In this document: positions 1 to 64,000 of the stretch, one piece after another
Layout: the number at the start of each line of letters is the position of its first letter
Numbering within the stretch: position 1 is the stretch's first letter
Assembly (NCBI RefSeq): GCF_964355755.1
Contig: NC_092673.1
Location: 16,588,948-16,652,947, forward strand
DNA from: Antedon mediterranea
Lineage: Eukaryota > Animalia > Echinodermata
Direction of reading: 5' to 3'
Length of the DNA: 64,000 bases
Translations under genes and position numbers: made by a program
The notes under the pieces: model-generated
Databases searched by the model: none
The model's input: the letters and a program-made list of their open reading frames with translations, nothing else
What the model was told of the DNA's origin: nothing

Positions 1-589
1 CTATCTTTGGTACAGTTCTTGACCATTCATTGATTGTTTCAGAATTTATTACCAGCATCGAACCGTGCTCCATTTTTATGTTCACAGGTTTAATGTTTTT
101 GTTGGTGCGGTGTTCGAATCTACAGATTCTAGTAGGTCCCAGAGACATAATGCATACAGGACTTATTTTGCTCCTTTGTACATCATTAAGATAGCATTCC
201 GCTGAATCCTCTGCTCTTGTCAAAGTTACCATATTGTAAAAATGACCAGTCGCAATGTGTATCCATTCACGCATTTCGAGTAGAAACTTTGGCCAGTAAC
301 ACAGAGGACTTCTCGCTGTGTCGTCGATGTTTGTGTGAACTCCTATTTGGAATGACAACTCCAAATCACCGTACGCTGCACATCTAATGTGATCTACTTC
401 AGTGATCACATCGCGTAACTTATATAGAGAATCGAATAAATGTGTTTTCCTACATTGTTTTAAAATAGTGTCTGCTATCAGTCTATGTAGCAGATGTACA
501 CGAACGCATTTCATGTTATCTTCCGGTCTGCATACGGTGTGTGAATGAAAGCCGAAATAAAACTCATCTTCTGACTGGCTGACGTTCAT
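1..589 (-). CDS. AlkB/ALKBH2-3-like 2OG-Fe(II) dioxygenase-fold protein, 3'-partial, probably catalytically inactive
   Basis: Manual translation from ATG 589 stays open to the window edge: ...AAYGDLELSF...WPKFLLEMREWIHIATGHFYNMVTL...SPVCIMSLGPTRICRFEH...MEHGSMLVINSETINEWSRTVPK. This is colinear with ALKBH2 motifs (TYGD, TGQTFNFVL, SPIASVSFGACRDF, LAHGSLLMM, WYHSLP). Confidence 0.75.
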   Translation of the reverse strand, partial: MNVSQSEDEFYFGFHSHTVCRPEDNMKCVRVHLLHRLIADTILKQCRKTHLFDSLYKLRDVITEVDHIRCAAYGDLELSFQIGVHTNIDDTARSPLCYWPKFLLEMREWIHIATGHFYNMVTLTRAEDSAECYLNDVQRSKISPVCIMSLGPTRICRFEHRTNKNIKPVNIKMEHGSMLVINSETINEWSRTVPKI

Positions 590-680
590 GATTACTTTAT
601 TGCTACAAGAATTCACTACAACTTCCAATTAAAGTTTGAAACTAAAACTCCATACTGGTCGATTTTTATACTTTGCGATG

Positions 681-1624
681 AAGGTTAACTACACGCGTTG
701 TCAACAAACAACGAAACCGATGAATGATTGTCGATTATACTGATGTGTATGTGTGGTGCGCGCTTTAAAATTCGTATTGAATATATCGTGCCTTCTCTTC
801 CTCCTACCCGGCTTAATTTGCGTATGGTTTTCGAATGATGATCATGAAACACACAAACGGGTGTAATTCCATCGTTAGTTACTTTAGTGTTACAATAAAA
901 CCGTCTCTCGGCAATATGATGGAAATAAGCGTCACTGTCGGTAAATGTATACACCGGTCCCAAAGAGTCAGGGTCAATTACTTTTTTTTAAGAAATATGT
1001 TTAATGTGTATTATTATTATTATAGTTTAATATAAGCGTATTTTATAAATTTAATCTCCATTGATTCTATCATCATATTTTAAAATCAAAATGCTATGTT
1101 TTAAATTCTATTTGGGTTTCTCTCTCTCTCTCTCTCTCTCTCCCTCTCCCTCTCCTTCTCTCCTTATTAATTTAGATTCGACTATGTAGAAACGGAATTT
1201 AATTTCCAAATTAAAACACTGCATTGTAACAATATTATAATCGGTCTGCTTTTCTTTTATCGATGATGACAATAGAAATAAGGGTAGGGCGTGTGTATGT
1301 ATCACCGCCGGTCAGTGTACACACCAGGTCACAAAGCTTTAAAGAAATATTTTTAATTGTTATCCCGAATATGTGTGTTAGAGTAATTCGTTTTGGTATA
1401 TAATCATTTTGGTATACTAACAATTTGAACAAGCTGCCTCTACGCGCCTAGTCGTAAATCCAATCCTAGATTCTATATTTACCGATATTGCGCCCCCTAT
1501 ATAGTTTTTGATAAATTACTAATAATGTTATGGTATCGATAGATTGTAAGCCAGCTGAATGGTTAGTTCTTGAGTCTCGTAATGTAACGCTGTAGCATTA
1601 GGCTAGGGTTCGAGAATTGATTTG

Positions 1625-1659
<35 letters not shown>

Positions 1660-2698
1660 TAATATTTGTTTTACTCACCATCTTCTTTATTGACCATAGT
1701 TAAGGTTAACTACACGCGATTTGTCAACAAACAACGAAACCGATGAATGATTGTCGATTACACTGATGTGTATGTGTGGTGCGCGCTTTTAAATTCGTAT
1801 TGAATATATCGTGCCTCCTCTTCCTCCTACCCGGCTTAATTTGCGTATGGTTTTCGAATGATGATCATGAAATACACAAACGGGTGTAATTCCATCGTTA
1901 GTTACTTTAGTGTTTCAATAAAACCGTCTCTGCAATATCATGGAAATAAGCGTCACTGTCGGTAAATGTATACACCGGTCCCAAAGAGTCAGGGTCAATT
2001 AATTTTTTAAAGAAATATGTTTAATGTGTATTATTATTATTATTATAGTTTAATATATTAAGCGTATTTTATAAATTTCATCTCCATCGATTCTACCATC
2101 ACATTTTAAAATCAAAATGCTATGTTTTAAATTCTATCTAGGTTTCTCTCTCTCTCTCTCTCTCTCTCTCCTTCTCTCCTTATTAATTTGGATTCGACTA
2201 TGTAGAAACGGAATCTTCTCTCCCTCTCCTTCTCTCCTTATTAATTTGGATTCGACTATGTAGAAACGGAATTTAATTTCCAAATTAAAACACTGCATTG
2301 TAACAATATTATAATCGGTCTGCTTTTCTTTCATCGATGATGACAATAGAAATAAGGGTAGGGCGTGTGTATGTATCACCGCCGGTCAGTGTACACACCA
2401 GGTCACAAAGCTTTAAAGAAATATTTTTAATTGTTATCCCGAATATGTGTGTTAGAGTAATTCGTTTTGATATATAATCATTTTGGTATACTAACAATTT
2501 GAACAAGCTGCCTCTACGCGCCTAGTCGTAAATCCAATCCTAGATTCTATATTTACCGATATTGCGCCCCCTATATAGTTTTTGATAAATTACTAATAAT
2601 GTTATGGTATCGATAGATTGTAAGCCAGCTGAATGGTTAGTTCTTGAGTCTCGTAATGTAACGCTGTAGCATTAGGCTAGGGTTCGAGAATTGATTTG

Positions 2699-2755
<57 letters not shown>

Positions 2756-3731
2756 ATATTTGTTTTACTCACCATCTTCTTTATTGACCATAGTTAAGGT
2801 TAACTACACGCGATTTGTCAACAAACAACGAAACCGATGAATGATTGTCGATTACACTGATGTGTATGTGTGGTGCGCGCTTTTAAATTCGTATTGAATA
2901 TATCGTGCCTCCTCTTCCTCCTACCCTGCTTAATTTGCGTATGGTTTTCGAATGATGATCATGAAATACACAAACGGGTGTAATTCCATCGTTAGTTATT
3001 TTAGTGTTTCAATAAAACCGTCTCTGCAATATGATGGAAATAAGCGTCACTGTCGGTTAATGTATACACCGGTCCCAAAGAGTCAGGGTCAATTACTTTT
3101 TTTTTAGAAATATGTTTAATGTGTATTATTATTATTATAGTTTAATATAAGCGTATTTTATAAATTTCATCTCCATCGATTCTATAATCATATTTTAAAA
3201 TCAAAATGCTATGTTTTAAATTCTATCTAGGTTTCTCTCTCTCTCTCTCTCTGCCCCTCTCCTTCTCTGCTTATTAATTTGGATTCGACTATGTAGAAAC
3301 GGAATTTAGATTCCAAATTAAAACACTGCATTGTAACAATATTATAATCGGTCTGCATTGCTTTTATCGATGATGACAATAGAAATAAGGGTAGGGCGTG
3401 TGCATGTATCACCGTCGGTCAGTGTACGCACCAGGTCACAAAGCTTTAAAGAAATATTTTTAATTGTTATCCCGAATATGTGTGATAGAGTGATTCGTTT
3501 CGATATATAATCATTTTGGTATACTAACAATTTGAACCTGCTGCCTCTACGCGCCCAGTCGTAAATCCAATCCTAGATTCTATATTTACCGATATTAAGC
3601 CCCTATATAGTTTTTGATAAATTACTAATAATGTTATGGTATCGATAGATTGTAAGCCAGCTGAATGGTTAGTTCTTGAGTCTCGTAATGTAACGCTGTA
3701 GCATTAGGCTAGGGTTCGAGAATTGATTTGA

Positions 3732-3762
<31 letters not shown>

Positions 3763-6376
3763 TTAATATTTGTTTTACTCACCATCTTCTTTATTGACCA
3801 TAGTTAAGGTTAACTACACGCGATTTGTCAACAAACAACGAAACCGATGAATGATTGTCGATTACACTGATGTGTATGTGTGGTGCGCGCTTTTAAATTC
3901 GTATTGAATATATCGTGCCTCCTCTTCCTCCTACCCTGCTTAATTTGCGTAGAGTTTTCGCATGATGATCATTAAACACACAAACGGGTGTAATTCCATC
4001 GTTAGTTACTTTAGTGTTTCAATAAAACCGTCTCGGCAATATGATGGAAATAAGCGACACCGTCGGTAAATGTATACACCGGTCCCAAAGAGTCAGGGTC
4101 AATTAATTTTTTTAATAAATATGTTTAATGTGTATTATTATTATTATTATAGTTTAATATATTAAGCGTATTTTATAAATTTCATCTCCATTGATTCTAT
4201 CATTCGTTTCGATATATAATCATTTGGTATACTAACAATTTCAACCAGCTGCCTCTACGCGCCTAGTCGTGTGTCTGTATCACCGTCGGTCAGTGTATAC
4301 ACCGGTCACCGGAACCGGTCACAAAGCTTTAAAGAAATATTTTTAATTGTTGTCCCGAATATGTGTGATAGAGTAATTCGTTTCGATATATAATCATTTT
4401 GGTATACTAACAATTTGAACAAGCTTCCTCTACGCGCCTAGTCGTAAATCCAATCCTATAGATTCTATATTTACCGATATTGCGCCCCTATATAGTTTTT
4501 GATAAATTACTAATACTGTTAGGGTATTGATAGATTGTAAGCCAGCTGAATGGTTAGTTCTTGAGTCTCGTTATGTAACGCTGTAGCCTTAGGCTAGGGT
4601 TCGAGAATTTATTTGATACATATATATATTTTTTTAATATTTGTTTTACTCACCATCTTCTTTATTGACCATAGTTAAGGTTAACTACACGCGATTTGTC
4701 AACAAACAACGAAACCGATGAATGATTGTCGATTACACTGATGTGTATGTGTGGTGCGCGCTTTTAAATTCGTATTGAATATATCGTGCCTCCTCTTCCT
4801 CCTACACTGCATAATTTATGCGTATGGTTTTTGAATGATGATCATGAAACACACAAACGGGTGTAATTCCATCGTAAGTTACTTTAGTGTTTCAATAAAA
4901 CCGTCTCTGCAATATCATGGAAATAAGCGTCACTGTCGGTAAATGTATACACCGGTCCCAAAGAGTCAGGGTCAATTAATTTTTTTAAGAAATATGTTTA
5001 ATGTGTATTATTATTATTATAGTTTAATATATTAAGCGTATTTTATAAATTTCATCTCCATCGATTCTATCATCACATTTTAAAATCAAAATGCTATGTT
5101 TTAAATTCTATTTAGGTTTCTCTCCCTCTCCTTCTCTCCTTATTAATTTAGATTCGACTATGTAGAAACGGAATTTAATTTTCAAATTAAAACACTGCAT
5201 TGTAACAATATTATAATCGGTCTGCATTGCTTTTATCGATGATTACAATAGAAATGCGGGTAGGGCGTGTGCATGTATCACCGTCGGTCAGTGTACACAC
5301 CAGGTCACAAAGCTTTAAAGAAATATTTTTAATTGTTATCCCGAATATGTGTGTTAGAGTGATTCGTTTCGATATATAATCATTTTGGTATACTAACAAT
5401 TTCAACCAGCTGCCTCTACGCGCCTAGTCATAAATCCAATCCGATATTGCGCCCCTATATAGTTTTTGATAAATTACTAATAATGTTATGGTATCGATAG
5501 ATGGTAAGCCAGCTGAATGGTTAGTTGTTGAGTCTCGTAATGTAACGCTGTAGCATTAGGCTAGGGTTCGAGAATTGATTTGATACACACACATATATAT
5601 ATATATATATATTTAATATTTGTTTTACTCACCATCTTCTTTATTGACCATAGTTAAGGTTAACTACACGCGATTTGTCAACAAACAACGAAACCGATGA
5701 ATGATTGTCGATTACACTGATGTGTATGTGTGGTGCGCGCTTTTAAATTCGTATTGAATATATCGTGCCTCCTCTTCCTCCTACCCTGTTTAAATTTGCG
5801 TATGGTTTTCGAATGATGATCAATGATTCAATAAAACCGTCTCGGCAATATGATGGATATAAGCGACACCGTCGGTAAATGTATACACCGGTCCCAAAGA
5901 GTCAGGGTCAATTAATTTTTTAAAGAAATATGTTTAATGTGTATTATTATTATTATTATAGTTTAATATATTAAGCGTATTTTATGAATTTCATCTCCAT
6001 CGATTCTATCATTCGTTTCGATATATAATCATTTGGTATACTAACAATTTCAACCAGCTGCCTCTACGCGCCTAGTCGTGTGTCTGTATCACCGTCGGTC
6101 AGTGTATACACCGGTCACCGGAACCGGTCACAAAGCTTTAAAGAAATATTTTTAATTGTTATCCCGAATATGTGTGATAGAGTAATTCGTTTTGATATAT
6201 AATCATTTTGGTATACTAACAATTTGAACAAGCTTCCTCTGCGCGCCTAGTCGTAAATCCAATCCTAGATTCTATATTTACCGATATTGCGCCCCTATAT
6301 AGTTTTTGATAAATTACTAATACTGTTATGGTATCGATAGATTGTAAGCCAGCTGAATGGTTAGTTCTTGAGTCTC
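681..6376. repeat. Tandem array of a ~0.9-1.1 kb unit, five full copies plus one partial
   Basis: Unit start AAGGTTAACTACACGCG recurs at 681, 1702, 2796, 3806, 4677 and 5656. Units contain variable (TA)n, (CT)n and (TTA)n tracts. Confidence 0.95.
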
Positions 6377-6454
6377 ATCATTTTCTTAGAGGAATGTTTT
6401 TTTTTTTTTTCCTTTGTTTTTTTAAATGAAAATATAACTTCAAGTCAATGATAA

Positions 6455-6730
6455 CAACAGCGCGCTTCATTGTTAAGCATTCAGGTAGACCATCATGATA
6501 ACAGCGCGCTTCATTGTTAAGCATTCAGGTAGACCATCATGATAACAGCGCGCTTCATTGTTAAGCATTCAGGAAGACCATCATGATAATCAGCGCGCTT
6601 CATTGTTAAGCATTCAGGTAGACCATCATGATAACAGCGCGCTTCATTGTTAAGCATTCAGGAAGACCATCATGATAATCAGCGCGCTTCATTGTTAAGC
6701 ATTCAGGTAGACCATCATGATAACAGCGCG
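6455..6730. repeat. 44-45 bp minisatellite, about 6 copies
   Basis: ATAACAGCGCGCTTCATTGTTAAGCATTCAGG(T/A)AGACCATCATG repeated head-to-tail with no spacers. Confidence 0.95.
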
Positions 6731-7095
6731 GCGCTTTATCGGAAAATTTTTCCTAGAATCGGTAGTATACATTTTTATTTTATTCGATGAGAAGTGTATA
6801 ATAATTACGCGATGTTATTTCTTTCAGTAAACATACTATCTGTACATAATCATTATAAAGTGCGCGTTTATCAATGGTATTCTTGCATGTGTAATGATTA
6901 AAACAGAGAACGAGACGGCTAAATTTCATTCGTTTTATTGGCAACACACACACACACACAAAATATATATTAAAAAAAAACTCACACGTATACAATGTAA
7001 TTTATATAAGACCATAAACATAATATGAATGCACGGAGGTATGGTATGAAATCATTTTTTTTTTTTTTATATATACATATTTACATATTATTAGT

Positions 7096-10000
7096 TCATA
7101 ACGTTTGTTTTGAGCACGTACACGGTGAAAGTTTCTTTTCACCAGTCTTGTAAACCAGTGGTCTGAATGCGTGCAGTTTGTCCTTTTCTATAATTGCATC
7201 TTCTACGAGTCTTATGTGGCGTAAATAAGTGTCCACGTCGTGTCCAAATCGTTCTCTCAGTTTAATCTCCGTACCATCGGACAACATTCTAATCCATGCT
7301 TTTCGTCGTTGAACGTGCGACGGTTCGGCTTCAAGAAATTGCGGTTCTTCTAACTTGAATCTTAATCTATCACGATCTACTACCTCGGTTGTTGGATTTC
7401 GAAGTGTTTGTGTCAGATACGGATTTTTACACTTGTGTACCGGTAGACTACCGCCGTTCTTTTCGGCCAATTGCTGAATGTCTAACGTCTGAAACACATC
7501 TCTTGTACTACGATCCACGTACATGATGGTTTTACGTTCAGTCATATTTTTAAACACGCACTTTTCCAATACACTCTTGATCATTGATTCGCCGGCTTTC
7601 ACTTTGTAATGCTTACACGCGTCTTCCAATGAATTCAACGTCAACAGATTTACGTGAAAGAATACGTTCGGTGGTGGTGTTTCCGAGATGATCGAAGAAG
7701 AATTGATCAAGTGTCTCAAGTCGTTTGTTAGCAAATTCACACCGTTTCTCAGCTCATCCGCCTCGAACTCGTCATTTACCAGAACGCGTATTCGATTACC
7801 TCGGCACGCGTTTTTATCTTCGAGCACAACCTTTGTGCACAATTCGAGTATTTTTTTCAAACGTCTATGTTGTGGCAAAAAGACGCTAACGTGTACCATA
7901 AAGGCTCGAGCGTTCGACGTTTCCAATACCAATCTGCACGTGTGATCGTTGTTCATCACCGGCGGTGGCATCGGTAGTCTATCTCTGCTACCGTCATATG
8001 ATCTGCATTTCAACACCCTTAAACTGTCGGCAATCTCTTTCACGTCAACACCGACCGCAATTGATCCGTTTTCGTCGCAGTCTCCACTCACACACGATTG
8101 GATTGCGAGTTTCCTAACGTACGCCAGTCGGGTCTCGTGAAAATCTAAATTTATTTTTATCCAGTATCTTTCTTCGTTGGTAAACTTTTTCGGCACCGAT
8201 CCTAGATAATTGATGCTGGATTTGGGATCTTGAGAGTTTGACTGGCCCCAGTACATATGTCGAGCGAAGACGGGCAAATGAGACAAGAAGCGTGCGGCTT
8301 GTGTAAGTTTTCCATTGAGCATAACGTATATGTAATGTTTTCCCCTGTACTGTTTTGCATTGCACATTCCTGCCATCATCACGTCCGATATTTCACGGTA
8401 CTCGTTTGCATGTGACGAAAGATGAGCTTCCGTTGCCTCGCTACATTTGAACAGAAGCTGTTTTTGTCCGTTATCGTCCATTTTTCGAAACAACTTACTC
8501 CGTCCACTGTGCATAGCCAACAATATTTCCTTACATTGTTTGCGAGCAACACCCGTTTTGCGCTCTAAAATGGACAGAAGCGCCTCTTCGCTCCTGCACG
8601 TCAATTCAAAGTAAGTTTCACCATCTCGATGAACGGGATCATGAGAAGGATCAATCAACTGATCCGCTATCGTTCTCACGATTATCAGTTCGTTCTGTGG
8701 CATCGGACACATTAACGAAAATGCAAACAAAATATCAGCAGGATCCGGCTGCGCCTCGGACATTACCATGTCGTGTAGTCGCTTCATGTCCTGTTGCATC
8801 AGCCACCGTTGATGTTTGGCTATGATTCTTGAATTGAGACAACAAGTGTTCTCGTTCGGTAATCGAGGTGTATTGGCGTGCAGACTTTGTAACGGACAGC
8901 CGTTCACTTGAATCACTGCATTGTGAAAGGCGCACAAACGTGCCAGGTCGATGAGTTTATTGATGGTTCTAGTTTCTGTGGCGAATCCGAATCGGACTCC
9001 TTGCCTTTCCAATTCGACAGATATTCTATCGCAAGTCAACAGTAGCATACGATCGTCTTTGTACGAATCTCCTTCCGATCGACGTGGATACAGACCGCAC
9101 TCTGCCAACCGTACATGTTCCATTACTTTGTGGCGCAGAGCGCCGAATTGCGTTCGAATTTTTAAACGATCCAATTCCTTCTCGTATCCCTCCATTTTCT
9201 TGGGCACGTTGACAACACCACTGGGTGCCACGTCAAAAGTGACAACTCGTTCGTTTAACGAGTTACACAAGTTTTTTTCGTTCATGGCCATTATGGTGGC
9301 ATTATCGCAAACGTTGATTACGGTTCGAACACCGTGTCGAGTGGTTCCCGTGTTCGGATCCGTTACCTTCTCGGTTCGTTCGGTGCGCGTACAGCCGGAA
9401 TCGAGTTCCTCTTTCATTATTGCCGCTTCTTGACTGCTTTCAATTGACAACGGATTCTTATCGCTTTTAGATCCAGACGACGGTGGCACAAATTCGTTCA
9501 TGAAGCGTATTTTTTTTGAATTTTTGTACTTTCGCTCATTATCGACGAGCACGGCTTTCTGTGTTCGGTAAGTAACGTCGTCTGAGTAAGCGTTACCGAT
9601 TACAGATTTAGCGGCTACCATCACAGACGTTTTACCCGTACCGGGAGGTCCAACCAGAATGGCGTGCATGGCCATCGCATCGTGTGGGCATACGATACGT
9701 ATAGCCGACAGTAAAATGTACAAAAGTTCACCTTTAGCGTTAGACACACCGGCCACATTACCTATCAGAGCCACCATGTTCAAAAGATATCGATAACCTA
9801 TCGATATTTTCACGTCAGTTTCCTCTTCGTATACGAATGGAACAAAACTGCCGTCACTGTGTCTAGACGCGTTCATACACCAACCCTTCATCTCGTTATC
9901 CCACATATCGGCATACGATTGCGTTATTACTTCGCTCATTTGCACGTGTCTTCCCATATGCACTTGCGTGTACATGTCAAAGAAAATTTTGCCGACAGTC

Positions 10001-11451
10001 TTGTCACGGTATCTTTCCGGAGTCAATTGCAAATTGTGAAAAATCTTTCTCATCATCACTATGCCCGGATTCTTTGCCGTGTATTTTTCACCGTATAAAT
10101 GCCTATTAAGAAAAAAAAAAAAACAAAAAACAAAACGAAAACAATTATAAATCAAAAGTAAAACACGCACACTACAATTTGTGTTGTGGTGATGATGATG
10201 ATGATGATGATGATTATAAAATACGTACCTCGAGTCTATGGTCACTTCGTTCTGATTCTGGTTGGTTACATACAGTTTTCCGATTGCCGAAATTTTGTCT
10301 TCGTCCAATTGCGCTGCATCATCGCGCATAGCGTGAACAAACAATTTTGTATTACCAATGTTCGTATCACTTTCAAGTGCAGGAAAGTGTCTTTTCAAAA
10401 AATAATTCGCCTCGTACATGTGAGGTTCCAATATCCACGCTTTCATATGTTGGAAGCTTACACAACGACTATCGCCTTCGTTCATTATAACTCTCGGATC
10501 AATCTGTTGCAAAGACAGTTTAAGAGTCGGAGGTAGATTCAATTCTTTGTCGGCAATTGTCATCAACTGATCGAGAGTTAGCGCATTACTCGATTCATTT
10601 GCAATCAAACGTGTCAGCTCACGTCGATGAGTTGCACGTCTAGATGACGAAAAAAGAGTCTTTGGTGTAAACAGATCTGCGCGCTTTTGCCACGCCTCTG
10701 CTGTATCTTGTTCTCTAACAGTCGGGGGCAATCGATTGCCTTCGATTTTCGGTATGTCTAAACAGAAATATTTTTCAATGCTTCTTTCAAAATCCCCGAG
10801 CACTGTCACGTGTGGAACATAGCTATTTATCTTGGTTCGTTTCATTTGCGACGTTCCACGACCCAATCGGCAATCGAAATGTTTAAATGCATATTTTATT
10901 GTCGCCGTTGCTGAATCGTTTCGTTTACGTTTTGTCTTTTTACGTTTCGGTTCATTATCATCATCATCGTCGTCATCATCATCATCATCATCATCAAGAT
11001 CGTTGTCGGAAAACATTTCGCATCGGACGTCTGTCAAGAATGTTGTGTCCCATGCTGGCAGGTATCCGTTGTTTATCAACAGTATGGACTTGACAACGTA
11101 CTGTAACATTTTGTGCAAACGTCGTGGGAAGATCAACCAGAACACGTAACCGCACGACACCTTACCCCGAACCGTTTCATCCACGATGCGACTAGGTTCA
11201 ATAAGAGAGCACACCAGTGCGTGCTGTTCATCGTTGCAGTGCAACTGTAACGCTTTTCTCAACAACACCATCATCATTATGTACGTATGCGGGGAGCAAT
11301 TGCGCAGCGAGTTTGTCGGTATTTCAAACGATTTCAACTCGACGCACATGATGTGCATGGGTTCACCAAACACAATATCGTCCGTAATTCGACTGCCCGG
11401 CCATAATTCACATGGCAGTAGATCATCGGCTGTACTCTCAGATTTACTCAT
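7096..11451 (-). CDS. Large divergent MCM-like AAA+ ATPase/helicase (~1400 aa) with a probable 126-nt intron at 10103-10228
   Basis: Walker A AILVGPPGTGKTS, Walker B-like RFMNEF, then AAIMKEELDSG (cf. MCM AIHEAMEQQ), sensor-1 IMAMN (cf. LAAANP), Arg finger SLNERV (cf. ALLSRF) and sensor-2 TRTINKLIDLA (cf. ARQLESLIRLS). First ATG is at 11451. Confidence 0.7.
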   Translation of the reverse strand: MSKSESTADDLLPCELWPGSRITDDIVFGEPMHIMCVELKSFEIPTNSLRNCSPHTYIMMMVLLRKALQLHCNDEQHALVCSLIEPSRIVDETVRGKVSCGYVFWLIFPRRLHKMLQYVVKSILLINNGYLPAWDTTFLTDVRCEMFSDNDLDDDDDDDDDDDDDNEPKRKKTKRKRNDSATATIKYAFKHFDCRLGRGTSQMKRTKINSYVPHVTVLGDFERSIEKYFCLDIPKIEGNRLPPTVREQDTAEAWQKRADLFTPKTLFSSSRRATHRRELTRLIANESSNALTLDQLMTIADKELNLPPTLKLSLQQIDPRVIMNEGDSRCVSFQHMKAWILEPHMYEANYFLKRHFPALESDTNIGNTKLFVHAMRDDAAQLDEDKISAIGKLYVTNQNQNEVTIDSRYVFYNHHHHHHHHHNTNCSVRVLLLIYNCFRFVFCFFFFLNRHLYGEKYTAKNPGIVMMRKIFHNLQLTPERYRDKTVGKIFFDMYTQVHMGRHVQMSEVITQSYADMWDNEMKGWCMNASRHSDGSFVPFVYEEETDVKISIGYRYLLNMVALIGNVAGVSNAKGELLYILLSAIRIVCPHDAMAMHAILVGPPGTGKTSVMVAAKSVIGNAYSDDVTYRTQKAVLVDNERKYKNSKKIRFMNEFVPPSSGSKSDKNPLSIESSQEAAIMKEELDSGCTRTERTEKVTDPNTGTTRHGVRTVINVCDNATIMAMNEKNLCNSLNERVVTFDVAPSGVVNVPKKMEGYEKELDRLKIRTQFGALRHKVMEHVRLAECGLYPRRSEGDSYKDDRMLLLTCDRISVELERQGVRFGFATETRTINKLIDLARLCAFHNAVIQVNGCPLQSLHANTPRLPNENTCCLNSRIIAKHQRWLMQQDMKRLHDMVMSEAQPDPADILFAFSLMCPMPQNELIIVRTIADQLIDPSHDPVHRDGETYFELTCRSEEALLSILERKTGVARKQCKEILLAMHSGRSKLFRKMDDNGQKQLLFKCSEATEAHLSSHANEYREISDVMMAGMCNAKQYRGKHYIYVMLNGKLTQAARFLSHLPVFARHMYWGQSNSQDPKSSINYLGSVPKKFTNEERYWIKINLDFHETRLAYVRKLAIQSCVSGDCDENGSIAVGVDVKEIADSLRVLKCRSYDGSRDRLPMPPPVMNNDHTCRLVLETSNARAFMVHVSVFLPQHRRLKKILELCTKVVLEDKNACRGNRIRVLVNDEFEADELRNGVNLLTNDLRHLINSSSIISETPPPNVFFHVNLLTLNSLEDACKHYKVKAGESMIKSVLEKCVFKNMTERKTIMYVDRSTRDVFQTLDIQQLAEKNGGSLPVHKCKNPYLTQTLRNPTTEVVDRDRLRFKLEEPQFLEAEPSHVQRRKAWIRMLSDGTEIKLRERFGHDVDTYLRHIRLVEDAIIEKDKLHAFRPLVYKTGEKKLSPCTCSKQTL

Positions 11452-11499
11452 TTTCAACAACCGCGCGACTTTAACTAAACATTAAAAATACACAATCTT

Positions 11500-11818
11500 G
11501 CCTCTTATATATTCACAATCACATACGTTGATATTTTCCAAGGTGGACATCGATTAGACAGTGTACAACTTACCAGGAGATAATACTCATGCCTATTAAT
11601 TATGCATAAACTTTTGAAGGTCATCGTCTTTTCAATTCGCAAGGAAGTCTTTTATTTAGAAACGTTCAATGCCAACGATTCAATTGTATACACACATAAT
11701 TCACTTTGCTAGCAGTATATATAGCCTACACACACTTCAGTGAAGCAGTATCCTACACACACTTCAGTGAAGCAGTATCCTACACACACTTCAGTGAAGC
11801 AGTATATACTAACTAATA
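11500..11818. promoter_or_regulatory. Probable divergent promoter region between the helicase gene and a spliced + strand gene
   Basis: Minus-strand TATATAAG about 55 nt upstream of the helicase ATG. Plus-strand TATATATAG near 11716 is followed by three 27-bp repeats before ATG 11819. Confidence 0.4.
11725..11805. repeat. 27-bp tandem repeat x3
   Basis: CCTACACACACTTCAGTGAAGCAGTAT occurs three times. Confidence 0.9.
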
Positions 11819-14365
11819 ATGTCTCAGCAAACAGCTAAGTGTAAAGTGCAAGAACATACAATGTGGATGACTCCGTGGTGGACTGACGATGTTGAAGGTA
11901 ATTCATAAATGTGTATTGTTTGATTTAGCAACGTAATATTATTTCTATAGTGTCACTAGTTTTGTTGTTTTTGTTTTATCAAGAAGAAATAATGTTACCA
12001 TAGTTTTACAAGGGCATGATTCGATATTATCAAGAATATTGTAATATATCTTTTCATTTCATTTCATTTATTTATTTCACTTTACAAATATATAAATATA
12101 AAGTGGAGGAGCCTAAAAGAAAGCAAAGCTTGTTGTGAATAGGCTCCTCAAAACAAAACAAATAAAATAGAAATAATATTATAACACAATTAGAAACTCC
12201 AAAAAAAAAATAACAACAATTAAACTAATATCTTTTCTCTAACACATAAGTTTAACATGTTTAAAACTAAAAAAAAAAACAAGTAAAAAATAGATTATAT
12301 AAATTATTTAAGAAATATCAAATACATCAATAATAAAAGAATTTACAAAGAACCTTCAACCAATAATAGTTTAAATTGACGTTTAAATAAAGCACAGTTA
12401 TGAGATTTTTTTAAGAGATAAAGGAAGAGAATTCCAGAGTTTAGGTCCAGTGTATACAAGGGTATTCATTTTAGTTCGAGTAAATGGCAGGTGATACTAA
12501 TCTTTTTGTCTTGTTTGGTGAGTGTGGTATTGTTTATTTTAAGTGAATTTACTGGATATTATAGGTGTCGGGCGGTTAATTGAAACATGATGACACCAAC
12601 ATTAAATCTATAGAGATCCTCAATTTTTAATATTTTATTTTTTTTTTGAAAGAGATCTTGGGTGTGAGCACGAAAAATTACCCCTGAGATAATTCTGACA
12701 GCTCGTTTCTGGATTAATAAAATTTTAGTAATAATTGATTTTGAAGCATTTCCCCAAGCAAGAACACCATAATTTAAGTACGATAAAATAAGAGTAGAAT
12801 ATAAAATATTTAATACTTTTTGAGGAAATATTGATTTCAATTTATACATCATGCCAACATTTTTTTTGATAATAATTTGCAAAGGTAATTAACATGGGCT
12901 TTCCAGTCAAGTCTGTCGTCAATAAATATACCAAGAAATTTTGTGTTGGTTATTTGATTAATAGGAACATTGTTGAAAATAATATCTTTTGGTAACATAC
13001 TATATTATTTGTTACTAAACAACATAAAATTGTTTTTTAGCATATTTAGTGATAGCTTGTTTGCATGTATCCAATTAGTAACCCTTTTTACCGTGTTATG
13101 CAGCGCATAATGACAATGATTGTGGTTTGTCAACTTTTTTTTTTTTTTTAAATTTGGTTTTAGTACAACGAACATCAGTTCAGAATGTTTCACAATGGAA
13201 AGATAGTGTTAAAGGTAAATACAATACTAACGTTATATATCTATATTATAAGTGAGAGAGTTTGTACGTCTGTCTGTTTGTTTGTTTGTCTCTTACTTAT
13301 AATATAGATATTTAGATAGATATGATTCATACTGAAAAACTTGATGCTCATTGGCATAAATAAATATTCAAAGAGGGCACGAATCAGATGTGTACCCTGA
13401 ACACATCCAGTAGTAAATCCTTCTCCGAGAAGCCTTGTATATGTTTTAATTGGTTGCAAACTAGCACCAGCACCACGTACTATTAGTTGTATAATAAAAC
13501 CAGTTTTTCTTCTTTTTTTTTTTATAATTTCAGTAACAAGAATACCAATAATGCCGTAAGTATTTTTTCTTCTCTTGACATTACATTTTTGTTTATTTAT
13601 TCGATTCATATATACATATATATAATTTATTCATAGTACATTCGTAAGAGTTCCCTCGGAAGAGCACCCGTTCAACCCGAAAGAAGAAGAAACCGTGGAC
13701 AAAGGTAAATTAAAGTAAATGCATTGTTGGCGAACGATACTATTTAACGCTGCTCATATGATTGTTATAATATAATATTATATATATTTGATTTCATATA
13801 GAATCAACACAGCAACAACCGTTACATTCGACGGGTCGTTGTAAACGCCCTCAACGAACCAGAGGCGTGTTTTCATGGTAGGTTCACCAACTATTATTCT
13901 TGTTCATGCAGGAAAATGCTCCCCAAAAACCCGAAAATCATTATTTTTTATTTACGTCATGTTTTCTTTCACAGGCAAAGCACACTTCTGCCTTTTAAGG
14001 AAACGTACGCCTTTGATTCCGAAAACGACAACAACAGCAATATAGACTACCTGATAGCTTCGTCGTGCTCTGCTGTACATAACAGTGACACGGCAAAAGT
14101 AGCAGATATATTAAAATGGAATGGCTTCACGTATATCAGAATGAAGCCAACAAAAGACAAACAAACCATAATGAGGTATTTGAATAGATGCAAACGCGTT
14201 ATTGTGTTCCAAAATCTATTCTTTGAAGATTACGTCAATGACGTATTTACTATCTGCAGCGAAAATTTAGGAATGGTGGAGACAACTCTACCATTCAAAA
14301 ATAACATTTTTGATATAACGGTTTTTTCTAGTGGTACTGTCATGCGCGTATTGAAAAGAAAATAG
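11819..14365 (+). CDS. Six-exon hypothetical protein (~228 aa); exons 11819-11897, 13164-13214, 13534-13555, 13637-13704, 13802-13877, 13975-14365
   Basis: All introns are GT-AG with pyrimidine/T-rich acceptors. Phases 1,1,2,1,2 join into one stop-free frame (MSQQTAKCKVQEHTMWMTPWW...WQSTLLPFK...RVLKRK) ending in ORF 13916..14365. Confidence 0.6.
12051..13085 (-). mobile_element. 5'-truncated, decayed non-LTR retrotransposon (CR1/L2/Crack/Daphne-type RT C-terminus) in intron 1
   Basis: Frameshifted RT motifs WIHANKLSLN, TKFLGIFIDDRLDWK and LYSTLILSYLNYGVLAWG..LLIQKRAVRII. Has a 3'-UTR stem-loop GAGGAGCCTA...TAGGCTCCTC and a (GAAAT)n-type tail. Confidence 0.85.
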
Positions 14366-15310
14366 TTTCATTGTCAATAATTTGTCTTTTGTTGGTTTAA
14401 TTAAATAATACCTTTCATCATTAGTTGTACAAGTATAAATTTTTAACTAAATATATATAGGCCTATAGACCTAAATCATAGGCAGGACATAGAAAAAAAA
14501 AATCAAGATCAAATCAGTTAAAACTGCCTCAATATATAAGTTTATGTTTCGGGCATAGCCGATCATCAGGTGAAGAAAATCATCAAATATGAAAAGGCAT
14601 AGTTATAAAGGCACACTTCCAAACGCTTTGGGGTACAAAGCAGAAATGGTTAGTTATAAAGCAGGAAAAATATACATATGTATAATATATTTGTTTGTGG
14701 ATGTTAACCTAGTTCGTTGTACGTGAATCCATACTTTTGTAATATCTGCTGCTAGTGGTGCATATTGTTATGTACATACAGCATCACGGTTGACTGAAAT
14801 TTCAGTTTGTTTAATGTTTTATTTATTGATAGAATTTCAATATATTATTGTACTGTATTTATTGTTTATGAATTTAAATGTCGTTAACTCGGAAATCGTT
14901 TTAACAAATAAAAAAAATTTAAAAAGTTACATCACGTTTGTTTCTTTTTATTTATTCATTTCTTGTGTGTGGGTGCGTGTGCGCGTGCGTGTGTGTGTGT
15001 GTTCATGGCTCTGTCATCCTGTGTGCAGAATTTAGGACGACTACTGAATGCGGATAAAAACTCTATTCGAAGACATGCACAGAAAACCGGTTACATATAA
15101 ACTTTAATTGTCGAATACAATTGCACCAAAGTGCAAATGTATTCCACGTTATAATCAATATTACATTTTAAAATAGATATAGCTAAAAAGTAATACATTA
15201 AGGGCGTAATAATATTTTACATAAAATAAGTGTTATCTTTTAACTATTGAAAACACATTAAATAAATGATTGTTTGATACCGCCCGCTCGAAAAAATCTT
15301 CCGCGCGGTT

Positions 15311-16145
15311 CAGTAAACGTTATCAAAGAATATATATCACAAGAATGAGTATTCCGCGATTTTTTCATGAGATATTTGTAACAGAGAGCTCCAGAGAGTG
15401 ATGTCCGCCCTCATAAGGGCGGATGTATACATACTAAATAAGACTTGATTTAATAGATACCGTATTATACATGTCACATTAAATAGAATTATGATAATAT
15501 ATTTTGCAATTGTAATATATTTTATAATACATATTTATTAAAAAAACTAGTGTACATTCACTTTATTTACAGACAATTATTTACTAACATGCTAAATTCG
15601 TTCACAAAAAAAGGCCTAACACAGCAACACCAAAAATCAACGAATCCTTACTCAGCACGGTCTATTCTTATCATTGCCGCGTAGTACTCTACGCCCGGTA
15701 AATTAAGTATTGTTTTTATGATACAAATTAGTATAAAATACATGTTATTAATAGGATAAAATGTTAAATGTCATTAACATGTATTTGTTTTACCAGAAAC
15801 AAGTTAAATATAGGAATATTATTAAACTATCCTTCGTGAAAACGCGTAAACACCAACACGCCCGGTCACGCTATCGTAGCGCCCGGTTGATAAAGCAAAC
15901 TGTTTATACGGCAGTTTTTACTAAATAAATTGCATAAAACGAACAATTAAATATCCAAATAGCATTTAACATAATGTTGGCATCTAGTTGATAACATTTT
16001 TTTATCATGAAAAGTTGTATACATCCCAGATACATCCTCACTTATGGCGGCCCCCTACCACATGGACAAATTACTGTTACATGGAAAATCACGGATTTCT
16101 CATTCTTGTGATATAATATTCTTTGACGTTATCTGCTTACACTGA
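15311..16145. mobile_element. Foldback/MITE-like element with long imperfect inverted repeats
   Basis: AACGTTATCAAAGAATATATATCACAAGAATGAG...CGCGATTTTTTCATG (~15317-15369) is the inverse of CATGGAAAATCACGG...CTCATTCTTGTGATATAATATTCTTTGACGTT (~16080-16130). Exact ends and TSD are unclear. Confidence 0.55.
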
Positions 16146-16547
16146 GGGTGCCTGACTTGTTCATTATCATGGGAGCCGTGAAAATCATTTGTGTATGGGT
16201 AAATAATAAAAAATATACAGAGGGCGCAATCACACAAAAAGTCAGAAGAGTAAACAAGTTTACTATCTTGTGTACGTGTGTGTGAGTGTGTGTATACAAA
16301 TAATATTGTTCGCTTCTTGATAAAATCGAAACGGTATAGTGTAGAAAGCGAGCATTACATATTTGTACCGTTTCTTCACGGCTCGAGAACTTATTATCCA
16401 GAGAATACTATATTATTTGTGCATGGTAAAATAATAGTTTATAAAAAAAAATTAGACTTTAATATCGTGTGTGTGTATACACAAAACACTTCTTGATAGT
16501 GGTGGGTGTGGTGTGAAAAGTATTCAACGTTTCAGAGTGACAAAGCT

Positions 16548-17120
16548 TTACGAGTGTACTTTTAACCGATGTTTACCGTTTCGCGACGACCAACATTTCT
16601 TCGTGGACAGTGCAGTAACGAATACGGTGTTTGGACGACTGTACTTTAGACAGAGTAAATAGACGAACGTAACTGTAGCTATGAGCATAGAAGACCATGT
16701 TAATAGGGCAGGAATCCAGATTGAAATTGGAATTCTGCCTATGAAATTCAAGTTAAAGTCAGACATTGCCTTTCCAAGTGCCCGAGCAGGAATTTCTATC
16801 AAGCTAGAAACGGTCTTGGCAAACGCTTCAACCGGCGAAACGGACAGGATCGGATGTACTACATAGTTTCTGTGATATTCGGTACATTCGTCTCTTTCTT
16901 CTATAAAGATATTTGTTCGCAACCACGACACAAACACATTCATCGTATCAGCATTCTCTGTGATTCGTCTCTGTTGCTTTTCACATTTGTTGACAAGCTG
17001 TGTCATCTCGGCCCGATTAACCGCCACTCTCTCTCTGTACAATAATAACCAATTCCATGGAACACTTACAACGAATAAAACAATAAATACGTCGAAAATC
17101 AATCCTCTTAGCTTCAACAT
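16548..17120 (-). CDS. CLCC1 (chloride channel CLIC-like 1)/Brl1-Brr6-like membrane protein, minimal viral-type form
   Basis: VSVPWNWLLLYR...KC...VSWLR...RDECTEYHRNYVVHPILSVSPVEAFAKTVSSLIEIPARALGKAMSDF...IPISIWIPALL matches the CLCC1 core ISFLWNWMYLYK...VC...WEWFR...[29 protein letters not shown]...EPLKHIGKG..EF...IP..L.LPVL. Intronless, ~190 aa. Confidence 0.85.
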   Translation of the reverse strand: MLKLRGLIFDVFIVLFVVSVPWNWLLLYRERVAVNRAEMTQLVNKCEKQQRRITENADTMNVFVSWLRTNIFIEERDECTEYHRNYVVHPILSVSPVEAFAKTVSSLIEIPARALGKAMSDFNLNFIGRIPISIWIPALLTWSSMLIATVTFVYLLCLKYSRPNTVFVTALSTKKCWSSRNGKHRLKVHS

Positions 17121-17240
17121 CACGCACGCATGTGCACTCGACGCTGTACATTAACGATAACTTTTAATCTTCATACTTTTTAAAAAAAATATATAATAAT
17201 AATAATACATGTAATTTGATTCAAAGGCTGAAGAATAAAT

Positions 17241-18378
17241 GGCTCGTGTCATAACAAACGGAGCCTTGTGTTGAAATTATAATTCTTTCAAGGCAATTAA
17301 GATACGACCCGAATTCAATAGATTACTTCCGAATTCAATAGATTATCAACAATTAAAAAACAGCCTTTGAAGTTCAGTGGACAATTACCGGTACTTTGGT
17401 TCTATTCAATATCCACAACACATTCGCCTTGAATACCATTAGTCATTATTAATGGATCTACATTAAATTTTACACACTTAAACAATGAATTCAATGAATT
17501 ACCACATCACATTTTAAATATTCTTAATTACTGTGACAGTATTAGGCCTACTCATAACCTCAGAACAGAAACTGAATTCGAAATTCCCTTCACAAGACTA
17601 ACTTGCAGTCAACAGTTTATACACATATATGGACCAAAATTGTGGAAAGAATTCACTTGTAATGGTGGTAATAAACCGGTTATCTTAAAGAAACAAAATA
17701 AATGTATAAAAAAACAGGTTAAAAAATACTTTTTATCACTATATGCTGATTAACAACACCTTTGTTTATTTAAGTTCTATATACTTGTTCTTATGTAAAA
17801 GGGTCCTACAAAAAAACGAAGCTATAGCTTTTTTATGCAGGATCCCTGTTCTCAGTTGTACTGTAATTATGATGTACTGTAGTTGATGACTAAATAAATG
17901 TGGAATAAATGAAATGAAAATAAATGAATACGAATAAAGATTACACTTTAATTTCTTTCAATTTTATTATCATCTTCATATATAAAATCAACCATTAAAA
18001 ATTGCATAATTATGTTGATTAATGGATTATTTTGAGCACACAATCTGTTAACATAACTCACTTCTACTCTTAGATCATGATTAGGCCTATACAAATTCTT
18101 ACACATTCTTCTTCGTTTTCAATAACTATCCTCGCCGTCAGAATCTTCGTCTATCTCCCATCCAGTCTTTAGTATCCTCATCCTCATTTTCACTTACCCC
18201 ATTTTCTTCAGCCCCTCACCGAGTAAAAAAAAAAAAATCCTGAATGTATGTAAGCCTAGCTAGTCGATGAACAGGGCCGTATCGTCAGCAATAGCAAGAA
18301 GGCCAGCATTTAAAGCGTCAGCTAATTATAGCAATATAGCTTTTGCGACACAAAGCTCCTTTCGTGGTGACGCGACCC
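17241..18378 (-). mobile_element. Non-autonomous DNA transposon (Sola1-like, 4-bp AWWT TSD), copy 1
   Basis: Imperfect TIRs GGCTCGTGTCATAACAAACGGAGC / GCTCCTTTCGTGGTGACGCGACCC flanked by TSD AAAT (17237-40, 18379-82). Inverted relative to copy 2 at 48875-50194. Confidence 0.75.
17491..17922 (+). mobile_element. Short 3' LINE fragment nested in the Sola-like element
   Basis: Encodes HNLRTETEFEIPFTRLTCSQQFIHIYGPKLWK (LINE ORF2 C-terminus type) with a GAAAT-type tail. Flanked by AATGAAT on both sides and absent from the homologous position of copy 2. Confidence 0.75.
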
Positions 18379-18447
18379 AAATAGAAACAAAAAAAAAACA
18401 CGCAATGTAAAGACATTTTTTTTTTTGTATTTGCCTTTGTCGTATCA

Positions 18448-19473
18448 TCAAACTTTCCGTTCTTTAGTGAACAGAACATCTTCATCATCCTCCTCTCCAT
18501 CGGCATCGCCTTTTCTCAGAAAATGACGTTTATGCATCAGCATAAAGCATTGAATAAAGACTATGGTGAAGAATCTGATCAGATGCGAAATCATGAGAGC
18601 GAATGCCCAGTGTCGACCTACTTTGTTGATCGGACAGTCTGATGAATCTAGTTTGTGTGCGCTCAAATCGAGTAGATTCTGATAGCAGCTATCGAGCTCA
18701 TCACATTTGAACAGTTCACGACCGTCAAACATACATGGACCGAGTTTATAGATAAAAACGTTGCGTATCAGATCCAGGATTGTCATAGCCACCGACGTCA
18801 ATGAAACCGCCTCCCATATGCGTTCCAACGATGAGTATCTGGACATCATGGCGGCAGACAGGAACGCGTACACTACGTGCTCAGAACAAAGTGGATATAC
18901 AACGGCTCCGGCTAGAACGTCCACCAGTAGCGTGGCAACGACTATAGGCAGTCCAACGAACATGTACCACGTCCAGCAGTCTAGAACTTGATTTCCTTTT
19001 GAACGATCGGTTATGTGTAGCATTACCGGCAGAATACCGGTGGGCAGATAGACAAGCAACATTTGTACAGTGTAGTAAATGGAACCGGCAGCTGTCCCCA
19101 ACTCTACCATGGGACAACGTCGTTGATCGGCTTGCCATCGAAGAGCGTCCGTCATGGCGCAATGACAACGTGCATCAGTTCCGTGAGCACCGCACTCTTG
19201 CATCGGATCTCGATAGGATACACCGCACGGTCCGATCAGAAATTTCATATTGGACAGAAACGATATGTTTGCAGCCGCGCACATGCTCAATCGAAACGCC
19301 GATATGAGTTTTGTTGTCGATGCAGCGTGTACGAATATGGCGTAGAGGCAAACGGGTAGAAAGATGGCGTGCCAATCGATTATCGGATGAACGTTTGTCT
19401 GTAACAGTACGTCGATTACAATAGACGTAGCGAAACATGTTGTGATCAACGAACAAACAGTGTACTCTTTCAT
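18448..19473 (-). CDS. Multi-pass membrane protein with Cys-rich loops (341 aa)
   Basis: Six or more hydrophobic segments, Cys-rich loops (CGAHGTDARCHC, CMFDGRELFKC) and an acidic cytoplasmic tail. Intronless. Confidence 0.8.
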   Translation of the reverse strand: MKEYTVCSLITTCFATSIVIDVLLQTNVHPIIDWHAIFLPVCLYAIFVHAASTTKLISAFRLSMCAAANISFLSNMKFLIGPCGVSYRDPMQECGAHGTDARCHCAMTDALRWQADQRRCPMVELGTAAGSIYYTVQMLLVYLPTGILPVMLHITDRSKGNQVLDCWTWYMFVGLPIVVATLLVDVLAGAVVYPLCSEHVVYAFLSAAMMSRYSSLERIWEAVSLTSVAMTILDLIRNVFIYKLGPCMFDGRELFKCDELDSCYQNLLDLSAHKLDSSDCPINKVGRHWAFALMISHLIRFFTIVFIQCFMLMHKRHFLRKGDADGEEDDEDVLFTKERKV

Positions 19474-19527
19474 CGTCTCTGTGCTGCTGTGTCGTTTCGT
19501 GCGCGAAATACGTTCATGTGCTCATCA

Positions 19528-20565
19528 TCATGACACAGAGGAGGGAGAACGAGGAGAAGGCGGCGGCAGAGGAATGAGAATCGTGAATTCAACTTCTCCG
19601 TTCGACAGATTTCTTCTGACAACGGGACAATGCATGAATCTGTAAACGGACTGTATACATTTTTCAAAGTCGTGCGCGTTAGTCCATCCAACTTGTGAGT
19701 AGAATTCACGATATGCGGTGGGCGTCATGACGTCGGCCGGTCGAAGAGCAAACTTGTCACCGTGTTTATCTATTACAATGGGCTCGGCGCGCAAAAAAGA
19801 GGCCGATTCACCGGATTGTAACGGTAATCGTTTGTTTCTAACGCTCGTTCTGAAATCAACTGAGCGCATGATGGCTTCGAAGTATTCGATATCTGGCGCG
19901 GGAGGAGGAAGCGGTATGTTCAGTATGTATTGTCTGACTTCGACAGTCCACGGTGGCTGTTTATCACGTTGCACCAACGCTCTGTAATACGATTCTGGAG
20001 ATTTGTATTGTGGACTGTCGGTCAAGAGAACCTTGTAGAAGAGTGTACTCGCATCGCGTATATCGAACGTGGTGTCGCGATCCATGTATCGAATCGGGAT
20101 AGCCGCGTACGGAATCTTTGTGTTTTGTTTCCAGCATTTCCGGGCCGCGATCGATGCATGACCGAAGCGTATCCGATCAGGATTGTTACACGACAGCTGC
20201 GTGTACGCGCTTGCAGGTAAACGATGTGTAGTGAGAAACGTCGTTCTGTCTTCATCGTGGTAACATATCAAAGTGTCAACATCTATTAATATCCATTGAT
20301 TGGGATGTACGTGCGGTTGGAGTAATCGTCTGCCTTGTACCGTCATTTTGTTAAGCTGTATTCGTTTATTTGATTTTGAATGTTGTAGAACGGGTAGACG
20401 TGTTGCTGCTGCTGCTGCTGCTGCTTCATCATCCGTCTTCATCACCTTCCAACTCGTCCAATCGGTATTATTAAATTCATCTCGTAGTGTTTCACCAACA
20501 CCACCCGTCGCATTCTCGTTGCCTACAATAAACCAATCGGTGTTGAAGTTGAGAGCCTTTGTCAT
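19528..20565 (-). CDS. Hypothetical protein (345 aa)
   Basis: Long ATG ORF in a gene-dense block with GACGATG start context. No family recognised. Confidence 0.75.
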   Translation of the reverse strand: MTKALNFNTDWFIVGNENATGGVGETLRDEFNNTDWTSWKVMKTDDEAAAAAAATRLPVLQHSKSNKRIQLNKMTVQGRRLLQPHVHPNQWILIDVDTLICYHDEDRTTFLTTHRLPASAYTQLSCNNPDRIRFGHASIAARKCWKQNTKIPYAAIPIRYMDRDTTFDIRDASTLFYKVLLTDSPQYKSPESYYRALVQRDKQPPWTVEVRQYILNIPLPPPAPDIEYFEAIMRSVDFRTSVRNKRLPLQSGESASFLRAEPIVIDKHGDKFALRPADVMTPTAYREFYSQVGWTNAHDFEKCIQSVYRFMHCPVVRRNLSNGEVEFTILIPLPPPSPRSPSSVS

Positions 20566-20668
20566 CGTCGCGCTGTGCGTGTCTCTCTCTCTCTCTCTCT
20601 CTCTGTATGTGTCTTGTTAATGGTTAAAAGGAACTGATTACGATTCCATATTTTCATTTTCATTCACG

Positions 20669-21595
20669 ATGATGTCAAACGATGACCATAGATTTGCTTA
20701 CAGATTTAACAACGATTCAACGTGGTACATCGAAGACCATGCACTTACGTACGGCGATGCAAAAGAGCGTATAATGCTTCAGTGGAACATAAATCCGACG
20801 TCGCGTAGACTAGAAATGCGATGTGAAGATAGCATGCGTATACTCGACGACTACGACCCGATCATAAAGAACAGGAACGTTATAATCGATAGTTATTCCG
20901 TCCAATATCCTATAGATAATTTCGAAGATATGTTTCATAGAAAAATTGATGAACGAAAGAAAATGAGTAAAGAAGATATACGAAATTGGCTATCAACTGC
21001 GTTCAAGTACTGCAATATCGACTACAACTACCCGTATACTCAACCGTTACCGATAATGTCAGATTTGTACGTGTACGTGAACAATCTTCACGCTAAGCTG
21101 AACAATTGCAACTCGTTGTCAAAGTTGACGAGATGTGTGCGACTGTTGCAGGAAGCACGATCGATGTTCCCGAACGATACAAAAATGTTTGGTTTGGTAG
21201 GCTACGAATTGGACACGTTGCTCAACATATGTTTAGGCGTGTATCAGTATCCAGAGTACAACAAGGCATCAACGTTTGGAGAAGTGATAAGTCTTCGACA
21301 GTCAATGTACGTGGGAGACTTGATGAACTTTATTCAGAATGCCCTCGTCAGTTACAATGCTCAGTCAGTATCAGTAGAGAGAGAAGCTTACGACGGCGGC
21401 TACAGCGCTATCAGAACGGACATTTGTATGCTTAAACACAAATTGTTGGCAGCAAACAGTTACGAAGACGTCCGAGATTGTTATGACGTGTGCTTAGATA
21501 TGAAAATGGCCAGTGCAGAACATGATCATTTGAGTTATTATTTCAGAGACTGCAGTGAAGCACTGTTGAACATTCTATGGGATATTGAGATTTGA
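20669..21595 (+). CDS. Protein with an N-terminal DWNN (RBBP6-type ubiquitin-like) domain (308 aa)
   Basis: FAYRFNND...LTYGDAKERIM...LEMRCEDSMRILDDYDPIIKNRNVII resembles DWNN VHYKFSS...ISLCDLKKQIM...LQITNAQTKEEYTDDNALIPKNSSVIV. AATAAA follows the stop. Confidence 0.6.
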   Translation: MMSNDDHRFAYRFNNDSTWYIEDHALTYGDAKERIMLQWNINPTSRRLEMRCEDSMRILDDYDPIIKNRNVIIDSYSVQYPIDNFEDMFHRKIDERKKMSKEDIRNWLSTAFKYCNIDYNYPYTQPLPIMSDLYVYVNNLHAKLNNCNSLSKLTRCVRLLQEARSMFPNDTKMFGLVGYELDTLLNICLGVYQYPEYNKASTFGEVISLRQSMYVGDLMNFIQNALVSYNAQSVSVEREAYDGGYSAIRTDICMLKHKLLAANSYEDVRDCYDVCLDMKMASAEHDHLSYYFRDCSEALLNILWDIEI

Positions 21596-21814
21596 AAAAA
21601 AAAATAAATAAATAAAAAAATGTTATGAATTTATTTCGTTTATATATGCGCAGTACGTACTAGCATTAAATTTTTGTTTCTGAGATGATGATAATAAAGA
21701 ATCGAAACGTTAATTTGTTGTTTGTTTTTTTTAATGTGTGCGTAAAAGTGATGATGATGATGATGATATCGTTGTGTTGATGTTATAAACGTGTTTTCAA
21801 CGCGTCCACGCGAC

Positions 21815-22663
21815 ATGACAATGATCAAGGTACCGTTAGAGGTATGCCTGAGTATACGCGATTGTCTAAAAGATGATCCGACACGCCGACTGTGTACGTC
21901 GAATATTTCAAAAGTTTGGAACGACTTGATATACGGTGATGAGAAAACGGATCGTTGTCGAAAGTGCACTCGATTCTTGCTACAGAATTGTATACACTGC
22001 GGCGCAAAAGCATGCGATACATGTAAAATGATGTATAGATGCGCAAATTGCAAGGTGTCTTCGTGTCAGAAATGCGTCGTGACTGTAGTACGTATTGACA
22101 GGAAATATTGTAACGAATGCACTTGCGCGAGTCGAAGACGCAAGTGTATTGCTCAGATTTTGCAACGTATGCACAACAACGTAGAGGATCAGAAAATGGA
22201 TTTGCGGTCTATTGTACGTTTTGTGAGTGAAGCAGTCGAGCACGATCCAGACGAGATTTTGATCGCGGCAATACGCGAACGACAACGTGCCACGATGGGA
22301 AGAACGTTTGCTGAAAGTGTACTCTGCATACAATCTCTGCAACGTTTAACTTTGATAGATGTGCCGATCGTCGACAGTTTTTTATCTACGTTGATGACAA
22401 ATGTAGGAGGTGCAGGAGGAGGAGGAGGAGGAGGTTTGAAAGACGTTCGACTTGTAAGGTGCAACAGGCTGACGTTTGGTAATGATATGCGGCCGAGCGC
22501 TTATCCGATGACGGTGTGTATCGAATGTATGGACGTATCTCCGATACAATTGTCAAGTGTGTTTGACAAGGAGCATGTGACGTTAGTGTTGAGAAATTGT
22601 AATTTTAGCGAAGACGAACTGGCTGCAGTCGACGACTTTAAATTTGTTATAGAAACGAAATGA
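21815..22663 (+). CDS. F-box-like + Cys-rich zinc-binding + LRR-like protein
   Basis: N-terminal IKVPLEVCLSIRDCL...SNISKVWNDL (F-box pattern), multiple CxxC pairs, and LRR-like LQRLTLIDV, LKDVRLVRC, LVLRNCNFSE. Its stop overlaps the next ATG (ATGA). Confidence 0.6.
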   Translation: MTMIKVPLEVCLSIRDCLKDDPTRRLCTSNISKVWNDLIYGDEKTDRCRKCTRFLLQNCIHCGAKACDTCKMMYRCANCKVSSCQKCVVTVVRIDRKYCNECTCASRRRKCIAQILQRMHNNVEDQKMDLRSIVRFVSEAVEHDPDEILIAAIRERQRATMGRTFAESVLCIQSLQRLTLIDVPIVDSFLSTLMTNVGGAGGGGGGGLKDVRLVRCNRLTFGNDMRPSAYPMTVCIECMDVSPIQLSSVFDKEHVTLVLRNCNFSEDELAAVDDFKFVIETK

Positions 22664-23538
22664 ATAAAAAACAAATAATTCTGATTCTATTTCTGTTTAT
22701 TGCAAACAAGTCATTATGTACGTCGTCGCAGGTTGGTTACCTGAAAGACATAAATTATAGAAACGATGCACACGATACGTACGTTGTTATTCCAGACGAC
22801 GCGTTAAACGTTTCCTCGTGCATTTCCTCTAGTCTCGAGAGTATTAGTTATGATGAAGTGTTTGTATCGAACGTGACTGTGCGACCGTTGTGCGGTAAAG
22901 GCATCATAGTGACAGCGAATGATTGCACGTCGTTTTTGATCGGTGATCACGTTCACGTACAAGACTTTTCGTTTAAATGCAACAACTGGTCGCGTTCGTC
23001 GTCTGCGCTGCGTCTCACAGGAGTCGGACGCGTGTACAACGTTACATTGGAGCGTCTCGGTGTACACGGTGGTGGTGGTGGTGGTGGTGGTGATGATGAT
23101 GATGTAATGAATATCGATTCAGCGCCACCGCCCATACTCGTTCACGTATCACCGCTGTTGTCTGAAGAAACGTTGCGGGTACACAACGTGAGTTTAAACT
23201 CGATCGTCGGTGGCTCTGTTGTGTTGAATCGACTGTATGGCTCGATGACAGTGTCTAGATCTACGCTCGTCGAGCGTGTAGAGTGTGTTCGACTGGAACT
23301 CATCAGAAACGCCACCAAACTATTGGACTGGGACCGATGGATGTCGTTAGGCTGCTCCAGTACTGTACACGAAGACGACTGTGATTGTACACTAGAATTG
23401 ATTACCTGTTGTACAGCGTTTTTAGTAGCGATCGTGTCTGTCTACGCAATATGCGCTGGAGCCAGAATGCACGTGCATAACCGCAAAGTGGCTGAAAGTG
23501 CTCTGGCCGAAGATCATTCATTTCATCAATCAAAGTGA
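22660..23538 (+). CDS. Type I membrane glycoprotein (292 aa)
   Basis: Signal peptide, many NxS/T sequons, beta-rich ectodomain, and a C-terminal TM helix (TAFLVAIVSVYAICAGA). Confidence 0.75.
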   Translation: MNKKQIILILFLFIANKSLCTSSQVGYLKDINYRNDAHDTYVVIPDDALNVSSCISSSLESISYDEVFVSNVTVRPLCGKGIIVTANDCTSFLIGDHVHVQDFSFKCNNWSRSSSALRLTGVGRVYNVTLERLGVHGGGGGGGGDDDDVMNIDSAPPPILVHVSPLLSEETLRVHNVSLNSIVGGSVVLNRLYGSMTVSRSTLVERVECVRLELIRNATKLLDWDRWMSLGCSSTVHEDDCDCTLELITCCTAFLVAIVSVYAICAGARMHVHNRKVAESALAEDHSFHQSK

Positions 23539-24221
23539 AAAAAATGTTTGATTCGTTTTGCAAAGCGTCCGCGCGTCAAAGAATGACCGCCGGGATCAAG
23601 TCTGTGTAACTGATAGCACATTTCTCGATGCAAAGTTCTAAAGATGCGTTTTAATGTGGCCATATAATGAGAGACGAGAGGCCAAGTATTGTACAAAACC
23701 ACGACGGATATGATAAGATATCGCCGAATCACGTCCAAGATTAGATTTAGATGAAAGGCAAAGCAGATATCGTCCTGATAACTGACGGAGCAGTCACCGT
23801 GCGTCGGTTGCCATACGAGTAGATTCATTGGATAATAGACAAGATAACGAGTGAACGTTATCGAGTAAAACCATCGCATTTTGTCACAGAAAACGTATCC
23901 CATCGTTCTGTGAAATCCGTAACGTACGACTTGATACCAAGTTTGAAAAGCTTCGCATCCGTCGATGGTGTGCCACAGAGCCTGGAATTGATGCATGTAC
24001 ACGCGTAAACTTTTCTTCTTGGCTTGACTGATGATGATTCGCTCCACTTGTTTCGTTACAGCGGACAATACTTTACATACGTTGCCGACGATGGCTCTGG
24101 ACGCTACGATGACATAACTGATGAGACTGAACGTTATGAAAAGTATGATAGATATGTAGAAATACGGTTGAATGGGCAACCATCGATAAGCGCATTCGAA
24201 CAAGGCCAGTTTAATGCCCAT
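23526..24221 (-). CDS. Membrane protein (231 aa)
   Basis: Hydrophobic segments near the N-terminus and C-terminal third. Its 3' end overlaps the convergent gene by 13 nt. Confidence 0.7.
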   Translation of the reverse strand: MGIKLALFECAYRWLPIQPYFYISIILFITFSLISYVIVASRAIVGNVCKVLSAVTKQVERIIISQAKKKSLRVYMHQFQALWHTIDGCEAFQTWYQVVRYGFHRTMGYVFCDKMRWFYSITFTRYLVYYPMNLLVWQPTHGDCSVSYQDDICFAFHLNLILDVIRRYLIISVVVLYNTWPLVSHYMATLKRIFRTLHREMCYQLHRLDPGGHSLTRGRFAKRIKHFFHFD

Positions 24222-24261
24222 AGTGTAGTGCGTGTGTGCGGTGGTTTTTTTTTTGTTTTTT

Positions 24262-24648
24262 TTAGAGACAAGCCTGAACGTACGCTAACATCGCTGCCGA
24301 TACACCACCGACGTACCGATACTCACACGAGAATCCGAAACGATCGTTGGGACACACGCAATAGTTACCGTCTGCGGCGTCAGAGTATACACATCGGCCA
24401 TTATGCGCTGTACACATCGTGCAGTTTACTGTTGTTTTAGGAATCGATTGTTTGCACACGGCTCCGGAGACGCCATCGCCTACACACACGCAATATTTCG
24501 ATACACCATCGTACTCCATTCGTCCACTGATGCCACACAACCGTTCGTTGCATGCGCTATTTCTTCCACGGGACACGTAGACAAGTAGCAACGTTATGCA
24601 TACGATTGTCAACAAAGTGATAGTGATAGTTTTGACTTCTAGAATCAT
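24262..24648 (-). CDS. Small protein with two EGF-like domains and an N-terminal signal/anchor
   Basis: CNERLC...YCVCVGDGVSGAVC and CTMC...GRCV...YCVCPNDRFGFSCE fit the EGF C-x-C-x(n)-G-x2-C pattern. Confidence 0.75.
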   Translation of the reverse strand: MILEVKTITITLLTIVCITLLLVYVSRGRNSACNERLCGISGRMEYDGVSKYCVCVGDGVSGAVCKQSIPKTTVNCTMCTAHNGRCVYSDAADGNYCVCPNDRFGFSCEYRYVGGVSAAMLAYVQACL

Positions 24649-24657
24649 AGTTTATTA

Positions 24658-24834
24658 TTATACAATTAGTGTTTGTTTACTGTGTTTGGTTTGTAAATGG
24701 AAGGTGCTTTTTTTTTTTGTTAATATTCTCGCGTAATGTACGACCAATGCTATTAATAACAGAATCAATAGCAAACAAATAGTGCTGACGATACAACATA
24801 CAGTATTTATGCGTGTATAAACAAACGAATCCAT
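24658..24834 (-). CDS. Small single-pass membrane protein
   Basis: MDSFVYTRINTVCCIVSTICLLLILLLIALVVHY followed by a basic tail. Sits in tandem 9 nt upstream of the EGF gene. Confidence 0.5.
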   Translation of the reverse strand: MDSFVYTRINTVCCIVSTICLLLILLLIALVVHYARILTKKKSTFHLQTKHSKQTLIV

Positions 24835-25369
24835 GTCTTTCTCACTCTCTCTCTCTCTCTCTCCTCCCTCGACATTCTCAATCACATTTATAGTCATAAC
24901 ATTCTGTCGTCGTCATCACGTTGAAAGAGAGAAAAACACAATATATATTTTTTTCTTTCAAACGTTTAATTTTATTGTCACTACTGTACTATTACTACAA
25001 TGTTTATTGCTGCATTGAATTGATTACTACTACAATATAATTTTAAGTTTTCTCAATGGATTCGTTGTTACTACGATTTAGTGTTACTGTCAAGAGGTAT
25101 CTTTCTATAAAACTATAGCAAGTTCGGTATACGTTTCTGTCTGCAGAAATGATGTACATATAGTATAGAGTGTGCTATATAGAGTATCTTGTGTAAACAT
25201 GTTTTGCCAACCGAAATGTTTAGTCTAGTGACTTTAACGTTGCGCACAGCCATCGGTTCAAGGTGTGTCAAGGACATGCATTTTTTTTTTCAATAGTTGA
25301 GAGAGAATATTTAGAGGGTTAGGTTTGTATAATTAGAAAGTACACTATCATGTAGCACAATTAAATATT

Positions 25370-25729
25370 TTTTTATTATTATTATAATATTAATCTCCAT
25401 TCTTTAAGCTTTCGAAAAAATAATGTAACTTGCTTTATAATTTCTTTCAAGGCAATTAAGATATGACCCGATTTCAACAAAGCACTTCCGAATTCAACAA
25501 AGCACTTCCGAATTCAATAGATTATCAACAATTAGAAAACAGCCTTTGAAGATTTTACACCCTTAAACAATGAAACCTTAGTCTCTTGCGCTTTATAAAT
25601 GTTATTTATTATTTATTATTATTAATACGAATAAAGATTACACTTTAATTTCTTTTAATTTTATTATCATCTTCATATATAAAATCAACAATTAAAAATG
25701 CATAATTTTTATTGATTAATGGATTATTT
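25370..25729 (-). mobile_element. Partial third copy of the Sola-like element, truncated by the adjacent TIR element
   Basis: Matches 17280-18030 (without the LINE insert) and the reverse complement of 49750-50140. Confidence 0.7.
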
Positions 25730-27227
25730 TAGTCCAGTCAAAAAATCACCCTCACCATGGTATAAGAACGTACCCTAATAAAATTTCATCCGTAGGTTCT
25801 ATGTATATAGGTAATAACATTTCTTGATGTTGCGTCTTGCAAAACTTGGGATTTTACGAGAAAATTAGACTTAATATTATTAGAAAGTATTTAATACTTA
25901 AAAAAGGAGAATTGGGTAATACAGTATGTAGTTTCTCGCGAATCTTACATCACACTCCAACATTCTCACTCTCTCTTTTATTTAGTGGAAAAACACTTTA
26001 ACTTTAGAATGCTTTGAATTCTGGAAGACGACTTCGAACTTAAAGAATCGTCATGAATGAAGTTTATTGGCTCAAACTTCACACATCGGTACGATGTGAA
26101 GGCCAGACGGATTCAGAGAGGATCAAACCGGCTCCTCCTCCCCATTGGCAGTGGGCAGCGGTGGGTGGCGGCGGGTGAAAGGGGAAAATGAAAAATGTTG
26201 ATTCAGACGAATGCCAACCAGCCCCTTTGATACGCTCTTAATAATTGTTGGAAAGTGAAAGTAGGTCTACTTGAGGTAGTATCTTTCGTATAGGAGGCGC
26301 GCCTACGCGAAATGGATTATCCTTAAATAATTGGTTCTTACTCTAATTAAGATTATAATCGCGAATGATAGTTCAAAATATGCAATGCATTGTGATATTC
26401 ACGCAAGTAGGCCTAATGCTGTGGAAAAAAAAGAATGTCCAAAATAAAACCAGCGGAACTATCTATCATTACGCTTCAGCAGATATACAAATATACACTT
26501 AATCCATCATGATGGTATACTGGAGGTTGTAATGTGTTTAAATATATACAATCCGTTTTTCCATGATAAAAAATATAAATACATTTGTGAAAATATAATA
26601 ATAATATTCTGCCTCTTGCAGAGGCAATAACTAACAAACCGCATCGGGTTTCGTATATTAATGCCGTGTACTGTGTAACCATCCGGCCATACAAGTCCGA
26701 TAAAAGTATGACAAAAACCGCATCGGGTTTCGTATATTAATGCCTTGTATATATATAATCATCCATACAAGTCCGATAAAAGTATGACGCGTGAGGGCGC
26801 ACTTTATTCTATGAAAGGCCATTTTGATTTGTACATTTTTAAACACATATCTGTAAATATTTTAGTTTATAATTGGGTTTTGTTTATAATTTTATGTATT
26901 TTATTATACAATTTATTGTAAACTATATTTAAATTTTTGTATAAACTATTAATTTTGTAGGTTTTTAGCTTTGTTAATGCATTTTTCAACGGGCGCTAAC
27001 GGCGTCTCGTAATTTCAGTCACGCTTCGTCGCATTTGCTGTACACAATAATACGACATGAGGCGGTTATAAATTGGGTATAAAAAGTCTAATTTTCTCGT
27101 AAAATCCCAAGTTTTGCAAGACGCAACCATCAAGAAATGTTATTACCTATATACATAGAACCTACGGATGAAATTTAATTAGGGTACGTTCTTATACCAT
27201 GGTGAGGGTGATTTTTTGACTGGACTG
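25730..27227. mobile_element. Non-autonomous DNA transposon with ~140-bp near-perfect TIRs (possibly Academ-type termini)
   Basis: AGTCCAGTCAAAAAATCACCCTCACCATGG...GAAAATTAGACTT (25731-25872) is the reverse complement of 27084-27226. No TSD identified. Confidence 0.8.
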
Positions 27228-27693
27228 ACGGTGTCAATATCCATGGGTGTCTAAGCAAACCGTATCCATGTCTCTCTCTCTCTCTCTTTATTTCTTCATC
27301 AACATTCTCACAATCACATAAAATTCTGTCGTCGTCGTCGTCATCGCGTTGGAAGAGAGAAAAAACACAATATTTTTTTTTTCTTTCAAACGTTTAATTG
27401 TATTATCACTACTATTACTACAATGTTTGTTGCGGCATTGAATTGATTATTACTACACTACAATTTTTAGTTTTCTTAATGAATTCGTTGTTACTATTAT
27501 ATTGAGGTAGACGCAACGTTAAAATTGCATTGAGTTGTACAATAAATTATAAATAGAAATAATCAAACGTTTAATTATTATTATTATCACTACTAATATT
27601 ACTACTACAATTACGGCATTGATTTGTACAATAAAAAATTACTAATACAAAATAAACTACAAAAACAACAACAATGTTTTTTTTTTTTTAAAG

Positions 27694-29268
27694 TCAATGG
27701 ATTCGTTGTTTTTTCTTAATATTGCCGCATTGAGGAAGACGCTTTCGTTTTGTCAGTTGTTGGCGCATCTCATCACGCAAAGTATCGGCCATCGAAAGCA
27801 AACTGTCTTGAAACGTAGAAACCATATCGGTTTCTCGTTTTTGCATATTTTCTATTACTTGTTGATATTTGATTTCTCTTTCTTCCGATTTGGTGATGTG
27901 ATTTTGGAATTCTATCAACATGTTATTGAATTGTGTTTGTAAAGTACTCAATTTGGTCTCTGTTTCGCGTAAATCTTGGCGTGCCTGCTCCAATTGGCTT
28001 ATCAGTTGTTGAATGCCAATGTTAGATGAGGGTATATTATTTACATCACTAATAAAACCTCTTGTTGAAGGATACTTGTCTATTAGAGAATCTTTTAAGA
28101 TTCGTTTTCGTTTGTACTCACATTTTTCTTTTAATTTCGTCATTTGATCTGATATCTGAAGAATGTTTATTATGGCAGTCCAATCACTGCTTGCATGTGA
28201 TTCCATCGCTCGTCCAACAAATCTAGCAAATAGTGTTTTGTTGATTGAATTGGTTTTGGCAATATTCGCAATGGCGGTGGCAACACCATTCTTTTTCTCC
28301 GATGCGCACGGTGTGGAAAAGGCACCGTGCAAAGTTATGGGATACTTCATGTCCGCACCGCAGTGATAGGTTCTTTTTTCTTGTTTATGCAATAACAATA
28401 TACGGTTGTTGTTGGTCACCGTAATTTGCAACTCTTCCAGTTTACCGTTGTCCAATTCGTTATCCAGAGTCAACTCTAGTCGCATGCGTCGTTTTACAGT
28501 TATCGGCATGATGGCGGCCGTATAGACAACTCCATTTGGAGTTCTAAGTCGAACGCCATTCATCGGCGGCGACGACGACGACGACGACGACGCAACATCA
28601 TCATCGCATTGTGGACTGTAGAGACAGCCGAGTGCCATATAGAAACAAATACGTTTCACGTCGCCATTTATTATGTCAAAAATCGGCACGGGCATCGTCG
28701 ATACATCGGCGCCGACAAAGTCAGCAACACAGTTTTTATTTCGTGAAGAAACGTTCATAAACACGTTGTCCCTACCGTATTGCTGCATTATTGTTTTCCT
28801 ATTGTCTTCTCCAAGTACACTCATGACTTGATTTTCAATTGTAGATTCGACAAGTCGCGATGATTCCAGAACACTTGCAACAACCGCGTACTCTTCTTCA
28901 CCGTCCGTACACATCAATAACATTGGCATCTCGTGCATACGTCCTTTTGCCTTTTGCAAAGATCCGATCATTCGACCGTATGATTGCGTTAGTGTATGTT
29001 CAGATCCATCGCAGAAAGCAATTAGTTTACCGAGACTGCCTCGAACATTTATCATCGTGTTTGCCTTTGTTGATTCTTGCGGCGTCGGTGGTGGTGGTGA
29101 TGGGTGTGGTTGTTGTTCTGATGCTATATCATCTTCTTGTTGGTACTCCATGAAAACTGGTTCGACCGGGTCTTGCAATTCCAACATTGCCGTCTTTAAT
29201 ATGTCGTCGTCTGTTGAATTGAACGCTAATAGGTTTTCTAAAAACATGTCCATATCGCAATGATCCAT
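27694..29268 (-). CDS. Hypothetical protein (~524 aa) with acidic/Pro-rich N-terminus, C-terminal coiled coil and basic NLS-like tail
   Basis: Long ORF with first ATG at 29268. Heptad-rich C-terminus (LISQLEQARQDLRETETKLSTLQ) and KRKR/KKKQR tail. Confidence 0.8.
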   Translation of the reverse strand: MDHCDMDMFLENLLAFNSTDDDILKTAMLELQDPVEPVFMEYQQEDDIASEQQPHPSPPPPTPQESTKANTMINVRGSLGKLIAFCDGSEHTLTQSYGRMIGSLQKAKGRMHEMPMLLMCTDGEEEYAVVASVLESSRLVESTIENQVMSVLGEDNRKTIMQQYGRDNVFMNVSSRNKNCVADFVGADVSTMPVPIFDIINGDVKRICFYMALGCLYSPQCDDDVASSSSSSSPPMNGVRLRTPNGVVYTAAIMPITVKRRMRLELTLDNELDNGKLEELQITVTNNNRILLLHKQEKRTYHCGADMKYPITLHGAFSTPCASEKKNGVATAIANIAKTNSINKTLFARFVGRAMESHASSDWTAIINILQISDQMTKLKEKCEYKRKRILKDSLIDKYPSTRGFISDVNNIPSSNIGIQQLISQLEQARQDLRETETKLSTLQTQFNNMLIEFQNHITKSEEREIKYQQVIENMQKRETDMVSTFQDSLLSMADTLRDEMRQQLTKRKRLPQCGNIKKKQRIH

Positions 29269-29493
29269 GATGACTACTGACGAATGCACGGTGAGCGAGT
29301 TAACGTATATATAGACCCAAACAGCCAATCAACGTCCAGCTTGAATAAGCGGTGTTGACTACCATTTGAAGATGATGCGTTGTTTTTTTGTTGTTTTTTT
29401 TGTTCACGCTGCTGTTTTTCGTAATGCAATAAGAGTATCGATTAGAGTGTATTTGTGTACGTGTACATTGGAGAGAAAGAGAATGCTTTTGTC

Positions 29494-29896
29494 ATGCAAT
29501 CTGTTTCCCGTATAGTGGCGAGAAGACCTAACAATTACCTGATTTCAGCTATACTCGTGACTTTATTATGCTGTATTCCATTCGGTATTATAGGAATCGT
29601 GTACAGCGTAGATGTAAGTAATCTATTTCCTCTACAACCTCATCCCATCACCACTTTTTTTTAAATTTTTTTAATCTATTTTAGTTTCTATTCTTTTACT
29701 TTTACAGAGTTCGAGAAAGTTCGACTACGGTGACAGTGAGGGTGCAGCCAGATCAGCACGATCGGCAAAGAGATGGTCTATTGCAGGATTGCTGTTTGGA
29801 ATCATCATCATCGTCGTCGTTTGCATCATATGGACCTTGAACTCAAGTCTACCTAATCATTCCACTCACCCTCCTTCGTTACAAGACATCATGTGA
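29494..29896 (+). CDS. CD225/dispanin (IFITM/PRRT-like) protein, 2 exons (29494-29613, 29708-29896), 102 aa
   Basis: PNNYLISAILVTLLCCIPFGIIGIVYSVD|SSRKFDYGDSEGAARSARSAKRWSIAGLLFGIIIIVVV is the canonical CD225 pattern (P.NYL, CC.P.G, GD..GA...S..AK). The intron is GTAAGT...TTACAG, phase 0. Confidence 0.9.
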
Positions 29897-30579
29897 TTCA
29901 AGCGAGAGGCAGTTGAAAACATTTGTATTTGATAATACATATATAACAGCGTTGTTGTTGTTGAATGATTATGTTTTTTTTTTTTTCAAAAATAAATAAT
30001 ATGTGCATATAAATAAGAAATGACCAAGTTTAATGCGTTTACAATAAAATACATGCACTGTCCTTGGTGCGTGGGTATTGAAGAATAGTTTTGTCATAAA
30101 ACTGTTAAAGATCATTTCATACATCGAATGAATGCAATTGTCTTAAACGGCAAGTTAGATATTATAACGCGCCTCCTATAATGCGCACCTTTGGCAACTG
30201 TATCGGTATTGAAAATGTTTTGGCATCGTTTGCCATCGTATAATGAACCTTGGTATCAAGTTCTAAACCAATTTCAACTCACCCTCCTTCGTTAAAAGAT
30301 TATCATGTGATTGAGAGCGGTAGAGGTAATGAATTACTATTTCCTAATTTTATATACTGTAACATCTAAATGAACATTCTAGAATGTGTTTAGATTTTAA
30401 GAAACCGTGTATAATAATTATTATAAAAACATTCCAAAAGTATCTATTATTTTTGTTCTAAAGAATTATCGAACGAATGATTGATGATGACCAATGACCA
30501 TGACACTGTCCTCCTTTGTGCTGGGTGTATTGAAGAATAATTTTCTCATAAAACGGTTAAAGGGTCATTTCATATATCG

Positions 30580-33500
30580 ACCAAATGCAAACGGGTACCA
30601 GTTTTCTGTCTCTTTTTTGTTCTAAAGAATTATCGATGACAGATGACCAAGTTGAATGCGTTTACAATAACAGCCACGCACTGTCCTCTTTGGTGCGCGT
30701 GTATTGAAGAATAATTTTCTCATAAAACTGTTAAAAGGGTCATTTCATACATCCAATGAATGCAAACGGGTACCAGTTTTCTGTCTCTTTTTTGTTCTAA
30801 ACAATGATGACAGATGACCAAGTTGAAAGCGTTTACAATAAGAGACATGCATTGTCCATTGGTGCGGGAGTATTGAAGAATGGTTTTGTCATACAACTGT
30901 TAAAGGGTCATTTCATACATCGAACCAATGCAATTGTCTTAAACGGCAAGTTAGATAATATATCTCGCCTATAATGCGTGCCTCTGCCACTCGGTATTGA
31001 ATATGTTTAACCGTCATCATAAAATTTTCCAACATTATACAGTAACATGTACATGGACATTCTAGAATGTGTTTAGATTTTAAGAAACCGTGTATAATAA
31101 TTATTATAAGAACAATTAGAAACAATCCAAAAGTATGATTAGAAACTGTAATACCAATAGAGTAAGAAGTATCATCTAGAAGGTTACGAACATATCGTAT
31201 ACAAGGAAGAAGAGGGAACGGGTAGTGTTCTCTCTCCGTTTGGGTGAACTGAATGCTTGAAAACATTGACTCGCGCTGTTTCCTGAAGTATGCTATCATT
31301 AGAAACTGTAATCGAATAGAATAAGAAGTATGATCTGGAAAGTTATAAACATTATTGTATATATACAACAGGCGACGAATGCACGGCATGTATGCCTCTT
31401 ATTGATTGCACGACCGTATCAACTCGATCGGTAAAGAGACGGTGTATGTATCTACATGAACATTCTAGAATAAGAGTGTGTTTGGATTTAAGAAACCATG
31501 TATAATAATTATACAACGCGCGATGAATGCACGGCATGTTATGCATGTTACTGATTGCGCGGCTTACTCAACTTAACATTGACTATAATCGCGAATAAAC
31601 AATGCATTGTGATATCCGCGCAAGTAATGCTGTTAAAAAAAGAATGTCCAGAATATAGGCTAACCAGACAACTAGGAGATCATTACGCTTTAGCAGATAC
31701 AATACGGCGCTTCACTTAATCCATCATGATGGTAGACTGGAGGTTGTAATGTGTTTAAATATATACAATCCTTTTTTTGTTTCCATGATAAAAACTAGAA
31801 ATACATTTGTGAAAATATAATAATAAAAGTCTGCCTCTTGCAGAGGCAATAAACTAACAAACCGCATCGGGTTTCGTATATTAATGCCTTGTATATATAT
31901 AATCATCCATACAAGTCCGATAAAAGTATGACGCGTGAGGGCGCACTTTATTCTATGAAAGGCCATTTTGATTTGTACATTTTTAAACACATATCTGTAA
32001 ATATTTTAGTTTATAATTGGGTTTTCTTTATAATTTTATGTATTTTATTATACAATTTATTGTAAACTATATTTAAATTTTTGTATAAACTATTAATTTT
32101 GTAGGTTTTTAGCTTTGTTAATGCATTTTTCAACGGGCGCTAACGGCGTCTCGTAATTTCAGTCACGCTTCGTCGCATTCGCTGTACACAATAATACGAC
32201 ATGAGGCGGTTATAAATTGGGTATAACAAGTCTAATTTTCTCGTAAAATCCCAAGTTTTGCAAGACGCAACCATCAAGAAATGTTATTACCTATATACAT
32301 AGAACCTACGGATGAAATTTTATTAGGGTACGTTCTTATACCATGGTGAGGGTGATTTTTTGACTGGACTCAACATTCAATATCCATGGGTGTCTAAGCA
32401 AACCGTATCCATGTCTCTCTCTCTCTCTCTCTCTTTATCAACATTCTCACAATCACATAACATTCTGTCGTCGTCGTCATCGCGTTGGAAGAGAGAAAAA
32501 ACACAATATTTTTTTTTTCTTTCAAACGTTTAATTGTATTATCACTACTATTACTACAAATTGCGGCATTGAATTGATTAAATGAATGCAAACGGGTACC
32601 AGTTTTCTGTCTCTTTTTTGTTCTAAAGAATTATCGATGACAGATGACCAAGTCGAATGCGTTTACAATAACAGACACGCACTGTCCTCTTTGGTGCGCG
32701 TGTATTGAAGAATAATTTTCTCATAAAACTGTTAAAAGGGTCATTTCATACATCCAATGAATGCAAACGGGTACCAGTTTTCTGTCTCTTTTTTGTTCTA
32801 AACAATGATGACAGATGACCAAGTTGAAAGCGTTTACAATAAGAGACATGCATTGTCCATTGGTGCGGGAGTATTGAAGAATGGTTTTGTCATACAACTG
32901 TTAAAGGGTCATTTCATACATCGAACAAATGCAATTGTCTTAAACGGCAAGTTAGATAATATATCTCGCCTATAATGCGTGCCTCTGCCACTCGGTATTG
33001 AATATGTTTAACCGTCATCATAAAATTTTCCAACATTATACAGTAACATGTACATGGACATTCTAGAATGTGTTTAGATTTTAAGAAACCGTGTATAATA
33101 ATTATTATAAGAACAATCAGAAACATTCCAAAAGTATGATTAGAAACTGTAATACCAATAGAGTAAGAAGTATCATCTAGAAGGTTACGAACATATCGTA
33201 TACAAGAAGAGAGAACGGGTAGTGTTCTCTCTCCGTTTGGGTGAACTGAATGCTTGAAAACATTGACTCGCGCTGTTTCCTGAAGGATGCTATCATTAGA
33301 AACTGTAATCGAATAGAATAAGAAGTATGATCTGGAAAGTTATAAACATTATTGTATATATACAACACGCGATGCATGCACGGCATGTTATGCCTGTTAC
33401 TGATTGCGCGACCGTATCAACTCGATCGGTAAAAAGAGACGGTGTATTGCTTCTTCTCGAAGTAAACAATATTTTAAATTGGTTCTCTCGGTATACAACA

Positions 33501-34710
33501 CGCGATGAATGCACGGCATGTTATGCCTCTTATTGATTGCACGACCGTATCAACTCGATCGGTAAAGAGACGGTGTATGTATCTACATGAACATTCTAGA
33601 ATAAGAGTGTGTTTGGATTTAAGAAACCATGTATAATAATTATACAACGCGCGATGAATGCTCGGCATGTTATGCATGTTACTGATTGCGCGGCTTACTC
33701 AACTTAACATTGACTATAATCGCGAATAAACAATGCATTGTGATATCCGCGCAAGTAATGCTGTTAAAAAAAGAATGTCCAGAATATAGGCTAACCAGAC
33801 AACTAGGAGATCATTACGCTTTAGCAGATACAATACGGCGCTTCACTTAATCCATCATGATGGTAGACTGGAGGTTGTAATGTGTTTAAATATATACAAT
33901 CCTTTTTTTGTTTCCATGATAAAAACTAGAAATACATTTGTGAAAATATAATAATAAAAGTCTGCCTCTTGCAGAGGCAATAAACTAACAAACCGCATCG
34001 GGTTTCGTATATTAATGCCTTGTATATATATAATCATCCATACAAGTCCGATAAAAGTATGACGCGTGAGGGCGCACTTTATTCTATGAAAGGCCATTTT
34101 GATTTGTACATTTTTAAACACATATCTGTAAATATTTTAGTTTATAATTGGGTTTTCTTTATAATTTTATGTATTTTATTATACAATTTATTGTAAACTA
34201 TATTTAAATTTTTGTATAAACTATTAATTTTGTAGGTTTTTAGCTTTGTTATGGCATTTTTCAACGGGCGCTAACGGCGTCTCGTAATTTCAGTCACGCT
34301 TCGTCGCATTCGCTGTACACAATAATACGACATGAGGCGGTTATAAATTGGGTATAAAAAGTCTAATTTTCTCGTAAAATCCCAAGTTTTGCAAGACGCA
34401 ACCATCAAGAAATGTTATTACCTATATACATAGAACCTACGGATGAAATTTTATTAGGGTACGTTCTTATACCATGGTGAGGGTGATTTTTTGACTGGAC
34501 TCAACATTCAATATCCATGGGTGTCTAAGCAAACCGTATCCATGTCTCTCTCTCTCTCTTTATTTCTTCATCAACATTCTCACAATCACATAAAATTCTG
34601 TCGTCGTCGTCATCGCGTTGGAAGAGAGAAAAAACACAATATTTTTTTTTTCTTTCAAACGTTTAATTGTATTATCACTACTATTACTACAATGTTTATT
34701 GCGGCATTGA
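30580..34710. repeat. ~2.1 kb tandem duplication containing the right half of the TIR element
   Basis: Sequence ~30580-32580 recurs at ~32580-34710, with identical spurious ORFs at 31724-31990 and 33855-34121. TIR right ends are at ~32370 and ~34501. Confidence 0.85.
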
Positions 34711-34982
34711 ATTGATTATTACTACACTACAATTTTTAGTTTTCTTAATGAATTCGTTGTTACTATTATATTGAGGTAGACGCAACGTTAAAATTGCATT
34801 GATTTGTACAATAAATTATAAATAGAAATAATGAAACGTTTAATTATTATTATTATCACTACTACTATTACTACTACTACAATTACGGCATTGATTTGTA
34901 CAATAAAAAATTACTAACAACAAAATTACTACAAAATGGAAAAATGAAAAAAACAACAACAATGTTTTTTTTTTTTTTAAAG

Positions 34983-36120
34983 TCAATGGATTCGTTGTTT
35001 TTTCTTAATATTGCCGCATTGAGGAAGACGCTTTCGTTTTGTCAGTTGTTGGCGCATCTCATCACGCAAAGTATCGGCCATCGAAAGCAAACTGTCTTGA
35101 AACGTAGAAACCATATTGGTTTCTCGTTTTTGCATATTTTCTATTACTTGTTGATATTTGATTTCTCTTTCTTCCGATTTGGTGATGTGATTTTGGAATT
35201 CTATCAACATGTTATTGAATTGTGTTTGTAAAGTACTCAATTTGGTTTCTGTTTCACGTAAATCTTGGCGTGCCTGCTCCAATAGGCTTACGAGTTGTTG
35301 AATGCCAATGTTAGATGAGGGTAGATTATTTACATCACTAATAAAACTTCTCGTTGATGGATACTTGTCCATTAGAGAATCTTTTAAGATTCGTTTTCGT
35401 TTGTACTCACATTTTTCTTTTAATACCGTCATTTGATCTGATATCTGAAGAATGTTTATTATGGCAGTCCAATCACTGCTTGCATGTGATTCCATCGCTC
35501 GTCCAACAAATCTAGCAAATAGTGTTTTGTTGATTGAATTGGTTTTGGCAATATTCGCAATGGCGGTGGCAACACCATTCTTTTTCTCCGATGCGCACGG
35601 TGTGGAAAAGGCACCGTGCAAAGTTATGGGATACTTCATGTCCGCACCGCAGTGATAGGTTCTTTTTTCTTGTTTATGCAATAACAATATACGGTTGTTG
35701 TTGGTCACCGTAATTTGCAACTCTTCCAGTTTACCGTTGTCCAATTCGTTTTCCAGGGTCAACTCTAGTCAACTCTAGTCGCATGCGTCGTTTTACAGTT
35801 ATCGGCATGATGGCGGCCGTATGATTGCGTTAGTGTATGTTCAGATCCATCGCAGAAAGCAATTAGTTTACCGAGACTGCCTCGAACATTTATCATCGTG
35901 TTTGCCTTTGTTGATTCTTGCGGCGTCGGTGGTGGTGGTGGTGATGGGTGTGGTTGTTGTTCTTATGCTATATCATCTTCTTGTTGGTACTCCATGAAAA
36001 CTGGTTCGACCCGGTCGAACCAGTTTTCAATTCCAACATTGCCCTCTTTAATATGTCGTCGTCTGTTGAATTGAACGCTAATAGGTTTTCTAAAAACATG
36101 TCCATATCGCAATGATCCAT
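34983..36120 (-). pseudogene. Disrupted duplicate of the 27694-29268 gene
   Basis: 458-nt deletion between CCGTAT microhomologies, a 10-nt duplication (AACTCTAGTC x2 at 35761-35780) and a palindromic rearrangement at 35995-36029 break the frame. Confidence 0.85.
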
Positions 36121-36345
36121 GATGACTACTGACGAATGCACGGTGAGCGAGTTAACGTATATATAGACCCAAACAGCCAATCAACGTCCAGCTTGAATAA
36201 GCGGTGTTGACTACCATTTGAAGATGATGCGTTGTTTTTTTGTTGTTTTTTTTGTTCACGCTGCTGTTTTTCGTAATGCAATAAGAGTATCGATTAGAGT
36301 GTATTTGTGTACGTGTACATTGGAGAGAAAGAGAATGCTTTTGTC

Positions 36346-36748
36346 ATGCAATCTGTTTCCCGTATAGTGGCGAGAAGACCTAACAATTACCTGATTTCAG
36401 CTATACTCGTGACTTTATTATGCTGTATTCCATTCGGTATTATAGGAATCGTGTACAGCGTAGATGTAAGTAATCTATTTCCTCTACAACCTCATCCCAT
36501 CACCACTTTTTTTTAAATTTTTTTAATCTATTTTAGTTTCTATTCTTTTACTTTTACAGAGTTCGAGAAAGTTCGACTACGGTGACAGTGAGGGTGCAGC
36601 CAGATCAGCACGATCGGCAAAGAGATGGTCTATTGCAGGATTGCTGTTTGGAATCATCATCATCGTCGTCGTTTGCATCATATGGACCTTGAACTCAAGT
36701 CTACCTAATCATTCCACTCACCCTCCTTCGTTACAAGACATCATGTGA
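36346..36748 (+). CDS. Second intact copy of the CD225/IFITM-like gene (exons 36346-36465, 36560-36748)
   Basis: Sequence, splice sites and stop match copy 1. Confidence 0.85.
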
Positions 36749-38329
36749 TTCAAGCGAGAGGCAGTTGAAAACATTTGTATTTGATAATACATATATAACA
36801 GCGTTGTTGTTGTTGAATGATTATGTTTTTTTTTTTTTCAAAAATAAATAATATGTGCATATAAATAATTTTTTTCTGTCTTGCATTTTGGTACACGCAT
36901 TGTAATAATGTAATGATTTTGTTGTGGTAGTTTTTTTTTTCTAAAGAATTATCGAACGAATGCTAAATGACCAAGTTTAATGCGTTTACAATAAAATACA
37001 TGCACTGTCCTTGGTGCGTGGGTATTGAAGAATAGTTTTGTCATAAAACTGTTAAAGATCATTTCATACATCGAATGAATGCAATTGTCTTAAACGGCAA
37101 GTTAGATATTATAACGCGCCTCCTATAATGCGCACCTTTGGCAACTGTATCGGTATTGAAAATGTTTTGGCATCGTTTGCCATCGTATAATGAACCTTGG
37201 TATCAAGTTCTAAACCAATTTCAACTCACCCTCCTTCGTTAAAAGATTATCATGTGATTGAGAGCGGTAGAGGTAATGAATTACTATTTCCTAATTTTAT
37301 ATACTGTAACATCTAAATGAACATTCTAGAATGTGTTTAGATTTTAAGAAACCGTGTATAATAATTATTATAAAAACATTCCAAAAGTATCTATTATTTT
37401 TGTTCTAAAGAATTATCGAACGAATGATTGATGATGACCAAGTTGAATGCGTTTACAATAAGAGATATACACTGTCCTCCTTTGTGCTGGGTGTATTGAA
37501 GAATAATTTTCTCATAAAACGGTTAAAGGGTCATTTCATATATCGACCAAATGCAAACGGGTACCAGTTTTCTGTCTCTTTTTTGTTCTAAAGAATTATC
37601 GATGACAGATGACCAAGTTGAATGCGTTTACAATAACAGCCACGCACTGTCCTCTTTGGTGCGCGTGTATTGAAGAATAATTTTCTCATAAAACTGTTAA
37701 AAGGGTCATTTCATACATCCAATGAATGCAAACGGGTACCAGTTTTCTGTCTCTTTTTTGTTCTAAACAATGATGACAGATGACCAAGTTGAAAGCGTTT
37801 ACAATAAGAGACATGCATTGTCCATTGGTGCGGGAGTATTGAAGAATGGTTTTGTCATACAACTGTTAAAGGGTCATTTCATACATCGAACCAATGCAAT
37901 TGTCTTAAACGGCAAGTTAGATAATATATCTCGCCTATAATGCGTGCCTCTGTCACTCGGTATTGAATATGTTTAACCGTCATCATAAAATTTTCCAACA
38001 TTATACAGTAACATGTACATGGACATTCTAGAATGTGTTTAGATTTTAAGAAACCGTGTATAATAATTATTATAAGAACAATCAGAAACATTCCAAAAGT
38101 ATGATTAGAAACTGTAATACCAATAGAGTAAGAAGTATCATCTAAAAGGTTACGAACATATCGTATACAAGAAGAGGGAACGGGTAGTGTTCTCTCTCCG
38201 TTTGGGTGAACTGAATGCTTGAAAACATTGACTCGCGCTGTTTCCTGAAGTATGCTATCATTAGAAACTGTAATCGAATAGAATAAGAAGTATGATCTGG
38301 AAAGTTATAAACATTATTGTATATATACA

Positions 38330-41300
38330 ACAGGCGACGAATGCACGGCATGTTATGCCTCTTATTGATTGCACGACCTTATCAGTTCATTCGGTAAAGA
38401 GACGGTGTATGTATCTACATGAACATTCTAGAATAAGAGTGTGTTTGGATTTAAGAAACCATGTATAATAATTATACAACACGCGATGAATGCACGGCAT
38501 GTTATGCATGTTACTGATTGCGCGGCCTTCCTTATCAGCTCGATTGGTAAGGAGACGGTGTATTGCTTCTTCTCGAAGTAAAAAAAAAAAAAAGATTTTC
38601 ATCCGTTCTCTCGATATACAACCCACGACAAATGCACGGCATGTTATGCCTCTTATTGATTGCACGACCTTATCAGTTAGTTCGGTAAAGAGACGGTGTA
38701 TGTATCTACATGAACATTCTAGAATAAGAGTGTTTTTGGATTTAAGAAACCATGTATAATAATTATACAACACGCGATGAATGCACGGCATGTTATGCCT
38801 GTTACTGATTGCGCGGCCTTATCAGCTCATTCGGTAAAGAGACGGTGTATTGCTTCTTCTCGAAGTAAAAAAAAAAAAAAAATATTTTCATTTGTTCTCT
38901 CGATATACAACACACGACGAATGCACGGCATGTTATGCCTCTTATTGATTGCACGACCTTATCAGTTCATTCGGTAAAGAGACGGTGTATGTATCTACAT
39001 GAACATTCTAGAATAAGAGTGTGTTTGGATTTAAGAAACCATGTATAATAATTATACAACACGCGATGAATGCACGGCATGTTATGCCTGTTACTGATTG
39101 CGCGGCCTTATCAGCTCATTCGGTAAAGAGACGGTGTATTGCTTATTCTCGAAGTAAACAATATTTTCATTTGTTCTCTCGATATACAACACACGACGAA
39201 TGCACGGCATGTTATGCCTGTTACTGATTGCGCGACCGTATCAACTCGATCGGTAAAGAGAGGGTGTATTGCTTCTTCTCGAAGTAAACAATATTTTCAT
39301 TTGTTCTCTCGGTATTCAACACGCGATGAATGCACGGCATGTTATGCCTCTTATTGATTGCACGACCGTATCAGTTCATTCGGTAAAGAGACGGTGTATG
39401 TATCTACATGAACATTCTAGAATAAGAGTGTGTTTGGATTTAAGAAACCATGTAGGCCTATAATAATTAATATAAGAACAATCAGGACCATTCCTGAAGT
39501 ATGCTATCATTAGAAACTGTAATCGAATAGAATAAGAAGTTTGATCTGGAAAGTTATAAACATTATTGTATATATACAACAGGCGACGAATGCACGGCAT
39601 GTTATGCCTCTTATTGATTGCACGATCGACCTTATCAGTTCATTCGGTAAAGAGACGGTGTATGTATCTACATGAACATTCTAGAATAAGAGTGTGTTTG
39701 TATTTAAGAAACCATGTATAATAATTATACAACACGCGATGAATGCACGGCATGTTATGCCTGTTATTCATTGCGCGACCGTATCAACTCGATCGGAAAA
39801 GAGACGGTGTATTGCTTATTCTGGAAGTAAAAAAAAAAATATTTTCATTTGTTCTCTCGGTATACAACACGCGATGAATGCACGGCATGTTATGCCTCTT
39901 ATTGATTGCACGACCGTATCAGTTAGTTCGGTAAAGAGACGGTGTATGTATCTACATGAACATTCTAGAATAAGAGTGTGTTTGGATTTAAGAAACCATG
40001 TATAATAATTATACAACACGCGATGAATGCACGGCATGTTATGCCTGTTATTCATTGCGCGACCGTATCAACTCGATCGGTAAAGAGACGGTGTATTGCT
40101 TATTCTCGAAGTAAAAAAAAAAATGTTCATTTGTTCTCTCGATATACAACCCACGACAAATGCACGGCATGTTATGCCTCTTATTGATTGCACGACCTTA
40201 TCAGTTAGTTCGGTAAGGAGACGGTATATGTATCTACATGAACATTCTAGAATAAGAGTGTGTTTGGATTTAAGAAACCATGTATAATAATTATACAACA
40301 CGCGATGAATGCACGGCATGTTATGCCTGTTACAGATTGCGCGGCCTTATCAGCTCATTCGGTAAAGAGACGGTGTATTGCTTATTCTCGAAGTAAACAA
40401 TATTTTCATTTGTTCTCTCGATATACAACACACGACGAATGCACGGCATGTTATGCCTGTTACTGATTGCGCGACCGTATCAACTCGATCGGTAAAGAGA
40501 GGGTGTATTGCTTCTTCTCGAAGTAAACAATATTTTCATTTGTTCTCTCGGTATTCAACACGCGATGAATGCACGGCATGTTATGCCTCTTATTGATTGC
40601 ACGACCGTATCAGTTCATTCGGTAAAGAGACGGTGTATGTATCTACATGAACATTCTAGAATAAGAGTGTGTTTGGATTTAAGAAACCATGTATAATAAT
40701 TATACAACACGCGATGAATGCACGGCATGTTATGCATGTTACTGATTGCGCGGCCTTATCAGCTCATTCGGTAAAGAGACGGTGTATTGCTTATTCTCGA
40801 AGTAAAAAAAAAAAAGATTTTCATCCGTTCTCTCGATATACAACCCACGACAAATGCACGGCATGTTATACCTCTTATTGATTGCACGACCTTATCAGTT
40901 CATTCGGTAAAGAGACGGTGTATGTATCTACATGAACATTCTAGAATAAGAGTGTGTTTGGATTTAAGAAACCATGTATAATAATTATACAACACGCGAT
41001 GAATGCACGGCATGTTATGCATGTTACTGATTGCGCGACCGTATCAACTCGATCGGTAAAGAGACGGTGTTATTGCTTATTCTCGAAGTAAAAAAAAAAA
41101 TATTTTCATTTGTTCTCTCGGTATACAACACGCGATGAATGCACGGCATGTTATACCTCTTATTGATTGCACAACCGTATCAACTCGATCGGTAAAGAGA
41201 CGGTGTATGTATCTACATGAACATTCTGGAATAAGAGTGTGTTTGGATTTAAGAAACCATGTATAATAATTATACAACACGCGATGAATGCACGGCATGT

Positions 41301-43960
41301 TATGCCTGTTACTGATTGCGCGGCCTTATCAGCTCATTCGGTAAAGAGACGGTGTATTGCTTCTTCTCGAAGTAAAAAAAAAAAAAAAGATTTTCATCCG
41401 TTCTCTCGATATACAACACACGACGAATGCACGGCATGTTATGCCTCTTATTGATTACACGACCTTATCAGTTCATTCGGTAAAGAGACGGTGTATGTAT
41501 CTACATGAACATTCTAGAATAAGAGTGTGTTTGGATTTAAGAAACCATGTATAATAATTATACAACACGCGATGAATGCACGGCATGTTATGCCTGTTAC
41601 TGATTGCGCGGCCTTATCAGCTCATCCGGTAATGAGACGGTGTATTGCTTCTTCTCGAAGTAAAAAAAAAAAAAGATTTTCATCCGTTCTCTCGATATAC
41701 AACAGGCGACGAATGCACGGCATGTTATGCCTCTTATTGATTGCACGACCTTATCAGTTCGTTCGGTAAAGAGACGGTGTATGTATCTACATGAACATTC
41801 TAGAATAAGAGTGTGTTTGGATTTAAGAAACCATGTATAATAATTATACAACACGCGATGAATGCACGGCATGTTATGCATGTTACTGATTGCGCGGCCT
41901 TCCTTATCAGTTCCATTGGCAAGGAGACGGTGTATTGCTTTTTCTCGAAGTAAAAAAAAAAAAAAGATTTTCATCCGTTCTCTCGATATACAATACACGA
42001 CAAATGCACGGCATGTTATGCCTCTTATTGATTACACGACCTTATCAGTTCATTCGGTAAAGAGACGGTGTATGTATCTACATGAACATTCTAGAATAAG
42101 AGTGTGTTTGGATTTAAGAAACCATGTATAATAATTATACAACACGCGATGAATGCACGGCATGTTATGCCTGTTACTGATTGCACGGCCTTATCAGCTC
42201 ATTCGGTAAAGAGACGGTGTATTGCTTATTCTCGAAGTAAACAATATTTTCATTTGTTCTCTCGATATACAACAGGCGACGAATGCACGGCATGTTATGC
42301 CTCTTATTGATTGCACGACCTTATCAGTTCATTCGGTAAAGAGACGGTGTATGTATCTACATGAACATTCTAGAATAAGAGTGTGTTTGGATTTAAGAAA
42401 CCATGTATAATAATTATACAACACGCGATGAATGCACGGCATGTTATGCATGTTACTGATTGCGCGGCCTTCCTTATCAGCTCCATTGGTAAGGAGACGG
42501 TGTATTGCTTCTTCTCGAAGTAAAAAAAAAAAAAAAAAATATTTTCATCCGTTCTCTCGATATACAACACATGACGTATGCACGGCATGTTATGCCTCTT
42601 ATTGATTGCACGACCTTATCAGTTAGTTCGGTAAAGAGACGGTGTATGTATCTACATGAACATTATAGAATAAGAGTGTGTTTGGATTTAAGAAACCATG
42701 TATAGGCCTAATAATTATACAACACGCGATGAATGCACGGCATGTTATGCCTGTTACTGATTGCACGGCCTTATCAATTCGATCGGTAAAGAGACGGTGT
42801 ATTGCTTATTCTCGAAGTAAACAATATTTTCATTTGTTCTCTCGGTATACAACACGCGATGAATGCACGGCATGTTATGCCTCTTATTGATTGCACGACC
42901 GTATCAACTCGATCGGTAAAGAGACGGTGTATGTATCTACATGAACATTCTAGAATAAGAGTGTGTTTGGATTTAAGAAACCATGTAGGCCTATAATAAT
43001 TAATATAAGAACAATCAGGACCATTCCTGAAGTATGCTATCATTAGAAACTGTAATCGAATAGAATAAGAAGTATGATCTGGAAAGTTATAAACATTATT
43101 GTATATATACAACAGGCGACGAATGCACGGCATGTTATGCCTCTTATTGATTGCACGACCTTATCAGTTCATTCGGTAAAGAGACGGTGTATGTATCTAC
43201 ATGAACATTCTAGAATAAGAGTGTGTTTGGTTTTAAGAAACCATGTCTAATAATTATACAACACGCGATGAATGCACGGCATGTTATGCATGTTACTGAT
43301 TGCGCGGCCTTCCTTATCAGCTCCATTGGTAAGGAGACGGTGTATTGCTTCTTCTCGAAGTAAAAAAAAAAAAAAGATTTTCATCCGTTCTCTCGATATA
43401 CAATCCACGACAAATGCACGGCATGTTATGCCTCTTATTGATTGCACGACCTTATCAGTTCATTCGGTAAAGAGACGGTGTATGTATCTACATGAACATT
43501 CTAGAATAAGAGTGTGTTTGGATTTAAGAAACCATGTATAATAATTATACAACACGCGATGAATGCACGGCATGTTATGCCTGTTACTGATTGCGCGGCC
43601 TTATCAGCTCGATCGGTAAAGAGACGGTGTGTTGCTTATTCTCGAAGTAAACAATATTTTCATTTGTTCTCTCGATATACAACACACGACGAATGCACGG
43701 CATGTTATGCCTGTTACTGATTGCACGACCTTATCAGCTCATTCGGTAAAGAGACGGTGTATTGCTTATTCTCGAAGTAAACAATATTTTCATTTGTTCT
43801 CTCGATATACAACGCACGACGAATGCACGGCATGTTATGCCTCTTATTGATTGCACGACCTTATCAGTTCATTCGGTAAAGAGACGGTGTATGTATTTAC
43901 ATGAACATTCTAGAATAAGAGTGTGTTTGGATTTAAGAAACCATGTATAATAATTAATAT
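38330..43960. repeat. Complex satellite: ~290-bp higher-order unit of two related ~130-160 bp subunits
   Basis: Every subunit shares GAATGCACGGCATGTTATGC and GGTAAAGAGACGGTGTAT. Subunits continue either GTATCTACATGAACATTCTAG... or TGCTT(C/A)TTCTCGAAGTAAA(A)n... A longer spacer-type segment recurs at ~39460, ~42990 and ~43950. Confidence 0.95.
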
Positions 43961-44397
43961 AAGAACAATCAGGATCATTCCTGAAGTATGCTATCATTAG
44001 AAACTGTAATCGAATAGAAAAAGAAGTATGATCTGGAAAGTTATAAACGTTATTGTATATAAGGGGGAAATATGTTCTCTCTTTTTGAAAACATTGACGC
44101 ACGCTGTCATTAGGCGTCAAAGTAAAGCTTTTATTTTTTTTTCTAAAACATTATCGAACGAATTCTAGATGGCCAAGTTGCTTGCGCGCTATCCTTCTTG
44201 TTGTGAACGTGAACTTTTAGAAACGAAATTTTTTTACAATAACAGTACACGTTGTTCTCGGTTAAAGTTGTTTTCTTTTTTTAATAAACTCTTTTCAAAA
44301 CAAAACTAATATAGATCGTCGAATGCTATGATTTATTATTGAAGAAACGTACTCTACCGTACACCTTTTATAAATACGAATGCTATAGTTTTGACTT

Positions 44398-45021
44398 TCA
44401 TTGCCATAGACTGATTTTGTTTTTTAAGTCGATTCTTCCACTTTTTTCCAATGCATTCATTAATGATTGCAGTTTGTCTGATTTTTGGCAGCATGAATCT
44501 CTCTTGCGCCATATAACAAGCATTTCTTGATTACGTTCCCGACTACAAATGTAATGAGCCTGACGTAAATCTTGTTGTTGAGCGAGTGAAATTCCTAAAT
44601 ATGTTGCTATCATTGACCAATCATTGCCCAGCTCTCTTGCCAACTCGGAAATACGCAGATCTGTGAGTGGTCCAAAGTCTTCACCTGAAACACACACAAA
44701 AAAAAATTAAAAAAAATAAGCTATTATAAATTTTTTATTTATTTATTTTTTTAAATTTTTTAATTTTTGTCATTTCTCAAGAATCATAATACCTTCGGTG
44801 AGCGTTTCACTCTGATCGTTGTTTTCATACACTATCTTTAATTCATCGTTGAAATGCGCTGACCGAGCACGTTTCAATGCTGAATATGACTCCTCGGCAA
44901 CATGCCTTTTAAAATTGTTCAACTTGGCATCAAAACCATCAGATACCTGGTTAATGTACAAGTTTTTGGCTTTAGACGTAGCATACCCCTGGTCTCCAAT
45001 TAAGCCCTGTTCTGAATCCAT
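44398..45021 (-). CDS. Death-domain protein, 2 exons (45021-44793, 44684-44398), 171 aa, possibly FADD-like
   Basis: Exon 2 LTDLRISELARELGNDWSMIATYLGIS...NQEMLVIWRKR...LQSLMNALEKSGRIDL is a classic death domain. A phase-1 GT...TTTCAG intron at 44792-44685 joins the two ORFs in frame. Confidence 0.85.
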
Positions 45022-45046
45022 AACCAAACTTATGAAACGTGTGTGG

Positions 45047-45077
<31 letters not shown>

Positions 45078-45257
45078 CAAATTAATAATACACCAGCTGC
45101 ACAGGCTCATTTACATAACATAGCGGTCATCACAAACGCAAATCCTAGACCGGAACCGTACAAACGGGATTGTTGACAGAGAATCATTCCGGTACTATAA
45201 ATTGATGTGCGTATAAACGAGAAAGTCACTTCAAAAAAAGAAATATTGTTGAACAAG

Positions 45258-45590
45258 ATGTTAAAGAGAAACGGTGGTTTTGATGTTGATAAATTGATCG
45301 TTTTGGCCAAAAATTATTTGGAAAACGAGGAAAAAGTTGAACGTGAATATCCGGAAACATTTAGCAACGCAGAATTGAAAACTGAAATCAAGAATCAAGT
45401 TGATAAGGTGAAATGTCGCAGCGCCAAGTCATTACACGATCTGCTCGTGGGCATGTTTGAAGACGGCCACGTGAATGAGGGCCGCATTATTGTCACACTT
45501 CACGTTGCACGTGAATTTGCTAGTTCCAGTAAAAACAAGGAGGAATATTCTGAAACGTTAACCACATTTCTTAAGCAGTTATTGAAGTGA
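45258..45590 (+). CDS. Minimal Bcl-2-like protein (~110 aa)
   Basis: BH1-like GMFEDGHVNEGRIIVTLHVA (cf. ELFRDGVNWGRIVAFFEF), preceded by VEREYPETFS (cf. FSRRYRRDFA/VEKNLKSCL region). No BH2 or TM tail is visible. Confidence 0.7.
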   Translation: MLKRNGGFDVDKLIVLAKNYLENEEKVEREYPETFSNAELKTEIKNQVDKVKCRSAKSLHDLLVGMFEDGHVNEGRIIVTLHVAREFASSSKNKEEYSETLTTFLKQLLK

Positions 45591-45643
45591 GTAATATTAG
45601 CGATCATATTGTGTGTGTGCGTGCGTGTTGCTGTAGTATTGCG

Positions 45644-47797
45644 ATGGCGTCCAGACGCAGGCACGGTTCTAATGAACGTCACGAAGACAGTAAGAAAGTA
45701 AGAAAACTTGATACTGTGTGGATATCATCTGATGATGAAGATGATGATGATGATGGACCTTCAACGTTAGCAAAATCTGCTACCGTAACACCTTTAAATT
45801 ATGAAATATTTCAACGGCCGCCGAATAACGTGCCCGAAATTGATTCGGAGACTGAAGTTCAACCGGAGCAGCAGCAGCATGCAGGTGATGTATACGACGA
45901 CGGGTTTTTGGAACGTGATACCGATTCGTCGTACAGAGTACAACACGACGACTCAAAAAATAAGATAAGAAATCTTCATTTTGTAAAAGATAAAGTAAGC
46001 GGCAACATTTGGTATAAAGTACCGAAATGGTTGGACGCAAACGCCGTAAACAACTTTACCAAAAGAAATGAACCGTTTACAATTGAAAACATCGTTTCGT
46101 TTACAAAACTGTCTGTGTACTTGAACAATACAATTGCTCTGGATAAAATCAAGCAAATGCTCATAAACACAGGCATTGTATTCCCAAAAATCTCAACGGA
46201 TACAATTGAAACAATTTCGAAAGAAGCGACAGTAATGTTTTTTGATCCGATTAGAACTGCAGTTGTACTCCAATTGATTCACGCGACAATCCAACGGGAA
46301 AAAGCATACGCAATATCGAGTGTCATTGCCGATTCGTTGATTTTCTGGGCACCGCTCATTCACGATTTGTTTGTTAAGAAACCAGATTTGATTTCCATGT
46401 GGATGTCTCAGATTCCGCCATGTTTCTTTGACAAATTACTGAGTCGAAACGCTCGCAAAAGCGGTTACAATGCAGACGTGAATCGGTTAGTGACCGTATG
46501 GGTTGCATCATTGCCCGACAACAAGATCAACGCGACAAGCATGGGCATTCTTCTCGACTCGTCCGTATTCTCGCCGTATAGAATGAACGAACACAACAAC
46601 AACGTCGTCGTCGATGATTTACGAACCACCGACAGAATCAAGACGCTCTTGAAAATGTCTGCTCGACCACCGGAACGTCAACTTGCCTGTCAGGACACAC
46701 CGAACGCATCTGTTTTTACCGTTCTTTCTTCCGGTGACGTGTACATGAATCATGCGTTCACAGGTACAACCATACTTGTCATTCGACCATTGTTTCATGA
46801 CGTAACAATAAAGGGCGTTTTAAGTTGCACGAGTAACAAGAACACACTGTACGCCGTCTTTGAAACAGATTTTCAAGTGTACGAGTGCACCAGAGAAACC
46901 CTGAACAAGGGCGGTATAGCAGAATGGACTAAAATTGGCGAAATGCCTGTCGTTTGCCGGCATCGTTGTGGAATGCAAATGTTTTGTTTTCTGGATAGAT
47001 TGCTAGTGTTTGTTGGTGGTAGATTCGAAACCGGCGCACCGACTGACATGTTAGACTTTCTAGGAACCGACATGAGTAGATGCGATACTGAAAAATATGG
47101 ATTCGTGTATGACACGATACGAAAAGAGTGGTTTGCTTTCAATACGACGTATCGTTATTACTCGAGTAAATGGTGCAAAGGAAACGAGTCAAACGGTGAA
47201 ATCGAACTGTTCACTATCGGCAACGTCATGTGCACTAGAGCTGAGCCTAAAACGGTTGTTTCTAAGCTTTCAATAATCTCGAGCCAATTGATGGCCGACG
47301 TTGACATTCCGAACAGAATACTTCCGTCTCGTTTCGTTGATAATTTTGCCAAATCATACATTCGACACTTGGACAAAAACACGTCGCTTATACACGACAG
47401 TGGACACATTTTTGTTGTCAACAATGAACATGTTTTTAAACGTAATGAAAAACACGGCCCGTGGTTCAGGCAAAAAGTCAGATCAACCGTAAAGTTTCCT
47501 TTTATTTACGACGTATTAGACGGAATACCACGCATGATTGGCGGTTACAACCCGGCAACAAGGTCTTGGCATTCTATGGCTCCAACCAAATTGAACAGGT
47601 TCGTAAAATTTGAAAACGCCGGACCTCGTCCTCCGTCACACGTCATATCAGCGTCTATACGAAGTGGATTCTCAAAACATTTTCATCACGTTTGCATGCC
47701 CGTTACAGAACATAATGAGACAAGACATTGGCCTTTGTTTTCGTTGGTATCGCTTTACATCAGAACCAATTGTGACGCATGGATACAGAGGCGTTGA
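45644..47797 (+). CDS. Protein with degenerate kelch-like beta-propeller C-terminus (~717 aa)
   Basis: Kelch-type motifs LLVFVGGR...GFVYDTIRKEW, EWTKIGEMPV, RMIGGYNPATRSWHSMAP. N-terminal basic and acidic tracts. Confidence 0.6.
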   Translation: MASRRRHGSNERHEDSKKVRKLDTVWISSDDEDDDDDGPSTLAKSATVTPLNYEIFQRPPNNVPEIDSETEVQPEQQQHAGDVYDDGFLERDTDSSYRVQHDDSKNKIRNLHFVKDKVSGNIWYKVPKWLDANAVNNFTKRNEPFTIENIVSFTKLSVYLNNTIALDKIKQMLINTGIVFPKISTDTIETISKEATVMFFDPIRTAVVLQLIHATIQREKAYAISSVIADSLIFWAPLIHDLFVKKPDLISMWMSQIPPCFFDKLLSRNARKSGYNADVNRLVTVWVASLPDNKINATSMGILLDSSVFSPYRMNEHNNNVVVDDLRTTDRIKTLLKMSARPPERQLACQDTPNASVFTVLSSGDVYMNHAFTGTTILVIRPLFHDVTIKGVLSCTSNKNTLYAVFETDFQVYECTRETLNKGGIAEWTKIGEMPVVCRHRCGMQMFCFLDRLLVFVGGRFETGAPTDMLDFLGTDMSRCDTEKYGFVYDTIRKEWFAFNTTYRYYSSKWCKGNESNGEIELFTIGNVMCTRAEPKTVVSKLSIISSQLMADVDIPNRILPSRFVDNFAKSYIRHLDKNTSLIHDSGHIFVVNNEHVFKRNEKHGPWFRQKVRSTVKFPFIYDVLDGIPRMIGGYNPATRSWHSMAPTKLNRFVKFENAGPRPPSHVISASIRSGFSKHFHHVCMPVTEHNETRHWPLFSLVSLYIRTNCDAWIQRR

Positions 47798-48294
47798 AAC
47801 ACATTTTACTACTACTACTCATACTACTACTACTACTTTACCACCATCGTTGTGTAATGTGCATCGATGAACGTCCGGACTTGTTAATTGGATCGGTGTA
47901 CGTTGACAGAGTATCGCCGTTTCTATATCACGACGCATGCATTAGAGAGAGCGAAAAATATGCGTGCATTGACATCATCGAAGACGGTACTCATATTGTT
48001 ACGTGTTGTGATGAATGCGGTCGATGGGACGGTATGAAATATTCTTTAGAAACGTGTAGCCTAAACCGATCGGCTGATGATCAATGGCTTCTCGTACCGG
48101 ACAATGATGGATGCGATCTGTTTGGTTCTCATTGCTTTTTTCCATTAGGTGAAAACGTGGGAAGGTGCGTTCCCGCTCTGTTTGGTTATCCAGAAACTAT
48201 TCCCGTATCGGATGAGTGCTTTCAACGATGTAATGTAGACGCGGCAGTATATGAGCCGATGTCGATAGAAATCTTGTGCGTATGCGACATTTAA
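47779..48294 (+). CDS. Secreted/anchored Cys-rich protein (171 aa)
   Basis: Poly-Leu signal/anchor and more than 12 Cys. Start overlaps the upstream gene's end. Confidence 0.7.
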   Translation: MDTEALKHILLLLLILLLLLYHHRCVMCIDERPDLLIGSVYVDRVSPFLYHDACIRESEKYACIDIIEDGTHIVTCCDECGRWDGMKYSLETCSLNRSADDQWLLVPDNDGCDLFGSHCFFPLGENVGRCVPALFGYPETIPVSDECFQRCNVDAAVYEPMSIEILCVCDI

Positions 48295-48874
48295 AAATTG
48301 TATATATACAGCACCAAACTTTAACTGCAATGCAACTATGTTATCTACATTGCTACATTAAGTAAATTGAAAAAAAAAAGGGGGGGGGGAGGAGAGGTTG
48401 GGGGTTTTTACGTAATAAGCTGTGTTTATCAGTTGATTTTATTTTGTACAATTTTACTATATCTTGTTTTGTATTCATTTGTGTAAAGTAATGATCTACT
48501 GTATGTATCGATGTAAATTGAGGGGGGGGGGAGGGGTAGGATAGTTGCTTTTGCCTTTTTTTACTTTTCTGTTAATTGTTATATTTTATATTGTGAAGGA
48601 TGCACCTTTGTGCTAAGTGTGCTAAAGATCTAAAGGTGTAATTCCAAATAAATAAATGCAAAACTTTTTGTATGTAATTCACTTTTATTTTAATGTTGTC
48701 ACTTTCTTATGGATTAATAAAAGAAAATAAATTTGATACAGCACATTTTTTTGTTTTTGTTTTTCTCTCTCTCTATCTCTCTCTCTCACTCATCTCGCTC
48801 TTATAGAAACTGATGTTAAGCATTACTAATGCGTTTTCCACATCTCCCCCCCCCCCCCGCGCGCGCGTCTATAT

Positions 48875-50194
48875 GGGTCGCGTCACAACTAAAGGAGCCG
48901 CCGGCCTTGTGTCGCAAAAGCTATAATATTGCTATAATTAGCTTTGAATGTTGGAATAGTCAATTTAAAATAATTATTTTTTTCTTACATATTCGACATA
49001 TTCAACTATTATAGTTTACTTGTCCTTAAAACTTAATTTTGTTCCAAAATACATACATTTTGACGTTTTTTTATAGACAATATTGTAAGGTTTTGTGTGG
49101 AATTCTGACTATTTCAGTCGTAAACGGCCGGCCAAAAATCATCTACCTTATTTTTCAATCGAATGTTCCCGCCTTTCCAAACATTGTCACAACTGGTATG
49201 GTTTTAAAGCTTGTAACGTCATCTTTCAGAATATCATGAATAAACATTTAAATATGCAATCATAGTCCAATCACAATCACTTTTATAAAGGCTTCGGCCT
49301 TAAATACAGCCAAACAAAAGGGACTAATCGCGTCCTCTGATTGGTCAATCACTTGTGAACGTGCGTAGACGTATTGTTTACTACCTTGGTAAGCTGTTCG
49401 CACGAGGTTTACAGTGTGCTACTACATTATTGTCCTACTTTAGTGTTATAATTTACAATCTTTTAATAAACTATACTATAATTCTTTTGCATCATTCAAA
49501 TTAATAGTTTGATATAATTAATAGAAATGTCAGAAATTCTGATAATGAACGATCAGAAAAAGTCATAGCTGACGCTTTAAATGCTAGCCTTCTTGCTAAT
49601 GCTAAAGCCTGGATGATGGGGATAGACGAAGATTCTGACGGCGAGGATAGTTATTGAAAACGAAGAAGAATGTGTAAGAATTTGTATAGGCCTAATCATG
49701 ATCTAGAGTAGAAGTGAGTTATGTTAACAGATTGTGTGTGCTCAAAATAATCCATTAATCAACATAATTATGTAATTTTTAATTGTTGTATTTTATATAT
49801 GAAGATGATAATAAAATTGAAAGAAATTAAAGTGTAATCTATACTCGTATTCATTGTTTAAGTGTTAAAAATTTCATGTAGATTCAGTAATAATAACTAA
49901 TGGTATCCAAGGCGAATGTGTTGTGGTTATTGAATAAAACCAATGTAATGGTCCACTGAACTTAAAAGGCTGTTTTCTAATTGTTGATAATCTATTGAAT
50001 TCGGAAGTAATCTATTGAATTCGGAAGTTCTTGGTTGAAATAGGGTCATATCTTAATTGCCTTGAAATAAATTATAAAGCAAGTTACATTATTTTTTTTT
50101 AGAAAGCTTAAAGAATGGAGATTAATATTATAATAATAATTTAAAAAAAAAAAAATAATTTCAACCCAAAGCTCCTTTTGTGGTGACACGACAC
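48875..50194 (+). mobile_element. Non-autonomous DNA transposon (Sola1-like), copy 2
   Basis: TIRs GGGTCGCGTCACAACTAAAGGAGC / GCTCCTTTTGTGGTGACACGACAC with TSD ATAT (48871-74, 50195-98). Confidence 0.75.
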
Positions 50195-50277
50195 ATATCT
50201 CTTTTGTAAAATAGGATACAAACTAAACGTCGCCGCGCGTCTTTGGACACTCACACTCACACACACATTAGGCTATT

Positions 50278-51162
50278 ATGGGGGGGGGGGGGGGGGGCGA
50301 GGGAAATGGTAGATATAAAAAGAGAAATTTTAACAGAAAAAAAAGCACAACAAAACGGGAAATGATGCTGCGAAGATCAGTAACTGAAAAGCTGAGAATT
50401 CAAAGAACAGAATACTTTGAAGAGAGATTTAAACGAATTCTGTTGATCAAAGGCTACGATGTACATCGAGACGTTTACACAGACCATACCACTCACGAAA
50501 TTTATTATGACCATCAATGGTACATTCCGGGGGAAGCGGATGTCCGGATTTCGAAAAGTATGGACTTTCATCCAACGATAGCACACACGGACTTGTTAGG
50601 AAAACCGATATTGAAAATGATGATCGCATATCTACTCCAGGGAGCGAATATAGAATTCGCATACACTGGTCGACGTAGGCCTACGTATTTCATTGAGGAA
50701 TTGGACGAGTATCTGCAAAGAATTCGGTTGCAATACATCAAAGGCGTAATTGTACAGTTTTACGATTTTACAAAGACAGGAAAGAGGGAAGTCTTGACAA
50801 CTTTCTATCATAATGTACTGGATGGTATGGAACGTGAAATGACCAGAAAACACACTTTCCTACCGAAAACTCTGTGGGATGTAGTAGAGAACATTTACGT
50901 TCCACAGGGACTCTCTCCTCTTCCAAAGTCGTTTATAGCAGGCACGCAGATGGCTATGCAAAAGGAATATAAATTTATCATGAAGAAATTACATCCCCAC
51001 ATGACACCGGAGCTCATACAAGAATATTCTAAATTCACTACATCTGATATTCCGGACGACATTCGCATTTCCGAAAGATTCCGTCTAAAGAAGAGTGAAG
51101 AAGAAGCTGACAAAGACGATGTAATGAAGACATTTGTAATATTTCAAATTCATCATGATTGA
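50278..51162 (+). CDS. Hypothetical protein (266-294 aa; likely start 50362)
   Basis: Long intronless ORF with AATAAA downstream. No family recognised. Confidence 0.75.
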   Translation: MGGGGGGEGNGRYKKRNFNRKKSTTKREMMLRRSVTEKLRIQRTEYFEERFKRILLIKGYDVHRDVYTDHTTHEIYYDHQWYIPGEADVRISKSMDFHPTIAHTDLLGKPILKMMIAYLLQGANIEFAYTGRRRPTYFIEELDEYLQRIRLQYIKGVIVQFYDFTKTGKREVLTTFYHNVLDGMEREMTRKHTFLPKTLWDVVENIYVPQGLSPLPKSFIAGTQMAMQKEYKFIMKKLHPHMTPELIQEYSKFTTSDIPDDIRISERFRLKKSEEEADKDDVMKTFVIFQIHHD

Positions 51163-51313
51163 AAAAAAAAAAAAAAATTATAGAATGCATTTGCTTTTTC
51201 TTTTAATAATTCTTTTTCTCGAATAAATATCATTTTTATTACAGAACATTTTTGTTTTGTTATTATTATAAACACATGTTATGTATACTTGTTATATAAA
51301 AAAATCGATTTCT

Positions 51314-52642
51314 TCAACCCGTTTCAAGAAACATCTCAATGGGAACCAATACGCCTGGCTCGCGGACATACTCACAATCGAGCCAACGATAGCCGGATGT
51401 CTCGTACAATCGTTTAGCGAAAAGACGTTCGTCGAAGAAACACATATTATGTAAAGTTAACTTGACGACGTTGATGATTGGTGTCATGAATTCAGCCATG
51501 CCTGCCTCGTCGATATTCATTTCGATCAGGTTCAAATGCCTCAGTGCGGTGTTGGGGCTCGTTTCCATCTCACCGAACGGATCACCTTTGCAATTCTTTA
51601 TCGTTATCGTGTTCAGGTTCGGATGTTCCGACATGACAACAGAAAGAAAACCTTCGTCCACTATTGAATTTAGCAGAAACAAAGTGGTCAAAGAGTCCCA
51701 GCTCATCAATCGCAAGCCGACTGACATGTCGACTCGGTCATCCGTGTAGCCGTCCAACGAAAGTTCTAGAGAGGTTTCTTTTGAAGATTCGGCGAAATGG
51801 TCGATGGCCGCATTTAAACTGGTCCGATTGACCATCTGCATCCACACTGTGTCTTCTTTGTTTCGTGTGTAGGGACGAACCTTCAACACTTCGGTTTCTT
51901 TCCACACGGACGAGACTGTGATTAGGTTAAAGTAACGTCCAACATCTGCCCCGTTGGAGCGTCCGTCGTACACGATCAACAGCCTGTAGTTCAGATTTTG
52001 ATCCGTCTCCGTCATGTCGCAGTTGGTCAGTACCACGTAGTAGGTATATTTGCTAGAAAATCCATCGGGAACCAGGGTTTGGCGAACGTCGTCCAAGTGC
52101 ACTTTCATGTTTTTGCAATGTATCGATGAATGTCCTATTTTGTCCGACGGGATTAGTTGATTGGCAGCCGGGTGGAAAACAACACCGGTGCACGAGTCCA
52201 ATTCCAAATACTCCAAGCAGACCACCGTTTCTTCCAAGATGCGATGCAGTGTTCCCTCTCTAAAATGCACATTCTTCAGCACTAGGTTAGACATGTAGAA
52301 TTGCGGCAAAGTCGATTGCGAATCGAGAACCGGCTTAAACTTTCGCTTCACGCACATCAACAGGCTTCCGGCGGATGGTCGGCAGCTTTGAAACGTGTCA
52401 ACCGTACCGTGACGTTTACGTTTGCACAGTTGTACGGCCGCCTCGGTTGCGATCAATTCCAAATCGCCCAACAATCCGGTCATGTAGGGACTCGAGTTGG
52501 CCAACTCTAACTGAGACACGTAATCCATGAAGGAGAAAATGTACAGCAGCAATTCGGTCGGCAGGTTGCACAAATTACAACGGTCGTTCGTTCGTTTTTG
52601 ACATCGTTTCGCTCGTTTCCTTCTTTTTCTTCTTCCTGCCAT
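51314..52642 (-). CDS. F-box/LRR-like protein (442 aa)
   Basis: LCNLPTELLLYIFSFMDYVSQLELANSS (F-box), followed by LRR-like LEYLELDSC, LTTLFLLNS, LNTITIKNC, LRHLNLIEM. Basic NLS at the N-terminus. Confidence 0.8.
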   Translation of the reverse strand: MAGRRKRRKRAKRCQKRTNDRCNLCNLPTELLLYIFSFMDYVSQLELANSSPYMTGLLGDLELIATEAAVQLCKRKRHGTVDTFQSCRPSAGSLLMCVKRKFKPVLDSQSTLPQFYMSNLVLKNVHFREGTLHRILEETVVCLEYLELDSCTGVVFHPAANQLIPSDKIGHSSIHCKNMKVHLDDVRQTLVPDGFSSKYTYYVVLTNCDMTETDQNLNYRLLIVYDGRSNGADVGRYFNLITVSSVWKETEVLKVRPYTRNKEDTVWMQMVNRTSLNAAIDHFAESSKETSLELSLDGYTDDRVDMSVGLRLMSWDSLTTLFLLNSIVDEGFLSVVMSEHPNLNTITIKNCKGDPFGEMETSPNTALRHLNLIEMNIDEAGMAEFMTPIINVVKLTLHNMCFFDERLFAKRLYETSGYRWLDCEYVREPGVLVPIEMFLETG

Positions 52643-52959
52643 TTTAATTCTTTTTAATTTTTTAATTTATTTATTTTTTAGATGTCTTTTCGGCAAAATC
52701 TGACATTCGACTGAGATGTTTTGGAAACGTCAAGTTCCATTTTATGCATTCTTAGCGAAACGAATAATTCGCTAGAGCGTATAGGTAAAGTATCTGAAAG
52801 GTATTCGAGCTTTTGCGTGCCTGATTCGATTTTGTATGCATGTGAACTAGTAATGCATCTGTTATCGAATACGTTTCGATATTATTATAGTAGGTTTTGT
52901 TTGTTTCTTGGCGGATTATAATGTATTTTAAACTCTATTATTTAGTCTTTATTATAATC

Positions 52960-53360
52960 CACAACAAACGCGGTGGGTATAATATTGCACCATCATTATT
53001 TTATGTGTGTGTGTATTAAACATAGCATCTAGGGTGAATATTAGTCTTTATATCGACGTCATCTACAACAAACGGTGGGTATCTGACGTATTTCATAACG
53101 CATCCAGATTGCAAGCGTGGGTATAATATTGCACCATCATTATTTTATGTGTGTGTGTGTATGTGTGTGTATTAAACATAGCATCTAGGGTGAATATTAG
53201 TCTTTATATCGACGTCATCTACAACAAACGGTGGGTATCTGACGTATTTCATAACGCATCCAGATTGCAACCGTAGGTATAATAATATTGCACCGCCATT
53301 ATTTTAGCATCTTACGTGTACTAAATATAGCTGACATCATCATGGGTAGGTGACATCATA
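52960..53360. promoter_or_regulatory. ~145-155 bp tandem repeat (x2.3) with CRE/AP-1-like sites between divergent genes
   Basis: Unit GTGGGTATAATATTGCACC... carries GACGTCA and TGACGTA, followed by two TGACATCA sites. A regulatory role is inferred. Confidence 0.45.
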
Positions 53361-53414
53361 CAAGTATAATGTATTATAGTACGACTCTCCGTTTACAATC
53401 ACTATGCAAGAGAA

Positions 53415-56400
53415 ATGGATTTGATGACACTCGTAGTGTTTGTGCTCTCGACGACCAATGCAATGTCCATATTGTACGGTACGTTTTCGGCTGCTCAACA
53501 TAGGTTATCAATGTCTGATTATCACCGGGAGTTTTACAATCAAAACTCACGAGACATTTGGATGATGTAAGTAAAAAAAAAAATTGTTTTTCTGCTTCAT
53601 CTTCTTCTATTACTTTTCTAGTTACTTATGCATAGGTCACGTCTAGGCTAGGTAGGCCTAAATTGCATGTATTGCAAGTTGCTAGCCAGGTAGCGATTTT
53701 TTTTTTCGTACATAATTTGGGGACCCCTCATGAAACGTCACAAAATAAACATGAATAATTCATCAGTTAAATTTGTTTTTCCGTGTGCACCCAAGCGTAT
53801 AGCAACAAGAAGTGATTAAACTAAAGCGATACGATTCTTTCTACAGTAGAAAAAATTACGCGGCCTGGGATTCTAGGTCAATTCACGTGATTGCCTTCGC
53901 GCCCTCTTCTTCACACACACACCACTGGCATGCATAATGTGTCAAGGCTAATCGTAATTCTGCTATTTTATTATCAAACAATATGTACTCAAAGAAAAAT
54001 GCGCGTATATGAACACATGAGATGGGAAAGATTAGACCCACGAGAATAAAAAATGTATTTTTGTGTAATGTTTATTGTTTAATTTTGCTGACTTATATTA
54101 GTATTACTCGGACTGTGTCATACCTAACACACACACACACACACACACAGCTACTACTTGAATAGACCGTGGGTTTAGAGACTAACATTAGGCCTAATAC
54201 ATGTAGTATTAATAGAAACTATCATTTTTTAACACGTAATTCTTTAGTAATAAATTATATTAAAAACACCATAAACTAAAGGCTGATTATTTTGACAATC
54301 CACACAAAACGCCGTTATTCTTTTATGAAATTGCACGCCGCAACCACAGCGTAGATAGGCCTAGAATCGTACCGCGCGCGCACTTGTGTAATCACTTCTT
54401 GTTGCTATACGCTTCGGGTGCAAACGGAACAAGAACATTTTTATTAACTGATGAATTATTCATGTTTATTTTGTGACGTTTCATGAGGGGTCCCCAACTT
54501 ATGTACGAAAAACAAAATCGCAGCCAGGTAGGCCTGTCCCCCAAAATGTATTTTATTTTTACTGCTTTTGGAATACCTGTACATATACAGTCAATATATA
54601 AAGTGTTGCATGTAGTATGCCTATGGACTTAGTGAGTTATGTTTTGTATAATCCACTGTGTTGTTGCTGGTAATGTGTTTACATTGATATAGAAAAGTTA
54701 TAATTTTGAAATACATTGTATGTTTCTACGGTGGTTTCGTTATTGACAAAAAGTCATACCCCCTCTATAGTTTTAATCTTAATATTTCCATAACCTAACC
54801 AGAGAGGGCGCACTATAATAATAATAATAATATTTATTTGGAACAACACTTTTTTAACAGTGGCACACATGCGTAGATGGTGCGTCCATACCAATCACAA
54901 CATTAAAAATAAAAACTGAAACGAAAATAAAACATATTTGAGATAATGACATAAAATTTGACTCGAAAATATGAATATTCATGAGAAAATGTTAAATGAG
55001 CGGTTATTTTATCTTACTATGGGATGGCGAGAAAAAAAGCGTGTTTCTTCGAAGCCTGGTGAGTAGTTGAAATTTAGAGTGTAAATATGCTTAAAATTAG
55101 TAATTATTCAATGTAAAAATATGGTTAAATTTGGATATTTATATATAATTAGTTGTTAGTCACTTTAGGAACTGAGATTTATTTTATTTCGTAGGCAATT
55201 GTTACGAGAATTGTTAATATAAGGTTTCAGCTTGACGTGAACCGTATTTGAATTGTATACAGCATGGCCAAGATCGCCCCATCTAGTAGGCCTAGGCTAC
55301 CCCCACGACGTGGGTAGTCAGGTCCACTTACCAGGTTGACGCGACTTGGCTTGGCTTGTATATAAAGATAATGATTATTTTTGATTTAAAAAAAAATACA
55401 TTAGCCTAGGCTTAGTTTAGGTGATAATATTAATGTAAAATTTTAAAACTTAACATAGGCTAGCCTAGGTAGGATGGATATCTGGATGGGGTGGACTGGG
55501 TAATAATAATGATTAAATCAGCGATGATGTCCAGTATACTAGCTAGCCTAGGCCTAGTAGTAGTAGTAGTAGTAGTTAGTAGGCCTACTAGGAGGCTAGT
55601 ATATCCACCCATTAATTAATGAATTCAGTAATATAAAAGATACTGTTTAAATGGTATGTATATTATTTAACCTAAAACCGTTTGTTTTAATATTTATAGT
55701 ATTAAACAGTTTTTTTTAAAGGGTAATGAGGAAAAAATATGTACTTTTTACTTTAGTCAGCTTTGTCAAAATGTTTGTAGGCATAGGCCTAGTCCCTCTA
55801 TTTAAATAAATACTTGAGTTGACAACACTGCAGTTAAATTAATATTTACTGATCCAAACATGTCTTGGCATTTAAACAAATAACATATAATATTTTTTTT
55901 TCAGAACACATGGATGTGCTCCAATCAATATTGTCACAGTCAAAAGTGATGGGCATTGAAGTTAAATGAAAAGGGTAATTTGCATAGAACTATTCAGGTG
56001 TATTACAAAGGATGCCATGGTTTTGGCACAGAATGTATAAGAATATCAAATGACAGTTCTCCTACTATACATCCACAATAACAGGAATGAATTCAGTAAT
56101 ATAACAGATACTGTTTAAATGGTATGTATATTATTTAACCTATAACCATTTGTATTAATTCTTATAGTATTAAACAGTTTTTTTTTAAGTAAGTGAGGAA
56201 AAAATATGTACTTTTTACTTTAGTTACCTTTGTTTTGTAAGCATAGTCCCTCTATTTAAATTAATACTTCAGTTGACAATGCTGCAGTTAAATTAATATT
56301 TACTGAACCAAACATGTCTTGACATTTTAACAAATAACATATAATATTTTTTTTCAGAACACATGGATCAGCTGCAATCAATATTCATATACTGTTTAAA

Positions 56401-59400
56401 TGGTATGTATATAAACTAACATTTGTTTGAATATTTATATTAAACACTAATTAAGTGAAGAAAAAAGAAATGTAGGATGTTGTCTACAGTTAGTTGACAT
56501 AGCAGCACTTCAATCATCTACTGCTCTGCATAAATGTATGCAAGCACACCTAACTAAATTTTGTTTATACAGATATTTCCAATATTGCAACAGTTTGTTG
56601 ACATAGCAGCACTTCAACCATCTACTGTTCTGCATCTGCAAACAAAAACAAATATGTTGATAATACTATTATTTCTACAAAATCATCAAAGGTTTACTGA
56701 TGGTATTTAAAATGCATACTGTGCTTCCTTTTCACAGCATGTTTTATTTTTGCTTGTACTTCAGGTTGTGTGAAGATTAAGTGATTCTTCATCACTGACA
56801 TTGTTTTTGCCAGAACTGACTTTACACCATACAGACTTCTTTTTTTTTTTTGGTTAAATGACCAGTGAATAAGTTCACCCACCTGCTCATTTAACAAGCT
56901 GATTCCAACATGCCATCACTTTAAAAATTCCACAACATGAAATTCGAGCATGTGCAATTTTGGAGATATGTTGATCTCCAATTTTCTGCAGTTGGACATG
57001 AAGTCTGATATATTTGAAGCTGTAAGTAAATTAATATATAAATTTAATTAATTCTTTAATAAGCAGCTGAGTGATAGAAACTCAATTCAGATTTTTTTTT
57101 TTTTTTCTTACCAACAATATCAATTTCATTCTCAGTCATTGCATTGGTATGGTTGATTGCCTTGTGTATGTCTGAAAATTGGTGGAAGATAGGTGTATAA
57201 ATCAATTGTGATTGCAATTTTTCAAGAAATCCAATTGGGATATCTGAGCTTTGTTCCTCTAGAACCTGGTTTGATGCAGATGTTAGCTGGTGAATAATAT
57301 CAACCTGTGAACAATATTGTCAATTGGGTAAATATTCAAACATTGCAACATACAACACTTAGTTTTTTAATAATAGTATTGTCATTAAATTTAAACTGTA
57401 TACTATCTTAAGTAGATGGTGTATTGTTTATTTTTATAATCACCTGGCAACACTTGTGTACATGATTGCCTACAAAGGCCTTCCCATGATAGGCTTGACT
57501 AGGAACCTTGTTTTGTTTGGAGAACTTCCTCCATTGCACAAACAATTGGCCCAGTGCCCTATTTCAAACCTTTGTTCAATTTTGTTTCCTAAAAAAAATA
57601 CATAATCTGTGTAAACTACTTTTGAATAATTAATTATGCATTCAGAATACAGTATATGTATGTGTAATACTATTCGTACTTAACATGCCATGTCTTTGAT
57701 TTCTTGTTGCTTTTCAGCAATACTCATAATTTGTGTCTTTACAGAATCAGATGCTGATGCTTCTGATTTGCAGTTTAAAAATACAAGCGGAATTTCATCT
57801 TCTAGGTGGGAAATTTGTGCTTGCATATCTGAGATGTGCTTCATCAATGCTGAATTTGTTGCAGCCTGCTCTACAGTAATTTTGTCGAAATTATTGACAC
57901 CTCCATCGGAATTTTTTTTGCCTTAACCTGAAGATCTCTGAATCCAATGTGTGCATTTCATTTTCTAACAGGTCATATAATTTCTTAAACACTCCTAAAG
58001 AAATATGGAGGCTTGGTACAGATACCTGCAATAATAACACATTTTCAAATGTAACCTCAAGATTTTATATTAGTACTATTACTTTATTATTTCAGTACTT
58101 GTACAAGTGTCGGACTGTATTATGATACAAATTGGTGAGCAGCATCATCATGGTGTTGTAGTAGAAAGGATGATAGTAGACATCAATGAACAATGGTGTT
58201 TCATTTTATCATTCTCCATAATGTGTGTCATGGTCACCTAAAGGATGCACATTGGACAAATGATGCACTTCTACCGGGGGTCATATGGTAAGTCACACAA
58301 TTGATAAGTGCGATATTTCCTACATGGTTGATGTCAATAGGCACCATTGTTTTTCTGATTACACTCCTGTATACCTCCTTGGAGTTTACCATTCCATGAT
58401 CTTCAAATAATTGATAGTCTTCATTCAATGTCTTTATAATAGACCTGTGGTCTTTTGGAACATCACCTCTGCATATCTGATGTTTGGTATGATGGCAAAA
58501 GAGACTGCAGTACCTTCCTAATGAAAGATTTGAAATAACAATTAAGGTTTGTATACAATAAATTATAATTCACATTAAATGCATATTAAATAAGATACTG
58601 TGTCTTACCATTTGGTCCATTGAGGCCATACATCCCTGACAAAAACTCCTAGTCTCCAAAGAAAAAGAGACGAATTTTGTGGCCCCTTAAAGGAAAAAAA
58701 AAATTAAAATTAATACAGCACACAAAAAAAGATTGTTTTTTAAAAATTAAAATGATTTTAATGTTGAAGACATACCTCCATTCAGTTTCTTCGCATACAT
58801 CCGGAAATACCCTGCTGATGTTGATGGTATAATCTGCTGACTCAAACATTAGAATAACAATAATGTTGCGAAGGGCATTTGGTTTCTCTAGACTGCAAAT
58901 TTGCAGTTCAAATTTCCTACTGCCACCTCCTTTGTCACCTCCAAAAATTTGATCCATACTTCTTTGTTGTAGAACTTTAGATTGTTTAATCTGTAAGTGA
59001 AATATACAATATTGTATTTTATTGTTTGCATAAATTTGGAGTTACAAAATGTAAAATAAGCATGTTATTTACTCATGATGGTGGTCCAAGTAGGAAAACA
59101 TCAACCTCTCAATATTAATCACTGGCAAAACAGGGGCCAGAAAATATTACAAATGCATTCTCAGCATTTGCTGCATCGCTTTTTAAGATGAATTCATCCA
59201 TGGAACCATGTAAGTATCCATCTACAATATCCAATTGGTGATCTCGCATTTTGCCTTCTGATGCTATAACACCTGGTTTCACATATCTTGAATAGAATTT
59301 AGAATAACAATTGTAAAATGACATTTTAAAATACAGCTAATTAAAATGTTGATATATTATTTTATGCACCACTATTTTCTTAATTTTCATACTTGCCTTC

Positions 59401-62368
59401 TTAGTTTCAGAATTTGTTGCCAAGTAAGATCGCAGTCAGCTTTGATGGCCAGTGACCTGTCAACATCATCAATGATACCAATTGGTGGCAAGTTAGATTG
59501 CATTTTATGATTAAATTGAAGTTGAGCTGAATCATGCGATATTGAATTTCGTATGGTTGATAATTCATGGGTGCGTCAACTGAGGGTTCTTTTGCCAACA
59601 CAACTGCTGGATTTTGTAGCTTTTTGTCATAGTAGTAATTGTCATTGGCTGTAAGTAAAACATTCTTATATGTTTTATATTTACAAGATTTATTGTCAAA
59701 GTTTAATACCTTATTTATTCATGTTCAGGGAATGTGTTTTAATACAATATTGTGTGGTAGGGTAGTTTATTCCAATAAATTCGGTAACAAAACACCCTGC
59801 ATTGATAGTCAGTTTTTAAAAATATGTCTAAAATATATATACTATTATATATAATTTTTAGGTTCATTTGATTTGCCCATTATTCAATAAAATCTCTGTA
59901 CTTTGGTACAGTGGTTTTGTGAAAAATGTTGGCTTTCTAAAAAAAAATAACTCACCCTTCTATTTGTTGGTAACTCAATTTTTTTTTTTTTTTTTAGTGA
60001 TTTGGATACCAACTTCCTTGCAAATTGCTGGACAGGTTCGGGTATCTTCTCGCCAACAATTTCTTTGTTTATGGTCTTAATTGCATTGGTTACAGCATTA
60101 TACCGTTGCTCAGCCTCTGTTGTGCATTTATGCTGACTGCACTAGTTATACTTCAGACATTTCCCACACAACCGACATTGCAATTCAACCGTTTGCAAAG
60201 ATTGTTGTACCAGTAATGATGGTTTTTTTCATGTCACGTTCAAATGTTATCGGTGACGCACAGGCAAAACATGGGGAATGTATGTAGTCGAAGAGTACAG
60301 AACAATTGACAGAGACAGTACATACAAAAATGGTGGGAACACTGAGTTTCTGCATTATCAAGCGACAGAATATGTTTACAAATAGAACATTGAAACAAAG
60401 ACAGTGCTGATTGGTCATAAAGGGTGAATTGCTCAGTTAATGAATTGAATTTTAAATCTTGCATGAAAGTTTTTTTATTGAATTTTATCCTGTGACCTTG
60501 TTTCTGTTGATTTTCATAAAGATAACAAGCTGTGCACTGTAAATCATCATGTTGTCTCCAGATGTAAGGTGTAATTAATGTCGTTTGTTTGTATGCAGCT
60601 GATTGACAAGTATGACAAACATATGATGGATGAACATTTTTATCTTCTTCAACAATTTTAATGTTTAGAAAATTTAAAGTTTGTGTTTTGATGCTTTTAA
60701 GTTCATATTTTCAGTCAGAAATTTTGAATTTTATTCCACAAATTCTACAAATATTTAATAAAGATTCAGAATGGAAATCCATAATTAGTATTATTTGTAG
60801 GCCCTAGGCCTAATTAATTATGTAATTTTTGTAATCAGCAATTTATTTACACAACACAAATAATACAATGAAATACAGTAAAATGATAATGTAAATAAAG
60901 TTTTATGAACAGTACAGGTATAGTTCAGTGTTTCTCTCTCTCTCTGGCTAGGCATCTTAATATTATGCCAAAATACCCACATCAATTGTCATTAGAGTTT
61001 AAAAAAAAGTAGTCTTATTTACCAGGTGTGTAGAGCCTCTAACCAGTTTTTTACGTCAAAACGAAAACTTAAACGGTGAAAGAATAAATATTGAAAATGA
61101 TCGTTGAACAGTCAGTTTTTCGGTGAAGTGACTACTACTGTACTTTGCGCTTTTTATTGAGGGCGCTATTTATTTACAATTCTATCGAGTACGGCGGTCG
61201 TTAAAACAGTCGTACTATTTTTACTAATAACTGAATTAATATTGCATAATTTGAAGTATTACTTCATTGCTTGTTGTAAAACTAATATATTTACTTGTAA
61301 ATATTATTATTTGTTGTTAATATTTTATATTATGATTGTAACGTTTAATTTACTAGCTTAGTAATTATCGCTATCTCTGCGATGTTCGCTGGGCTCTCGC
61401 GTTCAGTCAAGCGTGCAAAACCTTAACAACAAAGGCTTTGGTTAGCATAAAAAATAAAAGCGCGTTGAAAACACACTTTATGTCCATAGTTACTATTATT
61501 CGAAACCACCGTTGCAACTATTGGTTCTTTAAAATAAAGCATTTCGCCATAAAAAGCATGCTTTATAACAGTTTATTACATAAGAGGGGCATAATATACA
61601 AAATTGAATTTACAGTAAAACTTTGGACAAAAACTGCTGCCACATTTTTTTTATTATTATAGTGATCGACTAACGTGTATAATTCTCGTCTATTTTAGGT
61701 GCATTCAGATGTGCGTAAGCTTAACGTTGCCATTGACCGCTGTTGCATTGAGCATGAAATCGGGTGTGATGTACGATCAATTGACGAGTAGTGAACAAGA
61801 AGTATACGTTACATTTGCTATTGCAACAGGAATGTTTTCCTTTATGTTTGTGGAGACTTTTATGTTCGGCTCTAGACGAAGAATAGGTCAATTACACTTT
61901 TATTTTACGGCCATTTTTTCATTATTCATATCAGTCGGTATGAAAAAGGATTATTCGATGAGTATACTATTTTTAACATCTCAAGGTAACAAGGCTACGC
62001 TTCGACTGCTACACTTGATGGAAGTGTATTGGAAACGTGAGAGGCCGAGAAAGACACAATATCAAGTGACCGTCTGCATACATACAGTACTTACTTTACT
62101 CTTTAATTTGATGTTTCCAATACTCTGCTTTTTTTCTCTGGTTTTACATAGGCACCGAAACACGTTCACTGAACTTTCCACAGAAGGTTACGTAATTTTC
62201 TGTACACTGCTCATTTTGATAGTCGTGTACAATACATCGTCTGTACTGTCAGCCGTCCGTCTATGTAAAAATATTTCTAATGATTTAAGTGAACCACAGT
62301 CTATCGAACTTACATCGACGGCTCCGCCTTCTTACGATGATGTGTTGGCAGAAACTGCCATCGTGTAA
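53415..62368 (+). CDS. Multi-pass membrane protein (~273 aa; TLC-domain-like or 7TM) with a PPSY motif; exons 53415-53566 and 61699-62368
   Basis: Exon 1 MDLMTLVVFVLS...RDIWM ends AT|GTAAGT (phase 2). The acceptor TTTTAG|G at 61699 continues M-C-I-Q-MCVS in frame with ORF 61709..62368. Confidence 0.65.
53693..54521. mobile_element. Mutator(MULE)-like MITE with ~130-bp TIRs and a 9-bp TSD
   Basis: GCGATTTT...CGTACATAA.TTGGGGACCCCTCATGAAACGTCAC is inverted at the right end. TSD AGCCAGGTA at 53684-53692 and 54522-54530. Confidence 0.85.
55620..56470. repeat. Local ~470-bp-period duplication (two copies plus a fragment)
   Basis: GAATTCAGTAATATAA.AGATACTGTTTAAATGGTATG recurs at ~55621 and ~56090, with a partial copy at ~56390. 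Confidence 0.75.
56694..60782 (-). pseudogene. Decayed, intron-containing Chapaev-type (CMC) DDE transposase with RAG1-like N-terminal Zn domain and RING finger
   Basis: MDFHSESLLNICRICG...VHPSYVCHTC (RAG1-N/Chapa), RING CSICKHIL...CSHHFCMYC, and core motifs GGDKGGGS.KF, LFFFGD*EFLSGMYGL, PSLHISLG, YHGKAFVGNH, SPKLHMLEFHV, NEQVGELIH. Contains in-frame stops and frameshifts. Confidence 0.8.
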
Positions 62369-62578
62369 AAAAAAAAAAATATGTATTTTAATCATTAGTA
62401 TTATAGAAATAAAAGAGAGAAAAGAAGAAACAGTTTTTTTGTGTGTGTGTCTTAATTTCAGTCACATAAACAACGACGACGAAAGAAATGATTGTAGTGT
62501 AACTTTATTTCATTTCCAAGAACCTTATTTGTAAACATTTTCTTATTCTAAATGGTTTTTTTTTTGTTGGTGGTAAGC

Positions 62579-64000
62579 TTAACATTTCTTCTGACGTTTA
62601 CTGTCTACGTTGTGAATGCTTTTCTTTCTCTTTTTTGGTTCATTAGGAACAACAGCAGAAGCAGCAGCATCTTCCGCTTCCTTATCTTTTTTTTTCTCCT
62701 CCTCTTCCTCCTCCTCCTCCTCCTCCTCATCCTCATCCTTTTCTAACTTGATGGCATCACGACGACGAGTTTCAGTTACTTCGATCGCACTATGATACTC
62801 TTCCAGTGTGTAGCCGGACATTTCACACGCCTGCTCTTCAGAAACGGCTTCTCGTCCGATTATGCCCTTTACGACGGCCAATATAGTTTCGGGACAGTCT
62901 TCGTTCTGACGCGCATAAAACTCTTGGTACGCCGTGTCGTTTTGCGATATCTTGCTTCCAAACAGATATCTTGGCGTAATGTCAACTCCTTTCTCGAGGT
63001 TGATGAGAGTAAGAAATCGATTAGCAGGCGATGCATTTTTGTCCGAATAGCATACGATACTCAGATCGGCACGCGCCAGATCACCAGTACCGATGGCCAA
63101 GCGCTGTTCGGAACTCATCGGCTGAAGTTGTTTACCGGGTACGAATCTGGCCACGTTTAGGTTCTTGTATCTTCGGTTTGTGGCGTTGTCGAGAAACAGT
63201 TTCTTGGACATGTCGGAAACGAACTTTAACGATGGATTGTTGTCTTCGAGCTCTTGTCGCGTGCAATCGCGTGCTTGTCTATAGCTTACGTTCGTCTTCA
63301 TCTTCACGTATGGATTCTTTGGAGATCCATCAAAGGGCATCTTGACTTTTTGATACACGCCTGCATTGTTAGCCACATCTTTCGATCCATGTTGACCCCT
63401 GAATTTCTTCATGATGCTGGTGATGCATCGTTTCGCGTCCACTTTGTCGACGCTGTGACAATCTTTGTAGGAGGCGTGTGACTTGCAGTTCACATGCGCC
63501 TCGAAACAATATTTCAACTGTACCATCATGAGTATAATGTTCAGTTTACAGAATCGCACACATCCGTTCAACGGATTTTGATGTCCGTTCACGGTTAGCA
63601 CGTACGCTGCGTTGTTTAGGTCGGTGGTGCCGAGTTGCTCCTCTCTCAACTGTTTGTCTTTGTTGACTTGTATCTTCTTCTGTAGCAGTTCGGCCGTGAG
63701 ATAATTGCCCAGTTCACTCAGACCAGATTCGGTAATGGCGAGCGATCCGGTGCTCATCGTTTTGCTCTCGTTGCCGTCACGATCAACAAACATGATGTTA
63801 AATTTCGAGCGCAATTGCTCCTTTTCGACGGCTTCGAGACGTATCGACTTGATTGAGAGAACGTCAAATTTTTGCCCGCAGTCCCATTTCTCGACCGATT
63901 CGAGCACTCTTTTGCCACTGTCGTCCAAAGACTCGTGTTTCTTGGCGGCACACTCTAGCATCGAGTAGAGAATTTTCACAAAGAGTGGCGTTTTTTTCAA
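62579..64000 (-). CDS. 5'-partial protein (>473 aa) with acidic tail and NLS; candidate OB-fold ssDNA-binding protein
   Basis: Frame is open to the window edge. Contains PYVKMK...AIGTGDLARADLSIVCY, then a poly-E tract and PKKRKK. The SSB call is speculative. Confidence 0.6.
   Translation of the reverse strand: MKKTPLFVKILYSMLECAAKKHESLDDSGKRVLESVEKWDCGQKFDVLSIKSIRLEAVEKEQLRSKFNIMFVDRDGNESKTMSTGSLAITESGLSELGNYLTAELLQKKIQVNKDKQLREEQLGTTDLNNAAYVLTVNGHQNPLNGCVRFCKLNIILMMVQLKYCFEAHVNCKSHASYKDCHSVDKVDAKRCITSIMKKFRGQHGSKDVANNAGVYQKVKMPFDGSPKNPYVKMKTNVSYRQARDCTRQELEDNNPSLKFVSDMSKKLFLDNATNRRYKNLNVARFVPGKQLQPMSSEQRLAIGTGDLARADLSIVCYSDKNASPANRFLTLINLEKGVDITPRYLFGSKISQNDTAYQEFYARQNEDCPETILAVVKGIIGREAVSEEQACEMSGYTLEEYHSAIEVTETRRRDAIKLEKDEDEEEEEEEEEEEKKKDKEAEDAAASAVVPNEPKKRKKSIHNVDSKRQKKC

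Follow-up and report, generated by a model that had tools for sequence, protein, structure and literature searches.

An ORF of 190 codons in the window, that is, the whole stretch of 64 kb of DNA analyzed here, encodes what is with near certainty a homologue of CLCC1, pared down to the core of that protein. In the explanation that we consider best, to which we give a probability of about 0.5, this two-helix CLCC1 core is carried by an element likely related to herpesviruses, was likely captured from an echinoderm, and is predicted to act as a fusogen in nuclear egress. The fusing of the inner nuclear membrane with the outer one, as in pore assembly and herpesvirus exit, has only recently been tied to CLCC1 and Brl1/Brr6 (PMC13061601). 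A natural version of 190 residues, apparently under selection, makes the sufficiency of the core shared by these proteins directly testable.

The mini-CLCC1 gene and its protein

The original prediction described a 190-residue ORF without intron and of CLCC1/Brl1 type, and both parts of this description hold. A single open frame runs from ATG to TAA with no intron in the body of the ORF, and the product (mini-CLCC1, or P0001) matches the Pfam family PF05934 (MCLC) at E 2.9e-16, residues 11-154 aligning with model positions 214-349 of 549. This profile match, which had been proposed as a check, scores 59.8 bits against a curated cut-off of 25. The parts of the gene are as follows:

16548..17120, minus strand: mini-CLCC1 ORF (P0001), 190 aa, bare membrane-fusion h-shaped (MFH) core (ORF, Pfam, AlphaFold2)
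17034..17120, minus strand: first membrane helix, residues 1-29, equivalent to TM2 of cellular CLCC1, with K3/R5, S19 and WNW (hydropathy, alignment)
16884..16985, minus strand: fist domain, residues 46-79, with displaced C46, helix 59-71 (F63, W66, L67, I71), D77 and C79 (alignment, model)
16734..16835, minus strand: long amphipathic helix, residues 96-129, containing P96 and P111 and flanked by P90 and P131, all four invariant (alignment, model)
16641..16727, minus strand: second membrane helix, residues 132-160, equivalent to TM3 (model, hydropathy)
16551..16640, minus strand: tail, residues 161-190, short, low-confidence and Lys/Arg-rich (alignment, model)

An in-frame stop lies 11 codons 5' of the ATG, with a weak AG upstream. 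Two other short proteins, P0002 and P0003 (193 and 197 aa, 59% and 51% identical to P0001, respectively), have the same start Met and the same M-L-x-x-R-G pattern, their start sites being gene-caller predictions; given the shared Met and the upstream stop, the start of mini-CLCC1 looks genuine. The tails of P0002 and P0003 are richer in Arg than that of P0001.

Hydropathy scanning finds two membrane segments in mini-CLCC1 (residues 1-29 and 130-158) and four in crinoid CLCC1, namely the signal peptide and TM1-3. In the AlphaFold2 model, built on a 12-sequence alignment (mean pLDDT 76.3, pTM 0.46), helices span residues 2-55, 59-71, 78-86, 96-129 and 132-160, and the order of membrane helix, fist domain, long amphipathic helix and second membrane helix is the Brl1/Brr6 layout. 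The WNW-x2-LY membrane helix (W22-N23-W24-x2-L27-Y28), the amphipathic helix (hydrophobic moment 1.75-1.79 over residues 96-129) and the second TM had all been foreseen, and are borne out by alignment, hydropathy and AlphaFold2. Four prolines are invariant in all 12 aligned sequences. The claim that the CLCC1 core alone is kept and the long terminal regions are gone was correct as far as it went; TM1 is gone as well.

By spacing, the residues S19, D77, C79 and Y82 stand where human CLCC1 has S224, D277, C279 and Y282. Human mutants at four positions bear on HSV-1 egress, and S19, D77 and C79 account for three of these, again by spacing, C279 having been tested only within a double mutant (PMC12639132). 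Two conserved cysteines had been proposed, of which C79 stands, being invariant in 12 of 12 sequences, while C46 is displaced: it follows the conserved Ser by 27 residues, three residues early in comparison with the 30 found in 51 of 94 measurable relatives. The Cys-Cys spacing, measurable in 94 of 139 CLCC1 cores, is 33 in P0001, the longest among those 94, and ordinary in the two short relatives (30 and 27). The fist region of mini-CLCC1 holds one Cys pair; human CLCC1 with C254A does not rescue egress (PMC12639132). Also, the four aromatic positions of the fist helix (PMC12639132) align to T59, V64, L67 and I71, in the register of newt P0018, with F63, W66 and F72 near these non-aromatic positions. 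The displaced C46 and the reduced fist-helix aromatics would, on sequence grounds, count against a fusogen. A compensated frameshift behind the displaced cysteine was rejected, as the other two frames show no family-like Cys motif. Base differences inside the ORF, found in runs X6, X8 and X10, are synonymous in five of eight cases against 23% expected (p 0.018, a small count), which suggests that mini-CLCC1 is under apparent purifying selection.

Relatives and origin of the core

Viral CLCC1 is already known. Herpesviruses captured the gene three separate times, and their copies (vCLCC1) include IcHV-1 ORF16A, OsHV-1 ORF57, AbHV ORF90 and AngHV-1 ORF112; all 15 viral rows in supplementary file 4 of the same paper are from mollusc or fish herpesviruses (PMC12639132). 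Its accessible text reports no fusion test of a viral CLCC1, and the authors allow distinct functions (PMC12639132). The background of the original prediction, covering CLCC1, Brl1/Brr6, HSV egress and the fish and mollusc herpesvirus copies, agrees with these accounts as far as they are accessible (PMC12639132, PMC13061601). Like vCLCC1, mini-CLCC1 is shortened and probably virus-borne, and has the fist domain, the amphipathic helix and TM3, but vCLCC1 keeps TM1-TM2-FD-AH-TM3 and an N-terminal part (334 and 316 aa), whereas mini-CLCC1, with 190 aa, begins at TM2 and is smaller than the herpesvirus copies because TM1 is also missing. It differs from cellular CLCC1 in lacking the signal peptide, the lumenal N-domain, TM1, the long tail and introns within the ORF, and in its displaced first Cys.

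The MFH domain common to CLCC1 and yeast Brl1/Brr6 comprises human residues 204-378 (PMC13061601), and mini-CLCC1 covers almost exactly this shared domain. Brl1/Brr6 have the same two-membrane-helix layout with a lumenal knuckle and an amphipathic helix, but two Cys pairs where mini-CLCC1 has one; a third helix has been named as a difference (bioRxiv 10.1101/2025.07.21.665908). No Pfam match to the Brr6 family was found for mini-CLCC1 at E up to 1. Mini-CLCC1 is thus a metazoan CLCC1 by descent, its likeness in size to Brl1/Brr6 being convergent.

Among viral predicted structures, the four best matches to mini-CLCC1 reach E 7.8e-7 to 1.3e-3, the next standing at 0.11; these four are proteins of 268-334 aa, and the one that is named is OsHV-1 ORF57 (E 5.3e-4). 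Solved structures gave no sequence match, and a wide fold search returned generic helical matches only (best Z 6.7). A four-copy complex prediction scored 0.07, with a mark of 0.32, for a run that made no use of the alignment and falls outside the calibration; the ring models in the literature use 16-mers (PMC12639132, PMC13061601). All seven viral-contig scans came back empty, the queries being P0001, the three-sequence alignment, the P-loop gene described below, its alignment, both neighbors on contig L001 (see below), and IcHV-1 ORF16A.

A search of 1.84 billion representatives gave 204 matches at E up to 1e-3, the best 150 of which were inspected. Among the matches listed, the crinoid Anneissia japonica provides the best cellular one with its CLCC1 (XP_033109258.1, E 3e-28), followed by the next cellular protein at E 3e-15; pairwise, P0001 and XP_033109258.1 are 41% identical over 150 residues (E 4e-37). 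Identity to IcHV-1 ORF16A is 28%. Trees were computed from the core of 139 of 153 proteins, 14 having been left out for short coverage. Every tree unites the three short proteins in a clade (support 99, and 100/99 in a 46-row tree with rows chosen from the 139). In the 46-row tree they join the crinoid protein (98/78) and then crinoid plus sea cucumber (96/91); in a 28-row tree they group with crinoid and sea cucumber (95) and then with sea urchin (94). P0001 sits on a longer branch (0.70) than the two others (0.37 and 0.40). Starfish is placed elsewhere in the tree, and the deep branches are therefore unreliable.

A shared origin with IcHV-1 ORF16A and its ictalurid clade is rejected by the AU test (p 0.003 and 0.001), which makes a further, separate CLCC1 capture likely. 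Neither a pairing of crinoid and sea cucumber to the exclusion of the short proteins (p 0.82) nor a grouping of the three echinoderm proteins (p 0.21) is rejected, and for this reason a specifically crinoid donor is not secured. We contend that the donor was likely an echinoderm and, judging by similarity, our first guess would be a crinoid. Of about 20 matches looked up from the tree rows, none was identified as coming from a malacoherpesvirus or an eel herpesvirus. A phylogeny of cellular and viral CLCC1s had been proposed earlier, and it unites P0001-P0003 with echinoderm CLCC1 and not with IcHV-1 ORF16A. The description of mini-CLCC1 as the best lineage clue in the window does not survive this result: given the repeated captures by herpesviruses and the echinoderm grouping, the gene points to a donor host and a life-style and is a poor lineage marker. 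The gene at 7096-11451, discussed below, is the better clue to the virus lineage.

Near-identity to host CLCC1, as expected of a retrocopy, was not seen, the best cellular relative being 39-41% identical in a comparison with CLCC1s other than the host's own. The observed/expected ratio of CpG is 1.30 in mini-CLCC1, 1.06-1.66 in 12 other long ORFs of the element and 0.28 in the decayed transposon region. A recent retrocopy was rejected, since mini-CLCC1 is closer to the short proteins than to cellular genes, has the CpG content of the element and shows mostly synonymous variants. Very probably it belongs to the element and is not a host gene.

The element and its Allo56-like gene

The window contains compact ORFs, tandem-repeat blocks and animal-type passenger genes (CD225, death domain, Bcl-2-like and F-box). 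Its features other than mini-CLCC1 are:

2-628, minus strand: AlkB-like 2OG-Fe(II) oxygenase fragment (Pfam E 0.004)
681-6376: tandem array of roughly 1-kb units, beside the AlkB-like fragment
7096..11451, minus strand: P-loop (AAA+-like) gene, 1451 aa, candidate orthologue of the alloherpesvirus core gene Allo56 (Pfam, alignment, fold search)
10103..10228, minus strand: predicted in-frame GT-AG intron of 126 nt within the Allo56-like ORF (three relatives gapped there)
17283-18324, 25368-25730 and 49566-50191: intergenic repeat at three dispersed sites, inverted at one of them
17484..17922, no strand assigned: piece of 439 bp upstream of mini-CLCC1, missing from the X5 and X6 contigs and from the internal repeat copy near 49.8 kb
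29446-29893 and 36298-36745, plus strand: CD225/IFITM-like gene of two exons, split by a GT-AG intron and present twice inside a duplicated block
38323-43892: large tandem array of 130-285-bp units, possibly an origin or terminal-type repeat region
44401-45081, minus strand: death-domain gene (Pfam E 2.5e-10), probably spliced
45258-45590, plus strand: Bcl-2-like ORF (E 1.7e-4), head to head with the death-domain gene
56700-60700, minus strand: decayed pieces of DUF1280-type transposon (Pfam E 1.3e-7), strongly depleted in CpG
62579-63961, minus strand: ORF of 460 aa that matches no known family; it has an acidic stretch, and its end is basic and NLS-like

The death-domain and Bcl-2-like genes make up a cell-death control pair. 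Sequence of the window's stretch was found in 11 runs from six studies (four coded organisms), whose contigs include variants of 97-99% identity and repeats of very high depth between genes, a depth that is not read as copy number. In X6 and X8, a deletion of 4.3 kb brings the P-loop gene up against sequence immediately downstream of the CLCC1 gene. Together with the missing 439 bp, these variants, repeats and deletions suggest several partly decayed and presumably integrated copies. A single X6 contig spans the whole mini-CLCC1 ORF, and the rows shown list no gap within the ORF. In run X1, which has the best coverage, neighboring genes are covered and the filtered listing shows no contig over 16268-17230, which counts as evidence neither way.

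The P-loop gene at 7096-11451 has an intact Walker A, AAA+-like motifs and a predicted winged-helix part (about residues 930-1010), and three full-length relatives are 37-56% identical to it in the core. The top viral match in its fold search is Allo56 of lake sturgeon herpesvirus (E 2.3e-5, probability 0.99, 1155 columns), obtained with a model of mean pLDDT 39 and limited by a TM-score of 0.15 and an rmsd of 36 A. It is the sole viral match of the model below E 1e-3, with an E-value about 150-fold better than the next row; ORF111 of ranid herpesvirus 2 ranks ninth (probability 0.82). A fold search of the PDB with the same model gave no match below E 1e-3, and the clusters that the Atlas places nearest to the P-loop core (0.92) are of phage or bacterial origin. 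Allo56, of unknown function, belongs to the twelve core proteins of alloherpesviruses (PMC12567609); its gene measures 4383 bp in AciHV-3, against 4356 bp for 7096-11451. If the latter is an Allo56 orthologue, it would provide a first functional lead for that core gene, as an ATPase and perhaps a helicase. The accessible part of one survey reports no SF6 helicases from eukaryotic viruses (PMC4889955).

A first metagenome scan gave no match, and a second, over 46 of 64 parts, yielded at least one locus. This contig, L001 (1-5770), carries a relative of the P-loop gene (28-31% identical, E 2e-129) and, adjoining it, a terminase-like ORF (Atlas 0.97, with TerL_ATPase on 11% of the cluster; PHROG terminase E 0.0012; no Pfam match). 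The frame of the latter passes a GTAAGT and then drifts into a non-coding-looking, intron-like stretch; a search for longer relatives, a weak test, found none, and none in phages. We take the facing ORF to be primase-like by its motifs; it has no profile match. Alloherpesviruses have their primase gene next to a terminase exon (PMC12567609), an arrangement that the gene set of L001 fits. L001 is another member of the same undescribed virus group, and no CLCC1 gene is present in its 5.8 kb.

Neither capsid, portal, triplex, protease, polymerase nor terminase genes were recognized by Pfam or PHROGs in the 64-kb window, which is a part of the element and in which divergent copies can escape profiles. 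Similarly, no piggyBac transposase and no core gene besides the Allo56-like one were recognized within it. We regard a relationship of the element to Herpesvirales as probable. The endogenous alloherpesviruses Teratorn and AciHV-3 are likewise large herpes-like elements with repeats, and multi-copy alloherpesvirus integration is known in fish; the present case differs in its likely echinoderm host and in that no piggyBac transposase was recognized in the window. Assembly of capsids in the nucleus and exit by envelope budding, as originally proposed, are predictions that fit three independent clues, namely the spliceosomal-type introns in element genes, the Allo56-like neighbor and the terminase-like gene beside that neighbor's relative.

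Predicted role and rival explanations

That mini-CLCC1 is used for egress fusion has, in our estimate, somewhat better than even odds. Since the signal peptide and TM1 are missing, the first helix (residues 1-29) would act as an uncleaved signal anchor, leaving the N-terminus outside the lumen and placing the fist and the amphipathic helix in the ER/perinuclear lumen. Copies would form rings and curve the membrane in which they sit, and the fist helix would at the same time hold on to the membrane opposite, a picture drawn from models and mutants of CLCC1 in humans and Brl1 in yeast. The outer nuclear membrane would in this way be fused with capsid-bearing vesicles, and capsids budded through the inner nuclear membrane would lose their envelope. 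Loss of the lumenal dimerization domain, which forms disulfide-linked dimers, may bring freedom from host control. The product would then be a fusion ring that works by itself, produced in infected cells to free capsids from the perinuclear space.

It is unlikely, in our judgment, that mini-CLCC1 is instead a real gene of the element acting on host CLCC1 or ER lipid handling, either as a dominant-negative or decoy subunit in host rings or as a membrane-remodelling helper. Such a role would suit the missing dimerization domain and TM1 and the fewer fist-helix aromatics, as well as the presence of other host-modulating genes in the element (Bcl-2-like, death domain, CD225), and in human CLCC1 both D277R and mutants of the amphipathic helix have a dominant-negative effect (PMC12639132). 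However, S19, D77, C79 and the amphipathic helix are present in all three short proteins, Brl1/Brr6 function with the same layout of two helices, and a chimera of CLCC1 and Brl1 gives partial rescue of blebs (PMC13061601). It can also be speculated, at a low probability, that the family is a working viral fusogen and that the fist domain of the window's copy has degraded in an ageing endogenous element. The extreme Cys spacing among 94 relatives, the long branch of P0001, and the high-depth repeats and insertion/deletion variants between the element's genes are in line with such decay, but the frame is open, the X6 contig spans it, the variants are mostly synonymous and CpG is not depleted.

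The chances are also poor that the gene is viral and the element is not of herpes type, being mirusvirus-like or an otherwise unclassified large DNA element replicating in the nucleus. Morphogenesis genes of HK97 type, introns and a predicted replication in the nucleus are also described for mirusviruses (PMC12768974), and the phage or bacterial Atlas clusters around the P-loop core and the lack of a Pfam match for the terminase-like ORF point the same way. Against this stand the E-value margin of the Allo56 fold match, the animal-type passenger genes and the description of mirusviruses, in the accessible part of the literature, from unicellular eukaryotes. Very improbable is a processed pseudogene or a stray CLCC1 exon of the host in a repeat-rich region. 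The ORF does have no intron and high-depth repeats lie on its flanks, but its identity is higher to the short proteins (59% and 51%) than to the best of the cellular CLCC1s compared (41%, in a set outside which the host's own falls), and the start codon shared with those proteins, the apparent purifying selection and the CpG-rich make-up do not suit a pseudogene.

Beyond the egress fusogen that we favor, a more far-reaching proposal is tentative and, in our view, somewhat short of even odds. It holds that an undescribed echinoderm herpesvirus lineage, allied to the fish alloherpesviruses, made a fourth, independent CLCC1 capture and cut the protein back to a two-helix unit of 160 residues, convergent with Brl1/Brr6, as a natural minimal nuclear-envelope fusogen. 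If true, TM1 and the lumenal domain are dispensable for nuclear-envelope fusion. Another independent capture would also strengthen the case for egress fusion as a bottleneck in herpes-type viruses, and the element points to herpes-like viruses in echinoderms. In a literature search that covered little of the subscription journals, we found no description of a CLCC1 devoid of TM1, of an echinoderm donor, of an Allo56-bearing invertebrate element or of echinoderm herpes-like viruses. A 2023 study by Rosani et al. reportedly deals with invertebrate herpesviruses, and records of herpes-like sequences from echinoderms may exist already. Herpes-like sequences have been described from marine worms (PMC6950620).

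Five other shortened CLCC1s (P0107, P0118, P0132, P0082 and P0037), of 230-320 aa, with TM1 apparently kept and with Arg/Lys-rich tails, lie on contigs of 7-345 kb in ENA, Logan and JGI and may be further viral captures. A union of mini-CLCC1 and its two short relatives with P0107, P0118 and P0132 was neither found nor rejected (AU p 0.064).
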